IMG/VR virus record: IMGVR_UViG_3300037071_003688
Direction: 5' to 3' (one strand)
Length of the DNA: 64,000 nucleotides
Origin: a virus
Shown here: one piece after another, positions 1-64,000 of the stretch
Position numbering within the stretch: position 1 is the first letter of the stretch
How the letters are laid out: each line of letters begins with the position of its first letter
Position numbers and translations under genes: made by a program
Notes under the pieces: generated by a model
Database searches by the model: none
What the model was told of the DNA's origin: nothing
Seen by the model: only the letters and a program-made list of their open reading frames with translations

Positions 1-1023
1 GACGACATGGGCATGTCGGACAGCGACGTGGAACTCCTCAAGGACCGCGTCGTGGAGCGCAAGCGCGCCCTGTTCCAGTACCTCCTCGACAAGCGCCACG
101 GCCGCGACAACCCGCGCGGCCTCGACCGGCTCGGCAAGATCTCGGCCCGCAAGGACGCGATCAAGGCCGCGGCCGAGGGCGGCGAGTTGGACGTGACGAC
201 GGGCATGACGTGGGAGACCGCGTTGTCGCTCGGCGGCTCGAACGCGGAGACGTGGCAGAAGGTCATCCCGCAGATGGGCTACATGGCTCTGCTGCGCAAC
301 CTGCGCAACTTCGAGGACGCCAAGCTGCCCGCCAACGTCCTCATGCAGGTCGCGTCGACGCTGGCCGACCCCGAGCAGGTCGCCAAGTCGCGCCAGTTCC
401 CGTTCCGGTTCCTGTCGGCGTGGTCGGCGTCCGGCTCGATGATGTGGGGTCAGGCGCTCGAACTCGCGCTCGAAGCGTCGTGCGCCAACATCCCCGAGTT
501 CCCGGGCAAGACGCTGATCATGGTCGACGTGTCGGGTTCGATGGACGGCAAGATGTCGGCCAAGTCGACGGTGTCGCGCAAGGTCGCCGGTGCCGTATTC
601 GGCGCGGCCGTGATGAAGCGGTCGGCTCCCGGCTCGAAGCTCGGCGTGTACGCCACGCTGTGCGCCGTGCAGGACAAGCCACGCTCGGTCCTGCGCACCG
701 CCGAGGAGATCGGCAAGCTGTCGGGCGTCGGCGGTCACGGCACGAACACGTGGCCATCGACGTGGATGCTGTGGCAGGAGTACGGCCCATTCGACCGGAT
801 CCTCATCTTCACCGACGAGCAGCACCACCCATCGCACATCACGGCCGGTTCGTTCCCCAAGGACGTCCCGATCTACGTGTGGTGCCTGGGCGGCTACCGT
901 CCGGCGTCGCTCGACCTCGGCACGGGCCGCTACCTGCTCGCCGGTCTCAACGACCAGTGCTTCAAGCTGATCAAGATCCTCGAAGCCGGGTCCGAGGGAC
1001 GCTGGCCGTGGGAGGTCGACTGA
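1..1023 (+). CDS. TROVE/Ro60-like RNA-binding protein, C-terminal part (TROVE + vWA); 5' end lies outside the window
   Basis: TWETALS, MALLRNLRN and SRQFPFRFLSA are TROVE motifs, followed by the vWA MIDAS motif DVSGSM...GT...FTDEQ; frame is open from position 1. Confidence 0.9.
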   Translation, partial: DDMGMSDSDVELLKDRVVERKRALFQYLLDKRHGRDNPRGLDRLGKISARKDAIKAAAEGGELDVTTGMTWETALSLGGSNAETWQKVIPQMGYMALLRNLRNFEDAKLPANVLMQVASTLADPEQVAKSRQFPFRFLSAWSASGSMMWGQALELALEASCANIPEFPGKTLIMVDVSGSMDGKMSAKSTVSRKVAGAVFGAAVMKRSAPGSKLGVYATLCAVQDKPRSVLRTAEEIGKLSGVGGHGTNTWPSTWMLWQEYGPFDRILIFTDEQHHPSHITAGSFPKDVPIYVWCLGGYRPASLDLGTGRYLLAGLNDQCFKLIKILEAGSEGRWPWEVD

Positions 1024-1026
1024 GCC

Positions 1027-1353
1027 GTGGCTCAGTTCGCGATTCCGAGTCGGGACCGCGAGACCATCTACATCGAAGGTGAACTCCTCGGCGAAGCCTC
1101 ATCGAGGGAACCAGGCAAACCTCGATGGGGCGAGTACCGGCTATTCCGGCTGACTCTCGGCGGGGGCTACGTCCTCGCCGGGGTCGGCCGCTCCTCGATC
1201 GCGGGCGAGGTCGACCGACCGTGGTTCAAGCCCTGCGAGACAGAGGATGCTGTCGTGCGCGCGTTGCTGTACGAGAGACGCCCGGGTGTGTGGGTGCTGC
1301 CACCATCCGGGCGTCTGCTATTGGAACGGGCCGGGCTGTCAGCGCCCGACTAG
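1027..1353 (+). CDS. hypothetical protein
   Basis: ORF directly follows the TROVE gene; plausible protein composition. Confidence 0.6.
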   Translation: MAQFAIPSRDRETIYIEGELLGEASSREPGKPRWGEYRLFRLTLGGGYVLAGVGRSSIAGEVDRPWFKPCETEDAVVRALLYERRPGVWVLPPSGRLLLERAGLSAPD

Positions 1354-1354
1354 G

Positions 1355-1573
1355 TCACGGCACGGTCACCGTGAAGCGTGTGCCATCGGCCGACTCGGTG
1401 ATCTCGCCGGGCGAGCACCAGCCGAAGTCGTAGCCGAACCCGGCCATCTCGACGGCGCGAGCCGCCGCAACCTTCGACGCCTTCTCGGCGTCGGCGAGGT
1501 TGTCGTAGGTGTACCAGCCGACCTTGCAGCCGGACCGACGCTCGATCGGCGTCGGGTACTTGGGCATCTCCAT
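1355..1573 (-). CDS. small hypothetical protein
   Basis: GGAAGGAAACCGCCACG-ATG ribosome-binding motif on the minus strand; GC3-rich codons. Confidence 0.7.
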   Translation of the reverse strand: MEMPKYPTPIERRSGCKVGWYTYDNLADAEKASKVAAARAVEMAGFGYDFGWCSPGEITESADGTRFTVTVP

Positions 1574-1632
1574 CGTGGCGGTTTCCTTCCCGTGGGAGGC
1601 GTCTCCTCCCACATCAACATCGTAACACGGGT

Positions 1633-1672
1633 GTCAAGTCTGTTGACAAACCGTGGACGATCTGCGCATAAT
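1633..1672 (+). promoter_or_regulatory. repeated sigma-70-like promoter
   Basis: GTCAA-N5-TTGACA-N18-CATAAT. Confidence 0.85.
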
Positions 1673-1682
1673 GATGGTGGAC

Positions 1683-1904
1683 ATGGAAACCACCACCAAC
1701 TACATCACCGTCTTCCCGGCGACGAACAATCGGCGGGGCTGGATGGTCGCCACCCGCGACGGCGCGAACATCCGCCACGTCCGTTTGGAGACGGCTTCGA
1801 TCCACGACCCCGAGGCCGCACGAGCCGAGGCAGCCAAGCTGTTCCCCGGCAAGGCGATCTACATGGCCGGTGACACGGTCAAGCCGTGGGAGGCGGCTGC
1901 TTGA
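1683..1904 (+). CDS. small hypothetical early protein
   Basis: ATG GAA ACC ACC start just downstream of the promoter. Confidence 0.75.
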   Translation: METTTNYITVFPATNNRRGWMVATRDGANIRHVRLETASIHDPEAARAEAAKLFPGKAIYMAGDTVKPWEAAA

Positions 1905-2140
1905 TGCCACGAACCCTCACCGCCCGCTACACCGGGACCTGCCGCCGCTGCGACGGCCCGATCACCCCGGGCGACACCATCCTGTTCCTCGGCAAGCGCA
2001 ACACCGTCCACGAGAACTGCGCCGAGCGGGCCGAGTCGGGCGTGATCGAGATCTACTTCCCCTCGACCGGCAACCGGATCACCCGCAACCGGCGGGGCAC
2101 CTGCGAAGACGCCCCGGCGTGTGGATGCTGCACCTTCTAA
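1904..2140 (+). CDS. small Cys-rich hypothetical protein
   Basis: CxxC...HxxC...CxDxPxCGCC; coupled by a TGATG overlap. Confidence 0.75.
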   Translation: MPRTLTARYTGTCRRCDGPITPGDTILFLGKRNTVHENCAERAESGVIEIYFPSTGNRITRNRRGTCEDAPACGCCTF

Positions 2141-2535
2141 CGAGCGAGGTACGCCGCAGCCCGAGCAACGATCTCCGGATCATCGTGCCAGATCCCGATC
2201 GCTCGATTGCACAGTCGACAGAGCAGCCCGCGCACCCTCCCCGTCGCGTGGTTGTGGTCAACGCCGAGGCGGAACCGGCTCGACGGATCGAGGTCGCCCG
2301 GTGCCAGGCAGATCGCGCAGCACCCGCCCTGAGCGGCAACCATCGCGTCGTAGTCGGCCTGTGTCAGCCCGTAGCGCCGCAGCTTGATGTCGCGCCGGAC
2401 GCGCTGTGCCTGCTCGGGATGCGCACGGCTGTGTTCCCGGCGTTTCTCGTGCTCGCACGCCTTGCACTGCTTCGAGCGCCTGCTGGCGTAGAACTCCGTC
2501 GATGGCTTGTCGGCGCCGCATTCCGAGCAGATCAT
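2137..2535 (-). CDS. endonuclease VII-family (HNH-like) endonuclease
   Basis: YGLT..DY..M...Q.G.CAIC...VDHNH.TG.VRGLLC..CN..IG signature. Confidence 0.9.
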   Translation of the reverse strand: MICSECGADKPSTEFYASRRSKQCKACEHEKRREHSRAHPEQAQRVRRDIKLRRYGLTQADYDAMVAAQGGCCAICLAPGDLDPSSRFRLGVDHNHATGRVRGLLCRLCNRAIGIWHDDPEIVARAAAYLAR

Positions 2536-2562
2536 GCGACCATGCTACAGCCGTAGGTGCTG

Positions 2563-2602
2563 GTCAACTCTGTTGACAAACCGTGGACATTCTGCGCATA
2601 AT
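2563..2602 (+). promoter_or_regulatory. repeated sigma-70-like promoter
   Basis: GTCAA-N5-TTGACA-N18-CATAAT, near-identical to the copy at 1633. Confidence 0.85.
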
Positions 2603-2641
2603 AATGGTGTGAGGGAAGGTCCCTCCGCTGAAAGGATCCGG

Positions 2642-2824
2642 ATGTTGAGCAACTGGGGCGCCTACCCCGTCGAGCGGTTGAGACCGGACAGCGAGACCTG
2701 GGAGAGGGGCACGTGCTACCTCGGCTCGTGGGCCGACACCCTCCTACGAGCCGCCTACGAGCGTGGCGAGGACGAAGCGGTCACCGCCGATGGCTGGCGG
2801 TACAGGTACGCCTACGACAGATGA
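2642..2824 (+). CDS. small hypothetical protein
   Basis: GAAAGGA RBS, downstream of promoter. Confidence 0.6.
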   Translation: MLSNWGAYPVERLRPDSETWERGTCYLGSWADTLLRAAYERGEDEAVTADGWRYRYAYDR

Positions 2825-2834
2825 AAGGAACCAC

Positions 2835-3176
2835 ATGACAGACTTCGACCGAATCGCCGAGGCTTTCGCTGATGAGTTCGGCCGCACTCCACCGATGCAT
2901 TGGGAGGTCTGCGGCGCCTGTAGCGGCCGGGGCATCATGACGTTGAAGCGGCTGGCGATCTCGTCCGAGGACTTCGACGCCGACCCGGACTTCCGGGAGG
3001 ATTACTTCAACGGGGTGTACGACGAGCCGTGCGACGAGTGCCGGGGCCGCACCACCGTCTCGGTGATAGACGAGAGCCGCCTGACGACCGCGGAGGTCGC
3101 CTGGGTCGAGGAGTGGTGGGCCGACGAGCGGGACTACGCAGCGTTGGTCGCGATGGAACGCCGGATGGGTTGCTGA
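2835..3176 (+). CDS. hypothetical protein with two CxxCxG zinc-knuckle motifs
   Basis: GAAAGGAACCAC RBS; CGACSGRG and CDECRGR. Confidence 0.75.
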   Translation: MTDFDRIAEAFADEFGRTPPMHWEVCGACSGRGIMTLKRLAISSEDFDADPDFREDYFNGVYDEPCDECRGRTTVSVIDESRLTTAEVAWVEEWWADERDYAALVAMERRMGC

Positions 3177-3493
3177 TGACCACCATCGGCTACACGAACT
3201 ACACGAACCTCGATGCCTACTTCGGGCGGGGCTACCGACGCGGCGACCGGCTCGTCAAGGGCTACAGCGGCGAGATCGAGATCAGCGACTTGGAGTACGA
3301 CCTGGAAGCGATCTTCGCTCGCCACAACCGTGACGACCGCCCAGACGGCAGGCTTTGCCCGTCGATGTCGGTCGGCGATGTAATCATCCTCGGCGAGGGT
3401 GCCTTCACCGTCGAGAGCGAGGGGTTCAGCCCGATCAACCTCGACCTGCGAGATCTGATCACCGACCGCACATGGAGCGAGGTCGACCGATGA
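3176..3493 (+). CDS. YodL-like domain protein
   Basis: LEAIFARHN..DRP.....SMSVGDVI resembles the YodL family motif. Confidence 0.6.
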   Translation: MTTIGYTNYTNLDAYFGRGYRRGDRLVKGYSGEIEISDLEYDLEAIFARHNRDDRPDGRLCPSMSVGDVIILGEGAFTVESEGFSPINLDLRDLITDRTWSEVDR

Positions 3494-3702
3494 GCGCCGC
3501 CTGGATCGTTATCGGCTGGCCCGACGCCCACGACCGGCGCACCATCAGGAACCGGCGCACCGGCGAACTGATCGGCTACATCCGCTCGACACCGGACCCG
3601 GTCCGTTACTTCGCCGAAGATCGCAACGGCTTCCCGATCGAGGGGACGTTCTACACCCGCCACAACGCGCTCGACGCGCTGATCGAATCGACACGGCGAT
3701 GA
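3490..3702 (+). CDS. small hypothetical protein
   Basis: ATGA-coupled ORF. Confidence 0.65.
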   Translation: MSAAWIVIGWPDAHDRRTIRNRRTGELIGYIRSTPDPVRYFAEDRNGFPIEGTFYTRHNALDALIESTRR

Positions 3703-3902
3703 TCTTCGAGGTCGACCATGAGCGCGACGGCTACTCCGTCGAGATCTACACCGAGCCGGACGCCAACGGCATGATGGACTTCCTCGGTCGGATCGACCTG
3801 TTCTCGGGCTGGCTGTACTTGGAGGATGGCCGCGAGTTCGAGATCCCGCACGCCCTCGTCGGGCGAGACGCCATCCGGGCGTGGGCCACCGCCAAACTGT
3901 GA
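3699..3902 (+). CDS. small hypothetical protein
   Basis: ATGA-coupled ORF. Confidence 0.65.
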   Translation: MIFEVDHERDGYSVEIYTEPDANGMMDFLGRIDLFSGWLYLEDGREFEIPHALVGRDAIRAWATAKL

Positions 3903-3938
3903 AATGTGTTGACAAACCCGGGACGACCTGGGCATAAT
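3899..3938 (+). promoter_or_regulatory. repeated sigma-70-like promoter
   Basis: TTGACA(3909)-N18-CATAAT. Confidence 0.85.
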
Positions 3939-3948
3939 GTAGTTGGAC

Positions 3949-5220
3949 ATGGAAACCACCACGATGACCACCAACCTGAGCTTCACTCCCATCGAGTCGA
4001 CGCTCACCGGCGTGAGCATCCACCTCGCCGACTACCTGAACGTCAAGCTCGCCAAGATCAACAAGCGGCTCGCCAAGATCGGCGCTCCCGCCGCCACGTT
4101 GACGTTCGGCCCGGAAGTCGAGCGCACCGAGACCGACGAGTTCACCGGTTTCAAGCGCACCTTCCGCGAGTTCGAGTTCGTCACGGTCACCGGCTTCGAG
4201 GCCAAGTTCGCCGGTTGGACCGGCGTCGCCGTCCTCGACTGGCGGCTCGACCCGCACGAGGCATTGGTCGCCAAGTTCCCCGGCGAGGAAGACACCGCCG
4301 TTAGCGAGGTGTTCGTCCGGGAGGGCGCCTGGTGCGACCACTGCAACAAGATCCGCTCCCGCAACACCACGGTCCTGTTCCGCCACGAGGACGGCACCGA
4401 GATGCGGGTCGGCACTTCCTGCATCCTCGACTTCATCGGAGTCGACCCCTCCAACGTCACGTGGCTCGCCACCCCGATGTTCGGCGGCGCCGACGACGAG
4501 GAGGAGTTCCGGACCGGCGGTGGCCGCTTCGAGGTCTCGCCCGCCGAGTTCCTCGCCGCAGCCGCCGAGGCGACTCGCCTGTTCGGGTTCGTCAAGTCCC
4601 GCCCCGACACCGCATACGACACGCCGACCCGGTCGCACGCCGCGACGCTCTGCTACCGCCGCCTCAACGACTACGAGAAGAAACTGTACGCCGAGGTTGA
4701 CCACGGCCGGGGCGCCGCCGAGGCCGACAAGATCCTCGCCTGGGTCGATGAGGTCAACGACTTCTCCGACTTCATGCGCTCCGCCAAGCTCGCCTGCCGG
4801 GCCGATCGGGTCATCGACCGCACCGAGGGTCTGCTGGCGGCGCTGCCCTTCTCCTACATGAAGGCGATGGGCAAGCTCGCCGAGCGCAAGGCAGCCGCCG
4901 CCGCCAAGCCCACCGACTTCCTCGGAACGGTCGGCGAGAAGCTGACGGTCGAGGGCACCGTGACCTTCAAGATGGCGATGGAGCCTTACGCCTACAACGG
5001 GCCGACGCCCTATCGACTGACCATCGTCACCGACGACGGCTACACGCTCACGACGAAGGGTTCCGGCAACACCCTCTGGGAGGCCGAGGTTGGCGACCGG
5101 ATCACCTGGACCGGCAAGGTCATCGAGCTTGAGGATCACGAGAAGTGGGGCAAGCGGACCGAGTGCCGGATGGTCAAGATCAAGATCCTCGTCCCCGCCG
5201 CCGAGGCCACCGACGAATGA
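3949..5220 (+). CDS. phage protein with a CxHC zinc motif and a probable C-terminal OB fold (nucleic-acid binding)
   Basis: CDHC...R.R...VGTSC..DFIG; C-terminal FLGTVGEKL...TGKV beta-rich segment; strong codon bias. Confidence 0.75.
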   Translation: METTTMTTNLSFTPIESTLTGVSIHLADYLNVKLAKINKRLAKIGAPAATLTFGPEVERTETDEFTGFKRTFREFEFVTVTGFEAKFAGWTGVAVLDWRLDPHEALVAKFPGEEDTAVSEVFVREGAWCDHCNKIRSRNTTVLFRHEDGTEMRVGTSCILDFIGVDPSNVTWLATPMFGGADDEEEFRTGGGRFEVSPAEFLAAAAEATRLFGFVKSRPDTAYDTPTRSHAATLCYRRLNDYEKKLYAEVDHGRGAAEADKILAWVDEVNDFSDFMRSAKLACRADRVIDRTEGLLAALPFSYMKAMGKLAERKAAAAAKPTDFLGTVGEKLTVEGTVTFKMAMEPYAYNGPTPYRLTIVTDDGYTLTTKGSGNTLWEAEVGDRITWTGKVIELEDHEKWGKRTECRMVKIKILVPAAEATDE

Positions 5221-5234
5221 GAAAGGAAACCACC

Positions 5235-5519
5235 ATGACGACCGACGCCTGGACCGAAGCCCACCGCTTCCCGTTCAACACCGACGAGAACTGGTCCGAA
5301 ACCGAGGAAGGTCTGCTCACCATCCACGACATGAACCCGGGTCTGATCGCCCCCGGGATCGCCGCCCGAGTGATCTACGAACTGCGCCTCGACGTCGCCC
5401 GCCTCAACAGCGAGGCCATCGAGGTCACCGCCAAGTACCGGAGGGAACTCGCCCTCCGCCTGGCAGCCGAAACCGAACTGGCGCTGATCAAGACCGCCCT
5501 GCGAGACCTCACCGCATGA
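5235..5519 (+). CDS. hypothetical protein
   Basis: GAAAGGAAACCACC-ATG. Confidence 0.7.
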   Translation: MTTDAWTEAHRFPFNTDENWSETEEGLLTIHDMNPGLIAPGIAARVIYELRLDVARLNSEAIEVTAKYRRELALRLAAETELALIKTALRDLTA

Positions 5520-5536
5520 GAAAGGAAACCACCACG

Positions 5537-5764
5537 ATGACCTGGAACTACCGCAAGTACGGCGGGCTGGTCACCTACACCACCGACATCAACACCTTCG
5601 CTTGTGTTGTCGAAGGCTGGGATGACGGACCGTGGAAGTGGTACGTCTACGAAGATCCGATGACCCACCACTACGGCGGGACGCCCGAGTCGGCCGGTGA
5701 GGAAGCCACCATCAAGGAAGCGATGGCCGCGGCCGAGAGCTACGCCACGGCGGTGACACGATGA
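5537..5764 (+). CDS. hypothetical protein
   Basis: GAAAGGAAACCACCACG-ATG. Confidence 0.7.
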   Translation: MTWNYRKYGGLVTYTTDINTFACVVEGWDDGPWKWYVYEDPMTHHYGGTPESAGEEATIKEAMAAAESYATAVTR

Positions 5765-5949
5765 GCGGCGAGATCACGATCACGATCGTGCCCGACTCCC
5801 CGTGCCCCGACTGCGGCGCCGCCTGGGGTCACCCGGACAAGGCGCTTGACTTCCCGAACCGCCCGAAGGTCGGCGACGCCGATGGGACCTGGTGGTGGAA
5901 GTGCTACAACCCCGCCTGCGCCCGGGACTACTACCTGCCGCTGCTCTAA
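5761..5949 (+). CDS. small zinc-ribbon protein
   Basis: CPDCG...CYNPAC; coupled start. Confidence 0.65.
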   Translation: MSGEITITIVPDSPCPDCGAAWGHPDKALDFPNRPKVGDADGTWWWKCYNPACARDYYLPLL

Positions 5950-5965
5950 CCGAAAGGAAACCACC

Positions 5966-6136
5966 ATGACCACCCACCGACTCGTGATCCTGAGCTACGA
6001 GGATCCCACCTACCGCCACGTGATCGCCGAACGCGAGACCGAGGCGAGCCTGGCCCGCATCTCGGCCGGGGTCAACATCAACCTCAACCACGACGAGTTC
6101 TTCACCGAGATCGAGGAGGTCGACGGCGATGAGTGA
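5966..6136 (+). CDS. small hypothetical protein
   Basis: GAAAGGAAACCACC-ATG. Confidence 0.7.
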   Translation: MTTHRLVILSYEDPTYRHVIAERETEASLARISAGVNINLNHDEFFTEIEEVDGDE

Positions 6137-6347
6137 CACCCGCTGCCTGGAAGCCGGGCCGGACTGCCGGGGCCGGGTCGAGATGTGGACGACGGACGGC
6201 CTGCGCTACTGGCCGCGCTGCGACTTCCACGGCGAACGCCGCTTGGAGCGGTACGAGAACTCGCTCGAACGCTACGCCGATAGCCCGCTGGCGCCCGACT
6301 GGTTCGATCCGACCATCGCCGGTGAACGCTGGGACGACGACTACTGA
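6129..6347 (+). CDS. small hypothetical protein (C-terminal PDWFDP..AGERWDDDY)
   Basis: coupled ORF with Cys/His motif. Confidence 0.7.
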   Translation: MSDTRCLEAGPDCRGRVEMWTTDGLRYWPRCDFHGERRLERYENSLERYADSPLAPDWFDPTIAGERWDDDY

Positions 6348-6360
6348 TGCTCAAGACTCC

Positions 6361-6399
6361 GTCAACAGAGTTGCCAACCTCGGACCATCGAGGTAAGGT
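6361..6399 (+). promoter_or_regulatory. repeated promoter variant
   Basis: GTCAA-N5-TTGCCA-N17-TAAGGT. Confidence 0.6.
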
Positions 6400-6420
6400 T
6401 AAGTGCAAGAGAGGAGAGGA

Positions 6421-6618
6421 ATGACCACGACATACACCCGCCGCTACTTCCTCGAAATACGCGGCTCCCCCGAGGTGGAAGTCACCGAGGCCGAGTTCGT
6501 CGCGGCTGAACGAGCGAACGGCATCAACCCCAGCTACGGCGAGGATCCGGACCGGCCCGTCACCGGCGGCTTCGGCAATGCTCGCATCCGTGCCCGCACG
6601 GAGACCATCTACAACTAG
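6421..6618 (+). CDS. small hypothetical protein
   Basis: GAGGAGAGGA RBS. Confidence 0.65.
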   Translation: MTTTYTRRYFLEIRGSPEVEVTEAEFVAAERANGINPSYGEDPDRPVTGGFGNARIRARTETIYN

Positions 6619-6634
6619 GAAAGGAAACCACCAC

Positions 6635-6988
6635 ATGGACACACTCGGATTCGGACTGCGCAACGCAGTCCCCAACACCGCCGAAGCGGCATGGGGCGCA
6701 CGCTTCATCATCTACGCCGATGGCGGAGTCGACTTCGTTCCCAACCGGACCGACGTCGTCGGCACCACTGAGAGCAAGGCGGCACTGCTCGCACTGCTCA
6801 ACGAGAAGCTGCCGAAGCGGGCACTGATCGACATCATCAGCGCCAAGATCAAGGCGTACGAGATCTCGACACGAGAACCCAACGAGGTCGTCCTGTTCGA
6901 CGCTGACGGACTCAAGGTCGTCGGCAACTCGAACGGCTCGCACGGCTACTTCTACGTCGCCGCCTTCCCCACCGCGAGCGTCGCATGA
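6635..6988 (+). CDS. hypothetical protein
   Basis: GAAAGGAAACCACCAC-ATG; SNGSHGYFYV motif. Confidence 0.75.
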   Translation: MDTLGFGLRNAVPNTAEAAWGARFIIYADGGVDFVPNRTDVVGTTESKAALLALLNEKLPKRALIDIISAKIKAYEISTREPNEVVLFDADGLKVVGNSNGSHGYFYVAAFPTASVA

Positions 6989-7257
6989 GCGCACTCCCTG
7001 TCGCACTTGACGACGGCCGATCGACCGTGGCACTGCGGATCCTGTCACACCGTGCCCGCAGGAACCTGACCCGGCTCGTGCCCGACCTGGACAACTGGTG
7101 CTCGATGCGCGACGGCCACGTGTTCCTCATGGCCAGCGACGATCTCGACGCCGCGCTGGACGCCATGCCGCGCTACTGCCGGGGTTCGATCCGGCCGCTC
7201 AAGCGCCTCCCATCCGGTGACGGTTGGGGCCGGGCATGGCGATCGGTGACGACATGA
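6985..7257 (+). CDS. hypothetical protein
   Basis: coupled ORF. Confidence 0.55.
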   Translation: MSALPVALDDGRSTVALRILSHRARRNLTRLVPDLDNWCSMRDGHVFLMASDDLDAALDAMPRYCRGSIRPLKRLPSGDGWGRAWRSVTT

Positions 7258-7436
7258 GGCTCAAGCCGTTCGCGGTGACGCTGACCTACTTCGTCGGCAA
7301 CATGGGCACGTCGTCCACCATCGACGTGTGGACGGCGACGGCGAAGGCGGCGCGCGAGTGCGGCGAGTCGTACGCCCGCGAGGAAGGCATCCCCGACGCC
7401 ACGATCACGGTCACCCCGCACCGTGAATACTCTTGA
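7254..7436 (+). CDS. small hypothetical protein
   Basis: coupled ORF. Confidence 0.6.
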   Translation: MRLKPFAVTLTYFVGNMGTSSTIDVWTATAKAARECGESYAREEGIPDATITVTPHREYS

Positions 7437-7462
7437 CAACCCTAGTCCGGATGGGAGATAAT
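7423..7462 (+). promoter_or_regulatory. repeated sigma-70-like promoter
   Basis: TTGACA(7433)-N18-GATAAT; near-identical to the copies at 42059 and 43662. Confidence 0.8.
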
Positions 7463-7468
7463 ACAGAC

Positions 7469-7687
7469 GTGACAGAAACCACCACCATCTACCGGATCGC
7501 GGAGGGCACCGAGACCGCGGACGGCGTCAAGCCCGTCTGCGTGATGTTCGCACTCTGCGACAACGACGCCACCTTGCTGATCCCCCACCCGGTCCTCGAC
7601 TGGGTGTTCTCGTGCGAACGCTGCGCCCGCAAGCTGGGCTACGACGTCAACGACAACCTGCTCACCGCCGACGTCAGCTTCGACTGA
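7469..7687 (+). CDS. small Cys-containing hypothetical protein (probably leaderless)
   Basis: GTG 6 nt after the -10 box; C..FALC...HP......SCERC. Confidence 0.65.
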   Translation: MTETTTIYRIAEGTETADGVKPVCVMFALCDNDATLLIPHPVLDWVFSCERCARKLGYDVNDNLLTADVSFD

Positions 7688-7699
7688 AAGGAAGCCACC

Positions 7700-8023
7700 A
7701 TGACCACCTCCACCCCCGCCGACATCAACCGGCTCGCCACCCTGCTCGAACGAATCGAGATCCTCGCCAACAAGATCGACATGCCATTCGAGACCGACGT
7801 CGGAGCGAAGTACATCCGAGTGGTCGACACGAGCTACAGCCGCTCGGTCCACGCCTTCGTTGATCGCGAGACCGGCGACCTGTTGAAGGCTGGCGGCTGG
7901 AAAGCCCCCGCCAAGCGTAAGGGCGGCCCGGCGACTGTCGGCAGCCTGCTCAACGACGACGACTTCGCCACCATCCTCGCCCGCGCCGACCGCTACGGCG
8001 GCTACCTCTACAAGCGTCCCTGA
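7700..8023 (+). CDS. phage hypothetical protein
   Basis: KYIRV...SVHAFVD..TGDLLKA.GWKAPAK...YLY motif. Confidence 0.75.
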   Translation: MTTSTPADINRLATLLERIEILANKIDMPFETDVGAKYIRVVDTSYSRSVHAFVDRETGDLLKAGGWKAPAKRKGGPATVGSLLNDDDFATILARADRYGGYLYKRP

Positions 8024-8041
8024 CCGAAAGGAAACCACCAC

Positions 8042-8536
8042 ATGACCACCGACGATGACATGGTGTTCGACAGCCGATACGCGCTCTACGGGTACGCCAG
8101 GGCCGAGGCCGCTGACGCCCTCATTGACGAGTTCATCGCCACCCTCACCACCGAGGATCTCGACGGGATCCACAACGCTGTGAGCGATGAAGCCTGGGCG
8201 CTGGTCGACCGCTGCTCGACGTGGTGCGTCGCCCGCGGGATCGACATCAACGCCCTCGGGTTCTCCGACACGGCGTCGCGCGAGTGCTTCCTCGACGCCG
8301 CCTTCGAGCGCAACGCCGAGGCGCCGCTCACCGCGATCGAGGTGGCCGAGACGCTGATCAACGGCAACATCTCGACGGCGCGCGAAGCGATCGTGCTGAA
8401 CCACACCCCGCACGAGGTCGCCGTGTTCACCATCGACGTCGTGCTCGCCCTCGCCGAACTGAGCGGCGAGGCGGACGACGGAGGCGCCTTCGCCGAGGCG
8501 CTCGGGCGGGTCCGCAGGTGCGTGAACCGTGGCTGA
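8042..8536 (+). CDS. hypothetical protein
   Basis: GAAAGGAAACCACCAC-ATG; codon bias. Confidence 0.7.
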   Translation: MTTDDDMVFDSRYALYGYARAEAADALIDEFIATLTTEDLDGIHNAVSDEAWALVDRCSTWCVARGIDINALGFSDTASRECFLDAAFERNAEAPLTAIEVAETLINGNISTAREAIVLNHTPHEVAVFTIDVVLALAELSGEADDGGAFAEALGRVRRCVNRG

Positions 8537-8690
8537 GATCTGCGAGGCCACCGGCGGCGAGGCTTCCATCAGACGATGGCGATGCTGTTCGCGATGGGCG
8601 CGAGGCGCTCGGTCTCGTCAAGTGCCTGCTGCCCCGCGACATGTGGGACGCGCTCCCGGGCGGGGTCCCGTACTACGTCATCCTCGACAA

Positions 8691-8730
8691 GTCAACTCTC
8701 TTGACGAACCCGGGACGAGGCGAGTAGTGT
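8691..8730 (+). promoter_or_regulatory. repeated promoter variant
   Basis: GTCAA-N5-TTGACG-N18-TAGTGT. Confidence 0.7.
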
Positions 8731-8755
8731 TTCAAGAAATGAAAGGGAAACCACC

Positions 8756-8932
8756 ATGAAACTGATCCTCAAGATCCCTGACGGCGTCGACCCGGTGCTG
8801 GCGATGGAAATGACCATCGACCGGATGGAGGCGCTCTCCGATGTCGGTCACTCGCCTGCGCCCGGCCCATCCCGATTCGATCTCGACTTCGGCATCGACC
8901 ACGGCCTCGGCTGGTGGAAGATCGAACCATGA
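8756..8932 (+). CDS. small hypothetical protein (58 aa, not in the ORF track)
   Basis: GAAAGGGAAACCACC-ATG, reads MKLILKIPDGVDP..., stop overlaps the next ATG. Confidence 0.65.
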   Translation: MKLILKIPDGVDPVLAMEMTIDRMEALSDVGHSPAPGPSRFDLDFGIDHGLGWWKIEP

Positions 8933-9303
8933 GCGGCGTCGAACGCTTCGAGTACCCGCAGTCGCCCGGCGACTGCTACATCGAACTCGGCGAAGTGATC
9001 GGCGCCGGACTCGCCGACGACGACCGGCTGATCCTCGACGCTGACGGCGCCTCGAACTACATCGCCAACCTCATCAGCGGCTTCACCGGCGACGAGGTCG
9101 ACGGCGACGGCGACCCCTGGTCGATCGTCTGCGAACACCTCCACGGCCTGCTCCACAACCTGAGCGAGGCTCTGCACTACACGAACCCGGACGCGCCCTA
9201 CAGCGATCTGGGCGACGCTGGTGTTCTCGTCCGCGAGTACCTCCGCGACGAGTACGGCCTCGAAGTCAACCCACCCGCCAAGCCCACCCCGCAACAGGAG
9301 TAA
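8929..9303 (+). CDS. acidic hypothetical protein
   Basis: coupled ORF, codon bias. Confidence 0.7.
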   Translation: MSGVERFEYPQSPGDCYIELGEVIGAGLADDDRLILDADGASNYIANLISGFTGDEVDGDGDPWSIVCEHLHGLLHNLSEALHYTNPDAPYSDLGDAGVLVREYLRDEYGLEVNPPAKPTPQQE

Positions 9304-9307
9304 CCCA

Positions 9308-9514
9308 ATGCCAACCACGCACCCACCGGTCACCATCAAGGATCCGGTCAATAGCTCGATGATCTGTGAACGACTCAAGATCGACGCGTCCGCGCTTTCG
9401 CAGTGGCAGACCCGCTACGAGACCTTCCCGGTACCGAAGCTCCACCTCGGCACGAACACGAAGATCTGGGAGTGGTCCGAGGTCAAGGACTGGCACAAGC
9501 AGAACCGCGGCTGA
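9308..9514 (+). CDS. AlpA/excisionase-like HTH DNA-binding protein
   Basis: ICERL.I..S.LSQW..R...FP.P.......IW.W.EV..W pattern. Confidence 0.7.
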   Translation: MPTTHPPVTIKDPVNSSMICERLKIDASALSQWQTRYETFPVPKLHLGTNTKIWEWSEVKDWHKQNRG

Positions 9515-9556
9515 ACATCTGTTGTAGCGTCGCGGGCAGGCAACGACAACAGGAGG

Positions 9557-9877
9557 ATGATCGTGGATGATGCGTGGGTAGTGCTGACGTGTCGTGACGG
9601 CGTGGCGGAGTATTGGGCGTGGTGTCGACCAAGACGCGACAGCCCCGGCTTCGATGAGATCTTCTACACACAGCGCGACGGGATCACCGCGTTCAGCCCG
9701 GACGGCGACCAACTCCCGCAGTTGATGGGGCATGTGTTCACGCTCATGTTCCCGAGCGAGGGGGTTGCCTCGACGGGCGCCCGATTTCCCGAGCGGGTCG
9801 ACCTCCGGAGCAACGCCGAGTGGCGACCGGCCCCCCCGACGCTGGCGGTTGAGACGGATGCTGGGAGTCCCGGCTGA
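9557..9877 (+). CDS. hypothetical protein
   Basis: AGGAGG RBS. Confidence 0.55.
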   Translation: MIVDDAWVVLTCRDGVAEYWAWCRPRRDSPGFDEIFYTQRDGITAFSPDGDQLPQLMGHVFTLMFPSEGVASTGARFPERVDLRSNAEWRPAPPTLAVETDAGSPG

Positions 9878-10512
9878 TGGGCGCGACGACGACGATGCGG
9901 GAACTGGCAGCACTGTGGCCGGAACTGACGAGTGAGGAACGACTCAACTATCGGGTGAGGTTCGGCGACGACGTGTTGGAGATCATCTCGATAGAAGCTG
10001 GGGGTGAAGACGCGACAGTCCGCGGATACCAGTTGAACGGGCCGATGGCCGAGGAGCAGCGCGACGACAGATCCCGCGCGGCCCGGGTGAGAGTGTTCCC
10101 GATCCGGATGGGGATCGAGATCCTCGACCGCGACGAACCCGTCGACAACGACGACCCCGGCCCGCCGCCGACGCTGCGCCTGGCCGACTCCGGTGACATC
10201 GAACCGATCGAGCCACCCCCAGCGGCCTCCGTCGACGGCAGCACCATCGTGCCCTCGAACACCACGGCGGCGCCGCCTGAGAACTGGGCCGGTGACCCGG
10301 CCTACGCCCCCACGCCCGAGCCGCCTCGTTCGAGCGCGCTCGACATGCCCGTCGACACGTGGGCGAGCACCGCAGTTCGCCTCCCACACGAGATCCTGGA
10401 TAGAGCCTCAAAGGAAGCCCGGCGGCGTGGCATTAGCCGCAATATCTTGATGGCTCATTTGCTTGACCAGGGGCTTTCCGGCCTCGAAGGCCGACCCCTC
10501 ATCGGTAACTGA
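9877..10512 (+). CDS. hypothetical protein with a C-terminal ribbon-helix-helix-like DNA-binding motif
   Basis: TAVRLP.EI..R...EA.RRGISRN.LM..LL..GL. Confidence 0.65.
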   Translation: MGATTTMRELAALWPELTSEERLNYRVRFGDDVLEIISIEAGGEDATVRGYQLNGPMAEEQRDDRSRAARVRVFPIRMGIEILDRDEPVDNDDPGPPPTLRLADSGDIEPIEPPPAASVDGSTIVPSNTTAAPPENWAGDPAYAPTPEPPRSSALDMPVDTWASTAVRLPHEILDRASKEARRRGISRNILMAHLLDQGLSGLEGRPLIGN

Positions 10513-10513
10513 T

Positions 10514-10542
10514 TTGACAACCGTTCCCATTTCGTGTAAAGT
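10514..10542 (+). promoter_or_regulatory. sigma-70-like promoter (leaderless start at 10550)
   Basis: TTGACA-N17-TAAAGT, ATG 7 nt downstream. Confidence 0.8.
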
Positions 10543-10549
10543 TAAATAT

Positions 10550-10837
10550 ATGGGAACCACCACTGCTAGGTCAGCCCGATCAACCAACAACCATCCGAAG
10601 CCGATCACGGGCCGGGTCACCGAGTTCCGGATCGGCCCCTACCGAGTGCTCGAAGCGGGCGATGAGGCCGACGTCCACTTCCCCGAGAAGCGCAAGTCCT
10701 ACCGTCGAGCGAAGTTCGTCTACGCCGTGGGCAACACGCTGGTGTTCGTCAAGCCTGACACCGGCGGACTGGTCGGCGTGCTGCCCGACAAGGTCGGCAC
10801 CATCCACCGTCTGAATCGTTTGAGAGGCTCCGAATGA
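10550..10837 (+). CDS. hypothetical protein
   Basis: ATG at the inferred transcription start. Confidence 0.7.
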   Translation: MGTTTARSARSTNNHPKPITGRVTEFRIGPYRVLEAGDEADVHFPEKRKSYRRAKFVYAVGNTLVFVKPDTGGLVGVLPDKVGTIHRLNRLRGSE

Positions 10838-11049
10838 CCACCATCCGATTGAAGATCACCTACGAGTGGTCCGGTCTCGAAGAACTCTGCCTCCCCCAAG
10901 CCGACAAGGTGATGGCCGCTCTGATGGCGACCGATGACCGCGAGCCACGAGCGTTGAACCGACCGAAGGTGTCGATGGACGTGAAGCTGATGTCGCACCG
11001 CTACGAAGGCCCGGACCGCCCGTACGAACAACCGGTCGAGCACGAATGA
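10834..11049 (+). CDS. small hypothetical protein
   Basis: coupled ORF. Confidence 0.6.
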   Translation: MTTIRLKITYEWSGLEELCLPQADKVMAALMATDDREPRALNRPKVSMDVKLMSHRYEGPDRPYEQPVEHE

Positions 11050-11243
11050 ACCTCACCCTGACCGCCGAGCAGAACGCCGACCGGGAACGGCCGACTTGTG
11101 CGATCAAACTTCCGTCGCACGTCGGCACGCCCGCCACATGGGCAGACGCCAATCACCCGCAGTGGTACGTATGCGACCGCCACCGCCGCCAGTACGAGGA
11201 ACGAGCGGACGAGTTCGGCCCGTTCGCCTGGGAACCAATCTGA
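11046..11243 (+). CDS. small hypothetical protein
   Basis: coupled ORF. Confidence 0.6.
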   Translation: MNLTLTAEQNADRERPTCAIKLPSHVGTPATWADANHPQWYVCDRHRRQYEERADEFGPFAWEPI

Positions 11244-11854
11244 TGCAACTCCAACTCAGCGACTCGCAGAACGCCGACCGGGAACGGCTAGGAGCATGCG
11301 TCGTGGTCGGCCAACTGTGCGGCTATCACGCTGACGGCCGTCCGAAGCCGCCCATTGATGCCGCCTGTGCGTGCTACCAGTTCCCGCCCCGCCAGTTCGC
11401 CGACGCCGCAGCACCATGCCCGTGTGGGAAGTTGACCGGCAAACCCGGCTGGACCCTGGCTCCCGGCTTCAAGCAGATGAAGCCCTGCCCGGATTGTCGT
11501 GACGGCAAGCCGATCATCGAGATACGGGTGCCGTGTCCGAACAACTGCACGCGCTTCGATGGCAAGGTACCCGGTCACATTTACGGGTCGAACTGGCCGT
11601 GGGTGCCGTGCCAGACGTGCATGGGCACGATGTTCGTCGTGGTGGCTCGGGCCACCGTCACGCTGCTGCCGGTCCTCGACGCCACAGACACCAACGACCA
11701 CGTCAACGTGCGACACGTCTGCATCGCTCAAGGCAGCGACCCGGCCCCGCAGGCGTTCTTGGACGGCGGCTCGGCCGGTATGCGGCGGCTCGCATTCGAT
11801 CCGTTGCCTGTGGCTGGCAGGGATTGGATCGCCGTGTTCGAGGATGTCGCGTGA
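11243..11854 (+). CDS. Cys-rich hypothetical protein
   Basis: several CxxC motifs; coupled start. Confidence 0.6.
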   Translation: MQLQLSDSQNADRERLGACVVVGQLCGYHADGRPKPPIDAACACYQFPPRQFADAAAPCPCGKLTGKPGWTLAPGFKQMKPCPDCRDGKPIIEIRVPCPNNCTRFDGKVPGHIYGSNWPWVPCQTCMGTMFVVVARATVTLLPVLDATDTNDHVNVRHVCIAQGSDPAPQAFLDGGSAGMRRLAFDPLPVAGRDWIAVFEDVA

Positions 11855-12042
11855 TCGTGGTCGGTCAGCACTGGCAGTCAGGCCCGTGGCGCGAGACGCC
11901 CCGCGAGATCGTGATCGAGGCCGTGCTTCCCATCGGGGCCGAGATCCCCGAGGATGTCGCGTTCCGGTTCCTCGACGGAGAGCAGACCTCGACGTGCTCG
12001 CTCAACGCCTTCCGCCGGACCTACGTCGAGGTGCCATCGTGA
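11851..12042 (+). CDS. small hypothetical protein
   Basis: GTGA-coupled ORF. Confidence 0.55.
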   Translation: MIVVGQHWQSGPWRETPREIVIEAVLPIGAEIPEDVAFRFLDGEQTSTCSLNAFRRTYVEVPS

Positions 12043-12190
12043 GAGTTCGTCGCTTCCCGCGCAAACCGATCGACCGGTCCCGGCCACCGCTCGGCCCGGG
12101 CGGGGCGAGGGTCATCCTGCTGTATCCGAACGGTGCCAGCACCGGGATCACGTACACGTCGGTCCAAGCACTGGCGAAGGACCAGACCTC

Positions 12191-12451
12191 ATGATGCCGC
12201 CGGACTGCGTCCTGTGCGAGGAGCCGATCGGGTCGCTCGACGTGGTGCGGATCCACCCGGGCTACGCCCACCGCGAGTGCGCGATGCGGTCGGCGCTGGG
12301 CGGGATCGGCCACTTCGAGGATCACGACTTCTGGTGCGAGAACATGGGCGACCCGGACGGCGGACGGACGTACCATCAGTCGGCGCTCGAAGTCGCCGCG
12401 TTGTGGGACGCCGGGAAGATCTCGTCTTCCGAGTCGGGTGTGGGAGACTGA
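12191..12451 (+). CDS. small zinc-binding hypothetical protein
   Basis: CVLCEE...HREC. Confidence 0.6.
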   Translation: MMPPDCVLCEEPIGSLDVVRIHPGYAHRECAMRSALGGIGHFEDHDFWCENMGDPDGGRTYHQSALEVAALWDAGKISSSESGVGD

Positions 12452-12456
12452 CGACC

Positions 12457-13140
12457 ATGCGACTGTTGTTCCGCCCGCTCGGTGTGTGGCCCCGACAACT
12501 GACAACCCATCCCGATCGGTCCCCGTTCACAACCGGATGGTCGAGCACCGTCGATCTCCTCGAACGTGAGATCAACCATCTGATCCTGCGGTCGAAGCCC
12601 GAGGTGCTGATCCAGATCGACGCTCCCGAGGGAGCGATGCGGATGGACGGCGGTCTGCGCGCTGACGCCCGCGCCAAGTTCCACGGCGTGATGATCTCGT
12701 TCGAGTCGAAGTACGGCCCCAAGAGCTTCACGTGCGACCGGTACAGCGCGCCGAACTGGGCGAACCGCGGCGAGCAACCGTGGAAGGACAACGCCCGCGC
12801 AATCGCGCTCGGCCTCGAAGCTCTCCGCAAGCTCGACCGCTACGGGATCACCGACTCGGGCCAACAGTACGAGGGCTGGAAGGCGCTCGGCTCCGGGATC
12901 CCGATGCCCGCCGCCCAGATGACCGTCGAGGACGCCGCCCGGTTCATCGCCGTCCACTCGTCCGCCATCGACATCAAGACCGACGCCTGGCGGATCCTGC
13001 TCGGCGACCCGGATCTCGTGAAGGCCCGCTACAAGGACGCCGCCTGGAAGCTGCACCCCGACAGTGACACGGGCGACGCCGCATTGTTCAAGCAACTCGG
13101 CGAAGCCCGAGATCTACTACTGAGAGAGGTTCGAGTATGA
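12457..13140 (+). CDS. phage protein with a C-terminal DnaJ (J-domain)-like region
   Basis: N.RAIALGLEALR.LDRYG...QY.GW motif plus Y..AA.KLHPD...F..L.EA. Confidence 0.8.
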   Translation: MRLLFRPLGVWPRQLTTHPDRSPFTTGWSSTVDLLEREINHLILRSKPEVLIQIDAPEGAMRMDGGLRADARAKFHGVMISFESKYGPKSFTCDRYSAPNWANRGEQPWKDNARAIALGLEALRKLDRYGITDSGQQYEGWKALGSGIPMPAAQMTVEDAARFIAVHSSAIDIKTDAWRILLGDPDLVKARYKDAAWKLHPDSDTGDAALFKQLGEARDLLLREVRV

Positions 13141-13661
13141 GCACCGACCCGAACGACCAGGGCGCCATCGGCGCACGCCGCAACGAGGTCGTGCGCAGCG
13201 AGCCTGTCAACGAGCAGTTCGCGCAGTACGTCCAGTCGACGGCGTTCTCGCTGTCGCTCGGCCGGACCCACATGCGGGCGCTGATCCGGTTGGCGACCCG
13301 CGATCCGTTGTGGATGTCGAGCAACGGCAGCAGTAGCCCGACCGCGCTGCACGGCCTCGAACGGCGCGGCCTGGTCACGCACCATCCGCACGTTGGCGAG
13401 CCGCCGCCGTTCGGCGACGACGCCCAGGACTGGGAGTTGACGACGGCAGGCAAGCTCGTCGTGATGTTGCTCGCCGAAGCCGGTCTCGTGCAGGCCGGGC
13501 TGATGTCGGAGTTCCCGCCGCCGCCGCCGGGCTGGACTGACCCGCGCCCGAAGATGGTGCCGCGCCGCGGCGCTGATGGGATGCCGATCGGCGACTGGGA
13601 TCTCATGCCATCGGATCGGGAACTCGCAGGGTCCGCCACAACCAGTGACGCGAGGTCTTAG
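13137..13661 (+). CDS. hypothetical protein (possible winged helix)
   Basis: L.RRGLV...W.LT.AG. Confidence 0.6.
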   Translation: MSTDPNDQGAIGARRNEVVRSEPVNEQFAQYVQSTAFSLSLGRTHMRALIRLATRDPLWMSSNGSSSPTALHGLERRGLVTHHPHVGEPPPFGDDAQDWELTTAGKLVVMLLAEAGLVQAGLMSEFPPPPPGWTDPRPKMVPRRGADGMPIGDWDLMPSDRELAGSATTSDARS

Positions 13662-13671
13662 GATGCCGGTC

Positions 13672-13983
13672 ATGTCGGACCCAGTAGGCATCAAAGAACT
13701 CGCCGCGCGCCTCGGCTCGAACCGACGCACCATCTGGGTGTGGCGCGACGAGAAGCTGATGCCCGCACCCGACTACGCGTTCGTCAACAACTACCCGGCG
13801 TGGGAGTGGTCGAAGGTGTTGAAGTGGGCGGGCGACTCGGGACGCCTCCACCATGAACCGGCCCGGCAGGCGTACCGCGAGATGTTCAAGAAAGAACCGC
13901 GCGCCTACCGTGGGGGCGGGCCAACTCCGAAGGACATTCGCAAGGTGACCGAGAAGGTGCGCAAGCAAACGGCCAAGGCGTGA
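13672..13983 (+). CDS. AlpA-like HTH DNA-binding protein
   Basis: DPVGIKELAARLG..R.TI..WR....MP.PD.......W.W..V..WA...GRL. Confidence 0.75.
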   Translation: MSDPVGIKELAARLGSNRRTIWVWRDEKLMPAPDYAFVNNYPAWEWSKVLKWAGDSGRLHHEPARQAYREMFKKEPRAYRGGGPTPKDIRKVTEKVRKQTAKA

Positions 13984-14176
13984 AACCCGTCGAGTGCTCT
14001 CGCTACGCAGCGGAGGGGTACGGCCGGAAGGTCACCGACTGCCCGACGCTCTGCAAGTCGTCATGCCTGACGGAGCAGGAACTCGCTGAACTCGCATACC
14101 CGCTCCATCACCCCGCGACCGCTCTGGCGAACTACAGGTCGGGCCGTGAAGTGTGGGACACCAACGGAGACATGTG

Positions 14177-14608
14177 GTGATCAAGCCGTTCACGCTCCTC
14201 GTCGCCGGTCTCGCCGGGCAGCGGGCGGCGCAGGCGATCTCGGCTGACAAGGTGACCCAACCGGTCCGCGATCGGGTCCTGTTGTGGTCGATGGACGACA
14301 AGCAGACATCGACGCAGTACGAGCGCCGAGCGAAGATCGCGCAGTTCATCCACTGCCCGCACTGCACCGGGTTCTGGTTGTCGGCGGTGACGCTCGCTAT
14401 GTACTCGGTCGTCCGGCGGTACCCGCGCAATCGCACCGCGCGTGGGATGTCGCTCGTGGTCGAGTGGTGGGCGGTGGCGTCGATCCAAACGATGCTGACG
14501 GCGGCGTGGGCGATGTTCTCCGACGTCGCGCATCATGCCGAGGTCGAGACGAAGCTCGCCGAAGCCGAACTCCTCAAGCAACGCCAGGCTCATATCCCAC
14601 CGTCGTAA
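14177..14608 (+). CDS. DUF1360-like membrane protein
   Basis: D..T.P.R...I..FIHCPHCTGFW plus hydrophobic helices; lies immediately before the portal. Confidence 0.7.
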   Translation: MIKPFTLLVAGLAGQRAAQAISADKVTQPVRDRVLLWSMDDKQTSTQYERRAKIAQFIHCPHCTGFWLSAVTLAMYSVVRRYPRNRTARGMSLVVEWWAVASIQTMLTAAWAMFSDVAHHAEVETKLAEAELLKQRQAHIPPS

Positions 14609-14661
14609 CCACGTCCGTGTAATCCCCGGGGGCTACCATGCTGCGACATGGCCGTGGGAGG

Positions 14662-16752
14662 ATGAACGTGGCTGCTCGACAGAAGGCCGACACCCGCAAG
14701 CTGCGACTGTTCGCCCGGGAAACGAAGCGCCACGGCGACTTCGCGATGGTGATGCCCCGTGCCACGGCCGGGTTGAAGCAGATCAAGGAAGGCTTCGAGC
14801 CACGCAACCTGCGTGACGGCTGGGCACGCGACGCCTACGTATTCGCCGACGAGATCGGCGAGGTCGGGTTCGTGATGAACCTGCAAGCCAACACCGGCGC
14901 CCAATGCGCGCTGCAACCCCAGAAGTACGACGTCGAGACTCGCCAGTGGTTGGAGACCGACGACGAGCGGGTGCTGCGAGTCCACGCCGCGTTCGTCGGC
15001 CCGCAGGGCGGCTCGGCCGAGTTGATGCGCCGCGGCTTCCTGCATCTCGGCATCGCCGGGGAAACCTTGCTGCTCGGCTCACCGGTCGATGAGGTCGACC
15101 TGAGCTACGGGCTGCACTGGGAGTTCCTGTCGTCGGAGGAGTTGGTGCTGCAACGCGGCGGCAAGGCCGTCCGCAAGTTCGACGGGAACAGCGGCGAAGC
15201 GTTGGGCGACGAGTATTACCTGGCCCGCATCTTCCGGTCGCACCCGATGTTCTCGGCGCTCGCCGACTCCCCGATGCGCCGCGTCCTGGCGATCTGCCAG
15301 GAGATCATCAACCTGACGCAGATGGTGTCGGGCATCGTCCGCTCACGGCTCGCCGCCGGGATCCTGTACGTCCCCGAGGAGATCACCTTCGCGACGGACG
15401 CCGACCCCGACGACCCGGACTCGGATCTCGATGAGGGCGACCTGCGCGACATGGTCGAGGTGTTCCTCAAGCAGTTGGCCGAACACCTCCGCGCCCCAGT
15501 CGAGGATCGCGCTTCGGCGGCTGCGCTCGTCCCCTTGTTGATGCGCGGCCCGGCCGAACTGTTCGACAAGATCGGTCTGATCGAAGTCGCGCGCGGCCTC
15601 GATACGTACGCCCAGGATCTCCGCAAAGAGGCACTCGCCCGGCTCGCCGCCGGACTCGACATCGACCCGGCGTTGATCGAGGGCGCGGCGTCGCTGAACC
15701 ATTGGACGCTGTACCAGGTCGACGCCAACTTCGTCACGAAGCAGGTCCGCCCGACCGGCGACCTGCTGGCCCGGGCGTTGACCGAGGTCTACCTGCGCAC
15801 CATGCTCGAAACGTTCGAGGGGATGGAGCCGACCGAGGTCCGCCTGTACCGGTGGATCTTCGACCCGGCCGCGATCATGGCCCGCACCGACGAAGCCGCG
15901 TCGAGCCGGATCCTGTACGACATGAACGTCCTCTCGGAGGACGCCCTGCTGCGCGCCAACGGCTTCGCCGACGCCGACGCCGTCGAGGACGACGAGTTGA
16001 ACAAGCGGCTCGCGATGCAGATGTTGCTGCGCGACCCGGCCAACATGGGGCCGGTCGTGTCCGATGTCCTCGGCCTCCAAGGCTGGGATTGGTCGAAGCT
16101 GCCATCCGCCGCCGGGGGCAGCCCGTTCGGGACACCGGGGGCGCCGGGCGCCCCGCCCGGTCCGGGATCGTTGGGAGCGCCTGCGCCACGCAAGGGGCTG
16201 CCACCATTGAACGCGACACCCCCGGCGAACGGTCAGCCGCCGAACCCGAACCAGCAGTTCCCGGACAAGACGACCGGGATGCAGGAACCACCGAACCCGG
16301 GCTTCTCGCTGCTCGTGGACCGCCTCGCGGTCGCCGCCGACGCCGCCGTCGAACGAGCATTGGAGAAGGCCGCAGCGCGGTTCGTCACGAAGGCCCGCCG
16401 CGTCGAGGGGTTGCGTCAACGCGTCGAGCACGTGCAAGGCACCGCGGTGCTGACCGCGGTGTCACCATCGGATCTGCTGTCGGTCGACTGCCCACCGGCG
16501 ATGCTGCTCGCCAAGGCGTGGGACTCGTTCGGCGACAACGCCCGCCGGTGGGTCAAGACCTACGCCATGAACCTCGGCGCCGATCAACTCTCCGCCGATG
16601 ACCTGGCCGCGCTCGCCTCCTCGAAGCTGTGCGAGTCGTTGCAGGAGTTGATGACGCTCAACATGCACGAGCGGCTCCCGGTCACGGGCAACGGCACCAA
16701 GGTCAACTCGGCTCTGATCTCCAACGCATTGCGTGCCGCCGGGGTCTGGTGA
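14662..16752 (+). CDS. portal protein
   Basis: about 700 aa, at the start of the head/MuF block; HP.....ADSP.R, SRLAAGILYVP.E, RLA.GLD and NHW motifs typical of actinophage portals; Pro/Gly linker then a C-terminal domain; start uncertain (14638/14662/14668). Confidence 0.8.
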   Translation: MNVAARQKADTRKLRLFARETKRHGDFAMVMPRATAGLKQIKEGFEPRNLRDGWARDAYVFADEIGEVGFVMNLQANTGAQCALQPQKYDVETRQWLETDDERVLRVHAAFVGPQGGSAELMRRGFLHLGIAGETLLLGSPVDEVDLSYGLHWEFLSSEELVLQRGGKAVRKFDGNSGEALGDEYYLARIFRSHPMFSALADSPMRRVLAICQEIINLTQMVSGIVRSRLAAGILYVPEEITFATDADPDDPDSDLDEGDLRDMVEVFLKQLAEHLRAPVEDRASAAALVPLLMRGPAELFDKIGLIEVARGLDTYAQDLRKEALARLAAGLDIDPALIEGAASLNHWTLYQVDANFVTKQVRPTGDLLARALTEVYLRTMLETFEGMEPTEVRLYRWIFDPAAIMARTDEAASSRILYDMNVLSEDALLRANGFADADAVEDDELNKRLAMQMLLRDPANMGPVVSDVLGLQGWDWSKLPSAAGGSPFGTPGAPGAPPGPGSLGAPAPRKGLPPLNATPPANGQPPNPNQQFPDKTTGMQEPPNPGFSLLVDRLAVAADAAVERALEKAAARFVTKARRVEGLRQRVEHVQGTAVLTAVSPSDLLSVDCPPAMLLAKAWDSFGDNARRWVKTYAMNLGADQLSADDLAALASSKLCESLQELMTLNMHERLPVTGNGTKVNSALISNALRAAGVW

Positions 16753-16758
16753 CCGATC

Positions 16759-19700
16759 GTGGCCACCGCCACGTTCGCCAATCCGTGGCATGACGAAATA
16801 GGTCGCTTCGCGCCCAAGGGAACCGGCACGAAGTTCGGCGCGACGCAGGACGAGATGCGGTCTCTGTTCGAGCCGGTGCGTCCGCTCGTGGACGTCCTCG
16901 AAGGCGCCGGTGCGAAGACCTACCTCGTGGGCGGCTCGGTCCGTGACCGGCTGCTCGGCATCGACGCCAAGGACATTGACATCGAAGTCCACGGGCTGAC
17001 CCCCGACGAGACCATCGCACTGTTGAAGGAACGGGGCGCCCGCGTCGATGAGGTCGGCAAGGCGTTCGGCGTGTTGAAGGTGACATTCGACGGCGAGACC
17101 CACGACTTCTCGTTCCCCCGCACCGAGGTCAAGACCGGCGAAGGCCACACCGGCTTCGATGTCACCGTCGACCCGAACCTCGGCATCGAGCAGGCGCTCG
17201 CCCGCCGCGACTTCACCATGAACGCGCTCGCCGTCGACTCCGACGGCAACATGGTCGACCCGTTCGGCGGGGTCGCTGACCTCAAGGCCGGTGTGCTGCG
17301 CCACGTCGGCCCGGCGTTCTCAGAGGATCCGCTCCGCATCCTGCGCGGCGTCCAGTTCGCCGCCCGCCTCGGCCTCAAGTTCGACCCGGAGACCGCCAAG
17401 CTCGCCCACGACCTGCTGCCCGAGTTGGAGAACATCTCGACGGAACGCGTGTGGGGCGAGTTCGAGAAGCTCGGCGGTAAGGGCGTCTCGATGGAGGCCG
17501 GTGTCCAGGCACTCAAGGACGTCGGTCTCGACACCCGCTACGGCAACGTCCACTTCGACGGCGAACCGAACCTGACCGGTCTCACCGGCGACCATCGCGC
17601 CGCCGTCGCGCTCACCGCGATCGGCGTCGACCCCCGCCAGATCGGAGCGCCGAACACCGTCTCCCGCACCATGCGCGACGTCAGCCAGGCGCTCGCGTTC
17701 ACCGGCGACCAGGCCGCATCCCGGACCGCGGCCCGCGAGTTGAAGTACGGCACGTTCGAGGACGCCGCCCGGATCGCAGGCCCAAACGACAACGTCGACC
17801 CACGTGTCCTCACCGGCCCACTCCCCGGACTCGTGACCGGCAACGACGTGATGGCCCGCGGTGTGCGCGGCTCAGCGATCGGCGAGGTCCTGCGCGCCGT
17901 GCAACAGGCCCAGGACAACGAGACCATCGTGACCCGCGAGGACGCGCTCGCCTGGCTCGACAAGCACGCCACCGCCGCTATCCGCCGCTCCGCCGCGTTC
18001 GTGAATCCGTGGCACGACGAGGTCGGACGGTTCGCCCCGAAGGGAACGGGACGCCGGTTCGAGCCGCGCGGCGGCGCCGACGCCCAAGCACAGGCGCTCG
18101 CAGAAGCGATGGCGACACGAGCCGAGTTGAACGGCGGGTTCACATTCGACCCGCGCGGCAACCTGTTCATCAAACCCGATCCGTCGCTGCCCCGCGAGGA
18201 ACATCGCGGCGCTGTCGCCGTGCCCGGCCATTCGGCGATCATCACGATGGAAGCCTTCCAGGACCCGACACGTGGCAAACAGTTCATCCGCGACTACCTC
18301 GACCAGCACGCCGAAACCATCGCCTCGCAACCGGACATCTTCATCGGCGGCTGGCACGACCGAGCGCACGGCGAGGTCGTGCTCGACCTGTCGCAGGTGC
18401 GCCCCCTCGATGAGGCGATCAAACTCGGGATCGAACGCGGCGAACAAGCGATCTTCGATCTCGACAGCGAGGAAGACGTCCCAACTCACGGGACAGGCGG
18501 ACGCGAGAACGTCAAGATAGTTGACGCATCGGGTCAGGGTTTGGTACGATTCAGTCATGGCAGATACCGCGGACCACCGCCAGCAGGCGCCGGACGTAAC
18601 GGTACGTCCGGGCGACCTGGAAGGCTGGGCGGACAAGTCCGAGGAGGAGAAGCAGGCGATCGTGGACGCCATGTACGAGGGTCTGAGTTCGCCAACCCCT
18701 GGCACGACGAGATAGGCCAGTTCGCGCCGAAAGGAACCGGCTCGACCGGGAAGGGCCGCTCCTCGAAGGCGGAGGAGGCCGCAGCGGCGAAGCTCGCCCG
18801 GGCGAAGGCCCGCAAGGTCCCGAAGCCGACCGAGGACGACGTGATCCAAGGCCAGGTCGACGCCCTCCTCGCGCGTGAGGGTTTGGTGCGCGCCGGTGGC
18901 GATCGGCGTGGCAACAACACGGCCCGGAAGAAGCGCGCCAAGGCGCTCGCCGCCGAGTTCGGCGACGGCACGACCTGCGCCTGCCCGGACTGCGGGCAGC
19001 GCATCGCGGCCGACGCGGCAACCGCCGAGAAGCTCGGCATCGACGCGCTCACGCAGGACAAGATCCTGGTGGGCACGTTGGGTGGCTCCTACAAGATGGA
19101 GAACCTGATCCCGACCTGCCCGCCATGCAACCAGTCGCGCGGCGACCGGGAGGGCATCGGTGTCGTCGGCGACGTGCGCCAGACGTGGGGATCAGCGGAA
19201 CGGTTCACGCGGACGGTGGTGCGTCAGCACGGCGACGCCATCGCTCAACGCTTCCAGGAGCGCCGGTCGGCGATCATGAAGCGCAAGGGGATCACGTGGG
19301 AGGAGCACATCGCCGAGAACCCGGACGCGCTCCCGCAGGACTTCGATCGGCTACGCCGCCCGGTCGGCGGGAACTTCGCCGTCGACGGCTGGACCCCCGG
19401 GGAGATCGTCACCGACTGGCTCGATCGTGTCGCCGTCAACGGCCACGCCGTCGACCATGAACTTCGTGTAGACGATCCCGTTCGAGTCGACTTCCCAGGT
19501 GAGCAACTCACCCTCGACCCCTGGGTCACCGACGATCGGGTTGTCGAGGTCATCGGGGGTGTCCCACCCGAACCGCTTGGCTCGCACGATCGTGCCGTCC
19601 TCAACCACAGACCGCAGCGTAGCGAGTTCGGCAACCCGTGGCATGACGAGATCGGTCAGTTCGCGCCGAAGGGCACGGGCACCAACTTCGCCAACATCGC

Positions 19701-22008
19701 CCGTCGCGCGGACGAAGCGGAAGCGGCCGGATCGCAGATCTCAGAACTCGACCTTGAGCAGGCCGCACTGCTCGATGACCGGCTGCGCGAGTTCGGGAAG
19801 GCGATGGGCAGCGACTTCCAGAACGACGACGGCGTCAGGCTGACCCATCACGCACTCGACCAGCGGCATGGGCGTGGGACGATGAACGGACTCGCCGCCA
19901 CCAACCCGGATGGCGTGGTGCTGGGCGCGATCGCCTACAACAAGAACCCCGGCGACTACCACATCGAGTTCCTCGGCTCGACCGGTCTCGTCAAGGGCGT
20001 CGGTTCGCAGTTGGTGATCCCCGTGATGGAACGGGCCGCAGCCGATGGGGCAAAGGTGACACTCAAGGTCGCCGGGACAAAGAGCGCCGCCTCGTTCTGG
20101 GAGTCGCTCGGCTTCGAGCGGGACTGGGAGAGCGCCACCGGCGCCACCATGCAGCCCGCCGACGTGCAGGCATGGGTGGCGAATCTCAACCGCGAACGCG
20201 AGGGTGTCTTGGTCGGCGCAGGCGCAGCACCAGAAGGATGGGATCCCGACGACGACCGCTGGGCTGCCCACGCGATCGAACTCGGGCTGATGTCCATTGT
20301 CGCCTCCGCGGCGCAGTTCATGAACCCGTGGCACGACGAGGTGGGTCGGTTCGCGCCGAAGGGGACCGGGCGCAAGTTCGGTAAGCACGTCTCGTGGCAT
20401 GTCGGCTCAAACGGCTACGAGGTGATGCACAACGGGAAATGGGTCCGGACGCCGGAAGCCATCAAGCACTACGGCGCGCTCGAAGTAGCGCAGCACATGT
20501 CGCCGCTCGAAGCCCGTCAACTCCGTGAGGAGTTGGAAGGCCAGACGATGATCGACCTTCTCAATGACACGGACGTTCAGTACAAGGCAACGGCATCGCT
20601 GGCGGTCCTGACTCACGACCCGAACTTGCACGGCAAGGAAGGTTTCGAGCATCTTCAACGTCAAGTCACCTTCGCCAAAGAGGCCGACCTCGGGCTGGTG
20701 ATGCAGTTGTACGCCGCAGAGCAGTTCGCCTCATGGGAACACTCCGGGGTCGACATCGCCCTGTTGAAGGAAGCCACGCAGGCGCACATGCGCGGTGAGA
20801 TTGACGCCGCCTCACTGTCACGGATGATCACCGAGCAGTACGGGATCACGGTCGAATCGGGCGCCGTTGGCTGGTTCAACCGGGCCTGGCAGATCTCCGC
20901 CGTCTCCCACGAATCAACTGCGATGCAGATCCAGATCGCCGAGCAACGCGGTCTAAGCGCAGCCGATGCGGCGATGCGCGACTACGTCGGCGACTCGACG
21001 CTGGACAAAGCCAACGATCTGACGTGGTCGATGGGAGCGACGATCAACGCCGTGACGTCGGCTCACATCCGCAACACTGAGGAGAAGCTGACCCAGGCCC
21101 CGGAACTGGCGTTGCCGACGATCCACCGAGGCTTGAAGGGTGAACAGTTCACCAGCATCCAGGCCGGTGACACGGTCCAGTCGAACCCCTTGTCGTCGTG
21201 GTCGTTCGACCCGAACCAGGCCGAGCACTTCGCCACCAACTTCATCGACACACAAGGGATCGTGATCACCACCGAGTTCAACCCGGCCAACGTGCTCACC
21301 ATCAGCGACATCAGCGGCATGGGATCACTGGACGAGCGAGAAGTGATCATGATCGGCGAACCGGTCAAGGTCACCCGCGCTCGTCTTCCAACGAAGCCCA
21401 GCGGTTGGGCAGTGATCCCGGAGAACGTGTACCTGATTGACACCCCGGAGAACGTCGACTGGATCACCCGCGAACCCGACGAAGCTCTGACGGCATCGGC
21501 GGCCAAGTTCGCGAATCCGTGGCATGACGAGATCGGACGTTTCGCGCCGAAGGGTCAGGGCAGCACGTCCGGCGGGCTGGACAACGAGGAGGCTGACGCC
21601 GAGTTCGAGGAGAAGTACGGCAACGAACGCCGATCCGGCGACGGCGACTGCTTCGAGGTCGGTTTGCACTTCATCCACTCCATCCCTCGCGGCGAGGAGG
21701 ACCGCTACAAGCTGTGTCACGGCGTGCCCGAGGGCCAAGGCCCGATCGAAGGCGTCCGCTTCGATCACTGCTGGATCGAACGAACCGACCCGCTCCCCGA
21801 GACCATGACCCCCGAGCAGCGGGCGATGTTCGAGCAGTACGAGATGAACATCACCGTGATCGACAAGTCGAACGGCAACGATGTCGAGATGCCCCGACTG
21901 CTGTACTACCAGTTGGGCAGCATCAATCCTCGCGACGTCCGCCGCTACACACCAGACGAAGCCCGCCGCGAGGCCGTCCGAACCGGGGTTTACGGGCCGT
22001 GGACATAG
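16759..22008 (+). CDS. polyprotein 1 (6 tagged modules): CCA-adding tRNA nucleotidyltransferase / unknown domain / HNH / GNAT / ADP-ribosyltransferase-like / papain-like Cys hydrolase
   Basis: YLVGGSVRD..KDIDIEV..RRDFTMNA..EDPLRILR; CPDCG..GGSY..EN....CPPCN; IEFLGS..KGVGS..FWESLGF; HRG..SSWS..EREV; GDCF..HCWIE; six NPWHDE.G.FAPKG tags. Confidence 0.9.
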   Translation: MATATFANPWHDEIGRFAPKGTGTKFGATQDEMRSLFEPVRPLVDVLEGAGAKTYLVGGSVRDRLLGIDAKDIDIEVHGLTPDETIALLKERGARVDEVGKAFGVLKVTFDGETHDFSFPRTEVKTGEGHTGFDVTVDPNLGIEQALARRDFTMNALAVDSDGNMVDPFGGVADLKAGVLRHVGPAFSEDPLRILRGVQFAARLGLKFDPETAKLAHDLLPELENISTERVWGEFEKLGGKGVSMEAGVQALKDVGLDTRYGNVHFDGEPNLTGLTGDHRAAVALTAIGVDPRQIGAPNTVSRTMRDVSQALAFTGDQAASRTAARELKYGTFEDAARIAGPNDNVDPRVLTGPLPGLVTGNDVMARGVRGSAIGEVLRAVQQAQDNETIVTREDALAWLDKHATAAIRRSAAFVNPWHDEVGRFAPKGTGRRFEPRGGADAQAQALAEAMATRAELNGGFTFDPRGNLFIKPDPSLPREEHRGAVAVPGHSAIITMEAFQDPTRGKQFIRDYLDQHAETIASQPDIFIGGWHDRAHGEVVLDLSQVRPLDEAIKLGIERGEQAIFDLDSEEDVPTHGTGGRENVKIVDASGQGLVRFSHGRYRGPPPAGAGRNGTSGRPGRLGGQVRGGEAGDRGRHVRGSEFANPWHDEIGQFAPKGTGSTGKGRSSKAEEAAAAKLARAKARKVPKPTEDDVIQGQVDALLAREGLVRAGGDRRGNNTARKKRAKALAAEFGDGTTCACPDCGQRIAADAATAEKLGIDALTQDKILVGTLGGSYKMENLIPTCPPCNQSRGDREGIGVVGDVRQTWGSAERFTRTVVRQHGDAIAQRFQERRSAIMKRKGITWEEHIAENPDALPQDFDRLRRPVGGNFAVDGWTPGEIVTDWLDRVAVNGHAVDHELRVDDPVRVDFPGEQLTLDPWVTDDRVVEVIGGVPPEPLGSHDRAVLNHRPQRSEFGNPWHDEIGQFAPKGTGTNFANIARRADEAEAAGSQISELDLEQAALLDDRLREFGKAMGSDFQNDDGVRLTHHALDQRHGRGTMNGLAATNPDGVVLGAIAYNKNPGDYHIEFLGSTGLVKGVGSQLVIPVMERAAADGAKVTLKVAGTKSAASFWESLGFERDWESATGATMQPADVQAWVANLNREREGVLVGAGAAPEGWDPDDDRWAAHAIELGLMSIVASAAQFMNPWHDEVGRFAPKGTGRKFGKHVSWHVGSNGYEVMHNGKWVRTPEAIKHYGALEVAQHMSPLEARQLREELEGQTMIDLLNDTDVQYKATASLAVLTHDPNLHGKEGFEHLQRQVTFAKEADLGLVMQLYAAEQFASWEHSGVDIALLKEATQAHMRGEIDAASLSRMITEQYGITVESGAVGWFNRAWQISAVSHESTAMQIQIAEQRGLSAADAAMRDYVGDSTLDKANDLTWSMGATINAVTSAHIRNTEEKLTQAPELALPTIHRGLKGEQFTSIQAGDTVQSNPLSSWSFDPNQAEHFATNFIDTQGIVITTEFNPANVLTISDISGMGSLDEREVIMIGEPVKVTRARLPTKPSGWAVIPENVYLIDTPENVDWITREPDEALTASAAKFANPWHDEIGRFAPKGQGSTSGGLDNEEADAEFEEKYGNERRSGDGDCFEVGLHFIHSIPRGEEDRYKLCHGVPEGQGPIEGVRFDHCWIERTDPLPETMTPEQRAMFEQYEMNITVIDKSNGNDVEMPRLLYYQLGSINPRDVRRYTPDEARREAVRTGVYGPWT
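18511..18550 (+). promoter_or_regulatory. internal promoter within polyprotein 1
   Basis: GTCAA-N5-TTGACG-N18-TACGAT with TGn extension; ATG at 18557. Confidence 0.7.
18557..18715 (+). CDS. overprinted small acidic protein (52 aa) in another frame of polyprotein 1; candidate immunity protein
   Basis: own promoter and leaderless ATG; normal GC3 codons, while the polyprotein frame here is G/R-rich and shadow-like. Confidence 0.6.
   Translation: MADTADHRQQAPDVTVRPGDLEGWADKSEEEKQAIVDAMYEGLSSPTPGTTR
19351..19644 (-). CDS. antisense overprinted acidic protein inside polyprotein 1; candidate immunity protein
   Basis: DGTIVRA...VEGELL...YTKFMVDG..VD.DTIEPV resembles the C-terminal half of ORF 57217-57552; plus-frame codons here are atypically A/T-ending; start uncertain. 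Confidence 0.55.
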   Translation of the reverse strand: MPRVAELATLRSVVEDGTIVRAKRFGWDTPDDLDNPIVGDPGVEGELLTWEVDSNGIVYTKFMVDGVAVDGDTIEPVGDDLPGGPAVDGEVPADRAA

Positions 22009-25000
22009 CGCCGACCATCCCCGTCCCGACCACAGAGGCAGAGATCGGAACCCTGCGCGTCCCGATCGACCCCGACGATCCGCTGCTCGCCGATCAGACG
22101 CTCGTGGCGTCGGCCGGGATCATCGCCGACTTCGAGGACTCGTACCTCGATGAACTGACCGGCGCCGTCGAACAGTCGTTGCGATCACTCCGCCAGATGG
22201 TCGTGCAACGCCTCCGCGCGCACGCCACCATCGCGAAACCGATCGCTGCGTCGGCCGCACGCAACGGCCAGTTCATGAACCCGTGGCACGACGACCGAGG
22301 CCGCTTCGCTCCGAAGGGGACCGGCCGCGCGAACGCGATCCGGACGTGGGGCACCGACCGCAAGGTCACCATCGAGAAGTGGGTGTCGGGTCACAAGCAT
22401 TCGGTGACGACCTCGAACGGCGACGTGATCGTCCTCCACGACCACAACAACGTCCTGTCGCAAAGCCCCGGCGGCGAGCAAGCCATCAGCGACTTGTTGA
22501 ACGGCGCCGCCGACGCACATGACCTGTGCCCGGGGATGAACGTCCCGCAGATCATGGTCAAGAACGTCGACGGGCTGATCGCCGACATGGCCGCGCTGCA
22601 TGACATGCAACGCGTCGAATGGGAACGGCTCCGCAACGTCGGCGCGTTCGTCACCGGCAACAGCCCGGACGGCAATAAGGCGCCGGGCTGGATCTTCGTC
22701 AACCCGGACCGGCTGCACAGTGAGCAGCTTTACGCCCAGGATGACATGCCCGCCATGATCGCTCTCGGCCCGGCCCGCTACAAGGTGATGCACGAGTACG
22801 GGCATCTGCGCATGACCCAAGGTCTCGACTCGGTGTTCGCGATCAACGATCAGTTCAAGTACACGAGCGACTCGCGTCGCAGCGGCGGGATGTCGAAGTA
22901 CGGCAACACGAAACCGATCGAGGCGCACGCCGAGGCGTTCGCCGAATGGGCGGCACGCGGCGGCAACATCGAGCGCGGCCCGAAGGGCCAGTTCCTCACC
23001 GACATCGACTATGTCGTCACGTCGTACGCCAACGCGTTCGGGTGGGGCAAGGACCTCGAACAGGTCGGCCGTCCGCTCGCCGTCGCTGCCGCCGGTGGGC
23101 CGCAGGACCCGATCCCGTTGATCATCGGTGACAGCCCGGAAGGCCCGATCTACATCTACGCGGACGGAACCATCGAGGAGACGCTCGTCGCCTCCGCCGG
23201 GCAGTTCATGAACCCGTGGCACGACGAGATCGGCCGGTTCGCCCCGAAGGGGACCGGCCGCTACATCAAGGTGCTCGGCGAGTTCCCCGGCGAACCGTCG
23301 CAGGAGATGTTGGCGAACGCCGACTTCCGCTACCAGGCCGACATGGGCAAGCGGTTTACGTGGCTGTGGCAACGCACCTATCAGACGCATCGAGCGGTGA
23401 AGCAGATCGCCCGCAATCTGCTCGCCGGGAACGAGCCGTTCGACGGGGTCGATCTCAACGACCCGCTCTTGGAGCGGTACTCGAAGCCATCCCGCTTCGC
23501 GGGCGGCCCCAAGCACGAGTACAACGAAACCGATCTCCACAACGATCTGCAAGCCGCAGCCGAATGGATCCTGGTCCAGCCCGTCGAGAAGCAGCCCGTG
23601 CTCTACCGCGGGGCGATGACCGACGAATCGAAGATGGGTGTCTTCAAGGTCGGTGCTGACATCCCGCTCGACCTGGTCTCGGCGACACCGGACCGGTTCG
23701 AGGCCGCGCCGTACTCGTCACCATTCGGTTCTCCCACGTCCTACCTCGACCCGGTCCGGCTGTCGTTCCAGTTCACCGGCGCCGAAGGCACGAGCCTGCG
23801 TCCGCATGTGACCGGCAACATGAGCGACTCGAAGGAAGTCGTGATGCGGGGACGCGGCCGGATCACACGGATGGAGAAGAACGAGCACGGGATCTGGCAG
23901 ATCTGGGTCGACGCCTCGAACGCCCAAGAGGAGGCGTTGGCCGCGTCGATCGGCGACGACGCCGTGATCCTGGCGATCCTCGACCAACCGTTCCACCACT
24001 ACGACGAAACCGGCGCGCTCGTCGCCGCCGCCGGGCAGTTCATGAATCCGTGGCACGACGAGATCGGTCGCTTCGCGCCGAAAGGCACCGGCGTCAAGCG
24101 GCTCGGCCCGAAGACCCTCAACGACGACCCGACCGCCTACGACAAGGTCGATCTCGATGACATGGAGGCAACCAAGGCCAGCCTCGAAGCGTACGCCGAC
24201 CATGTGACCGCGGAACTCGCCGACATGTTCCCCGGCGAGGAACTCATCTTCGGCCTTGACGAGTATCACAAGATCGCCAAGAGCACCCGGCCCCCCGAAT
24301 ACCATGCTCAGTTTCGGCTGACGAACGCTGACGGCGAAGACGTGGCGAAGATGGCGCGGGTCATCGAGATGGAGGATGACAGCGCATTCGCTGCCGGGAT
24401 GTGGGTTGACGACTCGATGCAGGGCAAGGGCATCGGCACCGTGCTGCAAGAGGGCTTCGAGCACTGGGCGGCATCGCAGGATCTCAGTGCGATCAACGTG
24501 TTCGCCACGATGGTCGGCCGGTGGGCGTGGATGCGCGCCGGTTATGACTGGGCGAACACCGAAGCGTTCGGCGACATCGCCAACCTGCTCGGCGACGCCG
24601 ACCCAGTCGGTCGCTCATTCAGGCGGGCGTGGCAGGACGTCACCATCCCTGACGATCTACCAACGCCGTACGAGTTGTCGAACATTCTCGGTCGCAAAGC
24701 GATCCTCCATCCGCAGTTCCCGAACTGGTCGGGCACCAAGCCGCTGCGCACCCGGGCACTGGCACTCGCCGCCACCGCCATAGCGCCCCGTGAGGAGCGT
24801 CTCGCCAAGGTGCGCGAGGCGTACGCCCAGTGGTGGCCGCAGTACCCGGCCGCGGCCGAGGGCTACATCGTTGACCCGGAGGCCGAGGCCGCATGGGAAG
24901 CGTTGATGCAGGGCGGGCTGGTCGCGGCGGGGCCGTTCGATCTGGACGACTTCAACGTGATGACCGCCGAGGAGTGGGCGCTGGCGTTCGATGTCGAGGC

Positions 25001-26792
25001 AGCGGACATCGTCGGCGATGTCGTCGTGGACGCCGCCACCGGTCAGGCGCTCCGCCCCGGCCTGAACGTGTCGGACAAGATCATCACCGATCTCGTGGAC
25101 CGCCACATCGGACGGCTCCAAGATCTCGGCCCGCTCGTGCAAGCCTCACTGCGCGACGCGCTGCACCTCGCCGTCTCCAACCAGTTGACGCTCGATGAGG
25201 TCATCCGCGAGATCCAAGCCACCGGACCATTGGGAGCAACCGCGGCACGCGCGATCGCACGCACCGAACTCACCGCCGCCACGAACGGCGGGATGTTGAC
25301 CGGATGGAAACGCGACGGGTTCCCGTTCAAGCAATGGATCAGTCTTCACGACGAACGTGTCCGCCATGCGCACCTCGAAGCCGACAAGCAGATCAAACCG
25401 ACCGAGCAGGAGTTCGAGGTCGGCGGCTGGCCCGCCCAATACCCCGGCGACCCACGCCTCCCGGTGCATCTGCGCATCAACTGCCGCTGCTACATGGACC
25501 GCATCGGTGAAGATGGCACGACCATCGGCACACGGCTGGTCGACTCGACCCGCGCCACGCTGTACCGCCTCGCCCAAGAGTTGAACATTCCGGGCCGCTC
25601 GAAGATGCTGAAAGAGGACCTGTTCCAGGCGATCGACCGGTACCGCAACGGGTTCGGGTTCCAACCATTGGAGGAGATGTCCCGGGCGCAACTGCTGATC
25701 CGTGCCCGCGCGGCGGGGATCGTCGGCCGCTCGAAGATGTCGCGCCCCGAGTTGATGATCCGCTTGCGCGACCTGTCGACCGGTCGGACCCGTGACCGCT
25801 GGCTGATCGACGCCGGGCACGGCACCCGCGAACAGATCGCCGCCGTCCAAACCCAACTCGCCGCCGACATCGCCGCGCTGCACCAAGGTCCGATCGTCGG
25901 CGCCGGACCGCCACCATCAGTCGAGAAGGTCGACACGATGCGCCGCAAGGTGTTCCGCCGCTACGGCGGCGCCGACACCGGCACCGCGATGTGCGTCGGC
26001 TGCGCGGCCCGGATGCACTGGTCGAACACGACACGCTGGGAACAGGTGACGCTGATCCGGATCGACCCGAAGATCTCGTGGTCCGCCCGCAACGCGTTCC
26101 CGGCGTGCCTCGCCTGCGCCCCGAAGCTCGCCAAGCTCGGCACGGAGAAGCTCTCGGCGACGTTCACCATCGACAACTCATGGACGGCGATCGCCGCCAC
26201 GTTCACCGGCTGGGGACCGATCCTGGCCCAGTTCGCGAACCCGTGGCACGACGAGCAAGGCAAGTTCGCGCCGAAAGGCACCGGCAAGAAATACGACTCG
26301 GCGGCGATCAAGGCCAAGGTGAAAGCGTCGATGGAGGCCGGGGTCAACGTCGACCGCGTCGGCGACCCGCAGGCGACGCTCTCCAAGCTCGACGCCTGGG
26401 CCAAGCAGATGGGATCCGACTTCGACGCCGACGAAGGGGTCGGCATGATCCGCGAAGCGTTGAATGACGTCGGGGCTGGCTCGAAGTCGTTGATCGCCAA
26501 CCACAAGAACGGGATCGCCGGGATCATCTCGTACGACTACGACCCGGACAGCAAGATGTACATGATCCATCACCTCGGCTCGACCGGGATCGCCCCCGGG
26601 ACCGGCACTCGGCTGGCGACTCAGGTCATGATCCAAGCCGCGTCGAACGGTGCTGGGGTCGAGTTCGAGGCAGCCCAGAACGACACCGCTCCCGAGTTCT
26701 GGTCGTCGCTCGGCTTCGATGTTTCCGACCCCAAGCACGTCGTGATGAGTCCATCCGATGTCGGCGCCTGGATGCGAGACTTCACGGGATGA
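21999..26792 (+). CDS. polyprotein 2: MuF minor head protein carrying zincin metallopeptidase, ADP-ribosyltransferase-like, two GNAT, two Rho-N-like and a degenerate HNH-like module
   Basis: HEYGH..SKYG...EAHAEAF; LYRG..VSAT..KEVV; QGKGIG..W...GY; ARAIARTE..KQW...D.RVR.AH..YPGDP..INCRC (MuF); IPGRSKM.K.DL-like repeat twice; GTG start overlaps the preceding stop; four tags. Confidence 0.9.
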   Translation: MDIAPTIPVPTTEAEIGTLRVPIDPDDPLLADQTLVASAGIIADFEDSYLDELTGAVEQSLRSLRQMVVQRLRAHATIAKPIAASAARNGQFMNPWHDDRGRFAPKGTGRANAIRTWGTDRKVTIEKWVSGHKHSVTTSNGDVIVLHDHNNVLSQSPGGEQAISDLLNGAADAHDLCPGMNVPQIMVKNVDGLIADMAALHDMQRVEWERLRNVGAFVTGNSPDGNKAPGWIFVNPDRLHSEQLYAQDDMPAMIALGPARYKVMHEYGHLRMTQGLDSVFAINDQFKYTSDSRRSGGMSKYGNTKPIEAHAEAFAEWAARGGNIERGPKGQFLTDIDYVVTSYANAFGWGKDLEQVGRPLAVAAAGGPQDPIPLIIGDSPEGPIYIYADGTIEETLVASAGQFMNPWHDEIGRFAPKGTGRYIKVLGEFPGEPSQEMLANADFRYQADMGKRFTWLWQRTYQTHRAVKQIARNLLAGNEPFDGVDLNDPLLERYSKPSRFAGGPKHEYNETDLHNDLQAAAEWILVQPVEKQPVLYRGAMTDESKMGVFKVGADIPLDLVSATPDRFEAAPYSSPFGSPTSYLDPVRLSFQFTGAEGTSLRPHVTGNMSDSKEVVMRGRGRITRMEKNEHGIWQIWVDASNAQEEALAASIGDDAVILAILDQPFHHYDETGALVAAAGQFMNPWHDEIGRFAPKGTGVKRLGPKTLNDDPTAYDKVDLDDMEATKASLEAYADHVTAELADMFPGEELIFGLDEYHKIAKSTRPPEYHAQFRLTNADGEDVAKMARVIEMEDDSAFAAGMWVDDSMQGKGIGTVLQEGFEHWAASQDLSAINVFATMVGRWAWMRAGYDWANTEAFGDIANLLGDADPVGRSFRRAWQDVTIPDDLPTPYELSNILGRKAILHPQFPNWSGTKPLRTRALALAATAIAPREERLAKVREAYAQWWPQYPAAAEGYIVDPEAEAAWEALMQGGLVAAGPFDLDDFNVMTAEEWALAFDVEAADIVGDVVVDAATGQALRPGLNVSDKIITDLVDRHIGRLQDLGPLVQASLRDALHLAVSNQLTLDEVIREIQATGPLGATAARAIARTELTAATNGGMLTGWKRDGFPFKQWISLHDERVRHAHLEADKQIKPTEQEFEVGGWPAQYPGDPRLPVHLRINCRCYMDRIGEDGTTIGTRLVDSTRATLYRLAQELNIPGRSKMLKEDLFQAIDRYRNGFGFQPLEEMSRAQLLIRARAAGIVGRSKMSRPELMIRLRDLSTGRTRDRWLIDAGHGTREQIAAVQTQLAADIAALHQGPIVGAGPPPSVEKVDTMRRKVFRRYGGADTGTAMCVGCAARMHWSNTTRWEQVTLIRIDPKISWSARNAFPACLACAPKLAKLGTEKLSATFTIDNSWTAIAATFTGWGPILAQFANPWHDEQGKFAPKGTGKKYDSAAIKAKVKASMEAGVNVDRVGDPQATLSKLDAWAKQMGSDFDADEGVGMIREALNDVGAGSKSLIANHKNGIAGIISYDYDPDSKMYMIHHLGSTGIAPGTGTRLATQVMIQAASNGAGVEFEAAQNDTAPEFWSSLGFDVSDPKHVVMSPSDVGAWMRDFTG

Positions 26793-29700
26793 GCTTCGAC
26801 CCGGACGACGACCGCTGGGCCGAACGCGCAGCCGAGGTGGCAGTGACCACCATGACCCTCGAACCAGGCGGCGAGTTCACCGTCAAGTTCCGGGCCACCG
26901 AGTTCAACAACCCGTGGCATGACGAGATCGGACGGTTCGCGCCGAAGGGTTACGGGCACATGGGCGGCAACAAGTACAGCCGTGAGGTCGCGGTCCCCCG
27001 CAGCGTCGAGGACGCCGCCGCTGTGTACGCGGCGATGACCCTGTACAACGCCGTCAACCGTGGAGACCCGATGCCCGCCATCCACGAAGCCCTCCACGCG
27101 CTGATCAAGACAGCCGAGGCCGCAGACCAGGACCTCATGGAACGCCTGATCAAACCGGCCGCGCGGGCAATCGGCGACAACGACATGGACACGGCGCACG
27201 AGTTGATCGTTGACGCCGACAGCGAGGTGTTCAAGCCGTTCACCGAGGAGTTCGAGGTCCCGCCACCGGAGAAGATCACGGTCACCGGCGGGCAACCCCC
27301 GGAGTCCGGCTTCGGCCCGACGATCTGGCAGACCGTCACCCCCGAAGGGCACACCATCACGTTCAACAGCCGCGGTCACACCGTGACCGACGAACAGGCG
27401 TACACGATCCTGTCGGCAGCGACGACCGCGGCGCGCGCCGGGAACATGGACCAAGACGTCACCATCCAAGTCCAAGCCTCGTTCAACCGGGACACGATGT
27501 CGCGCGAGCCACTGGTGATGGGGTTCGTCGTCGCCAACCCGGACATCGGCACCGACCCGCATCGAACCGTCAACATCACACCCGAGTTGATCAACGGTAA
27601 CTTCGACCCGGGCGGGAGCACCGAGCGCATCCCGTCGACGTTGACGGCATCAGCGGCGCTCGTGGAACCGTTGCGGATCACCGTGCTGCACGAGATGGGC
27701 CACGTCTCGTTGTTCGAGGAGGCGTTCCACCGGCAAGGCGATCTCACGCAGGGCAAGGAATGGTTCAACGAGCAGATGATTCAGACGGCGAACACGACGC
27801 CGATCACCGACAAGCCGTTCATGTCGCTGTACGCCCAGGAGAACACGACCGAGATGCACGCCGAAGCGTTCGCTGAGTGGACCAACACCGGCGGCAACAC
27901 GAACAACCCGTGGGTGCTACGCATGGCCGACCAGTACGGCTGGTCGACGGGCCGCGCCGCCGAAGACCTGCCATTGGCCGCGGCAGGGGCGCCACCGATC
28001 GAGCCGTGGGTGCCGATCTGGTACTTCCCGGAGGAGCCGGTCATCCTCATCGACAGCCGCGACGGCGCCAGCTACGTGTACGGCGACGCGGCGCTCGCCG
28101 CCACCGAACCCGTTGTCGCCTCCGCCGGGCAGTTCATGAATCCTTGGCATGACGAGATCGGACGGTTCGCCCCGAAGGGGACCGGCTCCAAGTTCGACGC
28201 AGTGAGCGCGATGCAGGACGTGCAGAACGGCAAGCCGGTGTCGGTCACCGGCGTCGAGGCCGTCGACCTCGCGTTGGAGATGGCCCGGCTTTACCATCCG
28301 ATCGACATGACCCTCGTCACGGTCGACGGGTCGCACATGTTCAGTGAGATGCGAGCGAACGGGCGGTCACGGGTCGAGATGCCGCAGATCCCCGGCAAGT
28401 TCCACCCCGCCTTCGAGGAGCACCTGCGCGAGTTGGGTGTGACCATGACTCCGGAGACGATCGACCCCCGCGAGTTGCACGGCACCCAATCCGAGTTGGA
28501 CGGTCAGGCAGTCGGCAACATGATCCAGTCCTACCGGGACGGCGGCTTCAACTTCACGTCGAAGCCGTTGGTCGTCTCCTCCGACAACCGGATCCTGGAC
28601 GGTCACCATCGTTGGGCCGCGGCGGCGATCGAGTCCGCGGCGTGCGGCGGCTGCATCGAGATGCCGATCATGCGTGTCGACCTGCCGATGAGCGAACTGC
28701 TCCACGTCGCCGACGACTTCGTGGACAGTCTCGGCATCGTCCGTCAGGGCCACGGCGAGCACGGAAAGCACAGCCCGCAGCCGCCGCCCCTGCACGAGAA
28801 GATCGCCGCGGCTGTCATCCCACCATCGCAGAATGAGCAGGTGGAGTTCGAGTACGCGACCGACACCGATGACGGGATCACCGACGAGCAACTCGCCGAC
28901 CTGCCACACGGCGACGGCTCCGCGTTCGAGGAGGGGGAGGGCGTGGTCGCTTCCCCCGCCTCGTTCGCCAACCCTTGGCACGACGAGATCGGACGCTTCG
29001 CGCCCAAGGGCACCGGCACGAAGATCGGCTTCGACGCCGACGCCGCCTCCAACCAGTTCGCCGACGATCTCGCCACACTCAACGCCAACGCCGACGCGAT
29101 GGCCGAGCCATACCGCATCCACTACGAACGCGGCGGCGAGAAACAGTCGACGTTCGCTCAGGCCCGCGACGAGTACCTCGCCTACGGCTCATCGGAGATG
29201 GACCGCCAACTCCGCACCAACGGCGACAGCACAGTCAAGGATCCGGCGCACCGGCGGGCGCTGATGAACGCCGTCGTGCTCGATGAAGCCATCGAACGGT
29301 CCGGTGTCGTGTTCGCCGAGGACACCGTCCTGCTGCGCGGCGTGCGCAACACGCAGGCCGGGAACCTGACGGTCGGCACCGAGTTCACCGATCCCGCGTT
29401 CGTGTCCGTGACAGCGTCACCCGGCGAAGCCGCGCAGGCGTCCGGGCAGCAACAACGCCCGGCCGGTTTCCCACCCTCGGCGAACCCGGGCACCATCGTC
29501 GCGTTGAAGGTCCCGAAGGGAACCAAGGCGATGCCGGGCGCCGAGAACGAGAAGGAATGGGTGCTGCCACGTGGCGGCACGTACACCGTGACGAACGTGA
29601 TCGAGGGCGACGGGGTCCGCATCGCCGAGGTCGAGGTGACATTCCCCGAGTCGCCGCCGGTGACGAAGGGGATCCCAACCATCAACGACTTGCTCGAACG

Positions 29701-30319
29701 GACCGCGGGGCAACAAGAACGCCGCGGCCTCGCCGCCTCCGCCGGTGGCCTCATCGTTCACGAGCGCCTCTCATGGGATCCCGCCGACATCGACGTGATG
29801 ACGAACCGCCGCCAGTTCCGGCTGATCTGGGATGCGGGTGTCCTCGCCGACGCCACCATCACGCGTGCCGCGTTCGGCAACCCGTGGCATGACGAGGTCG
29901 GGCGCTTCGCGCCGAAGGGCACCGGCAAGCAGGTCGCCGCCGAGGGCCGGGCACGTGAACTGTTGGCCGGGGAACGAATCGCGCTCGCCGATGTCGACGT
30001 GCCAATGGGAACCCCCGAACAGATCAAGTTGACGACCGACACCCGCGACGACGACGCCCTGTGGGAAACCGCCACACCGATCAAGGTCTCGGCGCAGGAC
30101 AAGTTCGTCGCATCCGAGGAATCCGTCAAGACACGACCGGTGCGCGACGTCGTGCTCGACGGCGAAGCATTCCGACCCGGCTACCCGCCCCGCCTGTACC
30201 AGTTGCCGGACGGCAGCTACCTCGTCGCTGACGGCCACCATCGAATCGTGATGCACAAGCTGCTCGGCACCCCGAGCTTCGACGCAATCGTGCTGCCCTA
30301 TCCGGAGGAGAAGCAATGA
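26789..30319 (+). CDS. polyprotein 3: zincin metallopeptidase / ParB-Srx-like / VIP2-like ADP-ribosyltransferase / ParB-Srx-like
   Basis: HEMGH..SLYA..E.HAEAF; TQ..SSD.RILDGHHRW; LLRG..DPAFVSVT..EKEWVLPRG; LVADGHHR; four tags. Confidence 0.9.
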   Translation: MSFDPDDDRWAERAAEVAVTTMTLEPGGEFTVKFRATEFNNPWHDEIGRFAPKGYGHMGGNKYSREVAVPRSVEDAAAVYAAMTLYNAVNRGDPMPAIHEALHALIKTAEAADQDLMERLIKPAARAIGDNDMDTAHELIVDADSEVFKPFTEEFEVPPPEKITVTGGQPPESGFGPTIWQTVTPEGHTITFNSRGHTVTDEQAYTILSAATTAARAGNMDQDVTIQVQASFNRDTMSREPLVMGFVVANPDIGTDPHRTVNITPELINGNFDPGGSTERIPSTLTASAALVEPLRITVLHEMGHVSLFEEAFHRQGDLTQGKEWFNEQMIQTANTTPITDKPFMSLYAQENTTEMHAEAFAEWTNTGGNTNNPWVLRMADQYGWSTGRAAEDLPLAAAGAPPIEPWVPIWYFPEEPVILIDSRDGASYVYGDAALAATEPVVASAGQFMNPWHDEIGRFAPKGTGSKFDAVSAMQDVQNGKPVSVTGVEAVDLALEMARLYHPIDMTLVTVDGSHMFSEMRANGRSRVEMPQIPGKFHPAFEEHLRELGVTMTPETIDPRELHGTQSELDGQAVGNMIQSYRDGGFNFTSKPLVVSSDNRILDGHHRWAAAAIESAACGGCIEMPIMRVDLPMSELLHVADDFVDSLGIVRQGHGEHGKHSPQPPPLHEKIAAAVIPPSQNEQVEFEYATDTDDGITDEQLADLPHGDGSAFEEGEGVVASPASFANPWHDEIGRFAPKGTGTKIGFDADAASNQFADDLATLNANADAMAEPYRIHYERGGEKQSTFAQARDEYLAYGSSEMDRQLRTNGDSTVKDPAHRRALMNAVVLDEAIERSGVVFAEDTVLLRGVRNTQAGNLTVGTEFTDPAFVSVTASPGEAAQASGQQQRPAGFPPSANPGTIVALKVPKGTKAMPGAENEKEWVLPRGGTYTVTNVIEGDGVRIAEVEVTFPESPPVTKGIPTINDLLERTAGQQERRGLAASAGGLIVHERLSWDPADIDVMTNRRQFRLIWDAGVLADATITRAAFGNPWHDEVGRFAPKGTGKQVAAEGRARELLAGERIALADVDVPMGTPEQIKLTTDTRDDDALWETATPIKVSAQDKFVASEESVKTRPVRDVVLDGEAFRPGYPPRLYQLPDGSYLVADGHHRIVMHKLLGTPSFDAIVLPYPEEKQ

Positions 30320-32595
30320 CCGCCACCTTCGCCAACCCGTGGCACGACGAAATCGGCCGCTTCGCGCCGAAAGGCACCGGCACCAAGGGCGACATTGACG
30401 ACAGCGGCGGGATGACCCGACCAGGATGGCTGGGACTGCACGCCCCCAAGAGCGCGAAGACGCTGACGCGGGTCGCACGGATCCTGGACTCCATGCCCGA
30501 GACCCGCGAAGTAGCCGACCTCGTGAAGGGCGCGGCCGAGGCCGAAGACCCGGACGAGTTCGATGCGTGGATGGAGGACGCCTTGAACGCCATCGCACGC
30601 GCTGGCGGCACGAGCGGCGAGATGCTCGACATCGAACGCCAGTTGGACGAGATCCGCCGCGCCGGGTTCACCATGCCGCCTGTCCTCACGTGGGGGATCA
30701 ACGAGTTCGCCAACCCGTGGCACGACGAGGAAGGCAAGTTCGCGCCGAAGGGCGCAGGCACGAAGTCGTCCGGCGTCGCCGCTCCCGAGGGGACCGATCA
30801 GCCGACCCAGGGCAACGAGGGCGACATCGTCTCGAAGCTCGAAGTGAAGCCGGGCGGTAACCGCTCGACCGGAGTCGACCATGAGGCGCTCGCTCAGGAG
30901 GTGATCAACGGCGGCGACATCGTCGTCAACCCGATCGACGCCGACGACGTGATCCGCAACTTCGCCGACGCACCCCAGGACGTCGTTGACTTGACCGGGG
31001 TCACGGTCGAGGGCGCCCCCAACATGTTCTCGAAGATGCGCGAGTCAGGGCGCGCCCGTACCGAGATGCCGCAGATCACCCCCGACGTGCAACCCGAGTG
31101 GTTCGACACGCTCCGCCAGGAAGGCATCAACTTCGTCGCAAACGAAGTCGACCCGGCGTCACTGTCGGCAACACAGTCGGAACTGAACGGCAAGAAAGTC
31201 GGCGGCATGATCAGGGCGATGGAGGGCGGCACGATGTCGCTCGAAGGCGACGCCCTGCTCGTCTCGTCGGACGGCCACATCCTCGACGGCCACCATCGTT
31301 GGGCGGCTGCGGCGGCGATGTCAGCGGACTGTGGCGGCTGCATCAAGATCCCGGTGATCGTGATCGACCTGCCAATCACGGAACTGGTCTCGTACGGCCT
31401 CAACTGGACTGACGCACGAGGGATCCCCCGCGCCGGGGTCGGAACGCCGAGTAAGAAGCAGGCGGCTGGAATGTCGCCGTGGATCTTTACTATGAAGGGC
31501 GTGACCTTCGCGGCCAAGAACTTCATGGAGGGCGGAACCCCCGTCCCCGAGGGCGAGTACCCGAAGTTCGCGACCGACGCCGAGGACGGCCTCACCGACG
31601 CCGACTTCGTTGGTCTGCCGCAGGGCGACGGTTCGTTGTCCGCCGCCAACGCCAACACGGCTGTCGCCGAGAAGCCAGCCGAAGGCGACGCTGTGACGGC
31701 GTCGGGCGCCCGCCGCCAGTTCGGCCTGGCCGAGTTCATGAACCCATGGCACGACGAGATCGGGCGCTTCGCGCCGAAGGGAACCGGCACGCAGTCCGGC
31801 GGATCCCACCCGCCGGTGACGAGCGGTGACGTCACCATCGAGTTCGATGACAAGGGCGAGATCGTCGTGTCCGACGAGGCGATGGCGCTCGCCAAGCCGG
31901 TCTACGAGGAGGCCCAACGCCGTGAACGGGCGATCTCCGACCGGCTGATCGAGATCGTCGGCGACCGCTCCCCGGAGCAGTACGAGGAACCACCACCGCC
32001 GCAGTTGTACGGCTTCGAGTTCCGCCGCAAGGAACAAGACAAGATCGCCGAGAAGATCGAACGGGAAGTCCTCGAAGCCCACGAGGAAGGCATCGTGATG
32101 ACCCGCGAGCAAGCCGCCGCCAAGATCAAGGACGCGGTGCGCTACACCGTTCACTACACGCAAGACGAGTTCGGCGAGAAAGCGCAAGCCGTGATCGACC
32201 AACTCGCGCAGGACAACCCGGGCGGCAAGGTCAAGAACACGTGGCCCCCCGGCTCGAACAACGTGTACAAGGGCGTCAACGTCAACGTCACCACCGACGA
32301 TGGCTACACGTACGAGATCCAGTTCCACACCCCCGAGTCGCAAGCCATCAAGGACGCCCAACACGACCTGTACAAGCAGGCCCGTGTGCTCCCCAAAGGC
32401 GACCCGCGTCGAGTCCAACTCGAAGCGCAGATGGACCAGTTGAGCAAGGGCGTCGAACCGCCGACCGGCGCGATCGAGGTTTCGACGCCAGAGCGGTGGC
32501 GCGAACGGCTGGCAGCGAGCGCCGCCCGCCTCCGCCACTTCCTCACCCAACGACACATCCTCTCCCAGACCCGACATTGGAGCGTCCATGAGTAA
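30316..32595 (+). CDS. polyprotein 4: short helical module / ParB-Srx-like / RelA-SpoT-like (small alarmone synthetase fold) nucleotidyltransferase
   Basis: ILDGHHRW; R.K......KI..IKDAVRYT..KNTW..YKGVN..EIQFHTPES..H.LY; three tags. Confidence 0.88.
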   Translation: MTATFANPWHDEIGRFAPKGTGTKGDIDDSGGMTRPGWLGLHAPKSAKTLTRVARILDSMPETREVADLVKGAAEAEDPDEFDAWMEDALNAIARAGGTSGEMLDIERQLDEIRRAGFTMPPVLTWGINEFANPWHDEEGKFAPKGAGTKSSGVAAPEGTDQPTQGNEGDIVSKLEVKPGGNRSTGVDHEALAQEVINGGDIVVNPIDADDVIRNFADAPQDVVDLTGVTVEGAPNMFSKMRESGRARTEMPQITPDVQPEWFDTLRQEGINFVANEVDPASLSATQSELNGKKVGGMIRAMEGGTMSLEGDALLVSSDGHILDGHHRWAAAAAMSADCGGCIKIPVIVIDLPITELVSYGLNWTDARGIPRAGVGTPSKKQAAGMSPWIFTMKGVTFAAKNFMEGGTPVPEGEYPKFATDAEDGLTDADFVGLPQGDGSLSAANANTAVAEKPAEGDAVTASGARRQFGLAEFMNPWHDEIGRFAPKGTGTQSGGSHPPVTSGDVTIEFDDKGEIVVSDEAMALAKPVYEEAQRRERAISDRLIEIVGDRSPEQYEEPPPPQLYGFEFRRKEQDKIAEKIEREVLEAHEEGIVMTREQAAAKIKDAVRYTVHYTQDEFGEKAQAVIDQLAQDNPGGKVKNTWPPGSNNVYKGVNVNVTTDDGYTYEIQFHTPESQAIKDAQHDLYKQARVLPKGDPRRVQLEAQMDQLSKGVEPPTGAIEVSTPERWRERLAASAARLRHFLTQRHILSQTRHWSVHE

Positions 32596-32863
32596 CACCG
32601 AGACCACCCTGTCGCCGACCGGCTGGTTCCTGCGGTCCGACGACGAGGGCGGCTACATGGCGGCGGCTCGCTTCTACGCGCCGTCGTCCATCGACGTCGA
32701 CGTGTACAACGCCCAAACCGGCGACTGGACACCGTTCTCGGGTAGCACCAACCTGTTCGAGCGGCTCCAAACCGAACCGGACTGGGAGCAAGTCTCCGAG
32801 CAGGACGCCGAGGCGTGGATCGCGTCTAAGCGAGGCGGAGTGGCACCAGGTTCGATCGGGTGA
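32588..32863 (+). CDS. small acidic protein, candidate antitoxin for the RelA/SpoT-like module
   Basis: overlaps the end of polyprotein 4; ends W..VSEQDAEAWI. Confidence 0.7.
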   Translation: MSNTETTLSPTGWFLRSDDEGGYMAAARFYAPSSIDVDVYNAQTGDWTPFSGSTNLFERLQTEPDWEQVSEQDAEAWIASKRGGVAPGSIG

Positions 32864-33533
32864 TCGGCACCGGGTTCAAGTCGAGGATCGTGTCGACGTT
32901 GATCGGCATCACCTCGGACAGTTGACCCAACCAGTGTTCGGCAGCGAAGCGCGATTCGCGCCCGGGCCGACAGTTCTGGCGGACCAGTTCGAGCCGCGTC
33001 CACCAGAAGTTCCCGCCGAACATCCCGCCGACACCATCGAGGCCGGGCGGGTTCAACTCGCGGTTGCGCCACGCCTCGGCGAGCCGCTCGATGTCCGGGT
33101 CACCCTTGATCCAATGGCAGCCGACGATCGACTTGCCGTCGCACTCCAAGGCGGCGACAGCGACACGCCAGTCGACCACGCATAGCTGCTCCATCGACTG
33201 GCGCCACGGATTGTCGATCGACTCGACGCGACTCGACCCCTTGGTGTGCGTGTACAGCACGGCACCATCGTGGTCCTGCGAGAAGTCGTACAGCTTGTCG
33301 AGCGTCTCCTGCTCGAAACCCTGGGTGACCGACGCGACCGGCGTGTAGTTGACCCCGTACACGGCGAGAGCGTCGCACACCCGCTCGATGTTGTCGTCGG
33401 AGCCGACGAACCCGATCTGGAACGACGCCAACTGGTCGTAGAGACCACCGAAGCGCAGCGCGCCGATGTGCTCGTGGACGGGGATCTCCCAAGCACCATC
33501 GGCATAGCAATGGAAAAAGTGGTGTAAATCCAT
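32826..33533 (-). CDS. putative glycosyltransferase-like protein
   Basis: E..TL..L..VLY.HTKG..WR..M..GNFWW..R..AE.W motif. Confidence 0.6.
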   Translation of the reverse strand: MDLHHFFHCYADGAWEIPVHEHIGALRFGGLYDQLASFQIGFVGSDDNIERVCDALAVYGVNYTPVASVTQGFEQETLDKLYDFSQDHDGAVLYTHTKGSSRVESIDNPWRQSMEQLCVVDWRVAVAALECDGKSIVGCHWIKGDPDIERLAEAWRNRELNPPGLDGVGGMFGGNFWWTRLELVRQNCRPGRESRFAAEHWLGQLSEVMPINVDTILDLNPVPITRSNLVPLRLA

Positions 33534-34546
33534 CAGACTTGGCCGCCCTTGAAATAGTCGCTTGGTCGGGTCATACCGCGGATGTCGGCGGCGAAAGAGT
33601 CCTCCTCGTGGCTGAGTCGATTCAACATCTCCTCGAAATGTTCTGGTTCGGCCTTGATCTTGGCGGCTCCGCTACTGGTTGCTTTCTGACCAACCTGCAT
33701 CGCGAAGCGGAACGTCTCGATCGGCTCGCCGGTTCGCTCCACGTAGGCGCGTAGCGTCTTTAGATTCGGGAAGACGCCATGCTCGTCAGGCAGACCGCTG
33801 ATGCGCTGCTCCGCGATCCTGTGATAGTTGGCGTTCAACTCGGCGCCGAGGAACGTGCGGCTGAGATCCCTGGCCACGACGGCGACCGTTCCGGTCCCCA
33901 TGTACGGGTCGAGAACGACGGCGCCCTCGTTCGTCGTTGACAGGACGATCCGAGCGATCATGTCTTCGGGAAACTGGCATGGGTGGACCGTCTGTTCCTC
34001 GTGATTGTGTTTCACGTTTCGGAACACCCAGATGTCACCCGGGTTCTTCCCATCCGGGTGGCACGTCAACTCGCCTTTGCGATCACCCGTCCACGCTCTC
34101 TTGTTCCGGTATTTCTGCGGGACTCTGATGGGGTCGAGGTTGAACGTGTAGTCGTCACCCTTGGTGAACCACAGCACCGTCTCATGTCGCGCGCTGAACT
34201 TCCTTCGTCCGTGAAGCCCATGCTGACGAACCCAAATGATGCGGTTGCGGGGCCGAAGGCCAAGGTCTTCGAGAATCGGAAAGAAACGGACATCGAGTGG
34301 GATGAGCGTTCCGTCATCGGAGTGTGCTCCCACCTGCCAGAAGATCGAGGCTCCGTCATCCATGACCCGCACACACTCACGAAGTACCTCCGATTGTCGG
34401 GCGAGGTAGTCCGAAAGTGTCAACTTCGACTCGTACGACTTGCCGATGTTGTAAGGCGGCGATGAAACGACAAGATCAACGGACCCGTCGTCCAACGCCG
34501 CTAGGAGTTCCATACAGTCGCCTTGGTGGATCCGATTATGGAGCAT
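33533..34546 (-). CDS. N4-cytosine/N6-adenine DNA methyltransferase (beta class)
   Basis: GDC..SSPPYN..HPCQFP..DPYMGTGT..GAELN. Confidence 0.92.
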   Translation of the reverse strand: MLHNRIHQGDCMELLAALDDGSVDLVVSSPPYNIGKSYESKLTLSDYLARQSEVLRECVRVMDDGASIFWQVGAHSDDGTLIPLDVRFFPILEDLGLRPRNRIIWVRQHGLHGRRKFSARHETVLWFTKGDDYTFNLDPIRVPQKYRNKRAWTGDRKGELTCHPDGKNPGDIWVFRNVKHNHEEQTVHPCQFPEDMIARIVLSTTNEGAVVLDPYMGTGTVAVVARDLSRTFLGAELNANYHRIAEQRISGLPDEHGVFPNLKTLRAYVERTGEPIETFRFAMQVGQKATSSGAAKIKAEPEHFEEMLNRLSHEEDSFAADIRGMTRPSDYFKGGQV

Positions 34547-34556
34547 CGGACTATGG

Positions 34557-35012
34557 TTGCAGACCGTGACCACCGAGGCGTACCCGACGACTCCCTGCAT
34601 CGAGATCCCGGAGGCAGTCCGCATCAAGAGTGGGCGGGCCAAGGGCTACGGCTGGATGTGGTACACCGATGGCAGCGGTCGCCGCCGGAACCAGTACGTC
34701 CATCGCCGGATCGCTGAACGCATGGTCGGTCGAACCCTTGAACGGCACGAGGAGGTCATGCACCTGTGCGACAACCCACCCTGCTTCCGGGGCGACCATC
34801 TCGTTGTCGGCAGCCACGCCGAGAACCTTCGGATGGCGGCGAGCCGGGGAATGAATCAAGGCGAGCGCAACGGCCAAGCGAAGCTGACAACCGCCGAGGT
34901 CGCTGCCATCCGCTCGCGAAGCGAGAGCGCCCGCGTCCTGGCAGCCGAATACGGGGTCAATGCGAGTCACATCTACAAGATCCGATCCGGGCGTCGGAGG
35001 GCTGGGGCGTGA
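34557..35012 (+). CDS. HNH homing endonuclease with a C-terminal DNA-binding region
   Basis: GYG..YVHR..VMHLCDNP.C...HL..G...EN..GERNGQAKLT. Confidence 0.88.
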   Translation: MQTVTTEAYPTTPCIEIPEAVRIKSGRAKGYGWMWYTDGSGRRRNQYVHRRIAERMVGRTLERHEEVMHLCDNPPCFRGDHLVVGSHAENLRMAASRGMNQGERNGQAKLTTAEVAAIRSRSESARVLAAEYGVNASHIYKIRSGRRRAGA

Positions 35013-35755
35013 GAACCGAGTGTTACGTCACGATTCATGACCAAGATCTGGTGCTTGAAGCCGAGCGGACAGGGCAGTTCGACTTGCTCTCACATACGTA
35101 CCTGTTCGTGGGTCATCGCCCGGTGGATCGAATCCCGGCAGACGTCAAGGTCGTCGTCGCGCGTGACTACAGCCCCAATGTTGAGCATCTGCCAATGTTC
35201 TACGACTTCACCGGCTGGCATGTGCTCGCGAGCCACGAGTTGATCACGGCCGACCATGCGATCATGTTGCAGTACGACATGTGGATCATCGACTCCGAGA
35301 TCGAGACCAAGGTCGACGCGCTGCTCGACGCGGCGCCGGGGATGGTGGCGTTCAACGCCGGGTACTGGGGGCCGAACTGGATGCTGCACATCCCGGGCTT
35401 CGAGGAGGCGTACCGGGCCGGGCTGGCAACGGTCGGTGTCAACCCCGACGACTTCGGGCCGTTCAACGAGTGGCCATGCACACAGGGCACCGCCTGGCGC
35501 ACGAAGACGTTGACGGAGTTCATGATCTGGTTCGCGCCGATGTTCGAGGTGTTCAAGGATCACGTCTTCGCCGGGCATCTCGCCGAACGGACCGTGAAGG
35601 CGTACCTCGCGGCGAACGGGATCCCCGAGCAATACCTGCTCGGAGCGATCGCCCACGAAGCCGCCGACATGCACGGCACCGGCGCTTTGATGCGCGGCGA
35701 CCGGGCGCTCTACGAAGCGCGCAACGCCGAGTTCATGCGCGGCGTGCCGTCGTGA
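35009..35755 (+). CDS. putative glycosyltransferase-like protein
   Basis: LQYD...GH..ER motifs; sits among sugar-modification genes; GTGA-coupled start. Confidence 0.55.
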   Translation: MRTECYVTIHDQDLVLEAERTGQFDLLSHTYLFVGHRPVDRIPADVKVVVARDYSPNVEHLPMFYDFTGWHVLASHELITADHAIMLQYDMWIIDSEIETKVDALLDAAPGMVAFNAGYWGPNWMLHIPGFEEAYRAGLATVGVNPDDFGPFNEWPCTQGTAWRTKTLTEFMIWFAPMFEVFKDHVFAGHLAERTVKAYLAANGIPEQYLLGAIAHEAADMHGTGALMRGDRALYEARNAEFMRGVPS

Positions 35756-36543
35756 CCCCGGCGGCGCTCCGATACCCCGGATCGAAGTGGACGCTCGCAG
35801 CGACGATCGTCAACCAGTTTGAGCCGCACCGTCACTACATCGAACCGTTCTTCGGATCCGGCGCCGTGTTCTTCACCAAACCCCCAGTCCCGCACGAGGT
35901 GATCAACGACCGGAACGGCTCGGTCACCAACCTGTTCCGGGTGCTTCGCGACCGAACCGACGATCTGCGCTGGGCGCTTGAAGCGACACCGTGGAGCCGC
36001 GACGAATACGACCAGTGCGACACCGCGACCGTGGACGAACTCGAAGCGGCCCGCCGATTCGTCGTCCGATGCTGGCAGGCGCACGCCAGCGATCTCGCCA
36101 AGAAGACCGGATGGAAGAACCGGGGACCGAGCCAACGGGCGGCAGGCATGTCGCACCGTTGGAACAAGGTCCCCGCACAACTGCGACAGATCGCGTGGCG
36201 ATTGAAGGACGCCGAGATCGAGAACCGCGACGCACTCGAAGTCATCGAACGCCACGCCGGTCCTGACTGTCTCATCTACGCCGACCCGCCGTATCCGCAC
36301 GATGTGCGCACGCAGCCGATGTACGGCGACGAGATGTCCGACGCTGAACATCTCAAGCTGATCGCCGCGCTCCTCAATCATCCCGGCCCGGTCGTGGTGA
36401 GCGGCTACGCCAACCCGATGTACGACGAAGCGTTCGCTGACTGGCGGCGCCTGATCATCACCGCCCCCAAAGCCGAGAAGGCCGCCGTGCGCGCGGAGGT
36501 TCTTTGGGTCAAGCCGGGGATGAGCCAGGGGACGCTCTGCTGA
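35752..36543 (+). CDS. Dam-like (D12 class) DNA adenine methyltransferase
   Basis: RYPGSK..YIEPFFGSG..ND..YADPPY. Confidence 0.92.
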   Translation: MTPAALRYPGSKWTLAATIVNQFEPHRHYIEPFFGSGAVFFTKPPVPHEVINDRNGSVTNLFRVLRDRTDDLRWALEATPWSRDEYDQCDTATVDELEAARRFVVRCWQAHASDLAKKTGWKNRGPSQRAAGMSHRWNKVPAQLRQIAWRLKDAEIENRDALEVIERHAGPDCLIYADPPYPHDVRTQPMYGDEMSDAEHLKLIAALLNHPGPVVVSGYANPMYDEAFADWRRLIITAPKAEKAAVRAEVLWVKPGMSQGTLC

Positions 36544-37141
36544 CGAGGTAGTCGGCGTTCATGTACCAGTCTTCATAGGGCTGCTTGTAGTACAGCGGGT
36601 TCGGGTCCATGCAGAGAGCGTTGTCGACGACCCGCTCGAAGCCGTGACCGGTGAGGAAGTCGTAGATGGCGTCTTTGTGGGCTGGGCCGTCGGCGTAGAG
36701 GTTGTGTTCGACGGTCATCAGGATCACGGTGTACCTGTCGAAGTCCAAGCCTTGGAGGGCGATCAGTTCGCCGCCTTCGATGTCGAGCGACATGTAGTCG
36801 ATCGTGTCGGGCGCGCGCACGGACCGCAGGATCTCCGTGAGCGTCGCCGATGGCACCTGTACGCCCCCGTGACCGACGATCCGGTCCCCGAGCATCCACA
36901 CCTGCCCCTCGCGCTCTGCGACCGCCTTAGCGACCGTGTGGCACTTCCTGTTCGACGCGCAGGCGGCGGCGATCGACGGCGACGCCTCGATGCAGACACC
37001 ATCCCAACCCATCTTCTCCAACGCGAACGTGTTGGATGTCTGCACCCCGTCGTAGGCGCCGACATCCACGAAGTAGCCGGGCCGGTCACCGAGGGTGTCG
37101 ACCACCCACTGGTCCTGACCGGCCTGCGAGTACCAGTTCAT
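36509..37141 (-). CDS. FkbM-family SAM-dependent methyltransferase
   Basis: YSQ.GQD..FVDVGAYDG..SNT..IDYMSLDIEGGE. Confidence 0.9.
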   Translation of the reverse strand: MNWYSQAGQDQWVVDTLGDRPGYFVDVGAYDGVQTSNTFALEKMGWDGVCIEASPSIAAACASNRKCHTVAKAVAEREGQVWMLGDRIVGHGGVQVPSATLTEILRSVRAPDTIDYMSLDIEGGELIALQGLDFDRYTVILMTVEHNLYADGPAHKDAIYDFLTGHGFERVVDNALCMDPNPLYYKQPYEDWYMNADYLVSRASPGSSPA

Positions 37142-38097
37142 GCGATGCGTCGAAGATGAGCGGCGGTCTGCTCGGTGATCGCCGCCGACGATTCCTTGTA
37201 GACGGCGTCGACCTGCTGGGACCAGAACCGGTGATCGGCGAGCACCTCACTCAGTCGGACCTCGGGGAAATGCGCGCAGGCGCGATCGAAGTGGGCGAAC
37301 ATCGTGCAGTCGGTCACCATGATCGGACGACGGGCGGCGACGAGGTAGTCGAGCGCCGACGACAGCCCGGCGTTGTGCTGACCGGGAACGTAGAACAGAC
37401 AGTTGACGGTGTTCTCGGCGAGCCGGGCGACGACGTCGTCCGCTTCGAGATGGTCGCTCGTGCGGTGCAGACGCAGCCCGGGATGACCATCGAAGATCTC
37501 CTCGATCTGGCGCACGATCCCCGGACCGTACAGTTCGCGGCCCCCAGCGCCGTTGAAGTACGCCTCGGGCATGTGGAGATCGAAGATGGCGACCTGCAAC
37601 GTCGCCGCGATCTCGGTGGCGACGGCCGGGAAGTTCTTGTGCGGGAACGCGAACCCGAACGATCCGATCCGCGGCGGTGACGGCAACGGTCCGAGCGTGA
37701 CGGTGTCGGGTAGCGGCCGGTCGGTGACGAGCACCCACGGGTTCGTGGCGATCAACGTCGGGTCGAGCGCGAGCATGAAGTCGAACAGGCGGTGATGGTC
37801 GGCGGCGACCTGGTCGATTGTGTCGTGCTGGTAGTTGTGGATCACCGCGATTCGTGTCGCCCGATGTCGCTTGATGTCCTCGGTCACCCACGGCATGATC
37901 CCCGGCATGAAGTTGATGATCACCGCGTCGAACTTGTCGGACTCCATCACCCGGTGATACGCCTCGATGTCGTTGACCTCGATGTAGTCGAGCGCGATGT
38001 CCTCCCCGAGCGCGACCAGTCGGGCGTGTCGCCGCCCAAGATCGTGTACGCCGCACACCTCGCTGTGAGCGTGGTTGACGTACAAGACGTTGATCAT
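37138..38097 (-). CDS. GT-B-like glycosyltransferase
   Basis: CGV..; IGSFGFAFPHK; G.SSALD....RP. Confidence 0.65.
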   Translation of the reverse strand: MINVLYVNHAHSEVCGVHDLGRRHARLVALGEDIALDYIEVNDIEAYHRVMESDKFDAVIINFMPGIMPWVTEDIKRHRATRIAVIHNYQHDTIDQVAADHHRLFDFMLALDPTLIATNPWVLVTDRPLPDTVTLGPLPSPPRIGSFGFAFPHKNFPAVATEIAATLQVAIFDLHMPEAYFNGAGGRELYGPGIVRQIEEIFDGHPGLRLHRTSDHLEADDVVARLAENTVNCLFYVPGQHNAGLSSALDYLVAARRPIMVTDCTMFAHFDRACAHFPEVRLSEVLADHRFWSQQVDAVYKESSAAITEQTAAHLRRIA

Positions 38098-39314
38098 GCG
38101 CCGATCACCCGGAACTCCGGACAGGGCACGATGAACTGACCGCCACCTTCGAGGTAGGCGCGCTCGCGCTTCACGAACTCGGAGATGAAGTGCCACGGCA
38201 GCACGAGCAGGTAGTCGGGGTTGGCGGCGCGCATCTCGTCCTCCGAGACGATCGGGATGTTCGTGCCGACCGTGCGCAGCCCGAACTTGTACTGCGACCG
38301 TTCGGCGATGCCGTCGATCATCGTGTGGTCGAGACCGAAGTATTGGAGCAACGTGTTGCCCTTGGTCGACGCCCCGTACGCCCACACCGACTTGCCGCGG
38401 GCGCGCTCCTGCGCAATGAAGCTGACGACGGTCGCCTTGAGCGACTCGATCTTGTCGCGGAACGCGAACCACACCTCGGGCGAGTTGAGATCGTGTACGA
38501 ACTCCATCGCTTCGAGCGCCGCGATCCGCATGTGGCACACGTCGCGGTGCGGCTGCGTCGCGAACATCGTCGGGTCGCCGCCGTGCTTCATCGCGTACAC
38601 CCGGAACGAGCCACCATTGACGTCGTTCAACTGGACATCCACGATCCGCAGCCCAGCGGACCGGAACAAGGCGTCGATCGTCGCCAACGTGTAGTAGTGG
38701 ATGTGCTCGTGGCAGATGTTGTCGAACGCGACCTGGCGCAGCATCAACGGTGTGTACGACATCTGGACGACGAACAGACCATCGTCACGCATGAGATCCA
38801 CGACGTCGCGCAGGAACGGCATCGGATCTTCGAGGTCGTAGAACATGGCGATGCACGTCACGACCTTGGCGCGCAGGTTCCCGAGTTCGGAGTTCTTCCA
38901 CCCGCTGTAGCTGAACGGCTCCTGCAAGATCAGATCGGCGTGGCGGCGCGACTCGACCGCGAACGTGTCATCGGCCGGGTCGATCCCGGCGCGCACCATC
39001 GACTCGGGCACGTGGGCGAGCAGCGTCCCGTCGTTGCAGGCGATGTCGACCCACAGATCACCGCGCTCGATCGGCATCGCGTCGGTGATCGACGTGACGA
39101 TCCCAGCCAACTCGTTGGTCATCGTCGCGTTCGTACCGGACCGGTACCAGTAGCGGCCGTACATGAACTCGGCGTCCGCCGACTCGGAGAGATGGACGCG
39201 CCGCGTCGACTCATCGAACACGAGCTTCAACTCGACCGGCTCGGCCCGCGGTTCCTCGTCCGGGCGAAGGAAGTCCGACACGTACAACCGACCGAGCGAG
39301 AACAGATCCGTCAT
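38094..39314 (-). CDS. NDP-sugar C-methyltransferase
   Basis: Y.YRSG..DIACNDGTLL..FD.ICHEH..YGASTKGNTLL..PWHF. Confidence 0.9.
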   Translation of the reverse strand: MTDLFSLGRLYVSDFLRPDEEPRAEPVELKLVFDESTRRVHLSESADAEFMYGRYWYRSGTNATMTNELAGIVTSITDAMPIERGDLWVDIACNDGTLLAHVPESMVRAGIDPADDTFAVESRRHADLILQEPFSYSGWKNSELGNLRAKVVTCIAMFYDLEDPMPFLRDVVDLMRDDGLFVVQMSYTPLMLRQVAFDNICHEHIHYYTLATIDALFRSAGLRIVDVQLNDVNGGSFRVYAMKHGGDPTMFATQPHRDVCHMRIAALEAMEFVHDLNSPEVWFAFRDKIESLKATVVSFIAQERARGKSVWAYGASTKGNTLLQYFGLDHTMIDGIAERSQYKFGLRTVGTNIPIVSEDEMRAANPDYLLVLPWHFISEFVKRERAYLEGGGQFIVPCPEFRVIGA

Positions 39315-39358
39315 GACATCAACGTAGTTCTGGCCTGCTCCACCATCGAGGAATACCT

Positions 39359-39398
39359 GTGAAATGTGTTGACAAACCCTGGACGTTCTGCGCATAAT
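39359..39398 (+). promoter_or_regulatory. repeated sigma-70-like promoter driving the ncRNA/tRNA array
   Basis: TTGACA(39369)-N18-CATAAT. Confidence 0.85.
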
Positions 39399-39441
39399 AC
39401 TGGTGGAAGGAGAAGGGAGTTGGGGTTCTTCTCCTCCGAGA

Positions 39442-39603
39442 GTTCCTGTGCTGTCAGCGTCGTCTCAACCCGGCGCCGAGCAGACTCACGGTCCGTGCAC
39501 GGAGCGTGAGAGAAGGTCCGTGGCCCACGGCACCTGGTGGCCACCAGGGTGGGTACGACCGGTTAGCGGTTCGAGTCCGCTACGGCGCTGAGAGCACAGG
39601 AAC
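39442..39603 (+). ncRNA. tRNA-like structured RNA with no recognisable anticodon arm
   Basis: about 22-bp terminal stem, D-like arm, two long hairpins, T-arm AGCGG-TTCGAGT-CCGCT. Confidence 0.65.
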
Positions 39604-39611
39604 CGCCCAAT

Positions 39612-39684
39612 GATGCTGTAGCTCAGTGGAAAGAGCACCGGCTTGCGAAGCCGGTTGTCGCAGGTTCGAGTCCTGCCAGCGTCA
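39612..39684 (+). tRNA. tRNA-Arg(GCG)
   Basis: cloverleaf, anticodon arm CCGGC-TTGCGAA-GCCGG. Confidence 0.85.
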
Positions 39685-39687
39685 CTA

Positions 39688-39824
39688 CTCCACCGCAAAG
39701 GTTGGCTTAGAAGCAGCCATCCTCTAAGGAGTGACACCCGAGTCCGGACGGTCCGGTGGGAGCCAGGGAACTGGTGAGGAACCTATAGAGCCTCGTCTTA
39801 GGCGTAACAGCACATGCGGTGGGG
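39688..39824 (+). ncRNA. 23S rRNA H43/H44 (L11-binding, GTPase-associated centre) mimic with an insertion
   Basis: GGTTGGCTTAGAAGCAGCCATCCTCTAAGGAGT...GCGTAACAGCAC closed by a 10-bp stem. Confidence 0.8.
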
Positions 39825-39827
39825 CGA

Positions 39828-39900
39828 CCGAATGTGGCGCAGTTGGTAGCGCACCTGGTTTGGGACCAGGGGGTCGGGAGTTCGAGCCTCTCCATTCGGA
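39828..39900 (+). tRNA. tRNA-Pro(TGG)
   Basis: cloverleaf, CCTGG-TTTGGGA-CCAGG. Confidence 0.9.
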
Positions 39901-39977
39901 CGAGCAGTTCGGCGAGACTTGAATGACCCGCTGAAAACCCGGGGTGCGGCCCGGGCGTCGAACTGCCAGAATGAACT

Positions 39978-40050
39978 GATGGTGTAGCTCAGTGGATAGA
40001 GCACCAGCTTCCGAAGCTGGGTGTCGCAGGTTCGAGTCCTGTCACCGTCG
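39978..40050 (+). tRNA. tRNA-Arg(CCG)
   Basis: cloverleaf, CCAGC-TTCCGAA-GCTGG. Confidence 0.9.
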
Positions 40051-40118
40051 CCCAAGGCCCAGGCCCGAGTCACCAGCCTGGGACCGTCGCCGGAACGCGT
40101 GGCGGCGGGACAGAAAAT

Positions 40119-40191
40119 GGGGATGAAGCTCAGAGGGTAGAGCAACTGCTTCGCACGCAGAAGGTTGCGGGTTCGACTCCCGTCCTCTCCA
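40119..40191 (+). tRNA. tRNA-Ala(CGC)
   Basis: cloverleaf, loop TTCGCAC, G3:U70 pair. Confidence 0.85.
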
Positions 40192-40192
40192 C

Positions 40193-40264
40193 GCCGCCGT
40201 AACTCAACGGCAGAGTACCGGCCCGTCAAGCCGGAAGTCGCGGGGTCAGCACCCGCCGGTGGCG
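40193..40264 (+). tRNA. tRNA-Asp(GTC), non-canonical
   Basis: CCGGC-CCGTCAA-GCCGG (C33), T-loop GTCAGCA. Confidence 0.7.
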
Positions 40265-40273
40265 CTCAACATA

Positions 40274-40344
40274 GGGAACGTCGTCCAGTGGTAGGGCGCC
40301 TGATTCCAGTCCAGGCTACGAGGGTTCGATTCCTTCCGGTCCCG
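40274..40344 (+). tRNA. tRNA-Trp(CCA)
   Basis: cloverleaf, loop TTCCAGT. Confidence 0.75.
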
Positions 40345-40374
40345 CTCAAACCGCCACGAGAGGAGGAAACCACC

Positions 40375-40512
40375 ATGCTGCGTCCGCGTTACGACCTGGA
40401 CCCCGACGCGATGACGGACAACGAGCGGCGCGCCAAGCGGCGCTTCGACGCCTACTTCGTCTTCGAGACGATGCCGTGGCCACCGGCGGACCTCCCCGCA
40501 GATCCGGACTAG
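40375..40512 (+). CDS. small hypothetical protein
   Basis: GAGGAAACCACC-ATG. Confidence 0.55.
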   Translation: MLRPRYDLDPDAMTDNERRAKRRFDAYFVFETMPWPPADLPADPD

Positions 40513-40516
40513 GGAC

Positions 40517-40556
40517 GTCAACAGTCTTGACAAACCCTAGTCCGTCTGCGCATAAT
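40517..40556 (+). promoter_or_regulatory. repeated sigma-70-like promoter
   Basis: GTCAA-N5-TTGACA-N18-CATAAT. Confidence 0.85.
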
Positions 40557-40562
40557 GAAGAC

Positions 40563-40802
40563 GTGAGAGAGGGTCCCACCACCTGCGGCAAGATCAAGAA
40601 TGTCCGGGTCAGCCGGGGCGTCCTCGGCAAGGGCAAAGAGTCGTTCACGACCCGCCCTGTCATCTGCGGCGCCAACGTCGCGCCCGGATCGGACCTGTGC
40701 CCGATGCACCTGGCGAACGCCAAGCGTTGGGAGGCCAAGCTGGCCGCGAAGAAAGCGTGGCTGGCCGCGAACCCCACCGCCACGAAAGCGAGGAACAAGT
40801 GA
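40563..40802 (+). CDS. small basic hypothetical protein (leaderless GTG)
   Basis: start 6 nt after the -10 box; C...C...C..H. Confidence 0.6.
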   Translation: MREGPTTCGKIKNVRVSRGVLGKGKESFTTRPVICGANVAPGSDLCPMHLANAKRWEAKLAAKKAWLAANPTATKARNK

Positions 40803-40951
40803 TCGCCACCGCCAACCACCCACCCATCAGCCTCGACGCCTCGAACATCACGATCCGTCTGGGCGATCGGCGCCTGCCGCCGTTCAGCGAGTTCCCGGCC
40901 TGGGCGGCGCTGACCGAGTACCTGGCAATGATCCTCGGACCCATCGAACCT

Positions 40952-40991
40952 GGCAAGTGACTTGACAACCCTAGTCACGATGACCTAAGAT
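40952..40991 (+). promoter_or_regulatory. repeated sigma-70-like promoter
   Basis: GGCAA-N5-TTGACA-N18-TAAGAT. Confidence 0.8.
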
Positions 40992-41035
40992 TCTCTTGTG
41001 AGGGAAGGACCCTCACGGAAAGGAAACCACCACTC

Positions 41036-41245
41036 ATGGCCTACGCCGACAGGAACTTCAAGACGAAGAAAGCCTTGAAAGAGGCCGTAGCCGCGGGCGA
41101 GAAGGTCGGGATCTTCAACCCCGGCCTGGGAGTCGCCCCCGAGAACGGGACGGCCAGCCTCGAAGGTCCCCACTTCCCGGCCGCTCACACCTGGTACGCC
41201 AGGGTGGCCGTCGTCAACGGGGTGATCACGAAGGTCATCAGCTAG
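41036..41245 (+). CDS. small phage protein
   Basis: NFKTKKALKEAV..G...EGPH.P..H.WYA; RBS motif. Confidence 0.8.
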   Translation: MAYADRNFKTKKALKEAVAAGEKVGIFNPGLGVAPENGTASLEGPHFPAAHTWYARVAVVNGVITKVIS

Positions 41246-41251
41246 CCGGAA

Positions 41252-41267
41252 CGTTTCACGTGAAACG
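41252..41267. other. parS-like palindrome
   Basis: CGTTTCACGTGAAACG, intergenic; the core matches the bacterial chromosomal parS consensus GTTTCACGTGAAAC. Confidence 0.75.
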
Positions 41268-41430
41268 TCCGAGAGAGGAGAAACCACCACGACAGAACCC
41301 ATGAGCCAGCTTCCCGGCCGGGTACCACAACCCGACAACTACGTCGCCGGGAGGCTGCCCGGGGAGTCGTGAGCCGCCCACCCACTGGCTCCGACTCCCC
41401 GTTCAGCCAGACGAAAGGAAACCACCACCG

Positions 41431-41640
41431 ATGACCCGATGGACACGAGTGACCGACCCCGGTGGTCGGGTGATCGGCTACAAGAGCGAGGTAGGAGCCG
41501 TGGACAAGAACCCGCACGGCGACGGCCTTTGGTTCCTGTCGCCCGCCGGTGACCACGGACGAACCGCCCACCTCACGCTCACCGCCGCCAAGGCCCGCGC
41601 CGAGGCGCTCGCCCGAATGAGAAAGGAAACCACCCCATGA
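41431..41640 (+). CDS. small hypothetical protein
   Basis: GAAAGGAAACCACC RBS. Confidence 0.65.
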   Translation: MTRWTRVTDPGGRVIGYKSEVGAVDKNPHGDGLWFLSPAGDHGRTAHLTLTAAKARAEALARMRKETTP

Positions 41641-41789
41641 CCGACTTCGAGAAGTTCCTCAAGGAACACGTGATGGTCATCCCGGTCGGCTTCACCCGGA
41701 AGTGTCGCGAGTGCGGCCGGGTGTTCGACCTGTGCGACCCGACCGACGCCGACGAGTTCACCAACGGCCACGACTGCGAGGCCAACTGA
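41637..41789 (+). CDS. small zinc-binding protein (50 aa, not in the ORF track)
   Basis: RBS motif; CRECGRVFDL...GHDCE. Confidence 0.65.
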   Translation: MTDFEKFLKEHVMVIPVGFTRKCRECGRVFDLCDPTDADEFTNGHDCEAN

Positions 41790-42052
41790 TGAGCCGCTAC
41801 AAGGTCCACGGCGACTGGACAGTCGACGGCGAACTCGGCCCACGCGACATGTTCTTCGTGATGTTCGCTGATGCGCTCGACACGAAGACCGGCGACGTGT
41901 TCCGAGCCGGTGCCTACCGAGTTGTCGACGCCTACGGCAAGCCCGCCGTCAAGGGCAAGGGCGGCACCGTCCCGTTCTACGGCGAGTCGGCCTGGTCAAA
42001 CGCCGCACGGCTGGCCGAGGATCTCACCTTCGCCGCCCGCCGAGCGTCGTGA
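41789..42052 (+). CDS. hypothetical protein
   Basis: coupled ORF. Confidence 0.65.
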   Translation: MSRYKVHGDWTVDGELGPRDMFFVMFADALDTKTGDVFRAGAYRVVDAYGKPAVKGKGGTVPFYGESAWSNAARLAEDLTFAARRAS

Positions 42053-42088
42053 ATACTCTTGACAACCTTAGTCCGGATGGGAGATAAT
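42049..42088 (+). promoter_or_regulatory. repeated sigma-70-like promoter
   Basis: TTGACA(42059)-N18-GATAAT. Confidence 0.8.
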
Positions 42089-42118
42089 CAAGACGTGAGA
42101 AAGGAAACCACCACCACC

Positions 42119-42289
42119 ATGACCCACACTTACGAAGTCAGCCACCCGAACCTGTCGCATCCGCTGGTGATGGACTCCGAGGTCGAACGGACCCCGCGAG
42201 CACTCGCCGCCTGGGCGTCGATGTACATCCTGCGGGAGTTCGATGAGATGCTCCCCCTTGACGAGTTCACGGTCACGGAGGTGACGTGA
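42119..42289 (+). CDS. small hypothetical protein
   Basis: RBS motif. Confidence 0.6.
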   Translation: MTHTYEVSHPNLSHPLVMDSEVERTPRALAAWASMYILREFDEMLPLDEFTVTEVT

Positions 42290-42525
42290 TGTCAGATCCC
42301 ACCGAAGCCGCACGACGGGAGTTGATCCCGACCATGCCCGCCGAGGCGCTCGCCGCGGCCGAGCGCGGTGAGCCGGTCTGGACGACCGACGAGATGACCG
42401 CCGAGTTCGAGGCGATCGGATTCCTCGCCCCGTTCGTGATGGTCCGGCGCCGGTCCGATGGCGTCAAGGGCACGCTGATGTTCAGCGGTCGCCCCCGCTT
42501 CTACTTCGGATTCGCCGAGGCATGA
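42286..42525 (+). CDS. small phage protein
   Basis: W.T.E...F...GF.AP.V.VRR.SDGVKG.L.F...PR.YF. Confidence 0.75.
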   Translation: MMSDPTEAARRELIPTMPAEALAAAERGEPVWTTDEMTAEFEAIGFLAPFVMVRRRSDGVKGTLMFSGRPRFYFGFAEA

Positions 42526-42719
42526 GCATGAACGCCACCGTCACGGTCACCTACGACGGAGAGTCGGTCACCTTCGAGTTGGAGGGGGCCGAACTGTCCG
42601 AGATCCATCTGAGCGACACGCTCACCAACCGCTACCTCAACAACGCCAGCCGCAGCGTCATCGCCGACGAGGTCGAGAAGGCGCTGCTTCACCTCGCCCA
42701 CGGAAAGGCACTCTCGTGA
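42522..42719 (+). CDS. small hypothetical protein
   Basis: coupled ORF. Confidence 0.6.
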   Translation: MSMNATVTVTYDGESVTFELEGAELSEIHLSDTLTNRYLNNASRSVIADEVEKALLHLAHGKALS

Positions 42720-42973
42720 CCGGCACCTTCAACACGCCGCTCGGCAAGATCCGCGTCGCCTCGATGCGACGCTTCATCCTGCTGCGCCGCTACACCGACA
42801 AGCCGGTCATCGTCAAGCGGTCCGACAGCATGGAGACTCTGCTGCGGCTGCGCCGCACCGGCGACTTCATCCTCGACACGGCGTGCCTGTGCGACCGTCG
42901 CCCCGGCGACTTCATCGTCAACCCCAGGTGCGCCAAGCACGGCGCCCACGAGTACCACGGAGCACCAACATGA
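42716..42973 (+). CDS. small hypothetical protein
   Basis: coupled ORF. Confidence 0.6.
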   Translation: MTGTFNTPLGKIRVASMRRFILLRRYTDKPVIVKRSDSMETLLRLRRTGDFILDTACLCDRRPGDFIVNPRCAKHGAHEYHGAPT

Positions 42974-43227
42974 AACTGACCAACGGGGCGACCGTTCTGC
43001 GCGCTGCCATCAACTACGAGGGCGAGACGGCCACAGCGGTCGTGCTCGCGACGTGGAACGCTCACGAGTTCGTCACCTGGGACGCCTACCTGCGTCCAGG
43101 CGAGACCGAGTGGGACGCCGAGGTCGGCCACTACTTCAACGCCCACGAGCCGTTCAGCGAGGCCACCATCGCCGCCGCCAAGGACGCCGCGATCGGCGAC
43201 TTCCGCGCAAGGATCGGAGCACGATGA
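42970..43227 (+). CDS. small hypothetical protein
   Basis: coupled ORF; FVTW..GHYF motif. Confidence 0.7.
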   Translation: MKLTNGATVLRAAINYEGETATAVVLATWNAHEFVTWDAYLRPGETEWDAEVGHYFNAHEPFSEATIAAAKDAAIGDFRARIGAR

Positions 43228-43418
43228 ACACGAAGCACACAGGCGACCACCGCCACCGCACTGAGGTCCACTTTGAGCGGATGCCCGGCCTGGCGTTCGC
43301 CAAGACCACCGCCTACTTCGCGACCTGCGACTGCGGCTGGGTCGGACGCGAGATGGTCTCGCGCCGCGACGCCGAGAGCGACGCCAACGAGCACGCCTGC
43401 GCGATGGCGGGCGAATGA
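43224..43418 (+). CDS. small zinc-binding protein
   Basis: CDCGW...H. Confidence 0.6.
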   Translation: MNTKHTGDHRHRTEVHFERMPGLAFAKTTAYFATCDCGWVGREMVSRRDAESDANEHACAMAGE

Positions 43419-43690
43419 TGTTCGTCTGGGACGAGTACGCCGGGTGGATCGAGATGTCGTGCCCCGAGCACAACCTCGATTGGGCGTGGTCCGCGGGCAC
43501 GCCGTTCTGCCCCGTCTGCCGGTACGTCCCCGAGGGCGCCCGACCCGCCACGAGCGAGCCGAGCATCACCTGCCCGGTGTGCGCCATGACCTCGTACAAC
43601 CCGAACGATATTCGGGAGGGCTACTGCGGCAACTGCCACGAGTTCACCGGCGTAAAGACTCTTGACAACCCTGGTCCGGATGGGAGATAA
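43415..43690 (+). CDS. small Cys-rich protein
   Basis: CPVC..TSYNPND..GYCGNCH. Confidence 0.65.
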   Translation: MMFVWDEYAGWIEMSCPEHNLDWAWSAGTPFCPVCRYVPEGARPATSEPSITCPVCAMTSYNPNDIREGYCGNCHEFTGVKTLDNPGPDGR

Positions 43691-43691
43691 T
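43652..43691 (+). promoter_or_regulatory. repeated sigma-70-like promoter
   Basis: TTGACA(43662)-N18-GATAAT; ATG at 43698. Confidence 0.8.
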
Positions 43692-43697
43692 CAAGGT

Positions 43698-44048
43698 ATG
43701 GAAACCACCACCGCAACGCCCACCACTCACGACATCGTCGTCGGCGACATCTTCGAGTATTCGTGGGGCTACGACCAAACGAACGTCGACTACTTCGAGG
43801 TCGTCGCCACCACCGCGAAGACCGTGAAGATCCGCAAGATCGGCGCCCACTCGGTGCCCGGCTCGGAAGGCTTCATGAGCGACAAGTGCGTGCCGGTCCC
43901 CGGCAAGTTCGTGTCCGAGACAATCCTCACGAAGCGCCCGTACCTGTCGACCTGGCGCGGCGAGAACATCTGGATGCTCTCGTTCGACTTCGGCTGCGGC
44001 GAGCGCATCGCCCCGACCGAGGCGACACGCCGGTCGTGGTACGCATGA
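43698..44048 (+). CDS. phage hypothetical protein
   Basis: VGDIF..SWGYDQTNVD.F.VV motif. Confidence 0.8.
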   Translation: METTTATPTTHDIVVGDIFEYSWGYDQTNVDYFEVVATTAKTVKIRKIGAHSVPGSEGFMSDKCVPVPGKFVSETILTKRPYLSTWRGENIWMLSFDFGCGERIAPTEATRRSWYA

Positions 44049-44227
44049 AGGTTCGGGTCGCGTTCACGGTCGACGTCGATGACGAGATCCGCGCCTCGAT
44101 CAGCGAGTGGTACGGCCGCACCGGGCTGGCCACTCGCGACGAGGTGCGGCGTTGGTACGAGTCGAACGGTTCCTCGATGGACGCCGACCTGAGCGAGATG
44201 GCGGGACGCCGTGAAGATCGGGATTGA
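44045..44227 (+). CDS. small hypothetical protein
   Basis: coupled ORF. Confidence 0.6.
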   Translation: MKVRVAFTVDVDDEIRASISEWYGRTGLATRDEVRRWYESNGSSMDADLSEMAGRREDRD

Positions 44228-44467
44228 CGACTCGACGCCGTGTGCGCACTGCGGGACATCGGCTCTCGAATGCGGCCGTCGCTTCCGGGAAACCACTCCG
44301 AACGAATGGTGCTGCGCGACGTGCCGGGAACAGGGCGCTCTGTGGGCGCACAGCGAAACCGTCGACGCGGCTGTCACACCCGAGTGATACCATCGGTGTC
44401 GTGACCCGATTGCTACGACTCCGAGAGCGACTCGAACGCTGACCGCGAGGTCGACGCGTTCGTCCCT

Positions 44468-44544
44468 AGCGACGTAGCCCAATCCACGGCAGAGGCACCG
44501 GTTTCAGGAACCGGCCAGTGCGGGTTCGATCCCCGTCGTCGCTA
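44468..44544 (+). tRNA. tRNA-Leu(CAG)
   Basis: CCGGT-TTCAGGA-ACCGG, short variable loop. Confidence 0.85.
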
Positions 44545-44550
44545 CTCAAT

Positions 44551-44628
44551 CCCGAGATAGTCCAATCTGGCAGAGACATCGGTCTGAGGGGCCGACCAGT
44601 GCGGGTTCGACCCCCGCTCTCGGGACCA
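44551..44628 (+). tRNA. tRNA-Leu(GAG)
   Basis: TCGGT-CTGAGGG-GCCGA, encoded CCA. Confidence 0.85.
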
Positions 44629-44629
44629 A

Positions 44630-44702
44630 GCCGAGGTAGCACAACGGCAGATGCAGCGCACTCAAAATGCGTCCAGTGCAGGTTCGACTCCTGTCCTCGG
44701 TA
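44630..44702 (+). tRNA. tRNA-Leu(CAA)
   Basis: GCGCA-CTCAAAA-TGCGT. Confidence 0.85.
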
Positions 44703-44713
44703 CTCACAATCAA

Positions 44714-44784
44714 GCCGCCATCGTCTAACGGCAGGACACCAGGTTCTCAACCTGACAATGCGGGATCGTCCCCCGCTGGCGGTA
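44714..44784 (+). tRNA. tRNA-Glu(CTC)
   Basis: loop TTCTCAA; atypical T-loop ATCGTCC. Confidence 0.75.
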
Positions 44785-44790
44785 CTACAA

Positions 44791-44866
44791 GGCGCGTTGG
44801 TCGAGAGGTACGGACGCCTGGCTTTCAACCAGGAGATCGCGGGTTCGATCCCCGCACGCGCTACCA
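44791..44866 (+). tRNA. tRNA-Glu(TTC)
   Basis: CCTGG-CTTTCAA-CCAGG, encoded CCA. Confidence 0.9.
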
Positions 44867-44867
44867 A

Positions 44868-44944
44868 GGTGATGTAGCTCAGTGGATTAGAGCAGCGGTC
44901 TACGGAACCGCGTGTCGCAGGTTCGAGTCCTGCCATCGCCACCA
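44868..44944 (+). tRNA. tRNA-Arg(ACG)
   Basis: GCGGT-CTACGGA-ACCGC, encoded CCA. Confidence 0.92.
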
Positions 44945-44974
44945 GACTGTGGACGCCGGGTCTACGATCCCGGC

Positions 44975-45181
44975 ATGGAACTGCACGTCAAGAAAGACCA
45001 TGCCGGTGAGGTCCGCTGGACCGCGATCGCTGACGGGAACTACAAGAAACTCGGCGACAGCGGCGAGGGCTACCACCATCAGCAGGACGCGCTCGCCGGG
45101 TTCGCGCTGATCCGCGGCTGCACCGTCGAGGAACTGCTTGACGGCTCGGCCGGTGTCAAGGTCGTGTTCGACGTCGACTAG
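44975..45181 (+). CDS. DUF1508/YegP-like small protein
   Basis: KD.AGE.RW...A.N....DSGEGY....DA. Confidence 0.75.
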
Positions 45182-45900
45182 CCGTTGCCGGGTCGGCAGT
45201 TCCCGCGGCTCGCCTGGCAGTACGCCTGGACGGCGGCGATCAACTGCGCCTGCGTCGGCCCGGGTCCGGGTGGACCCTGAGCACCGGGCGGACCCGCCGG
45301 ACCGGCGGGACCCTGCGGACCTTCCGGCCCCTGCGGACCGACAGGACCGACACAGTTGAACGTCGAGCAGTACAGCGTCACTGCCGCCAGTAGCTCCTCC
45401 TGCGTCGGTGATGGCCCCGCTGGCCCCTCCGGACCCGCTGGCCCTGGCGGTCCCGTAGCGCCCGTCTCACCGGCCTCTCCGGTCCCTGGCGGGCCACTCG
45501 GTCCAGGAGGGCCACTCGGCCCGGGCGGTCCGCTCACGCCTGGCGCGCCGGTGTCACCAGGGGCGCCGGGCGACCCAGGTTCACCTACGCCCGGTGCGCC
45601 TGGTTCTCCTGGCGCGCCGGGTACGCCCTGCTCGCCCTGCTCGCCCTGGATGGTCTGGATGTCGACTTGATCGCCGACTCCGGCGTTATCGAGAACGGCC
45701 TCGGGCGACGGGATCGACAACGTCGGGTACTTGGCCTGCAACTCATCGAGCGCCCCGGCGAGCGCGGCGGCGCCGCTCTCGACCGTGGAGATCCGGTCGT
45801 CCTGCTTGTCGTCGTTGCGGGCGTTCGCCACGAGCGTCACACCGAGCCACCCGACGATCACGGCCGCGGCTCCGACCACCAATCCCTCCCGCTTACTCAT
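45178..45900 (-). CDS. membrane-anchored collagen-like (Gly-X-Y) protein
   Basis: N-terminal transmembrane helix, long GxP triplet runs, two repeats of PT..(E/Q)L.AAV..YC....C. Confidence 0.85.
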
Positions 45901-46181
45901 GCTGCCCCTCCGGTCTTCGACGCGCGTAGTTCGGCCTCTTGCTCGGCGACTCGTTCGCGGAGATGTCGGATGTGGGCGTCCTTGTCGGCCACGGCATCAA
46001 TCATCGCTTGTCGATGAGCGGTGTCCTTGGCGGCCATCGCGTCGCGATGCTCGATGATCATGTCTTTACGTTCGCGCTCACGGTCGCGGGAGTTCGTGAT
46101 CCACGTCTTCAACAGGAACGCGAGCATCGCCGCCGCGCCCGTGAGCGGCACGTACTCCTGGAACTCCGCCGGGGCAGGCAC
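45897..46181 (-). CDS. small single-TM coiled-coil protein (possible lysis-associated protein)
   Basis: hydrophobic N-terminus plus coiled coil; coupled to the collagen-like gene. Confidence 0.6.
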
Positions 46182-46343
46182 ACCGCGAAAGTACCTGTCA
46201 AATGTGCGCCGTCAGCGCGATGCCGATCACACGCAGCGATAAACCCTGTGGCAACCATGGACCGGGGTCTGCTACGCTCTCAACCGTGCTCACGCGCCGA
46301 CCGCAACCCTGAACCCCCGGCCCTCATCGGGCTGGGACGCGTA

Positions 46344-46415
46344 CGGGGAGCAGCGTAGTGGTCTCGCACCTGGCCTGGGACCAGGATGGCGTCAGTTCGA
46401 TTCTGACCTCCCCGA
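46344..46415 (+). tRNA. tRNA-Pro(TGG), non-canonical
   Basis: CCTGG-CCTGGGA-CCAGG (C33). Confidence 0.7.
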
Positions 46416-46416
46416 C

Positions 46417-46487
46417 TGACCGCTCGTTCAACGGTAGGACCCTGGTCTTTGGTGCCGGGTATCGAGGTTCGATTCCTCGGCGGTCTA
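46417..46487 (+). tRNA. tRNA-Gln(TTG)
   Basis: loop CTTTGGT. Confidence 0.8.
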
Positions 46488-46488
46488 C

Positions 46489-47091
46489 CTACTGCCACTC
46501 ATCCCAGCGGCGACGCTCGGTGTACGGAACGAGGCCGATCGGATCCCAGTTCTTGTCGCCGAGGTCCTCGTCCAGACCTTCCATGAACTTGTCGACCAAC
46601 TCGTGAAGCTTGCGCTTCACCCGGTCCCTGAGCGGCGGCTTGATGTCATGGACGCCGTCCAGTGATTCCTTCAACACCCGGTTCACCTCGCCGTAGAAGT
46701 CATCGACCTGGCTGCTCTTGACCAACGGCCGCGAGGCCGCCCCGCCCTTCGGCAACGGGTTCAGCCACGGCAGAGGACTCGGACCGCCACCATCGGGGGC
46801 GACGCTCGTGTTCTTCGCCACGATGTCGCCGCCCTCGCGGCGGCGGACGTCGGACCAGGGTGGATCGTCTTCGCCTGGCGGCATGAGGGCGCCGATCGAG
46901 TCCTTGAGTAGCTCGATGTCCGAGTCGCGCAGCCGTGGGCGTCCGCGCAGGAAGATGTCGATCTCGTCCTCGATCTTGCGGCGCAACGACCCGGGCTGCG
47001 ATTCGCTCTTGGCCACGATGTCGCCGCCCGACTTCGTGCCGGTCCCCTTCGGCGCGAAACGCCCGATCTCGTCGTGCCACGGGTTCGGCAT
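46489..47091 (-). CDS. stand-alone protein beginning with the NPWHDEIGRFAPKGTG tag
   Basis: starts MPNPWHDEIGRFAPKGTGTK; internal GGDIVAK repeat; CATACT -10 box just upstream of the ATG. Confidence 0.85.
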   Translation of the reverse strand: MPNPWHDEIGRFAPKGTGTKSGGDIVAKSESQPGSLRRKIEDEIDIFLRGRPRLRDSDIELLKDSIGALMPPGEDDPPWSDVRRREGGDIVAKNTSVAPDGGGPSPLPWLNPLPKGGAASRPLVKSSQVDDFYGEVNRVLKESLDGVHDIKPPLRDRVKRKLHELVDKFMEGLDEDLGDKNWDPIGLVPYTERRRWDEWQ

Positions 47092-47147
47092 GGCCACCAG
47101 TATGACCACCATCGAGGATGTCGTCGCGGATGACTATGGTGCGCGCC

Positions 47148-47417
47148 ATGACGACATGGTTGACCCACGTGACCGCAGTGACCGAGGAGTACGAACTCGG
47201 ACCGATGTTGAAGTTGGCGCCGCTCGCCTGGGACAAGAGCGAGCAACACATGTTGCAGTCGACCTCGCACAAAGAGGGCGGTGGGTTCCTGTGGATCCCG
47301 CGCTGGGACCATCGCGAGCACGGCGAGTTCCGCCTGGGAAGCCAGATCCGGATCACGCTCGAACACGCCGAGCACGAGGAGATCCCGAAATACTGGGACC
47401 TGCTCCGGAATCACTGA
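47148..47417 (+). CDS. small hypothetical protein
   Basis: ATG 7 nt after TGTCGT-N10-TATGGT. Confidence 0.6.
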   Translation: MTTWLTHVTAVTEEYELGPMLKLAPLAWDKSEQHMLQSTSHKEGGGFLWIPRWDHREHGEFRLGSQIRITLEHAEHEEIPKYWDLLRNH

Positions 47418-47425
47418 AACCCACC

Positions 47426-47454
47426 TTGTCAACTGAGTTGACGTGTGGTACGAT
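47426..47454 (+). promoter_or_regulatory. promoter for tRNA sub-cluster
   Basis: TTGTCA-N17-TACGAT containing GTCAA-N5-TTGAC. Confidence 0.7.
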
Positions 47455-47460
47455 CATGTC

Positions 47461-47535
47461 AGCGCGGTAGAGCAGTCCGGTAGCTCATCAGCCTCATAAG
47501 CTGAAAGTCGGTGGGTTCAAATCCCCCTCGCGCCA
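47461..47535 (+). tRNA. tRNA-Met(CAT), initiator-like
   Basis: TCAGC-CTCATAA-GCTGA, 1:72 mismatch, A11:U24. Confidence 0.85.
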
Positions 47536-47588
47536 CGATGAACACGCAGACCATCGCCCGATGTCGAGGTTGTCGAATCGCCTAGCGC

Positions 47589-47664
47589 GATCCGGTAGCC
47601 AACGTGGTGAAGGCGCCCGCCTGCAAAGCGGGACATGCGAGTTCGATTCCCGCCCGGATCTCCA
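47589..47664 (+). tRNA. tRNA-Cys(GCA)
   Basis: CCCGC-CTGCAAA-GCGGG, U73, encoded CCA. Confidence 0.9.
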
Positions 47665-47665
47665 T

Positions 47666-47740
47666 TGGGGTGTAGCTCAGTCCGGTTAGAGCAGTTGTCT
47701 GATACGCAACGTGTCCCAGGTTCAAGTCCTGGCTCCCCAA
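47666..47740 (+). tRNA. tRNA-Ile(GAT)
   Basis: GTTGT-CTGATAC-GCAAC. Confidence 0.9.
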
Positions 47741-47785
47741 CGAGGCGGTCGATGATGGTTTGATCACCACCATCGGCCGCAGCCC

Positions 47786-47856
47786 GCGTCGATCGTTCAA
47801 CGGCAGGACCGTTGACTGCCAGTCAACCGATCGGGGTTCGAGTCCCCGTCGACGCT
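47786..47856 (+). tRNA. tRNA-Gly(GCC)
   Basis: GTTGA-CTGCCAG-TCAAC. Confidence 0.9.
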
Positions 47857-47880
47857 CTCACCGCCCAGTACCGTTCGCCC

Positions 47881-48414
47881 ATGCTCCTGGTGATCGTCGG
47901 CATCGCGTTGATCGCAGTCGGCGTCGCGCTCGGGATCTACCACCGCGGCGACGAGGCAGCAGGCGTCCAGTTCTTCAAGATCAACATCTCGGGCGCCTCG
48001 TGGTTGATCATCGTGGCGATGGGCCTCGCCGCGATCTTCGGGCACTGGTGGTTCGACACCGAGCACGTCAACCAGAAGGACCCACCATCGGAAGTGCCGC
48101 TCTCGGTTGTCGAGGAGGCCGTGTTCGATGAGTCCGCGCCGGATGAGCCGTACACGTTCGGCGACGACGGCGACCTCGATCAACTGTGGCTCGGCTGCGA
48201 GGCCGGGCAGATGCAAGCTTGCGACGATCTGTACCAGCAGTCGCCGGTCGATTCCGAGTACGAGTTCTTTGGCGGCACGTGCGGTCTGATCTTCGAGGCC
48301 GACACCGCCCCCGAGTTCTGTGTCGAGGCGCCGATCGAGGACACGTCGACCGATCTCACCTCGGGCGACTTCGAGGTCGAATCCTCGTCGGCCGACTTCC
48401 TGTCGAGCGGCTAG
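47881..48414 (+). CDS. membrane protein with an acidic Cys-containing C-terminal domain
   Basis: two TM helices; GDD..LD.LW..C.AG...ACD.LY..SP..SEYE.FG.TCG. Confidence 0.75.
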   Translation: MLLVIVGIALIAVGVALGIYHRGDEAAGVQFFKINISGASWLIIVAMGLAAIFGHWWFDTEHVNQKDPPSEVPLSVVEEAVFDESAPDEPYTFGDDGDLDQLWLGCEAGQMQACDDLYQQSPVDSEYEFFGGTCGLIFEADTAPEFCVEAPIEDTSTDLTSGDFEVESSSADFLSSG

Positions 48415-48423
48415 ATTGGCCGT

Positions 48424-48501
48424 GTCGGCATAGCTCAGTCAGGTTAGAGCGCCGCCCTGTCACGGCGGAGGTCGAGGGTTCAAGTCCCTTTGTCGGCGCC
48501 A
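48424..48501 (+). tRNA. tRNA-Asp(GTC)
   Basis: CCGCC-CTGTCAC-GGCGG, encoded CCA. Confidence 0.92.
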
Positions 48502-48945
48502 ATGAACACCAAGACCACCGGGAACCTGAGCGAGGCGAAGGTGCTCGCCGCCCTGCTCGGGGCCGGATACGCCGTGCTGTTGCCGTGGGGCGACAACGAA
48601 CGCTACGACATGGTCATCGAGCGCGCCGGTTCGTTCGAGCGCGTGCAGGTCAAGACCGGCCGGATCGTTCGAGGTGCCGTCCGCTTCAAGATGTACTCCG
48701 TGAAGCCCGCCACACGGGCTGCGCCGCAGGCGACGCGCTACTACACCGAGGCCGAGGTCGACCTGTTCGGTGTCTACTGTCCGGCGTTGGAAGCGGTGTA
48801 CTTGGTGCCGCGCTCAGATCTCGCGGCGAGCGATGGCGTGCTCCGCCTGGACCCGGCGAGGAACGGTCAGGTGACGGGCGTCAGATACGCCGCTCAATAC
48901 CTTGTTGCGCCGACGCCACCTGGGCCGGTACTGTCACTGGCATGA
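48502..48945 (+). CDS. PD-(D/E)XK homing-type endonuclease
   Basis: G..SE..V...L...GY.V..P.GDN.RYD.V.E.....RVQVKT...D.F.VYCP. Confidence 0.88.
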   Translation: MNTKTTGNLSEAKVLAALLGAGYAVLLPWGDNERYDMVIERAGSFERVQVKTGRIVRGAVRFKMYSVKPATRAAPQATRYYTEAEVDLFGVYCPALEAVYLVPRSDLAASDGVLRLDPARNGQVTGVRYAAQYLVAPTPPGPVLSLA

Positions 48946-49029
48946 CGAGGCGATTCACGACCCAGCGAACCAAGCGCACCGGCGCTGTGGTGACGCGATT
49001 CGTGAGCACACGAGTCAATCCCCAGCCCT

Positions 49030-49069
49030 GACAACTGTCTTGACAGACCCGGGACAGACCGGGTAGAGT
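49030..49069 (+). promoter_or_regulatory. repeated sigma-70-like promoter for tRNA sub-cluster
   Basis: GACAA-N5-TTGACA-N18-TAGAGT. Confidence 0.8.
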
Positions 49070-49084
49070 TGAGATGCAAGCCTT

Positions 49085-49158
49085 TCCGAGGTAGCTCAGT
49101 TGGCAGAGCGCCCGCCTGTTAAGCGGGTTCCGCGCAGGTTCGATCCCTGCCCTCGGAG
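49085..49158 (+). tRNA. tRNA-Asn(GTT)
   Basis: CCCGC-CTGTTAA-GCGGG. Confidence 0.9.
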
Positions 49159-49172
49159 CGCAATACAACAAC

Positions 49173-49244
49173 GCCGACGTGGTGTCAGTGGTAACACTCG
49201 CCTTTCGTAAGGACGCATCCCGGGTTCGACTCCTGGCGTCGGCT
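49173..49244 (+). tRNA. tRNA-Thr(CGT)
   Basis: loop TTCGTAA, imperfect anticodon stem. Confidence 0.75.
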
Positions 49245-49257
49245 CTCATCACAACGA

Positions 49258-49328
49258 TGGCGTGTAGCTCAACGGGAGAGCACTGGTCTCTGGAACCGGG
49301 GGCGCAGGTTCGACACCTGCCACGCCTA
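49258..49328 (+). tRNA. tRNA-Gln(CTG)
   Basis: CTGGT-CTCTGGA-ACCGG. Confidence 0.85.
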
Positions 49329-49337
49329 CAACACCCT

Positions 49338-49413
49338 GCGGGTGTAACTCAGACGGCAGAGTAGTCGCCTCTTAAGCGAACAGTCGGGGGTTCGATGCCC
49401 TCCACCCGCACCA
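49338..49413 (+). tRNA. tRNA-Lys(CTT)
   Basis: loop CTCTTAA, encoded CCA. Confidence 0.9.
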
Positions 49414-49414
49414 A

Positions 49415-49488
49415 GGTTCTGTAGCTCAGACGGCGAGAGCGTCGGCTTGAAACACCGAAGGCCGCAGGTTCAACTCCTGCCGGGACCA
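49415..49488 (+). tRNA. tRNA-Phe(GAA)
   Basis: loop TTGAAAC. Confidence 0.88.
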
Positions 49489-49493
49489 CACAA

Positions 49494-49570
49494 GGGGGCG
49501 TATGTCTCAGCGGCAGAGCTTCTGGTTTACACCCAGCCGGTCGGGGGTTCGAGTCCCTCCGCCCCCACCA
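49494..49570 (+). tRNA. tRNA-Val(TAC)
   Basis: loop TTTACAC, encoded CCA. Confidence 0.85.
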
Positions 49571-49571
49571 T

Positions 49572-49647
49572 GCGGTCGTAGCTCAATGGATAGAGCAGGA
49601 GCGTTCTAATCTTCGTGCTGGGGGTTCGAGTCCCTCCGACCGCACCA
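49572..49647 (+). tRNA. tRNA-Arg(TCT)
   Basis: loop GTTCTAA, encoded CCA. Confidence 0.82.
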
Positions 49648-49849
49648 TGAACGAACCACGACGCTGCGCCAACGGCAAGTGTGGGAATCACCCACCGAGG
49701 ATGTTCCCCGCGCCTTCGCCCCGGAACATCGAGTTCGTCGTCCTGTTCAAGGACGGCACGTTCTCCGACCCGGCGTCACTGCCCGAGATACAGGCGCTCG
49801 CCAAGTCGAGCGGCGGTCAGGCCCGCGCTCGCGCTCGCCAACCAGACAC

Positions 49850-49922
49850 GGGGGTATAGCTCAACGGTTAGAGCGTGGCACTCATAATGCCCGGGTCCGA
49901 GGTTCAACTCCTCGTGCCCCCA
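49850..49922 (+). tRNA. tRNA with CAT anticodon (Ile2 or elongator Met)
   Basis: loop CTCATAA, cloverleaf. Confidence 0.85.
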
Positions 49923-49984
49923 CCGCGTCAAGACTCATCCACCATCCGCGCCTCGCCGCCGACGCGCCGATCAGAGTTGATCGA

Positions 49985-50212
49985 ATGCAGACGTACGAGA
50001 TCTACGTCGCTCGCTGCCACACCGAAGATCTCACCCCGTTCTCGATCGAAGCGTGGGAACTCATCCGACACCCGATGACCATCCAGTCGATGAACCGGGC
50101 ATGGAACTCCACGCTCCGGATGCGTGGCGGCTGGGGCACCCGCCACGGCAACTGGGTCCACCACGAACAGATCTTCCGAGAGACCGTCGACTCGTTCAAG
50201 CGCGTCGGCTGA
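49985..50212 (+). CDS. small hypothetical protein
   Basis: plausible ORF. Confidence 0.5.
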   Translation: MQTYEIYVARCHTEDLTPFSIEAWELIRHPMTIQSMNRAWNSTLRMRGGWGTRHGNWVHHEQIFRETVDSFKRVG

Positions 50213-50243
50213 AACTGTCGCCGCGCTCGCGTACCATCGAACG

Positions 50244-50591
50244 ATGCCACGAGAACAGTTCAGCGTCGCCCTCTCAGCGCCGAGCGCGCCCGGCCTCTCA
50301 GTCGCCGCTTCGTTCGACGTCTGCCCCGAATGTTGGGTGCTCGTGCCGACCACGATGTTCTCGCTCCACGAGGTGACCCACAACACACCGCCGACCCGGC
50401 CGGGCAGCGACGCCGACCTACTGCAACTCGCGCTCGGGTTGCTCGCCGACATGGTCGACCCCGACGACTGCAACTACGACCATCACGGCGGGTGCCAAGC
50501 CCACGGCTTCCTCTCGCTCGAACCACCCGAGAAATGCCCACACCAGATCGCCAAAGATCTGCTCGACCAGGAAGGGATCGACTGGCGATGA
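50244..50591 (+). CDS. hypothetical protein
   Basis: ATG 6 nt after TGTCGC-N10-TACCAT; C..DHHG.CQAH motif. Confidence 0.65.
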   Translation: MPREQFSVALSAPSAPGLSVAASFDVCPECWVLVPTTMFSLHEVTHNTPPTRPGSDADLLQLALGLLADMVDPDDCNYDHHGGCQAHGFLSLEPPEKCPHQIAKDLLDQEGIDWR

Positions 50592-50797
50592 GCCTCCACT
50601 ACGTTCTTGTCGAGATCGGCGGTCCCCCCGAGGCAGCCATGACTCTGATCCGATCGCTACCCGGCGGCGAACACGACCCGCAGGACGAAGGCAACGGCCG
50701 CTACCTCGTGGCGACGACGAACGCCGGGTTCCTGCGTTTCGCGATCGAGCAGCAGGGCTACGGGAAGATCGTGAACGTCGAGAGGATCGTGCCATGA
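50588..50797 (+). CDS. small hypothetical protein
   Basis: coupled ORF. Confidence 0.6.
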   Translation: MSLHYVLVEIGGPPEAAMTLIRSLPGGEHDPQDEGNGRYLVATTNAGFLRFAIEQQGYGKIVNVERIVP

Positions 50798-50988
50798 GCG
50801 ACTGGGTGGCGTTCAACTCTGACGGGTTCCCGTACTCGTTCGGCGGCTGCCAGTTCTACCCGACGCTCGCCAAGTTCGCCAAGGAATGCCCCGACGCCGT
50901 GCGGATCGAACGGGTCGAGGGCGAGGAACGCACCCGCCTGTTGAAGATCCACGCCGGATACGACCCCGACCAGCCGTGGCCCTCCTGA
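50794..50988 (+). CDS. small hypothetical protein
   Basis: coupled ORF. Confidence 0.6.
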   Translation: MSDWVAFNSDGFPYSFGGCQFYPTLAKFAKECPDAVRIERVEGEERTRLLKIHAGYDPDQPWPS

Positions 50989-51020
50989 GAATGTCGCACC
51001 CCTCGCGTAAGATACGAGCG

Positions 51021-51156
51021 GATGGACCCGCCGGGCGACGGCCCGGGTCACGGGAGGACGTACGGCCTCTGAGGTTCCCACCGTCCCGGCTGCCGTGAGG
51101 CCGGGACGCTACACTCTGCCACGGTCGGCCGCTCCCGTGGAGGGTCGCAGCCATTC
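51021..51156 (+). ncRNA. candidate structured RNA or leader
   Basis: nested stems GACCC/GGGTC, CACGGGAG/CTCCCGTG, CGGCC/GGCCG and CGTCCCGGC/GCCGGGACG right after a promoter motif. Confidence 0.45.
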
Positions 51157-51185
51157 GTGAAGCCAATCAACCGAATGGAGCGATC

Positions 51186-51440
51186 ATGGGAGTGAAGTGC
51201 GTGTTCTACGTCGCCGAGGTGACCAAGGTCCCCCTGTCCGAGGGCCGCAAGGGCGGCAAGATCAAGCTGACCGCGACAGCGAAGGGACCGTACAAGAAAT
51301 GGTCGGAGTGGACGCCGACCGGCGAGTTCACGATGTCGACCACGAACCCGGCAGCCACGGCCTGGTTCGAGGAGAACCTCGGCGCTGACGTTGCGATCAC
51401 GATCGAGCGGGCGACCGAGGCGGATCTCCTCGCCGAGTGA
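51186..51440 (+). CDS. small phage protein
   Basis: KW...TP.G...M...NP.A motif; GGAG RBS. Confidence 0.75.
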   Translation: MGVKCVFYVAEVTKVPLSEGRKGGKIKLTATAKGPYKKWSEWTPTGEFTMSTTNPAATAWFEENLGADVAITIERATEADLLAE

Positions 51441-51565
51441 AGCGGCACTACCGCGACGACGAGGAACCCGAGGACGACTGGATCGACTGGTCAACGTGGC
51501 ACTACCCCGGCTGCCGCTTCTGCGGCTGGGAGGACCATCGCGAACAGACGTGCCCGAACCGCCCG

Positions 51566-51790
51566 TCAGATGTTGTTGTTCCAACCCCGCTTGTAGAAGC
51601 AACCTGAGTGGATCGGCTGCACCTCGATCACATCCCAGCGCCGGTCCGGCTCGTCATCGCGCAACGTCACCTGGTCGCCGACCTTGAACTTCGGGCCGTC
51701 GAAGATCGCGCGGAGATGCGTCGTGCCGCTGACGAGATGAGCCGGTGTGAGCATGATCGAAACGCTACACTCACGGTCGTGGGTTGCCAT
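51566..51790 (-). CDS. small hypothetical protein
   Basis: plausible ORF ending RGWNNNI. Confidence 0.55.
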   Translation of the reverse strand: MATHDRECSVSIMLTPAHLVSGTTHLRAIFDGPKFKVGDQVTLRDDEPDRRWDVIEVQPIHSGCFYKRGWNNNI

Positions 51791-51834
51791 CGGTCATATC
51801 TGAGCAAACACTTCCGCGGTCATTCGTTCACCGC

Positions 51835-51908
51835 GGGGGTGTAGCTCAACTAGGCAGAGCCACCGGCCTTTACCCGGAGAGTTGCAGGTTCGATTCCTGT
51901 CACCCTCA
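51835..51908 (+). tRNA. tRNA-Lys(TTT), C33 variant
   Basis: CCGG-CCTTTAC-CCGG. Confidence 0.75.
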
Positions 51909-51913
51909 CCGCG

Positions 51914-52141
51914 TCACAACGGCCCGACCTTGTACCGGCGCCGCCGCCGCGTGTTGACCCGAGGCTTGTGCCCGATGTGATAGTGCCCGGCGCCGGATGG
52001 ATGGGCGCGCCAGTCGTCGCAGTGGTACCTCGTGATCCGCTCACCGAGCGTCCGCCCGCGAGCAGCCGAAGCTGCCCGGGTGGCATCGGCTTTGGAGTAG
52101 CAGATCTTCCCGGTCGTCGGGCACTTGACGTCAGGAGACAC
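51914..52141 (-). CDS. small basic zinc-binding protein
   Basis: C..TGK.CY....A...Y.C......HYHIG. Confidence 0.65.
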   Translation of the reverse strand: MSPDVKCPTTGKICYSKADATRAASAARGRTLGERITRYHCDDWRAHPSGAGHYHIGHKPRVNTRRRRRYKVGPL

Positions 52142-52505
52142 GCTCGATCGTGTCCCCGTTCGGGCCGAGCAGCCAGGCGTGGGAGGCGAGATACCACTCC
52201 TGCTTGCCGTCGAGCCGGATGACGTGAATCAGACGTCCGCCGTCCTCGTTCTCGACACGGCTCGTGACCTCACCACCGTGATCGTCAACCTTGGTCGTGG
52301 TCTCCACGCCGACGACGCTCAGGTAGTTGAAGTACCCGGCTTCGCCTTCGTCCCACGCCTTCATCTTCTGCTCGCGGGTTCCGGCGTCGATGTGGCCGTG
52401 GACTCGGACCTCGCTGGCCGGGATGAACAAGGTGGTCTCGTCGGCGACTCCGCCGATCCCATCGACCGTCTCGTAGCGCGTCCAATAGATCTTCAACGTG
52501 TACAT
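52131..52505 (-). CDS. hypothetical protein (paralogue A)
   Basis: MYTLKI...AWLLGPNGDTIER. Confidence 0.75.
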   Translation of the reverse strand: MYTLKIYWTRYETVDGIGGVADETTLFIPASEVRVHGHIDAGTREQKMKAWDEGEAGYFNYLSVVGVETTTKVDDHGGEVTSRVENEDGGRLIHVIRLDGKQEWYLASHAWLLGPNGDTIERVS

Positions 52506-52570
52506 GTCCTACCTACCTTCCGATGTCGTGGTCCCGCACCGCTGCGGGCGACATCACGAAGGTAGCAAAC

Positions 52571-53203
52571 TCAGGGGCAGATCTTCTGGATCGTGTCACC
52601 GTTCGAGCCGAGCAGCCACGCCTTCTCCACGAGCATCCAGCGGTACTCGCCGTTGTCGAGGTTGACACCGATCACCTTGCGGATCGTGTTCTTCCCGGCG
52701 CCCGTCCACGTGTGGATCTCCATGCCGCCACCGGGGCCGACCAGATGAGCGAACCGCGGGTCGGCGCCGCTGAGAACGTCACGGATGCCCTTGCCGGGCA
52801 TCACCTCGCCGAGCGCGGTGACCTGGCGCACGCCACCGATCCACGCCTCGATCGTGTCGGACGGCTCGCTCTGGAACGTGATCCGGTCGATCTGGAAGTC
52901 AGGGTGCAGCTTGCCGTCGATCTCGTTCAGCTTCCAGATCGCGTACTCGGTCGAGTCGCGGAACGGGAGCTTCATGTAGACGCTGGCGCCCGGCGTGCCA
53001 GCGTCCTCGAACAGCTTGTTGCCCTCGAAGATGAGACCGGTGCGCGTCTCGACGTCCTCTTGGGTCTCCAACATGAAGTAGGCGGGACCGCTGACACCGA
53101 CCGATTCGGCGCCGTGCGCTCGGACCGCCACGCCGTTCAACTCGTACGTCCACCGGTAGGGGGCGCCTCGCCAGTCGATGTGGGACAGCTTCAAGGTGAG
53201 CAT
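52571..53203 (-). CDS. hypothetical protein (paralogue B)
   Basis: MLTLKL...AWLLGSNGDTIQK; GGAG RBS. Confidence 0.75.
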   Translation of the reverse strand: MLTLKLSHIDWRGAPYRWTYELNGVAVRAHGAESVGVSGPAYFMLETQEDVETRTGLIFEGNKLFEDAGTPGASVYMKLPFRDSTEYAIWKLNEIDGKLHPDFQIDRITFQSEPSDTIEAWIGGVRQVTALGEVMPGKGIRDVLSGADPRFAHLVGPGGGMEIHTWTGAGKNTIRKVIGVNLDNGEYRWMLVEKAWLLGSNGDTIQKICP

Positions 53204-53304
53204 GATCGTTCTCCGTTCGTACGTGTGTCGTTGGTCCCGGACCGCTCCGGGCGACACACGAAACGTAGTCGACGCCGCGCTCACCATCGCGTACACTGGT
53301 CAAT

Positions 53305-53376
53305 GCGTCGGTGGTCCAACGGCTACGACCTCAGACTTCCAATCTGATGATGCGGGTTCGACTCCCGTCCGGTGCT
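53305..53376 (+). tRNA. tRNA-Gly(TCC)
   Basis: TCAGA-CTTCCAA-TCTGA. Confidence 0.9.
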
Positions 53377-53473
53377 CTCTTTGCGATAGAGCCGCCACCG
53401 CCCCGATCCTCGCCGGTCGGGGCGGTGCCGCGTCCCGGCCAGAATGTCGCAGCCCTCGCGTACTCTGGACACC

Positions 53474-53932
53474 ATGTCCAAACGAGCGACCCGATTCAAG
53501 GCCGAAGTTCTTGACAGCGACGACAATGTCGTGTGGGAAGTGCTCGTGCATGACTGGCCGTCACCGAAGCTGGCGGCTCTGTTCCGATTGCACGGCTTTA
53601 AGGCGCGGCAACCCGTCAAGCCGTCCACTGAGCCGAAGGACCCGTTCCCGGTGTTCTCGCCGCTCGATCCGGCGAACTCGATCCGGGCGTTCGAGGAGTT
53701 CGCTGCGCGTCGGGACACGAAGACTGTGCGGATGTTGGAGTACATGTTGAAGATCCCGGGCGTGTGGATCGAGCGTGAGGTCGTACGCCAGGTCGCTGGC
53801 GACTCGGGTGATCGCCGCTACCGCGAGTTGCGCCAGAACGGCTGGCCGGTCGAGATCCAACAGCAGCGCGGCGGCTTGCCGTGGGCGGTTCGGCTCAACG
53901 TCCCGACCGAAACCGGCGAAACACTGTTCTGA
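53474..53932 (+). CDS. hypothetical protein with a C-terminal winged HTH
   Basis: G...G.RR.RELR..GW.VE. Confidence 0.7.
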   Translation: MSKRATRFKAEVLDSDDNVVWEVLVHDWPSPKLAALFRLHGFKARQPVKPSTEPKDPFPVFSPLDPANSIRAFEEFAARRDTKTVRMLEYMLKIPGVWIEREVVRQVAGDSGDRRYRELRQNGWPVEIQQQRGGLPWAVRLNVPTETGETLF

Positions 53933-53940
53933 GAACGCCC

Positions 53941-53979
53941 GGCAAGACAGTTGACAAACCGCAGTCCGAGTGAGAGACT
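53941..53979 (+). promoter_or_regulatory. repeated promoter
   Basis: GGCAA-N5-TTGACA-N17-GAGACT, ATG at 53987. Confidence 0.65.
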
Positions 53980-53986
53980 CTACGAT

Positions 53987-54328
53987 ATGGGAACCACCAC
54001 GTCCACCGACCTCACCGCCGCCGACCGGGCGATGCCCGGCGAGGATGCCCCACCCCGCTCCCCCTCGATGCGCCGGATCTTCGATGCCGACTGGTTCTCT
54101 GGCCGTCTCGGATTCGAGGAGTTCCACGGCGAACTCACCGACCGCCTCTGCCCGGCGTGCGCGACGTTCGACGGCCGTCTGCGTGGCCGCTCATCGTGGG
54201 CGAACATGCGCAGACACGAAGCTGTCCGCGTCGACGCCCTGCCGAAGTGCGACTTGTGCATCGTTCACTTCGCTGAGCGCGGTGTCGGTCTCGGACTCGG
54301 CGTCGGCCAAGAACTGATCGTCGGCTGA
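53987..54328 (+). CDS. hypothetical protein
   Basis: leaderless MGTTT start. Confidence 0.6.
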   Translation: MGTTTSTDLTAADRAMPGEDAPPRSPSMRRIFDADWFSGRLGFEEFHGELTDRLCPACATFDGRLRGRSSWANMRRHEAVRVDALPKCDLCIVHFAERGVGLGLGVGQELIVG

Positions 54329-54627
54329 TGGACAACCTCGACGCTGTCCCCGGGACACCGGCCGAGTTCGTGCCGCTGCTCGAAGCCGCCGAAGCCGCCG
54401 ACCTGTGCGTGACCCCGTTCCCGCCCAAGTCGTTCCTGTGGACGATGCCGCCGGACGGCTGGTCGTGGGGCACCGACAGTTGGCACATGACGCTGCGCCC
54501 GGTGCTGATCGAGAACGACGGGGTGGCCTGGTGGATCGAGTACAGCGACGACGACGGTCGGCACGCCATCCTCGGGACCAACCGTGCCCTCTCCGTCATC
54601 GCTGGCAACAGTGTTGACAAACCATAG
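54328..54627 (+). CDS. hypothetical protein
   Basis: coupled ORF. Confidence 0.6.
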   Translation: MDNLDAVPGTPAEFVPLLEAAEAADLCVTPFPPKSFLWTMPPDGWSWGTDSWHMTLRPVLIENDGVAWWIEYSDDDGRHAILGTNRALSVIAGNSVDKP

Positions 54628-54643
54628 TCGGTCTGCGCATAAT
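54604..54643 (+). promoter_or_regulatory. repeated sigma-70-like promoter
   Basis: GGCAA-N5-TTGACA-N18-CATAAT, then GTAGTTGGACATGGAAACCACC as at 3939. Confidence 0.85.
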
Positions 54644-54988
54644 GTAGTTGGACATGGAAACCACCACCTACATCACCACCACGACCGGATGGATCGTGTC
54701 GAGCGACGGCCGGATCTGGGGCACCCGATAATGGCCGGGATTGACGAGCGCCGGGTCACCGCCACCTCGGCGAAACGCTGCTATTCCTCATCACCACGCT
54801 GTACGGGATCAGCTTGATGGCGGCGTGGTCCAAGATCGTTAAGTTGGAACGTCGTGTCGAGGAACTCGAAACCGCCGCTGACGATGACGAGCCGGTCTGA
54901 TACCATCAACGGCATGACGAACTTCGTGTCACGTGCCCGATATACGGGTCGACATTCGAGTTCTTCCGCGTCGTCCCGTTGATCCAAC

Positions 54989-55072
54989 GGAGAGGTGCGC
55001 GAGTCAGGTAACCGGCCCGATTGCTAATCGGAGGCGCCTTCGGGTTCGTGGGTTCGAGTCCCACCCTCTCCG
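54989..55072 (+). tRNA. tRNA-Ser(GCT)
   Basis: loop TTGCTAA, long variable arm. Confidence 0.88.
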
Positions 55073-55076
55073 CCCA

Positions 55077-55164
55077 GGAGGGCGCCGCACATGCGTTGTG
55101 CGACCTGTCTCGAAAACAGGGAAGGTGCCTCACGGTAGGGGTTCGATTCCTCCGCCCTCCGCCA
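55077..55164 (+). tRNA. tRNA-Ser(CGA)
   Basis: CCTGT-CTCGAAA-ACAGG, variable arm, encoded CCA. Confidence 0.85.
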
Positions 55165-55219
55165 CCCCGCTTATAGGGGAACGACATCGCGAAATCTCGC
55201 GAGGAATCTGAGAAATCTT

Positions 55220-55303
55220 GGGTGACCGCCACCGGTGGTGAGGTGGGGCTGGCTGTAAACCAGTTGTCATTCGACTTGGGGGGTTCGAGTCCCTCGTCAC
55301 CCA
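55220..55303 (+). tRNA. tRNA-Tyr(GTA)
   Basis: GCTGG-CTGTAAA-CCAGT, variable arm. Confidence 0.85.
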
Positions 55304-55305
55304 CT

Positions 55306-55378
55306 GTGGCCGTAGTGTCAGTGGTTAGCACACCGGGATGTGGCCCCGGTAGGGCGAGTTCAAGTCTCGCCGGTCACC
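55306..55378 (+). tRNA. tRNA-His(GTG)
   Basis: CCGGG-ATGTGGC-CCCGG, C73. Confidence 0.85.
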
Positions 55379-55764
55379 GAAGTCATAGCGCGACGCTTCG
55401 CGTACCAGGCTCGCTTTGCAGCGTTGTGTGCGTCAGCGCATCGGCGACACCGGCACTTTCGTTTGGTGTATCCACCAGCAGTCCCGTGCTGGATGGGCGT
55501 TGCCGCGCGCCAGGCTGCCGTCTTCGCTCGATGACAGACGTGACAAAGGACTTGGCATTTCGCCAGTTCGGCGGCGCGACGTTGCTCGGACCACGACCAA
55601 ACGTTGTGGGTCACCTTGGTTGCTGGATCGACGTGGTCGACTTCGAGATCCTCGGACGAACCGCATGACGCGCAAGGCCCATGCTCGGCAATCCACGCGG
55701 ACCGTCGACCAGCGGCGTACTCGCGCTGATACTGCCGTTGGCGGTCAGGATCCAGATAGGTCAC
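55360..55764 (-). CDS. HNH endonuclease
   Basis: CASCGS..LEVDHVDP..KCQVLCHVCH; HGT..GY...CRC..C. Confidence 0.88.
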   Translation of the reverse strand: MTYLDPDRQRQYQREYAAGRRSAWIAEHGPCASCGSSEDLEVDHVDPATKVTHNVWSWSEQRRAAELAKCQVLCHVCHRAKTAAWRAATPIQHGTAGGYTKRKCRCRRCADAHNAAKRAWYAKRRAMTSVTGET

Positions 55765-55911
55765 CGGTCACCCTCAGCATCGGATGGTTCTCGCGCTGGC
55801 ACCATCCGATGATCGCCAGGTCCTCGCGTGTCAGGTCCTCCCGGTTGATGAGCCTCGATGCGCAGCGACGCATGTCGAGTTCGGACGGAGGGAGCGCGCC
55901 GTAGGTGTCTC

Positions 55912-56187
55912 TCACGGTCCCCCGATTCGGATGCGCGGTTTGCCGCGCCGCTTGAGGGGTAATGTCGCCTCATGCTTTGGACGATCCTGGTCATCCTCGC
56001 CATCGTGGCGCTGGTGTTGTTCATCCTCGGGTATCGCCGCCGCTCCTGACGCCACTGGCGGCCAGGCGAGCGTGAACGGGCACCCGGCCTCCTCCCACGC
56101 GGCTGCTTCCTCCGGGGATCCGAACTGCAACACGATCGTGCGTTGCGACTCCGGGTACCGCTTGCCCTGAATGATCGAACCGCTCAC
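55912..56187 (-). CDS. hypothetical protein
   Basis: GTGA-coupled to the upstream ORF. Confidence 0.5.
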   Translation of the reverse strand: MSGSIIQGKRYPESQRTIVLQFGSPEEAAAWEEAGCPFTLAWPPVASGAAAIPEDEQHQRHDGEDDQDRPKHEATLPLKRRGKPRIRIGGP

Positions 56188-56564
56188 GCGTCGGGACTCC
56201 GCATCTCATCGGTGAGTTGTTGTTCCTTGCGGCGCGCGAAGTCGGCCATCCACTTGTCGGGGTCGTCGGTCATGATGATCCCCGCCGAGATCCGCGAGCG
56301 GGCGTACGCCTCGGCCATCTTCGTCATCGCGATCATCTGCTTCTGCATGTCGGCGAGACCGTTGATCAACACCGCGAGGGTCGCCGCTTCGTCGGGGGAG
56401 GCGAGCGCGTGACGAATCACGTAGTGGAAGGCGGGACCCTCCTGGTCGACCTCGGCGAGCCGCTCGTAGTTCTCGGCCATGAACCGGGCGACCTGCTCGG
56501 CCAACGGATTGTGGCTGATCCCGTGGTACCAGTAGCTATAGGTCGTTCCCGGCGTGGTGCTCAT
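56184..56564 (-). CDS. hypothetical protein
   Basis: codon bias; promoter motif at 56573-56594 (-). Confidence 0.7.
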   Translation of the reverse strand: MSTTPGTTYSYWYHGISHNPLAEQVARFMAENYERLAEVDQEGPAFHYVIRHALASPDEAATLAVLINGLADMQKQMIAMTKMAEAYARSRISAGIIMTDDPDKWMADFARRKEQQLTDEMRSPDA

Positions 56565-56608
56565 GTCGATCCATCGTAAACAACCGCGGCGACAACTACG
56601 GTCGCGTC

Positions 56609-57217
56609 ATGGCCATCGGTCAACGGGACACGTACGGTCGGATTGTCAACACCGGCGCGCTGCTTCAACAACTCTGCGCTCGGTGCGGCACTTCGTTCAC
56701 CGTGTTCCGGAGCGATGTGAACCGTGGACGTCGCTTCTGCTCACCGAAATGCGCAGGCGTGGATCTGTCCGAGCACCGGCGCGGTCCGACTCACCACCGC
56801 TACCGGCGAGCGACGACACGCTGTGAGATCTGCGGCGTCGCCTTCGAGCACGTGCCAGCCAAGCGTCGGCGGTTCTGCTCGAAGTCCTGCTCGAACAGAT
56901 CCCGCAAGTACCCAAGTGGGTCGGCGAACCCGAACTGGCGGGGCGGCGTGGCAGCCCGGTGGCGGAACTTCTACCTCACCCCCGAATGGATCGCCGTTCG
57001 CGACGCCGTGCTTCAACGTGACGGATGGCGCTGTCAGCACACCGGATGCCCGGGACGGCGAGGGAAGTTGCACGTGCATCACATCATCCATCTCGGAGAT
57101 GGCGGCGCTCCGTATAACGACGCCAACCTAATCACGCTCTGCGGTGGTTGCCACACGGGGCACCATCGGCGAGGCGACGTGCTTGTGTTCGATCCGCCCC
57201 GACCGGGGGTGCAGTGA
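56609..57217 (+). CDS. HNH endonuclease with N-terminal zinc-finger repeats
   Basis: CxxCG..F...FCS..C twice, NPNW.GG, RD...CQ..LHVHHI..NL.TLC..CH. Confidence 0.9.
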   Translation: MAIGQRDTYGRIVNTGALLQQLCARCGTSFTVFRSDVNRGRRFCSPKCAGVDLSEHRRGPTHHRYRRATTRCEICGVAFEHVPAKRRRFCSKSCSNRSRKYPSGSANPNWRGGVAARWRNFYLTPEWIAVRDAVLQRDGWRCQHTGCPGRRGKLHVHHIIHLGDGGAPYNDANLITLCGGCHTGHHRRGDVLVFDPPRPGVQ

Positions 57218-57552
57218 TGCCAATGGGACCGTACCGGAACTTTGCGGACTGCGTCGCCAAGAACCAGGACAAGGCCAACCCGGAGGCGTATTGCGGCAAG
57301 ATCAAGCACCAGGCCGAAGGCGCCGTGTTCGCCACCGGGCGCGGCGCGCAGGACGGCGACTGGGTGCGCGCCCGGCCGATGAGCATCGAGGACACGGGGG
57401 ACATGATCGTCGGCGGCGCCCCCCACCCGGCGCCGGTCACCGGGCTGCTCACCATCGTGCGCTCGAAGCTCCCGGGCGTGTCGCGCTACTCGGTCGCCGG
57501 TCTCACCGTCGACCCGGCGACGATCACCGTCGTGGCTCCACCATCGCAATAG
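57217..57552 (+). CDS. small head-module protein
   Basis: MP.GPY..F.DCV..N.DK..PEAYCG.I N-terminus; lies before the 2H/protease/MCP genes. Confidence 0.65.
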   Translation: MPMGPYRNFADCVAKNQDKANPEAYCGKIKHQAEGAVFATGRGAQDGDWVRARPMSIEDTGDMIVGGAPHPAPVTGLLTIVRSKLPGVSRYSVAGLTVDPATITVVAPPSQ

Positions 57553-57562
57553 CCTGCGTTCG

Positions 57563-58699
57563 ATGGGCGCAGTGATCGTGCTACTCCCCGCCGACCCGGC
57601 GGCGCTCGCAGCGGACGACGGCGACCCGGCGGAGGAACTCCACGTCACCCTGCTGTACCTGTCCGACGAGACGCTGCCGCCCGACCAGTACGCGCTCGTG
57701 TCCGAAGCTGTCGCCTCGTGCGCGTCGATGCCGCCGATCGACGCCGACGTGTCCGGCGCCGGGATGCTCGGCAAGGACGCCGCGATCGTGCTGATCCTCG
57801 AATCGCAAGAGATCATGGATGTGCGCGCGCAACTCAAGGACGCCTGCGCGGCGTTGATGAACGACGCCGTCCAGTTCCCGTCGTTCATCCCGCATCTCAC
57901 CATCGGCTACGCCGACTCCGTCGAGCACGGCCAATCCCTCCTCGATCACTGCCTGCCGATGGTCGGCGACGTGATCACGCTCGACCGCCTCGCCTGCTTG
58001 AACGGCGACGAACGCCACGAAACCCCGCTCGGCGCCGCCGCCGAACCCGCCGAGGTCGACATCGAGTCCGATGTCTACTCGGAACCGATCTTCACATTCG
58101 CCGCCCCGGCAGCGGTCCCGCCGCCGGTGCCGGGCGCGGCTGCTCCCGCCCCGGGTCCCGCCCCGGGCGCGGGAGCACGTCCGAAGCGACAGGTGATCCT
58201 GGTCGGGATGCCGGTGGTCGATCCGAGCAAGGTGCCGTACAAGCCGACCGGCCTGCCGTACCAGTCACCGGAGCCGTACGTCGCGCTGCTCGAAGTCAAG
58301 CTCCGCCAGAACGAGGTCCCCGAGCAACTCGCCCAGGTGCTCGGGGACGTCCACCCGCCACCCGCCACGTCGACGGCGACGAAGTCGCTGACCGCATCGG
58401 ACACACGCCCGGCACGACGCGCGGTGCTGATGGACCCGGCACCATTGGCCGCGGCGTCCGACGCGATCAAGGCCGCGCTCGAACCGTACGGCACGACCGT
58501 CGATGACTACCCGTTCGTCGTGCAACTCGGCAACGAAGGCATCAGCAAAGCGGACGTGGTGGCATTGAAGGGCCAAGCGGTCGACTTCGCCGGACTGATC
58601 GCAGTCCTCCCGGACGGCACCGTGATCCACGAGGACAAAGGCCAGAGCGCGCCATCGACCACTGAGCCGACGACGGCCGATACTGTTGCGGCGACGTAG
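57563..58699 (+). CDS. 2H phosphoesterase (2'-5' RNA ligase-like)
   Basis: two HxT motifs: LHVTL and PHLTI. Confidence 0.85.
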   Translation: MGAVIVLLPADPAALAADDGDPAEELHVTLLYLSDETLPPDQYALVSEAVASCASMPPIDADVSGAGMLGKDAAIVLILESQEIMDVRAQLKDACAALMNDAVQFPSFIPHLTIGYADSVEHGQSLLDHCLPMVGDVITLDRLACLNGDERHETPLGAAAEPAEVDIESDVYSEPIFTFAAPAAVPPPVPGAAAPAPGPAPGAGARPKRQVILVGMPVVDPSKVPYKPTGLPYQSPEPYVALLEVKLRQNEVPEQLAQVLGDVHPPPATSTATKSLTASDTRPARRAVLMDPAPLAAASDAIKAALEPYGTTVDDYPFVVQLGNEGISKADVVALKGQAVDFAGLIAVLPDGTVIHEDKGQSAPSTTEPTTADTVAAT

Positions 58700-58755
58700 T
58701 TACACGGGTGCGGTTTCGGGTGTCCGGGCCGCATCCGCTGCAACAGGAGGATGCC

Positions 58756-60708
58756 ATGACAGCACCAGCCTCAACGACCGCCGCCAAGCCCGGCGACCGT
58801 TTCCGCGCCGCCGCCGCAGCCAAGCGTGCCACGTTCGCCGACCCGATGGCCGGTGACCCGATGGCCGGTGACGCGCCCGCCGAGCCAACCGGGGCAGCGA
58901 TCACGCTCGGACTGGTGGCCGAGGACGGCACACCGATCGGCGACATCGGCACCATCAACTACGACGGCGACCCGTCCGAGGTCGACGCCGCGCTCGCCGG
59001 TGTCTCGATCGTGTTCACGTCACCAGATGTCGTTGACCTCGCGCCGCTGCAATCGGCGTTGGAGGGTTTGGGAATCACCGAGGCACAGTTGAACAGCGCA
59101 CCCCCGGACGGGATCCCGGCCGAGGGTGGGACCTACACCGTCGCCGTCGTTGGGGGTGACGGCGGCGGCGGTGATGTCCCCGCTGACGTCCCGGCCCCCG
59201 AGTTCTCGTGGCGTCGGGCGGGCGACTTCGGCGCGGTCGCGGTCACCGACGACCCGAAGGCGCCCCGCTGGCAAGGTCTGCTCGTGGTCGAAGGCATCAA
59301 GTCCGGCGACGGACGCCAGATCGACTTTGAGGCGTTGACGTGGCGGAACCTGCCGCTGCCCTTGATGATGATGACCCGCAACCCAGTCGGCGGCGAAGGC
59401 CACGACGGAGCGGAACTCGCCGGACGGATCGACAAGATCGAACGCAAGGACAACGGCGAGATCTGGGGCAGCGGCATCCTCGACTCCGGGTCCGAAGCTG
59501 GCAAGGAAGCGATGCGGCTGCTCACCCCCGACGCTGACGGCTTCACGTTGCTGCGCGGCGTGTCCGTCGATCTCGATGACGTCGAGATGGCATTCGAGGG
59601 ACCCGAAGGCATCATCGACATCGGCGACCTCGGCATGTCGGCACCGATGAAGGTCGCCAAGGGCCGCATCATGGGCGCGACGTTGACGCCGTTCCCCGCG
59701 TTCCAAGAGGCACAAGTCACGCTCGTGTCCGACAACGCGCTGATCGCGGCGATCACCGGTGGCGGCTGCGACTGCGACCATGAGGCAGCGATGGTCGCCT
59801 CCGCTGGCGAACCGATGAAGGGCGCCCAGGTCCGGGTGTTCACACCATTCGGCGCCGACGCTCTCGTCGCCTCGGCCGGTTCGGCGCCGGTCATCCCGCT
59901 GCGCCCACCTGTCGCCTGGTTCGAGTGCCCGGCGCACGACGCCATCGCCGACGAGTCGGTTCGGATCACGAGCGACGGCCGCATCTACGGCCTCGCCGCC
60001 GACGACAAGTCGTGCCACATCGGCTTCGCCGATCGTTGCGTGCGGACACCCAAGTCGCGCGCCAACTACCGCTACTTCGCGAACAAGCAATGCGAGACCG
60101 CCGAAGGGATCATGGTCGCCTCGGGTCCGATCTTCATGGACACCGTCCACCCATCGTTGAAGTTGAAGGCATCGGACGCGCAGGCGTTCTACGCCCACAC
60201 CGGATGCGCTGTCGCGGACGTCGCCGTGTACGACACGCCGAAGGGCATGTACGTCGCCGGTGCCGTGCGACCATCCGCTACGCCCGACCAGATCCGTGCC
60301 CTGCGCGGCTCGGACATCTCGCCCGACTGGCGCATCATCCAAGGCCACCTCGAATGCGTCGCGCTGCTCGCCGTCAACACGTCCGGCTTCATCACCCCGG
60401 CGCTCGTCGCGTCGGCCGGTGAAGCCGCGCTCGACGGCGCGGTCAAGCCCGGCAAGGTCGCTGTCGAGGTGTCGTTCGAGACCGGCGAGATCCTGGCGCT
60501 CGTGGCGGCAGGCATGAAGCCGCACACCGGCTCCGGTGTCGCCGCGCTCTCGGCCGAGGTCGAGACACTGCGCGCGCAGGTCGAGACGCTGATGGCGACG
60601 CAACTCGCCGAACGCAAGGCAGCCGCGCTCGGCAAGCTGCAAGCCCGCCGCCAACGCGCGCTCGACGCCCGGTTCGCCGAGGCACGCCAGCGGTTTACGC
60701 GCAAGTGA
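58756..60708 (+). CDS. capsid maturation (prohead) protease, apparently with two protease-like domains
   Basis: EG..SGDGR..GHDG...GRI..GVSVDLD..GATL..PAF, then GRIYG..CHIG..H..S.DWR..LAVN..GF; upstream of the MCP; AGGAGG RBS. Confidence 0.8.
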   Translation: MTAPASTTAAKPGDRFRAAAAAKRATFADPMAGDPMAGDAPAEPTGAAITLGLVAEDGTPIGDIGTINYDGDPSEVDAALAGVSIVFTSPDVVDLAPLQSALEGLGITEAQLNSAPPDGIPAEGGTYTVAVVGGDGGGGDVPADVPAPEFSWRRAGDFGAVAVTDDPKAPRWQGLLVVEGIKSGDGRQIDFEALTWRNLPLPLMMMTRNPVGGEGHDGAELAGRIDKIERKDNGEIWGSGILDSGSEAGKEAMRLLTPDADGFTLLRGVSVDLDDVEMAFEGPEGIIDIGDLGMSAPMKVAKGRIMGATLTPFPAFQEAQVTLVSDNALIAAITGGGCDCDHEAAMVASAGEPMKGAQVRVFTPFGADALVASAGSAPVIPLRPPVAWFECPAHDAIADESVRITSDGRIYGLAADDKSCHIGFADRCVRTPKSRANYRYFANKQCETAEGIMVASGPIFMDTVHPSLKLKASDAQAFYAHTGCAVADVAVYDTPKGMYVAGAVRPSATPDQIRALRGSDISPDWRIIQGHLECVALLAVNTSGFITPALVASAGEAALDGAVKPGKVAVEVSFETGEILALVAAGMKPHTGSGVAALSAEVETLRAQVETLMATQLAERKAAALGKLQARRQRALDARFAEARQRFTRK

Positions 60709-60770
60709 ACATCCGCTGACAATCTGTCAACTCACTTTCACCGCGCTCCGTCACCAGCTATCCTGGTGTT

Positions 60771-60998
60771 ATGCGCGTAACTGTCGCGGTGCGTGAGATC
60801 CGGAGTGGGGACGCGATCCTCATCGAAGGTCGGGACAAGCCGTACATCGTCGCGAGCGTGCAGAGGTTCCGCGGGTTGACGTCGATCACCGCGTGTGATC
60901 CTGACTCGGTCGCGGTCGGCGCCTGCGGCGAGGAGTACCCAACGGACTGCGTCACGTTCGTGTTGGACGACTCCGACCGCGCTGCCGTCCTCGTGTAA
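60771..60998 (+). CDS. small hypothetical protein
   Basis: fills the gap between protease and MCP. Confidence 0.45.
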   Translation: MRVTVAVREIRSGDAILIEGRDKPYIVASVQRFRGLTSITACDPDSVAVGACGEEYPTDCVTFVLDDSDRAAVLV

Positions 60999-61169
60999 CC
61001 GCGGTACCCCGCGGGATTCTCGCGGGGTATCCACCATTCGTGTAACCACATCGCTGTAACTTCGCGTCCGATCGACGCGCGTAGTTCCGTCGTGAGCGAG
61101 CGGCCTAGCCGTCCCGCGGTGAGCAGATCCACCGCCCGCGAGGGCTTACACGACGCAGGAGCACGACGC

Positions 61170-62930
61170 ATGGACGTCATCAACTTCCCACAGGACCTCA
61201 CGCAACTCGAACCCGATCAGTTGACGGCGTTGGAGCAGCAGATCAACTCGCGCGGCGAAGAACTCTCCGACGCCGAGTCCTCGCCCGAGTCGGTCGATGA
61301 ACTCGAACTGCTCTCGCAGCAGGCCGACGCGATCGACGCCGAGAACACCCGCCGTGAGACCGAGCGGGCAGACCTCGACGGCCGCAAGGAAGCCGCCGCC
61401 GGGCGCTTCAAGAAGGACCTCGCCGACCCGACCGAGGGCGACCAGGTCACCATCGGCGAGAACGAGGAGGACCTGGACGAGGACGGCAAGCCGAAGGCCA
61501 AGGCCAAGGTCGAAGCCGCACCCGAGCCTGCGATCATCGACCAGATCGCCGCCGCCGTGTCGGCCGGGGTCACCCAGGCGCTCGCCATCGCCGGGGTCAC
61601 GATGCCGAACGGCAAGGGCGGGGTGCCGGGCAACGTCGCCGCCCTCTCAGCCCGCCAGTCGGCCCGCTCGAAGGTCCGCGAAGCCAGCAACGACGCCTTC
61701 ATGGTGGCGACGGCGCACGCCCCGCACATGCGCGAAGGCACCCCGTTCGAGGACCCGTTGGCCGTCGCCTCGGCGATCGTCAACAAGCGTCTCAGCCTGA
61801 CGTCGGTGCCGGGCGGCACGCGCGACTTCGTGTCGATCGCCCACACCGACAAGTTCATCGAGGGCGAGCACCTGTCGCAGATGGACGCGGCGGAGAACTT
61901 CCGCATCCTGCGCGACGTCCAGGTCGGAGCGCCGAAGGCACTCGTTGCCTCCGGTCACGCCTGCGCCGAGTACGCCCCGAGCTACGAGTTCTTCCGCCTC
62001 GCGGAGCCGCAGAACCCGTTTGAGCAGGGGACCAACGTCGTGCAGGCGCCTCGTGGCGGCATCAACTACATCGTGCCGCCGTCCGTCGCCGCCGCCGCCG
62101 CCGCCATCGACATCTCGGCCCAGGACCGCAACTTCGCAGCGTCGTTCGTGCAGTTCTCGGCCGGTCCGAAGGCGTGCATCACGGTGTCGTGCCCGAGCAC
62201 CTCGTCGGCCGAGGTGTCGGCCGTGTCGCAATGCGTCACGTTCGACAACCTCAACTACAAGGTGTTCCCGGAGCAGGTGTCGGCGTTCCTTGAGGACGTC
62301 GCCGTCCAGTTCATGTCGACCAAAGAGGTGTTCTACCTCGACTACGTCAACTCGAACTCGACGGCGGTCACCGGCAACTACTGCTACGGCTTCTCGCGCA
62401 GCCTGCTGCACGACTGGGTCACGGCCACGGTCGGCTACCGCAAGCGTCACGGCATGGCGTCGGACGCGACGATGCAAGTCGCCGCTCCGGACTGGGCGCG
62501 TGAGGCCGTCAAGCTCGACATGGCGATGGACGGGTACCAAGGTCTGTCGTTCTTCGACATCACCGACAACCACATGAACGCTGCCCTGTCGGCCCGCAAC
62601 ATCGACGCCATCTGGTACAACGACAACCCGACCGGGGTGTTGCCGAACCAGAAGTTCAACGGCGCCCAGGCGGTCGGTGGCCTCAACCAGTTCCCGACGA
62701 AGGTCAAGGCGTTCATCTACGCACCAGGGACGTTCGTCCGCCTCGACGGCGGCACGCTCGACGTCGGCCTCGTGCGTGACAGCACGCTCAACCGCACCAA
62801 CGACCTGCAACTGTTCATGGAGGAGTGGATCGGCATCGCGAAGCTCGGCTTCGAGTCGGTCGGCCTCCTGAGCACGCTGTGCGTCAACGGCTCGGGTCCC
62901 GCCGGTGTCACGCCTTGCACCTGCCCCTGA
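61170..62930 (+). CDS. major capsid protein with an N-terminal scaffold-like acidic coiled coil
   Basis: ALVASG..CA, RGGI.Y, K.C..V.CP, GTF..LDGGTLDVG.VRDSTLN.TND...F.E motifs of actinophage HK97-fold MCPs. Confidence 0.88.
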   Translation: MDVINFPQDLTQLEPDQLTALEQQINSRGEELSDAESSPESVDELELLSQQADAIDAENTRRETERADLDGRKEAAAGRFKKDLADPTEGDQVTIGENEEDLDEDGKPKAKAKVEAAPEPAIIDQIAAAVSAGVTQALAIAGVTMPNGKGGVPGNVAALSARQSARSKVREASNDAFMVATAHAPHMREGTPFEDPLAVASAIVNKRLSLTSVPGGTRDFVSIAHTDKFIEGEHLSQMDAAENFRILRDVQVGAPKALVASGHACAEYAPSYEFFRLAEPQNPFEQGTNVVQAPRGGINYIVPPSVAAAAAAIDISAQDRNFAASFVQFSAGPKACITVSCPSTSSAEVSAVSQCVTFDNLNYKVFPEQVSAFLEDVAVQFMSTKEVFYLDYVNSNSTAVTGNYCYGFSRSLLHDWVTATVGYRKRHGMASDATMQVAAPDWAREAVKLDMAMDGYQGLSFFDITDNHMNAALSARNIDAIWYNDNPTGVLPNQKFNGAQAVGGLNQFPTKVKAFIYAPGTFVRLDGGTLDVGLVRDSTLNRTNDLQLFMEEWIGIAKLGFESVGLLSTLCVNGSGPAGVTPCTCP

Positions 62931-63037
62931 CGATCCCTGACACAACTCAACAGTGACGGACACGGCGAGGGTGCCACCTGTGCAGCCGGGTGGCACCCGA
63001 ACCGTCCCCGTCCACCATCGAGAACCAGGAGTGAATC

Positions 63038-63973
63038 ATGTGGGGTCTTCGGGTCCAGGCACAACCGATCCAGGGTGAGGTCCCCCCGCACAACCTGCTC
63101 GCCGCCGCATGGCCCGGCCAGGTTGATCCGGACTGGGCGAACATCCCCGGCATCGGCGAGAACTGGCAGGAGGCATGGCGCGGCGGTGTGAAGTGGCGCC
63201 CCACCGGCTGCATCGGAGCGTTCGCTTGGGATCCGAACTGCGCCGACTTCCCGAAGGCTGACAAGTCGACGCCGCCCACCATCCCGGCGATGTTGGAAAC
63301 CGACACGTTCGTGATCGAAACGTCGGTGGGTTGCACGCTCGTCGGCAACGCCAACGGCTCGGCCACCGACGCGTACCGCCAGATCGCGTTGATGCAGTTG
63401 GATCTCGGCACACCCAAGGCGCTCGAAACCCAGTTCTGGACCGGGACGCTCGGCTCACGGATGCAGTCCCTCGACTCGTCGGCGACCGAGATCACCGGCC
63501 TCACGTCGGCGGCGACGATCGTCACCGGCTCCACCATCTTCGACCGCCAGGTCGGCCTGGCGATGGCCGAGAAGCAACTCGCCGGATGCGGCGCCGGGAC
63601 GAAGGGCATGATCCACGCACCATCGTGGCTCGTGACGCTCTGGATCGGTGATGGCATCGTGATCGAGAAGGACGGCTACCTCGTGACCGCAGGCCGCGAG
63701 GATCGCGTCGTCGCCGGATCCGGCTACCCGGGCACCGGCCCGAGCGGAGTCGCCGCGGTCACGGGTCTCGACACGTGGATCTTCGCCACCGGCCCGGTCG
63801 AGGTCTACATTGACGAAGGCGTGATCATCGGCGAGACGATCGCCGAGTCGTTCAACCGGACCACGAACTACGTCGAGTTCCGCGCCGAACGCCAGGCGCT
63901 CGTCCGCTTCGATCCGTGCTGCCATTCGGCGGTCCTGCTCAACGCTTCCACGAACAGTGGTGGCGGCGGCTGA
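63038..63973 (+). CDS. virion structural protein downstream of the MCP (minor capsid or decoration-like)
   Basis: position; W..GV, E..FW, G.IHA, G.GY.G, ATGPV, N....AER....FDPC motifs. Confidence 0.65.
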   Translation: MWGLRVQAQPIQGEVPPHNLLAAAWPGQVDPDWANIPGIGENWQEAWRGGVKWRPTGCIGAFAWDPNCADFPKADKSTPPTIPAMLETDTFVIETSVGCTLVGNANGSATDAYRQIALMQLDLGTPKALETQFWTGTLGSRMQSLDSSATEITGLTSAATIVTGSTIFDRQVGLAMAEKQLAGCGAGTKGMIHAPSWLVTLWIGDGIVIEKDGYLVTAGREDRVVAGSGYPGTGPSGVAAVTGLDTWIFATGPVEVYIDEGVIIGETIAESFNRTTNYVEFRAERQALVRFDPCCHSAVLLNASTNSGGGG

Positions 63974-64000
63974 TGCCGCGCTGGGGCCAGTTCGTGATTT

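Follow-up and report, generated by a model that had tools for sequence, protein, structure and literature searches.

A small acidic gene with a phage-type promoter, probably older than the cargo polyprotein gene that encloses it in another reading frame

In this work, positions 18557-18715 of a 64,000-nt stretch of phage DNA (the window, meaning the whole stretch that was analysed) were found to carry what is probably a genuine gene, older than the virion-cargo gene that now surrounds it; its product would be an acidic, largely helical protein of 52 aa. Our explanation as a whole comprises a genuine older small gene inside a cargo gene, its arrival there by gene fusion, its own leaderless expression and a guess that the product is an antidote, and we hold it with good confidence.

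The phage has a high-GC genome of 147 kb, and no integrase was detected in it. The enclosing ORF (Table 1) is a polyvalent protein, that is, several unrelated effector domains near head genes. It consists of six tags and their modules, which are a CCA-adding enzyme, module 2, an HNH domain, a GNAT domain and two others, and the NPWHDEIGRFAPKGTG tag precedes every module. The PolyA_pol, HNH and GNAT domains lie within this single ORF, adjoining ORFs carry MuF and Rho_N, ART and zincin domains are found in neighbouring ORFs, and the portal and MuF genes are adjacent. The string of unrelated enzymatic modules beside portal and MuF genes is like that of the polyvalent proteins described by Iyer et al. 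(2017, PMC5512222). A search of that paper by term gave no sign of nested genes ("overlapping" and "linker" are absent), and, in difference from the domains treated there, module 2 falls outside all Pfam families, the ones that grew out of that study among them. No earlier description of the repeated NPWHDEIGRFAPKGTG tag was found, and Rfam matched no RNA family between 18000 and 19200.

Table 1. Positions in the window of the polyprotein gene, its relevant parts, the nested gene and the nested promoter.
Feature	Position	Strand	Remark
Polyvalent cargo polyprotein 1 (1749 aa)	16759..22008	+	open frame end to end
Tag 2, NPWHDEVGRFAPKGTG, head of module 2	18004..18051	+	
Module 2, family-less domain (NGGFTFDP ... 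GGW ... LD.S ... Q.AI.DL)	18052..18495	+	domain end ~18480
Palindrome GTCAA-N5-TTGAC, exact; hallmark of the phage promoter family, possible operator	18511..18525	.	
Promoter core: -35 TTGACG 18521-26, 18-nt spacer, extended -10 TGgTACGAT 18542-50	18521..18550	+	
G/R-rich polyprotein "linker", the polyprotein frame over the small gene	18556..18693	+	
Nested small gene, 52 aa, acidic (P0002)	18557..18715	+	frame +1 relative to the polyprotein; TAG 18713-15 within tag 3
Tag 3, NPWHDEIGQFAPKGTG	18694..18741	+	in L005 and L007, leading tag of a separate gene
Module 3, HNH nuclease-like domain, 3' of the small gene	18742..19632	+	

A preliminary description of this DNA had pointed to a 52-aa acidic ORF in a frame other than that of ORF 16759-22008, and this was borne out. 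Its TAG stop is supplied by the rare ATA codon of tag 3. The GC content by codon position between 18557 and 18680 is.76/.39/.85 in the alternate frame, compared with a genome coding pattern of.68/.47/.83, and the polyprotein frame gives.85/.78/.40 over the same stretch, which is an off-frame pattern. By sliding 123-nt windows along 14638-32595, another frame was favoured in only 22 of 5785, all contiguous and spanning 18520-18705. Within these ~18 kb of portal and polyprotein genes it is the sole spot at which a non-annotated frame looks more coding, so the per-frame codon-bias check that had been proposed agrees with a gene in the +1 frame. The same DNA occurs identically over 9250 nt in the Logan assembly of SRR11673485, a run that may hold the JGI assembly's own reads, and thus the nested frame is no assembly slip. 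The protein has a net charge of about -9 and a predicted topology of an extended N-terminus (VTVRP) followed by helices at 18-26 and 29-44, of which the helix-helix part alone was modelled (pLDDT 64). Pfam gave no family for it at E-values up to 10, PDB sequences and Foldseek against the PDB gave no match, the protein atlas held nothing usable (best score 0.78), and the phage genome contains no paralogue elsewhere.

An initial word-based search for copies of the small gene returned none. An exhaustive HMMER search gave one homologue, P0021 (49 aa, E 1.6e-8), and a profile search added a second, P0022 (49 aa). Both start at the same Met as the small gene and share with it the pattern VTVRP..LE.WAD.S.EEK.AIVDA.[YF]EGLS; they are complete 49-aa proteins that end before the relic of a tag, and a decayed tag still stands behind one of these free-standing homologues. 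The known family has three members only; GTDB species genomes, scanned by alignment and degenerate pattern, yielded no further copy, nor did IMG/VR by pattern, GenBank phages or PLSDB plasmids. By comparing the window with L009, the free-standing homologue for which DNA is available, a dN/dS of 0.185 was obtained in the alternate frame (dS 0.79), and of the 20 differences 4, 3 and 13 lie at codon positions 1, 2 and 3 of that frame. The equivalent of the polyprotein frame in L009 is broken by a stop. The alternate-frame peptide, whose conservation in homologues was one of the points to be checked, is conserved in P0021 and P0022, and the sequence comparison supports reading this ORF as a true gene kept by purifying selection. 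An antisense ORF at 18551-19021, codon-aligned and with the same GC periodicity, was also considered and rejected; the L009 differences fall on its first codon positions, and it extends into polyprotein-frame sequence.

The upstream DNA had been described as a full copy of the phage promoter, and this held in part. The palindrome is exact (GTCAA at 18511-15, GATAG, TTGAC at 18521-25), and the TTGACG hexamer, the 18-nt spacer and the TACGAT are as stated. The conserved spacer box of the family (aaacc..gg.c..ctgcg) and its usual -10 (CATAAT/GATAAT) are missing at the nested site, where the spacer reads catcgggtcagggtttgg; the family consensus is GTCAA-N5-TTGACA-N18-[CG]ATAAT. The -10 is of the extended type, with TG at 18542-43 (-15/-14) and TACGAT at 18545-50, and the same TGgTACGAT occurs in the promoter that precedes the tRNA at 47428. 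The window has 21 occurrences of GTCAA-N5-TTGAC with up to one mismatch, where 1.24 would be expected. Exact copies number seven genome-wide, that at 18511-25 among them, against a chance expectation of ~0.05 for the whole genome (an estimate from base composition), and ~20 copies of the palindrome stand at the head of promoters with identical 18-nt spacing. A generic promoter scan of the 19.5-kb polyprotein region returned the nested site and one other only. The nested promoter is not intergenic and lies inside the 1749-aa ORF. The small gene is thus supported as carrying a promoter of the phage's own type. As had been noted, the ATG at 18557 follows the -10 by 6 nt (tcagtc); it sits on the predicted +1, so that the mRNA would be leaderless.

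The history of this arrangement can be read from relatives. The protein P0003 (JGI 3300056388; 72% identical) keeps the fused frame with 3-nt indels only. In its linker, 13 of 19 replacements need just a first-position change, which is the wobble position of the alternate frame, and this bias differs from that of the rest of the protein (Fisher p = 0.0015). P0003 is compatible with the small peptide at 36/39 codons, an upper bound inferred from protein, compared with at most 79% across 43 control windows of comparable identity. Both results lend indirect support to a selected gene in the +1 frame. The residues of P0003 are conserved over the palindrome/-35, over the TGgTA and over the ATG, and variable over the spacer. 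As judged from these sequences, the fusion predates the split from P0003. In L005 and L007, a stop/start gene boundary lies at the spot of the nested gene, between a CCA-containing gene and a gene with tag and HNH. It follows that the small gene came first and that the linker is its frame-shifted read-through. The polyprotein frame does read the nested stretch as a G/R-rich linker, as proposed, and the proposal that the gene was swallowed when modules fused also stands on this boundary; by this comparison the small gene is older than the fusion and the linker is its out-of-frame reading. A ribosome would reach tag 3 and modules 3-6 only by way of the linker frame. No canonical start codon exists in the polyprotein frame between the nested promoter and tag 3, and hence that frame would have to be read there. 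It is open by chance in about one third of synonymous recodings (p = 0.34), so its openness is no proof of selection on it.

We hypothesize that two neighbouring cargo genes, one with the CCA enzyme and module 2 and the other with the tag, HNH and what follows, merged into one ORF. The upstream frame would since then run across the small gene shifted by a single base, giving the G/R-rich junk linker, and would rejoin the tag in frame; because it reads across the small gene, 159 nt would be used in two frames. The small gene would have retained its early-type phage promoter, with the palindrome overlapping the -35, and transcription would start on the A of the ATG, giving a leaderless mRNA. It would mean that the small protein is made independently of the late polyprotein, and probably earlier. 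The protein may then bind and neutralise the upstream cargo module 2, limiting its activity in the producing or receiving cell.

The existence of a second gene has to be weighed against three other readings. It is improbable that the alternate ORF and its promoter are only the former start of the downstream gene, now unexpressed and unselected, with the fused polyprotein alone mattering. A gene start does stand at this spot in the relatives and the polyprotein frame is both open and required for modules 3-6, but the downstream genes of L005 and L007 have leaders that show no relation to the small protein and share the frame of the tag, whereas the small ORF and the tag stand in different frames both in the phage and in L009. 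The +1 coding signature is moreover undecayed, although the fusion is older than a split at 72% identity, and a dN/dS of 0.19 against the free-standing homologue also speaks for selection. We give very little weight to the view that there is no second gene and that the polyprotein is read via the alternate frame, either through two indel errors or mutations or through programmed frameshifts. Such a path could account for the resemblance of the alternate-frame peptide to acidic tails that stand in frame before other tags, and, near 18682, a -1 shift would carry ...YEG on into SEFANPWHDE. However, a TAG at 18517-19 interrupts the alternate frame just 5', the identical DNA in a second assembly argues against an indel error, and the gene call of the relative P0003 runs in the same frame with 3-nt indels only. 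A programmed -1 frameshift from the small ORF into tag 3 was rejected, since no X XXY YYZ slippery site was seen near 18680 by direct reading and the homologues, from the same Met start, end as 49-aa proteins ahead of the tag relic. A chance meeting of a promoter-like string with an open alternate frame in high-GC DNA is, as far as sequence evidence goes, practically refuted already: high-GC genomes hold many long spurious ORFs and a looser hexamer pattern should turn up 0.15 times per window, but here palindrome, spacing, -10 and ATG position all fall together, the frame signal is unique and the homologues are under purifying selection.

Granted a second gene, its function is less certain. 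Our best guess, somewhat short of an even chance, is that the small protein neutralises module 2. The small gene lies directly 3' of this domain (domain end ~18480, gene start 18557). The two occur together in 2/2 tag-system phages with module 2, namely this phage and that of P0003 (whose small gene is inferred from protein); L005 and L007, with an ART module instead, have neither. A complex prediction for module 2 with the small protein scored 0.50 against 0.01 for the best of 3 controls, a pairing that the tool rates as weak; its mark recovers 58 of 80 solved complexes and lets through 2 of 110 mismatched pairs, and scores of at most 0.60 at the mark belong to 7 of the 80 solved complexes and to both mismatches. 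The runs agree on at least 43% of contacts with a partner pLDDT of at least 51, from shallow custom alignments and with both chains of low confidence. The preliminary description had taken the small gene for the immunity gene of module 2, which adjacency, co-occurrence and the complex score suggest weakly, and it had proposed a look for module-2 homologues followed by a similar small gene. Distant module-2 loci have no recognisable copy, and neither free-standing homologue of the small gene has module 2 beside it. The companion idea that module 2 is a toxin was not supported. Neither Pfam nor PHROG gives it a family or function, no toxic fold is known for it, and its look-alikes are free-standing phage proteins of 120-150 aa without assigned function. 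Module 2 also stands free in Fusobacterium phage phiKSUM and forms part of one other giant viral protein; an additional scan of viral sequences with its alignment brought no new homologues, and its AF2 model (pLDDT 48) was unusable. A serious minority reading is that the gene is real and its product no antidote to module 2, acting instead as an early regulator on GTCAA-N5-TTGAC or as an acidic inhibitor of another target, such as the HNH nuclease or a host defence; free-standing homologues without a module-2 neighbour are in line with this. The extended N-terminus and the two predicted helices might give a ribbon-helix-helix-like dimer, and the palindrome stands in ~20 early promoters besides the gene's own. 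This layout recalls the ribbon-helix-helix proteins (Arc/CopG), but Pfam (E up to 10), PDB sequences and Foldseek return neither that family nor another, so that the idea stays a resemblance, and a DNA binder would seldom have a net charge of about -9. Nuclease inhibitors and DNA mimics are acidic, as the small protein strongly is, and an HNH module lies downstream; yet HNH is present in L005 and L007 without the small gene, while module 2 and the small gene go together. Against any non-antidote role, the predicted pairing with module 2 is far above controls, though weak. The fuller version, in which the nested gene is a dedicated antidote to virion-delivered module 2, made from an early leaderless transcript, and orphan copies protect bacteria or mobile elements, is rather doubtful.

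Embedded alternate-frame genes are familiar in phages, such as lambda Rz1 inside Rz and genes B, K and E of phiX174. The present case is like these in that a complete small gene lies within a larger one in +1 register, with both frames giving protein there and predicted to do so here. It differs in that the small gene is older and has free-standing homologues, the host frame is a junk linker, the small gene has its own promoter and probably a leaderless mRNA, and the host gene is a fused multi-module cargo polyprotein. The nuclease colicin operons (E2-E9 type) have a constitutive immunity promoter inside the colicin structural gene. Shared with them are a small acidic protein right after an effector domain, a promoter embedded in the effector coding sequence, and a promoter layout by which the small protein is expressed independently of the effector (here predicted). 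Unlike the colicin toxin gene, which ends before the immunity gene, the effector frame here continues into further modules; there is no sequence similarity to Im proteins, and toxicity of module 2 and its neutralisation are here putative. In temperate phages, a short family-less ORF comes after 89% of the genes for MuF polymorphic toxins, and a small ORF 3' of the toxin is taken as immunity (Jamet et al., 2017, PMC5576092). Both systems have head-associated multi-domain effectors near portal and MuF genes, but this phage has no detectable integrase, its small ORF is nested and not past the stop, and module 2 has no recognised toxin domain.

The small gene is missing from protein databases for both phages that carry it, and giant polyproteins of phages can conceal whole genes, here predicted to be expressed on their own, that gene callers overlook. 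The nested gene is also a clean case of a linker born from an older gene read out of frame at a fusion, the reverse of the usual overprinting. If the antidote reading is true, a cargo enzyme, whether injected or newly made, would be shut off on schedule, and injected phage cargo enzymes would be controlled by early phage proteins. Module 2 and the new 50-aa protein family would be directly testable as a pair. Toxin-immunity logic would then exist within polyvalent proteins, with the immunity gene in the second frame of the effector gene. Hosts could capture such early phage proteins as a defence, and the free-standing 49-aa homologues would be orphan copies kept by bacteria or mobile elements against such cargo.

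The 52-aa ORF nested out of frame in the polyprotein P0001 carries the composition expected of a gene. The GC content at codon positions 1/2/3 of its +1 frame over 18557-18680 was.76/.39/.85, compared with.68/.47/.83 for the whole polyprotein, and the polyprotein frame over the same bases gave an off-frame signature (.85/.78/.40), reading through the stretch as the G/R-rich linker noted in the preliminary description. Among 5785 sliding 123-nt windows across 14638-32595, another frame beat the annotated one in only one place, namely 22 contiguous windows at 18520-18705. The per-frame codon-bias comparison proposed in that description thus points to the +1 frame as the predicted coding frame at 18557-18680. 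A codon-aligned antisense ORF, which has the same GC periodicity, was rejected on the substitution pattern relative to L009, a contig with a homologous gene. The Logan assembly of SRR11673485, whose reads may equal those behind the JGI assembly, contains identical DNA over 9250 nt, so an assembly slip is an unlikely cause of the frame conflict.

Positions of the features discussed (window coordinates unless another record is named)
Feature	Position	Remark
704-aa ORF	14638-16752	directly before P0001
P0001 polyprotein, 1749 aa	16759-22008	first of four large ORFs
Module 2	18052-18495	
Small gene	18557-18715	+1 frame relative to polyprotein
Tag 3	18694-18741	
ATA codon of tag Ile	16795-16800, 18709-18715	tag 1, tag 3
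Acidic (W/F)DPDDDRWA segments	20240, 26789-26830	
Family promoters	1633, 2563, 3899, 7423, 8691, 39359-43652, 49030, 53941, 54604; G000 117885-139326	G000, whole phage record
Terminal repeat	G000:C1:1-125 and 147366-147492	outside the window
tRNA-like stretch	L009 195-245	- strand
ADP-ribosyltransferase-like module in slot after CCA module	L005 1368-4004, L007 264-4031	related phages
51-aa ORF at module-2 homologue	L008 2315-2822	Fusobacterium phage phiKSUM

In an exhaustive HMMER search with the 52-aa query against 1.84 billion representatives, the one match was the 49-aa protein P0021 (E 1.6e-8), and a profile search added P0022, also of 49 aa. The three proteins have the same starting Met and the common pattern VTVRP..LE.WAD.S.EEK.AIVDA.[YF]EGLS. 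P0021 is encoded by a free-standing ORF on the 921-nt contig L009, and P0022 lies in a bacterial setting on a 3.9-kb contig, adjoining an oxidoreductase gene and a SpoIIE-type phosphatase gene. In a 93-nt block common to the window and L009, the 20 differences are distributed 4/3/13 over codon positions 1/2/3 of the +1 frame (dN/dS 0.185, dS 0.79 in this frame), and L009 has a stop within the equivalent of the polyprotein frame. The alternate-frame peptide, whose conservation in homologues the preliminary description had named as one check on its reading, is thus conserved, as judged by the two homologues and by this dN/dS. No family match was obtained for the small protein in Pfam (E up to 10), the protein atlas, PDB sequences or Foldseek PDB, and it represents a new family. 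It is acidic (net charge about -9), and its AlphaFold2 model, of modest confidence (pLDDT 64), has an extended N-terminus and then two helices (18-26, 29-44). The L009 flanks are unrelated to the phage, with the sole exception of a decayed start (TCGCCAACCTCTTGGCACGAC) of the tag that heads the phage modules, about 8 bases past the small-gene stop, which scores 31; the best of 2000 shuffles reached 30. This relic and the small ORF stand in the phase that tag and small gene also have in the phage, so their out-of-frame placement is older than the divergence of the two sequences. About 400 nt upstream of its small gene, L009 resembles the 3' half of a tRNA (GGTTCGAATCCC T-arm); ARAGORN called no tRNA there, and the stretch may be an attachment-site remnant.

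The polyprotein P0003 of a related phage (2295 aa) has 72% identity to the phage over module 2, linker, tag and HNH, and its linker is in the same reading frame, with two one-codon indels as the only difference in reading. When the P0003 protein was set against the codons of the window phage, 13/19 linker replacements needed only a first-position change, vs 135/442 elsewhere in the protein (Fisher p = 0.0015); first positions in the polyprotein frame coincide with wobble positions in the +1 frame. P0003 is compatible with the small peptide at 36 of 39 codons, an upper bound deduced from protein, and its polyprotein-frame identity across those codons is only 58%; compatibility in 43 control windows of similar identity had a mean of 65% and a maximum of 79%. 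Moreover, the residues over the palindrome/-35 (VKIVDA), TGgTA (GLV) and ATG (HG) are conserved with unchanged spacing, and 5/10 of those between them differ. The P0003 phage would thus also keep the nested arrangement.

From 18511 onward, the DNA reads GTCAA-GATAG-TTGACG, 18 nt, TACGAT and then, as first described, 6 nt to the ATG at 18557, with TG two bases 5' of the -10. The GTCAA-N5-TTGAC palindrome occurs 21 times in the window (at most one mismatch) vs 1.24 expected, and across the genome about 20 promoters of the form TTGACA-N18-(C/G)ATAAT begin with it, all on the + strand. Like this family, the 18511 site combines the palindrome and -35 with an unusual spacing of 18 nt; it lacks the conserved spacer box, and its -10 (TGgTACGAT) is that of the promoter before the tRNA at 47428, so it is a family member by architecture and not the "full copy" of the phage promoter that had been claimed. 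The roughly 20 family copies with GTCAA-N5-TTGACA and 18-nt spacing have the conserved spacer aaacc..gg.c..ctgcg, and GGAAACCACCACC comes after many of them, either immediately upstream of the ATG or with the ATG as part of it, suggestive of a conserved translation-start or 5' element in early genes. Since 6 nt separate the -10 from the ATG, the first base of this codon (18557) would lie at the expected transcription start, and we infer a leaderless mRNA. Leaderless mRNAs are common in Actinobacteria.

The IMG/VR phage record (147,492 nt, GC about 65%), of which the window covers bases 5329-69328, was rated 97% complete; its last ~125 nt repeat its first ~122 nt, one family promoter included, so the "linear" record is probably that of a complete genome, closed or terminally redundant. 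The 16-residue tag F.NPWHDEIGRFAPKGTG is present in 17 copies on the + strand across four consecutive large ORFs (16759-32595), where every copy heads a new module, and one further copy, at 47085, opens a - strand ORF. P0001 comprises a CCA-adding nucleotidyltransferase, module 2 (which has no assigned family), an HNH domain, a GNAT domain and two more modules, a string of different modules that fits the "polyvalent protein" class described by Iyer et al. (2017, PMC5512222). The motif (V/I)ASA(G/A)QF precedes most tag copies; tag 3 lacks it because the small gene overlaps this tag. The tag Ile codon is the rare ATA, yielding a TAG stop in the +1 frame, only in tags 1 and 3, and ATA is also used in the first tag of a separate downstream gene in the related phage L005 (~4105). 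The acidic (W/F)DPDDDRWA segment is in frame after one GNAT module and forms the N-terminus of the next ORF after the other; stops and starts within the module array seem to come and go.

In L005 and L007, related phages with the same tag system, a gene boundary lies at exactly the small-gene position. The upstream gene contains extra modules, CCA and then an ART module where module 2 would be, its stop overlaps the start of the next gene, and the downstream gene begins with a short acidic leader that shares the frame of the tag, the HNH module coming next. Module 2 and the small gene are both absent from these two loci. The arrangement suggests that modules are exchanged cassette-like behind constant tags; the block of module 2, small gene, tag and HNH is intact in the phage and P0003, and the other modules are shuffled. 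In the simplest reading, two cargo genes flanking an independent small gene would have become one ORF, through an upstream frame that happened to be open across the small gene, as the polyprotein frame is in about a third of synonymous recodings. Such a fusion across an older gene would make the G/R-rich linker a novel, unselected reading and the small gene ancestral. The earlier proposal that a separately promoted gene was swallowed by module fusion is borne out by the promoter architecture, the +1 coding signal, the homologues and the L005/L007 boundary. In the polyprotein frame, the first canonical start codon downstream of the promoter is a GTG near 18841, past tag 3, so modules 3-6 would be reached only by read-through, and translation of the 159 nt in both frames is very probable.

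The small gene directly follows module 2 and has its promoter inside coding sequence, which counts for an immunity function. In nuclease colicin operons, likewise, the immunity gene comes directly after the effector and is driven by a promoter that lies within coding sequence. MuF toxins, too, are followed by small ORFs (PMC5576092). Furthermore, the small gene accompanies module 2 in 2/2 close relatives that have it and is found in 0/2 where module 2 is absent. Complex prediction gave module 2 and the small protein 0.50, rated "weak" by the tool, vs 0.01 for the best of three controls; its mark was reached by 58/80 solved complexes and 2/110 mismatched pairs, and at 0.60 or under by only 7/80 solved complexes and both mismatches. 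The runs, with own three-row alignments as input, agreed in at least 43% of contacts, with partner pLDDT at least 51. On these grounds we tentatively regard the small protein as a possible antidote to module 2; no integrase was found in the phage, so it would act within lytic infection and not as lysogen immunity. The free-standing homologues without a module-2 neighbour argue against immunity and for another role, such as a regulator on the palindrome or an inhibitor of the HNH module or of host defence, which we consider a somewhat more doubtful possibility. A similar small gene after module-2 homologues, as the preliminary description suggested seeking, was found in P0003 (as an upper-bound deduction) and not at distant module-2 loci, a result that speaks against immunity. 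The suggestion that module 2 is a toxin found no backing in its comparisons: it has no Pfam match, its predicted structure model was unusable, and, among its relatives, phiKSUM encodes a free-standing protein of 119 aa, a giant viral protein (L001) includes one as a domain, and others form unnamed viral clusters of 135-150 aa. In phiKSUM, a 51-aa ORF overlaps and follows the 119-aa homologue; it is basic, with no similarity to the small protein. An immunity function with module 2 as toxin is plausible, if weakly supported. Genes nested within others are known, as are immunity genes driven by an internal promoter; the combination found here is a new variant.

Follow-up and report, generated by a model that had tools for sequence, protein, structure and literature searches.

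In phage lambda the gene Rz1 lies inside Rz, a nested phage gene that is read from the same strand as the gene around it. Embedded genes on the opposite strand have been described in laoB of E. coli O157:H7 (PMC5810103) and among the long antisense ORFs of Pseudomonas aeruginosa (PMC8850804); few antisense embedded genes are proven, and the reports present these as novel frames that arose by overprinting (PMC5810103, PMC8850804). Among the reference genomes of tailed phages, a minority have annotated antisense overlaps of 50 nt or more (PMC7017920), and for viral overlaps Pavesi et al. (2013, PMC3744397) presented a codon-usage rule that separates ancestral frames from those that arose de novo. 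Large multifunctional products are known from the polyvalent virion proteins, including MuF fusions, of Iyer et al. (2017, PMC5512222).

The window analysed here is a stretch of 64,000 nucleotides that forms part of a 147-kb IMG/VR virus record (IMGVR_UViG_3300037071_003688) present in soil metagenomes. In it, a portal gene (14638-16752) is followed by four giant ORFs across 16759-32595, and within the first of these, polyprotein 1, lies a small ORF on the opposite strand that appears, from its homologues and codon usage, to be an old gene turned backwards. Polyprotein 1 resembles the polyvalent proteins of Iyer et al. (2017) in being giant, multi-domain and adjacent to the portal, and in its association with nucleotidyltransferase, HNH, GNAT and MuF-type domains; a 2H phosphoesterase in the head module of this phage is a further likeness. 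However, the part of that account drawn on here (PMC5512222) is silent both on opposite-strand nested genes and on a 16-aa tag repeated ahead of each module. As in laoB and the P. aeruginosa genes, coding is on opposite strands and the shorter gene is fully embedded. In those cases the embedded frame is novel and overprinted, whereas here the embedded frame is the old one and the long frame the newcomer over 77 codons; moreover, expression was shown for those genes, whereas P0001, the product of the small ORF, is known from sequence alone. The situation agrees with the rule of Pavesi et al. (2013) in that the minus frame is typical of the genome and has homologues, and the plus frame is atypical and derived, although that rule covers same-direction overprinting in small viruses and here a neighbouring ORF would have been extended through an inverted gene.

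The coordinates of the relevant features are collected in Table 1. A peptide tag, NPWHDE-x-G-x-FAPKGTG, is present in 17 copies in the four giant ORFs, and the domains of polyprotein 1 are a nucleotidyltransferase, an HNH and a GNAT domain, the HNH core matching the HNH genes of Microbacterium and Gordonia phages only over about 18898-19153. P0001 is a protein of 97 aa encoded by the minus ORF at 19351-19644, whose codons lie in exact antiparallel register with the codons of polyprotein 1 (16759-22008). Its ATG is the reverse complement of a His codon (CAT) in the NPWH of tag 4, just as the sequence-only reading had observed when it stated that the tag itself supplies the start codon.

Table 1. 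Features of the nested locus and of the related head-module genes (positions in the window).
Feature	Coordinates	Strand	Remarks
Polyprotein 1	16759..22008	+	1749 aa, six tags; antiparallel read-through of the nested gene
HNH module and C-terminal extension	18898..19413	+	Upstream of the nested gene
P0001 tail	19351..19413	-	20 codons and stop (TAG, 19351-19353); beyond the ends of homologues
Nested gene core	19414..19644	-	P0001 residues 1-77; family domain from VRAK to TIEPV; identified by homology and codon signature
Candidate start GTG (V20)	19585..19587	-	Matches family N-terminus M-x-VRAK; ATG at the equivalent place in L002
Shine-Dalgarno-like GAGGA	19598..19602	-	10 nt before the GTG; in L002, GGAGG 11 nt before the ATG
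Promoter-like ATGCCA (19644-19639), N17, TACGCT (19621-19616)	19616..19644	-	Relaxed scan
Tag 4 of polyprotein 1 (NPWHDEIGQFAPKGTG)	19633..19680	+	First codons overlap those of the minus ORF
P0002, canonical head-module paralogue	57217..57552	+	111 aa; N-terminal Cys motif, C-terminal family domain
2H phosphoesterase-domain protein	57563..58699	+	Adjoins P0002; L003 has the family domain fused to a domain of this type

Several observations concern the tags themselves. Tags 3 and 4 (18685-18741 and 19624-19680) are the only ones of the form SEF-x-NPWHDEIGQF, with Q and not R; neither has the upstream ASA-type site seen before many other tags, and each comes after a stretch that natively codes in a frame other than that of the polyprotein. 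The sole tag outside the four polyproteins, which is also the sole tag on the other strand, lies at 47000-47100, where a free-standing minus-strand gene begins with MP and passes at once into a perfect tag (NPWHDEIGRFAPKGTG). A candidate degenerate tag at the left junction of the nested gene (NFAVDGWTPGEIV) received no support from the tag profile and was discarded.

Codon usage over the nested gene favours the strand opposite to the polyprotein. The plus frame had been characterised beforehand as an antisense shadow with atypical codons, and GC1, GC3 and codon log-odds all agree with that description: across 19414-19548 the plus frame has a GC1 of 0.87-0.90 and a GC3 of 0.60 (0.68 and 0.83, respectively, for the whole ORF), and a codon model trained on the long ORFs of this phage assigns 40.3 bits to the minus frame over 19414-19644 and 16.0 to the plus frame. 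This difference of +24.3 lies 3.6 SD above the mean of -40.8 (sd 18.1) obtained across 696 equally long windows from the long ORFs of this genome; seven of the 696 reach it, one being this locus and the other six falling at two other loci. Throughout the four polyproteins (16 kb), another frame outscores that of the polyprotein in just two internal stretches, namely 18529-18738 (the +1 frame) and 19399-19578 (the antiparallel frame). Homology is confined to residues 1-77 of P0001 (19414-19644, 231 bases), and its end, at residue 77 (19414), coincides exactly with the end of the codon anomaly; over the remaining tail (19351-19413), the plus frame has normal GC3 and codon usage. Contigs from four other soil runs, among them contigs covering 19327-19849, 19394-19673, 19276-19444 and 19435-19704, show zero differences over both junctions, and the backward layout is not an assembly artefact. 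The soil runs yielded identical fragments only at this locus, with no close variants.

The other anomalous stretch was noted in passing. At about 18526-18738, the +1 frame (ORF 18521-18715) has good codon usage and the polyprotein frame gives a junk-like sequence full of Gly, Arg and Pro; a strong site, TTGACG-N18-TACGAT, ends 6 nt 5' of an ATG at 18556, and soil-run contigs match the anomaly at 18.5-18.8 kb without indels. Together with Rz1, this ORF resembles the nested gene in being a small, complete gene within a larger phage gene whose own frame is uninterrupted there, but both are same-strand cases, whereas P0001 is encoded on the opposite strand and without a strong promoter.

A search for relatives of P0001 among 1.8 billion representative proteins returned P0004 (E 8e-12), P0008 (E 2e-4) and P0010 (E 4e-4). 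Small relatives of 67-96 aa include P0004, P0006, P0010 and P0011, and P0008 carries the family domain as an in-frame N-terminal fusion with a 2H phosphoesterase; the closest relative is P0007. A profile search contributed ten further small proteins that share the N-terminus M-x-VRAKRLGW. As used here, the family consists of small phage proteins of 70-90 aa, bears no family name, and includes P0002, P0032 and the N-terminus of P0008. A profile built from free-standing or same-strand members only detects P0001 with an E-value of 6.1e-15 (52.8 bits) over profile positions 5-74, that is, over the whole domain, so that the resemblance to a protein family on which the antisense-gene proposal depended is significant. 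When all six-frame ORFs of the 147-kb genome were compared with the same profile, 2 of 2634 matched: P0001 and P0002. P0001 has also kept every one of the nearly invariant residues of the family (V20, R21, A22, G45, V64, G66, D70, T73 and I74). Its homologues end 0-3 residues past TIEP, whereas P0001 goes on for 20 residues more. Because free-standing members (in L005/L006 and L003) have stops in the antiparallel frame, the family must be translated in the sense of the minus ORF.

Searches of Pfam and PHROGs assigned no family to P0001, to P0002 or to the plus-frame peptide past the HNH domain, and megablast and tblastn against cultured phages gave zero matches for the region, P0001 or P0032. 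Scans of IMG/VR and GTDB genomes with P0001 or alignment A4 added zero further loci, and a word-based protein search with P0001 alone gave zero matches. An AlphaFold model of P0001 (pLDDT 68.6) folds as a small beta-rich domain, for which fold searches of BFVD and the PDB gave zero significant matches; the weak ones involved SH3-, Tudor- and Sm-like barrels and a 73-aa protein of Streptomyces phage Omar. Neither a PDB profile search nor the ESM Atlas supplied any usable match.

The genomic position of the family is regular. In the longer contigs, the locus is arranged on one strand as portal, MuF, small gene, a protease/scaffold-like protein of ~650 aa and a major-capsid-like protein of ~630 aa, and the small gene comes right after MuF or a MuF-bearing polyprotein in L009, L012, L010, L011, L003 and L015 (in L003, 3' of a MuF-ART fusion and a separate 192-aa ORF). 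P0001 departs from this position, being antisense and within polyprotein 1; the canonical place in this phage is occupied by P0002, in a head module (56.6-63 kb) with the order HNH gene, P0002, 2H phosphoesterase-domain protein, protease/scaffold-like protein and major capsid protein. The position after MuF and the fusions (to 2H in P0008, and to the Cys motif) point to a head-assembly or cargo-related role of the family.

The sequence-only reading had aligned the minus-frame protein by eye with the C-terminal half of the ORF at 57217-57552 (i.e., P0002), and this likeness proves real, if remote. Direct BLASTP between P0001 and P0002 is not significant (E 0.07), but the P0001 family profile finds P0002 with 88% probability (E 3e-6), a pairwise comparison of that profile with the profile of P0002 orthologues in hhalign reaches 95% (E 2.7e-8), and BLASTP of P0001 against one such orthologue, P0015, gives an E-value of 5e-6. 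A GWD motif is kept in the P0002 orthologues and lost in P0002. Context agrees as well: a 2H protein follows P0002, and in P0008 the small domain and 2H are fused. This evidence supports P0001 as a remote paralogue of the C-terminal half of P0002. As for the rest of P0002, its N-terminal third (57217-57320) carries a Cys motif, G-x-Y-x-x-F-x-x-C-V ... NPEAYCG-x-I, which also occurs in proteins of 168-169 aa with Pfam PF14550 (P0024, P0025).

The overlapping layout is found in relatives. On a 2.2-kb soil contig (L002), the small gene, P0004, is antisense and 53% identical to P0001; its ATG lies within the reverse complement of NPWH, and the open antiparallel frame runs into a tag (SEFFNPWHD) and an ART-like module. 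The sense frame there has a GC3 of 0.87 and a GC1 of 0.76, and reading the small gene in the polyprotein frame gives a junk-like peptide rich in Gly, Val, Arg and Pro. L004/L014 have an intact small gene, but stops confine their antiparallel frame to about 140 codons, and the tag has decayed to NPWHGETERP. The intact minus ORF is thus kept in the relatives with the overlap (L002 and L004/L014), and the frame that shows decay, where one does, is that of the polyprotein. From comparison with L002 and L004/L014, the tag overlap is ancestral to at least three lineages that now stand at ~50% amino-acid identity, and because it is shared by a relative at about 50% amino-acid divergence, the layout is old. 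When the window is compared with L002, the sense frames share 53% of their amino acids and the antiparallel frames 37%, at a crude dN/dS of 0.56 and 1.24, respectively; these distances are saturated, and the ratio comes near 1 even for some pairs of free-standing genes.

Other contigs show how the borders of such modules vary. L004 (1-147) and L014 (183-326) match almost perfectly along the gene but lose all resemblance immediately past the tag relic, which points to a probable recombination breakpoint at the module border. In L015, a phage with tagged polyproteins, the small gene has its canonical sense orientation, directly 3' of a polyprotein. One ORF of this contig (L015:2131-5142, minus) comprises two tags, a ParB-like region and a further segment that is homologous to the C-terminal part of 57563-58699, with protease/scaffold-like sequence; cargo tags and head-maturation functions are here found within one polyprotein. 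A tag-like string beside P0011 (L007/L008) lies in a frame that differs from that of the neighbouring gene and was rejected.

On the plus strand, direct reading of the polyprotein frame finds no start codon (ATG, GTG or TTG) from 19414 to about 19804, and codon usage is normal in tag 4 and the 790 codons that follow. Because no in-frame start precedes them, tag 4 and the three modules behind it need read-through of the backward gene. Both strands are indeed open, as had been pointed out at the start; that they are kept so by special selection does not follow, since an antiparallel stop can arise only opposite TTA, CTA or TCA, codons with a combined share of 0.5% in this phage, and an antiparallel frame stays open over 77 codons with a probability of about 0.67 (median open run, about 90 codons). 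Judged from family membership and codon usage, the minus frame is the ancestral, family-bearing frame, and the plus frame is derived over these 77 codons.

The N-terminus of the family suggests that the real start may be the GTG at 19587 rather than the ATG within the tag: the GTG of the window and the ATG of L002 both stand at the family's usual N-terminus. A relaxed promoter scan of the minus strand over 19560-20100 returned one site, of a kind that occurs about once per 4.6 kb. The site is weak, with 4/6 and 3/6 matches to consensus, and the Trp-His codons of the tag, read on the opposite strand, supply its first hexamer, ATGCCA; at the corresponding position L002 has a site of the same build (ATGCCA-N17-TACCGT). 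A stricter consensus scan yielded zero promoters for the minus ORF, and the strong TTGAC-N17/18-TAnnnT sites, ten in the 147 kb, are all on the plus strand, one of them just before the +1 ORF at 18521. Several of these strong sites have a start codon or a hairpin-like GAGGG..CCCTC within a few bases downstream. As support for expression, the conserved start signals of the nested gene are no more than suggestive, the two loci being homologous and constrained on both strands.

We consider it probable, though well short of assured, that the minus ORF is a functional nested antisense gene, a judgement for which two or three loci, all on short contigs, were available for comparison. Its history would have begun when a copy of the small head-module gene was inverted and the reading frames on either side then became joined, and the plus strand would now turn the 77 codons into a spacer peptide leading into tag 4; inversion and fusion would be easy because the antiparallel stops correspond to the rare codons TTA, CTA and TCA. 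Transcription would proceed from the weak promoter-like site overlapping the tag on its complementary strand, and translation from the GTG at 19587, behind GAGGA, would give a protein of about 78 aa. With the stop after TIEP lost, 20 foreign residues would be appended to this product. A regulatory role, in which an antisense transcript from a promoter on the reverse-complemented tag and its protein, the paralogue of a head-assembly factor, would time or restrain the toxic cargo polyprotein (e.g., early, before capsids), is a speculative extension that we regard as rather unlikely; if true, a single short motif would double as a signal in the protein and, from the opposite strand, as a start of transcription. 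A relic is conceivable and, though doubtful, merits more weight than that extension: the small gene would have been inverted and left unexpressed, its DNA only a spacer before tag 4 and its minus-frame signature a leftover. The negative standard promoter scan, the restriction of strong sites to the plus strand and the loss of the native stop speak for a relic, as does the plus frame, which is certainly needed and whose openness costs little. However, long drift should have cost family residues and moved the codons toward plus-frame usage, whereas the window and L002, at ~50% divergence, keep an intact ORF, the invariant residues and a sense GC3 above GC1, and in L004/L014 it was the polyprotein frame that decayed and the small gene that did not.

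The captured partner or immunity gene of the sequence-only reading, which would neutralise or chaperone the neighbouring HNH nuclease in the producing cell, has in its favour that both family copies adjoin an HNH protein (18.9-19.4 kb and 56609-57217). Yet these two HNH proteins are not specifically related, having only the HNH motif in common (E 0.064); the small gene follows MuF, and not HNH, in L009, L012, L003 and L015, and in L002 the neighbouring module is ART-like. There is no co-variation with any one toxin domain, the neighbours being HNH, ART-like, plain MuF or a 2H fusion, and a fixed position in the head module, after MuF whatever the toxin-like domain, is unlike that of a toxin-specific immunity gene; we therefore regard this part of the proposal as unsupported and improbable. 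A shadow ORF that arose by chance, with no coding history, might be expected where antiparallel frames are often open, as they are at this GC3 (with a median run of about 90 codons), but it is refuted by the match to the free-standing profile (E 6e-15), by the rarity of such matches (2/2634 ORFs) and by the codon difference of 3.6 SD, and retains next to no probability. Scarcely any more can be given to an invertible, shufflon-like segment, a flip of which would bring the small domain in frame with the polyprotein: because the segment is exactly 77 codons long and codon-aligned, inversion would preserve the reading frame, but there are no inverted repeats at 19414/19644 (the best arms, of 10-12 nt, are misplaced), a flip would destroy the NPWH part of tag 4, and contigs from four other soil runs show one orientation, with the proviso that contigs drop rare variants.

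The nested antisense gene is thus a well-supported case of an old, family-bearing gene that lies backwards in a far larger phage gene, whose own translation must run straight through it. In high-GC DNA an antiparallel frame meets almost no stops, and giant cargo polyproteins may therefore grow by swallowing their neighbours in any orientation. Standard gene callers would miss such a nested gene, since they report the polyprotein or the small gene but never both. If it is expressed, the gene would be a useful case in the debate on functional antisense proteins of prokaryotes and viruses, because it is homology, and not the length of an ORF, that establishes its coding history.

Follow-up and report, generated by a model that had tools for sequence, protein, structure and literature searches.

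In an uncultured actinobacterial phage, the gene directly behind the portal gene includes a complete tRNA nucleotidyltransferase of class II, predicted to be CCA-adding, in which all catalytic motifs are intact; the phage head probably carries this enzyme for injection into the cell, where it would mature or repair tRNA ends. The window analyzed is a stretch of 64,000 nucleotides from IMG/VR record IMGVR_UViG_3300037071_003688, and all positions refer to it. The enzyme, named here the NTase module, has 386 amino acid residues (16828-17985, + strand) and lacks an HD domain. It corresponds to residues 24-409 of an open reading frame of 1749 residues (16759-22008, + strand) and lies directly 3' of the first copy of a peptide tag with the pattern F-x-NPWHDE-x-GRFAPKGTG.

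Sequence analysis of the NTase module

The first-pass annotation had read four nucleotidyltransferase motifs behind the first tag, and all of them are present and in frame in ORF 16759-22008: GGSVRD (16930-16947) and DIDIEV (16972-16989), both parts of motif A, RRDFTMN (17203-17223), which is motif B, and EDPLR (17323-17337), which is motif D and follows the EDxxR template. The module also shows motif C, DPFGG (17257-17271), motif E, ERVWGEFEK (17443-17469), a flexible loop of 10 residues, VKTGEGHTGF, between motifs A and B (17128-17157), and a tail motif of the CCA-enzyme type (17833-17892), all on the + strand. Across 60 homologs, motif A residues G35, G36, R39, D40, D51 and E53 do not vary, and the NTase module retains them; the columns of motifs B-E are invariant or nearly so in the same set.

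According to Pfam, the module contains the PolyA_pol (5e-22) and PolyA_pol_RNAbd domains, the former being the sole PolyA_pol domain in the 147-kb genome, and according to PHROG it is a tRNA nucleotidyltransferase (phrog_2244, 3e-65). NCBIfam Cca models scored 150-173 bits and the pcnB model 118 bits; the alignments are restricted to the head and neck of the module and therefore fall short of every curated full-length cut-off of NCBIfam. The best solved structure was the CCA-adding enzyme 1MIV (4e-27). Recent capture from an actinobacterial host was rejected, since the actinobacterial Cca model reached 113 bits, less than the proteobacterial-type and phage models. Compared with the homolog P0124, each half of the module has a dN/dS ratio of 0.23, which shows purifying selection.

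Pfam detected no HD phosphohydrolase domain in the NTase module, and the alignment shows a gap in the module where E. coli Cca and the metagenomic homolog P0222 have their HD segment. With no HD domain after the neck, the module was not assigned to the multifunctional Cca enzymes of the E. coli type. Its repair would thus be limited to 3'-OH ends, and it is predicted to be unable to heal cyclic-phosphate or pyrophosphorylated ends. A 2H (LigT-like) phosphoesterase gene (57563-58699, + strand; Pfam 2_5_RNA_ligase2, 9e-13), immediately 5' of the protease gene described below, may encode an end-healing partner. A search of the phage genome for RtcB gave no match; Rnl1 was matched neither in this genome nor in any control genome, and its lack of a match is hence not evidence of absence.

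Predicted structure and type of enzyme

The AlphaFold (AF2) model of the NTase module has a pLDDT of 96.3 and is predicted to comprise head, neck, body and tail domains. Full-length comparison with Foldseek gave TM scores of 0.64-0.70 to the CCA-adding enzymes 1MIV, 6QY6, 4X4W and 3H37, 0.48-0.59 to A-adding enzymes, 0.49-0.51 to E. coli poly(A) polymerase (PAP) and 0.42-0.45 to CC-adding enzymes. The CCA-adding type predicted in the first-pass annotation is therefore borne out by the full motif set, the NCBIfam and PDB scores, the fold match and purifying selection. The flexible loop aligns with R65-F74 of E. coli Cca, with G70 kept and Y71 replaced by His; in E. coli Cca this loop is required for A addition, and it is missing from CC-adding enzymes (PMC2532741).

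Two other types of enzyme were weighed against this assignment. An enzyme of partial activity, adding only A or only CC, seems improbable. In the A-adding form it would repair only tRNAs without the terminal A and would alone be unable to mature the CCA-less tRNAs of the phage. This form is consistent with the fact that A-adding enzymes have all motifs and the loop (PMC2532741), with the significant matches to Aquifex A-adding structures and with the change of Y71 to His; nevertheless, sequence and fold scores are highest for full CCA-adding enzymes, the presence of the flexible loop is contrary to a CC-adding enzyme, and the phage has no second nucleotidyltransferase for the other half of the reaction, although a host enzyme could supply it. 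It is very improbable that the module is an RNA-tailing effector, of the poly(A) polymerase-like or another kind, whose injection would target host RNAs for degradation or block tRNAs. The head motifs including EDxxR are common to PcnB, PcnB models and structures are significant matches, poly(A) polymerases have the same head motifs and are hard to separate by sequence (PMC2532741), and toxin-like ART, GNAT and HNH modules lie nearby. Against this effector stand the tail motif of the CCA-enzyme type and the lower TM scores to E. coli PAP. Moreover, the module has neither the loop-region insertion of PcnB nor its basic C-terminus, and the pcnB score is lower than the Cca scores, so that membership in the bacterial poly(A) polymerases (PcnB) was rejected.

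Tag-punctuated polyproteins behind the portal gene

The portal protein gene (14638-16752, + strand; phrog_776, 5.8e-84) ends 7 nt before the start of polyprotein A, the 1749-residue product of ORF 16759-22008, in which six tags and modules including the NTase and an HNH nuclease were delimited by Pfam, PHROG and tag positions. Tag copy 1 (FANPWHDEIGRFAPKGTG; 16774-16827, + strand) lies directly 5' of the NTase module, and tag copy 2 (17998-18051, + strand) opens the next module (residues 433-605), for which an atlas search returned only unnamed viral clusters, below 0.9. Three further giant ORFs follow on the + strand: polyprotein B (22005-26792) with four tags and zincin, GNAT, MuF and Rho_N domains, polyprotein C (26789-30319) with four tags and zincin and ParB-like modules, and polyprotein D (30316-32595) with three tags. 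HExxH modules are visible in the translations of B and C, and the MuF domain of B, at about 25149-25493, was detected by Pfam (Phage_Mu_F, 3.5e-05) and PHROG (phrog_2468, head morphogenesis, 3e-25). Thus, as in polyvalent proteins, several unrelated catalytic domains are present and the genes are linked to virion genes with MuF and zincin domains. The tag is found in 17 copies in these four consecutive ORFs, with 13 columns invariant across the 17. An 18th copy heads a stand-alone ORF of 207 amino acids (46489-47112, - strand) located among the tRNA genes and distant from those of the head. By their domain and tag composition, polyproteins A-D are predicted to be tag-punctuated polyvalent proteins, of which the NTase is one interchangeable module.

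A search of IMG/VR with the tag pattern as exact degenerate DNA found one other contig (L008/L009); tags were seen in its retrieved parts, where the NTase was not found. The tag peptide of 24 residues gave no tblastn match in phage records, a query too short to be informative, and region 14600-22100 gave no megablast match in 50,697 phage records.

The prohead (head maturation) protease gene (58708-60708, + strand; phrog_18402 and phrog_859) and the gene of the major capsid protein, which has an N-terminal scaffold-like region (61092-62930, + strand; phrog_777, 2.8e-65), are located 26 kb away from the portal and polyprotein block. The capsid gene was detected by PHROGs and missed by Pfam Phage_capsid (PF05065). 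Against an expectation of 0.3, the polyproteins contain 10 copies of the motif [LIVM][VAT]AS[AG]; the protease contains four, and the capsid protein has one at its junction, a conserved ALVASG in the disordered linker preceding the capsid body. Polyprotein A has its first LVASAG-type site at residue 1180 and none between the NTase and the three modules that follow it, so that nothing indicates that the enzyme is set free.

Relatives and repeated fusions

The gene order of a portal-sized gene, the NTase polyprotein and the MuF polyprotein was also found in two relatives (L010 and L013), and the post-portal position of the NTase polyprotein is conserved in three. In L013, the gene preceding the NTase polyprotein is 87% identical to the portal protein of the window. 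The first-pass annotation had described the enzyme as the first cargo module; relatives recognized by the 87% identical portal or by common synteny carry the NTase as second or third module, so that we attach no importance to the first position in the chain. Modules are exchanged between close relatives, and in a second clade the same enzyme stands behind another private tag. Furthermore, enzymes of the CCA type in metagenomes are fused to MuF (P0222), ART-PolyVal (P0129, P0145 and P0176), PBECR2 (P0221) and ADP-ribosyltransferase modules (P0125 and P0187), and a quick IQ-TREE tree needs at least five independent fusions. Outside its own clade, the module has its closest homologs (45-60% identity) in stand-alone genes that encode 380-430 amino acids and whose non-structural neighborhoods contain PTH2, NT5C or RNA-repair genes. 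The gene also stands alone in all 498 isolate phage records that matched, none of which has the fused form. In a further relative (L011), the CCA enzyme adjoins the terminase and T4-like RNA-repair genes (Rnl1, kinase-like and phosphatase-like), not the portal.

tRNA genes and their 3' ends

ARAGORN found 32 tRNA genes and Rfam one further at 40193-40264, giving an array of 33 (39612-55378, + strand). CCA directly follows the discriminator, in register, in nine of them and is missing from 24, which is exactly the count of the first-pass annotation and agrees with its statement that the tRNAs mostly lack CCA. The Arg-CCG and Ser-GCU genes are followed by CCCA and count as CCA-encoding only with an acceptor stem of 8 bp. 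That some toxins and defense systems attack tRNA 3' ends, as the same annotation stated, agrees with published work: CCA tails are cleaved by Cas12a3 (PMC12851939), pyrophosphorylated by toxSAS enzymes (PMC11559606) and extended by MenT (PMC7450476). Cas12a3 is also able to take off the discriminator, a loss that the NTase module would be unable to make good.

Proposed role as virion cargo

The context, namely portal adjacency, the MuF domain, the protease-type motif common to the capsid protein and the repeated fusions to MuF and polyvalent domains, supports the virion delivery proposed in the first-pass annotation, and we infer the following course. The polyproteins would be made late, together with the head proteins, and loaded into the procapsid, with the NPWHDE tag as the probable address. 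The prohead protease would cut them at LVASAG-type sites, and they would be ejected together with the DNA into the cell infected next; in phage P1, DarA-Hdf is located on the inner capsid wall and exits with the DNA (PMC12810830). There, the injected enzyme would add CCA to the 24 CCA-less phage tRNAs and, on tRNAs of the host as well as the phage, would rebuild trimmed tails that end in 3'-OH, ahead of any phage gene expression. This explanation taken whole, in which a CCA-type enzyme is packaged, cut and ejected as polyvalent cargo and matures or restores tRNA tails, is in our view somewhat favored.

It is unlikely, though worth serious consideration, that the enzyme is real and not packaged, the polyprotein being an expression format or the tag an intracellular address, so that the enzyme would mature CCA-less tRNAs late in the producing cell, like stand-alone phage CCA enzymes. 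The nearest outside homologs are stand-alone and away from head genes, the isolate phages all have stand-alone genes, the enzyme of L011 has terminase and RNA-repair genes and no portal beside it, and the 18th tag stands on a small ORF in the tRNA region; these facts are consistent with an enzyme that acts only in the producing cell. The post-portal position conserved in three relatives, the MuF domain within the same gene set, the motif common to capsid protein and protease and the repeated fusions to MuF and polyvalent domains argue against it, and late expression alone is a poor fit for tRNA maturation.

To our knowledge, phage CCA-adding enzymes are known solely as ordinary stand-alone genes and, although polyvalent cargo proteins are known, none has a CCA-adding enzyme. 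If a tail-building enzyme is delivered in the particle, host and phage would compete for the tRNA 3' end as soon as infection begins, and such an enzyme would be a concrete candidate for the means by which phages could resist defenses that cleave or block the CCA tail (Cas12a3, toxSAS and MenT/AbiE-type toxins). Module swapping and the at least five independent fusions point to a general tag-based rule for virion cargo, with a possible use in loading proteins into capsids. A wider reading is possible but doubtful: several unrelated phage lineages may pre-load a CCA-adding enzyme into the capsid as a counter-defense that enters with the DNA and rebuilds tails cut by Cas12a3-type nucleases, and the reiterated NPWHDE may be a modular capsid-loading address, in logic similar to the cargo-loading peptides of encapsulins, by which the tag makes any enzyme cargo.

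Comparison with known systems

Along the whole NTase module, motifs A-E, the loop and the "seahorse" fold of four domains correspond to those of the class II CCA-adding enzymes of B. stearothermophilus (1MIV), Planococcus (6QY6) and E. coli (Cca). The module is 37% identical to E. coli Cca in the alignment and 43% over head and neck by BLASTP. Unlike these enzymes, it lacks an HD phosphohydrolase domain, its body is shortened, and it lies within a multi-enzyme chain of 1749 amino acids behind a private peptide tag.

The stand-alone phage tRNA nucleotidyltransferases (phrog_2244), such as those of Mycobacterium phage Phabba and Brevundimonas jumbo phages, belong to the same family, are homologous over the full module length and likewise occur in tRNA-rich phages; tRNA nucleotidyltransferases have been noted among the RNA-repair genes of jumbo phages (PMC7824862). 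Those are separate genes of non-structural regions, whereas the enzyme described here is a module of a portal-adjacent polyprotein.

For polyvalent proteins, injection together with the DNA has been predicted (Iyer et al. 2017, PMC5512222). Like these polyvalent and MuF-fused effectors, the polyproteins described here have many unrelated enzyme domains per chain, lie beside virion genes and include MuF, zincin, ART, GNAT and ParB-like modules (PMC5512222). A CCA-adding enzyme is not mentioned in that study, where Pol-beta nucleotidyltransferases are given for conjugative elements only, and the invariant tag of 18 residues before every module here is not described there (PMC5512222).

In comparison with the T4 internal proteins and Alt and with P1 Dar, the tag is unrelated in sequence and is reiterated inside polyproteins, and its loading and cleavage are putative. 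The T4 internal proteins and Alt carry a short N-terminal capsid-targeting peptide, are cleaved by the head protease gp21 and are ejected with the DNA. T4 Pnkp and Rnl1 are a phage tRNA repair that answers the anticodon nuclease PrrC, and these enzymes are made after infection. In contrast, the enzyme described here would be pre-made and delivered, and its target would be the 3' tail instead of the anticodon loop.

Organization of the polyprotein block

The window corresponds to bases 5329-69328 of a 147,492-bp IMG/VR virus record, which is rated 97% complete and has a G+C content of 65%. Polyprotein A (1749 aa, 16759-22008) starts 7 bases after the ORF of the portal protein (14638-16752; phrog_776, 5.8e-84) and is followed by three further giant ORFs, polyproteins B, C and D, which end at 26792, 30319 and 32595, respectively. 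As listed, polyprotein B begins around 300 nt before polyprotein A ends (21714-22008), in an arginine-rich out-of-frame stretch; its true start is probably near 22005. Just past the last polyprotein, a DNA methyltransferase gene (33533-34642; phrog_67, 3.8e-63) is located on the opposite (-) strand and breaks the head gene block at this point.

The four giant ORFs contain 17 copies of the tag NPWHDEIGRFAPKGTG, with the consensus F-x-NPWHDE-x-G(R/K/Q)FAPKGTG and 13 invariant columns, and a new module opens at each copy. An 18th copy starts a 207-aa stand-alone ORF (46489-47112, minus strand), which is flanked by tRNA genes, well away from the polyproteins, and has no match in Pfam or PHROG.

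A capsid-protein homolog in the genome of Desertimonas flava points to an actinobacterial host. This homolog (P0257, 53% identity) is annotated as a major capsid protein on a 385-kb contig of D. flava (Actinomycetota), which may carry a related prophage and give a hint of host range.

Identity of the enzyme module

The first-pass annotation had placed class II nucleotidyltransferase motifs directly behind the first tag, and every motif that it quoted was found in residues 24-409 of the first giant ORF (window 16828-17985). According to Pfam, this module shows PolyA_pol (5e-22) and PolyA_pol_RNAbd domains, the former being the only one in the whole phage genome, and PHROGs assigned it to tRNA nucleotidyltransferases (3e-65). 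The best solved structure by sequence was the CCA-adding enzyme of Bacillus stearothermophilus (PDB: 1MIV, 4e-27). All residues of motifs A to E are invariant or nearly so in an alignment of 60 homologs, and all are retained in the module. The dN/dS ratio between this module and that of P0124, a tagged homolog (87% identical), was 0.23, with similar values in head and neck (0.20) and in body and tail (0.28).

An A-adding or a poly(A) activity would be the alternative, and sequence leaves it a small residual probability. The NCBIfam pcnB model matched the module with 118 bits versus 150-173 bits for the Cca models, all under their full-length cut-offs because the alignment covers head and neck only. 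In an alignment with Escherichia coli Cca and PcnB, the module shows a 10-residue loop, VKTGEGHTGF, which matches R65-F74 of Cca; it has neither the insertion nor the basic tail of PcnB, nor the HD domain of Cca. This loop is needed for terminal A addition, and natural CC-adding enzymes have lost it by deletion (PMC2532741). The AlphaFold model was very confident (pLDDT 96.3, pTM 0.91), and Foldseek aligned it at full length to complete CCA-adding enzymes with TM scores of 0.64-0.70; scores were 0.48-0.59 for A-adding enzymes, 0.49-0.51 for E. coli poly(A) polymerase and 0.42-0.45 for CC-adding enzymes. The module is very probably a CCA-type tRNA nucleotidyltransferase, and we conclude that it is a putative functional CCA-adding-type enzyme, predicted to act on 3'-OH ends only.

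tRNA genes and tRNA 3' ends

ARAGORN predicted 32 tRNA genes in the phage, all inside the window, and Rfam one extra tRNA (40193-40264) that ARAGORN missed. CCA directly follows the discriminator position in nine of these 33 genes, which reproduces the first-pass count. In two others, tRNA-Arg(CCG) (39978-40054) and tRNA-Ser(GCU) (54989-55076), it is CCCA that follows, so ARAGORN assigns both an 8-bp acceptor stem.

Host attack on tRNA 3' ends, which the first-pass annotation took as known, is documented: toxSAS enzymes transfer pyrophosphate onto the CCA end (PMC11559606), MenT toxins extend it, and Cas12a3 cuts CCA tails; according to the authors of the Cas12a3 work, any viral resistance would have to rely on means as yet unknown (PMC12851939). 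For an HD-less CCA enzyme, repair would be limited to cut tails in which the end is a 3'-OH and the discriminator is intact. A gene encoding a 2H (LigT-like) phosphoesterase (57563-58699) is located immediately ahead of the gene for the prohead protease; we conjecture that its product might prepare other kinds of tRNA ends.

Relatives and fusions of the enzyme

The closest matches of comparable size, at 45-60% identity across 93-97% of the module, come from stand-alone genes (380-430 aa) on phage-like metagenome contigs, near PTH2, NT5C or other non-structural genes. One clade shows another N-terminal peptide, VFACYxAxCRPPxxGGTGGS, common to neighbouring genes. This second tag forms the N-terminus of several adjoining stand-alone genes, including the CCA enzyme (locus L003 at 830, 1642, 2848 and 10334; L004 at 3859), and divides the modules of P0127 (981 aa) at residues ~420 and ~640. 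CCA-type enzymes are thus found behind both peptides, that is, the same enzyme set behind two unrelated private tags. The second tag is often preceded by T/V-A-S-A/S, as is the tag of the window.

Among longer proteins, P0124 (878 aa, 87% identity) and P0125 (1255 aa, 77%) contain NPWHDE tags, and the gene for each directly follows a portal-sized gene; the one adjoining P0125, in locus L013, is 87% identical to the portal protein of the window. The enzyme comes second among the modules of P0124 and third among those of P0125, with different flanking modules, so the modules are shuffled and the first position, noted in the first-pass annotation, is without meaning. As far as sequence comparison goes, polyprotein modules are exchanged at tags between close relatives. 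The post-portal polyprotein modules of window 16759-22008, L010 1995-4631 and L013 4321-8088 differ and are in another order.

Remoter CCA-type enzymes occur as fusions with MuF (P0222), ART-PolyVal (P0129, P0145 and P0176), PBECR2 (P0221) or ADP-ribosyltransferase and SprT-like domains (P0187), and the P0129 gene is surrounded by other giant ART-PolyVal genes. Marine metagenome proteins show a CCA-type enzyme with a topoisomerase IB fusion (P0157, P0178, P0195, P0196 and P0205) or a LAGLIDADG (intein-type) insert (P0230, P0231 and P0234). Fused forms are widespread across metagenomes. A quick maximum-likelihood tree required at least five independent fusion events; no fused CCA-type enzyme was found in isolate phages among a 50,697-record collection. 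In locus L011 (2307-5375 and 10001-12946), a CCA-enzyme polyprotein adjoins a terminase gene, and genes encoding a T4-type RNA ligase 1, a metallophosphatase and an AAA_33 kinase lie nearby; this group looks like a full tRNA-repair set.

Proposed packaging and delivery

Packaging and delivery of the module by the virion, as proposed in the first-pass annotation, is somewhat favoured. Its position beside the portal is conserved, and there is a MuF domain in polyprotein B (Pfam 3.5e-05; phrog_2468, 3e-25), a hallmark of head-packaged, ejected proteins. Furthermore, the four polyproteins have 10 copies of the motif [LIVM][VAT]AS[AG] versus 0.3 expected from shuffles, mostly just upstream of tags; four further copies are in the head maturation (prohead) protease (58708-60708) and one is in the major capsid protein (61092-62930). 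The capsid-protein copy, nearly invariant across 43 homologs, is located in a disordered linker from a scaffold-like N-terminal region to the capsid body. Prohead proteases act inside procapsids, and the shared cut-site-like motif suggests that this one may process the polyproteins. However, 26 kb separate the protease and capsid genes from the portal block, and no copy of the motif divides the enzyme from the three modules that follow it; the first is at residue 1180 of polyprotein A, so the enzyme may remain in a large fragment unless the tag is cut. The earlier interpretation is supported in part: it holds for the CCA-type enzyme, and genomic context favours virion delivery.

Comparison with known systems

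Stand-alone phage CCA enzymes, discussed as RNA-repair genes of jumbo phages (PMC7824862), and polyvalent proteins (PMC5512222) are already known. The latter work makes no mention of a CCA enzyme and places Pol-beta nucleotidyltransferases in conjugative elements alone, and our literature search found no paper in which MuF, polyvalent proteins or ejected capsid proteins are connected with a CCA-adding enzyme. What appears new here is a candidate polyvalent virion-cargo protein in which a CCA-adding module follows a reiterated tag resembling an address.
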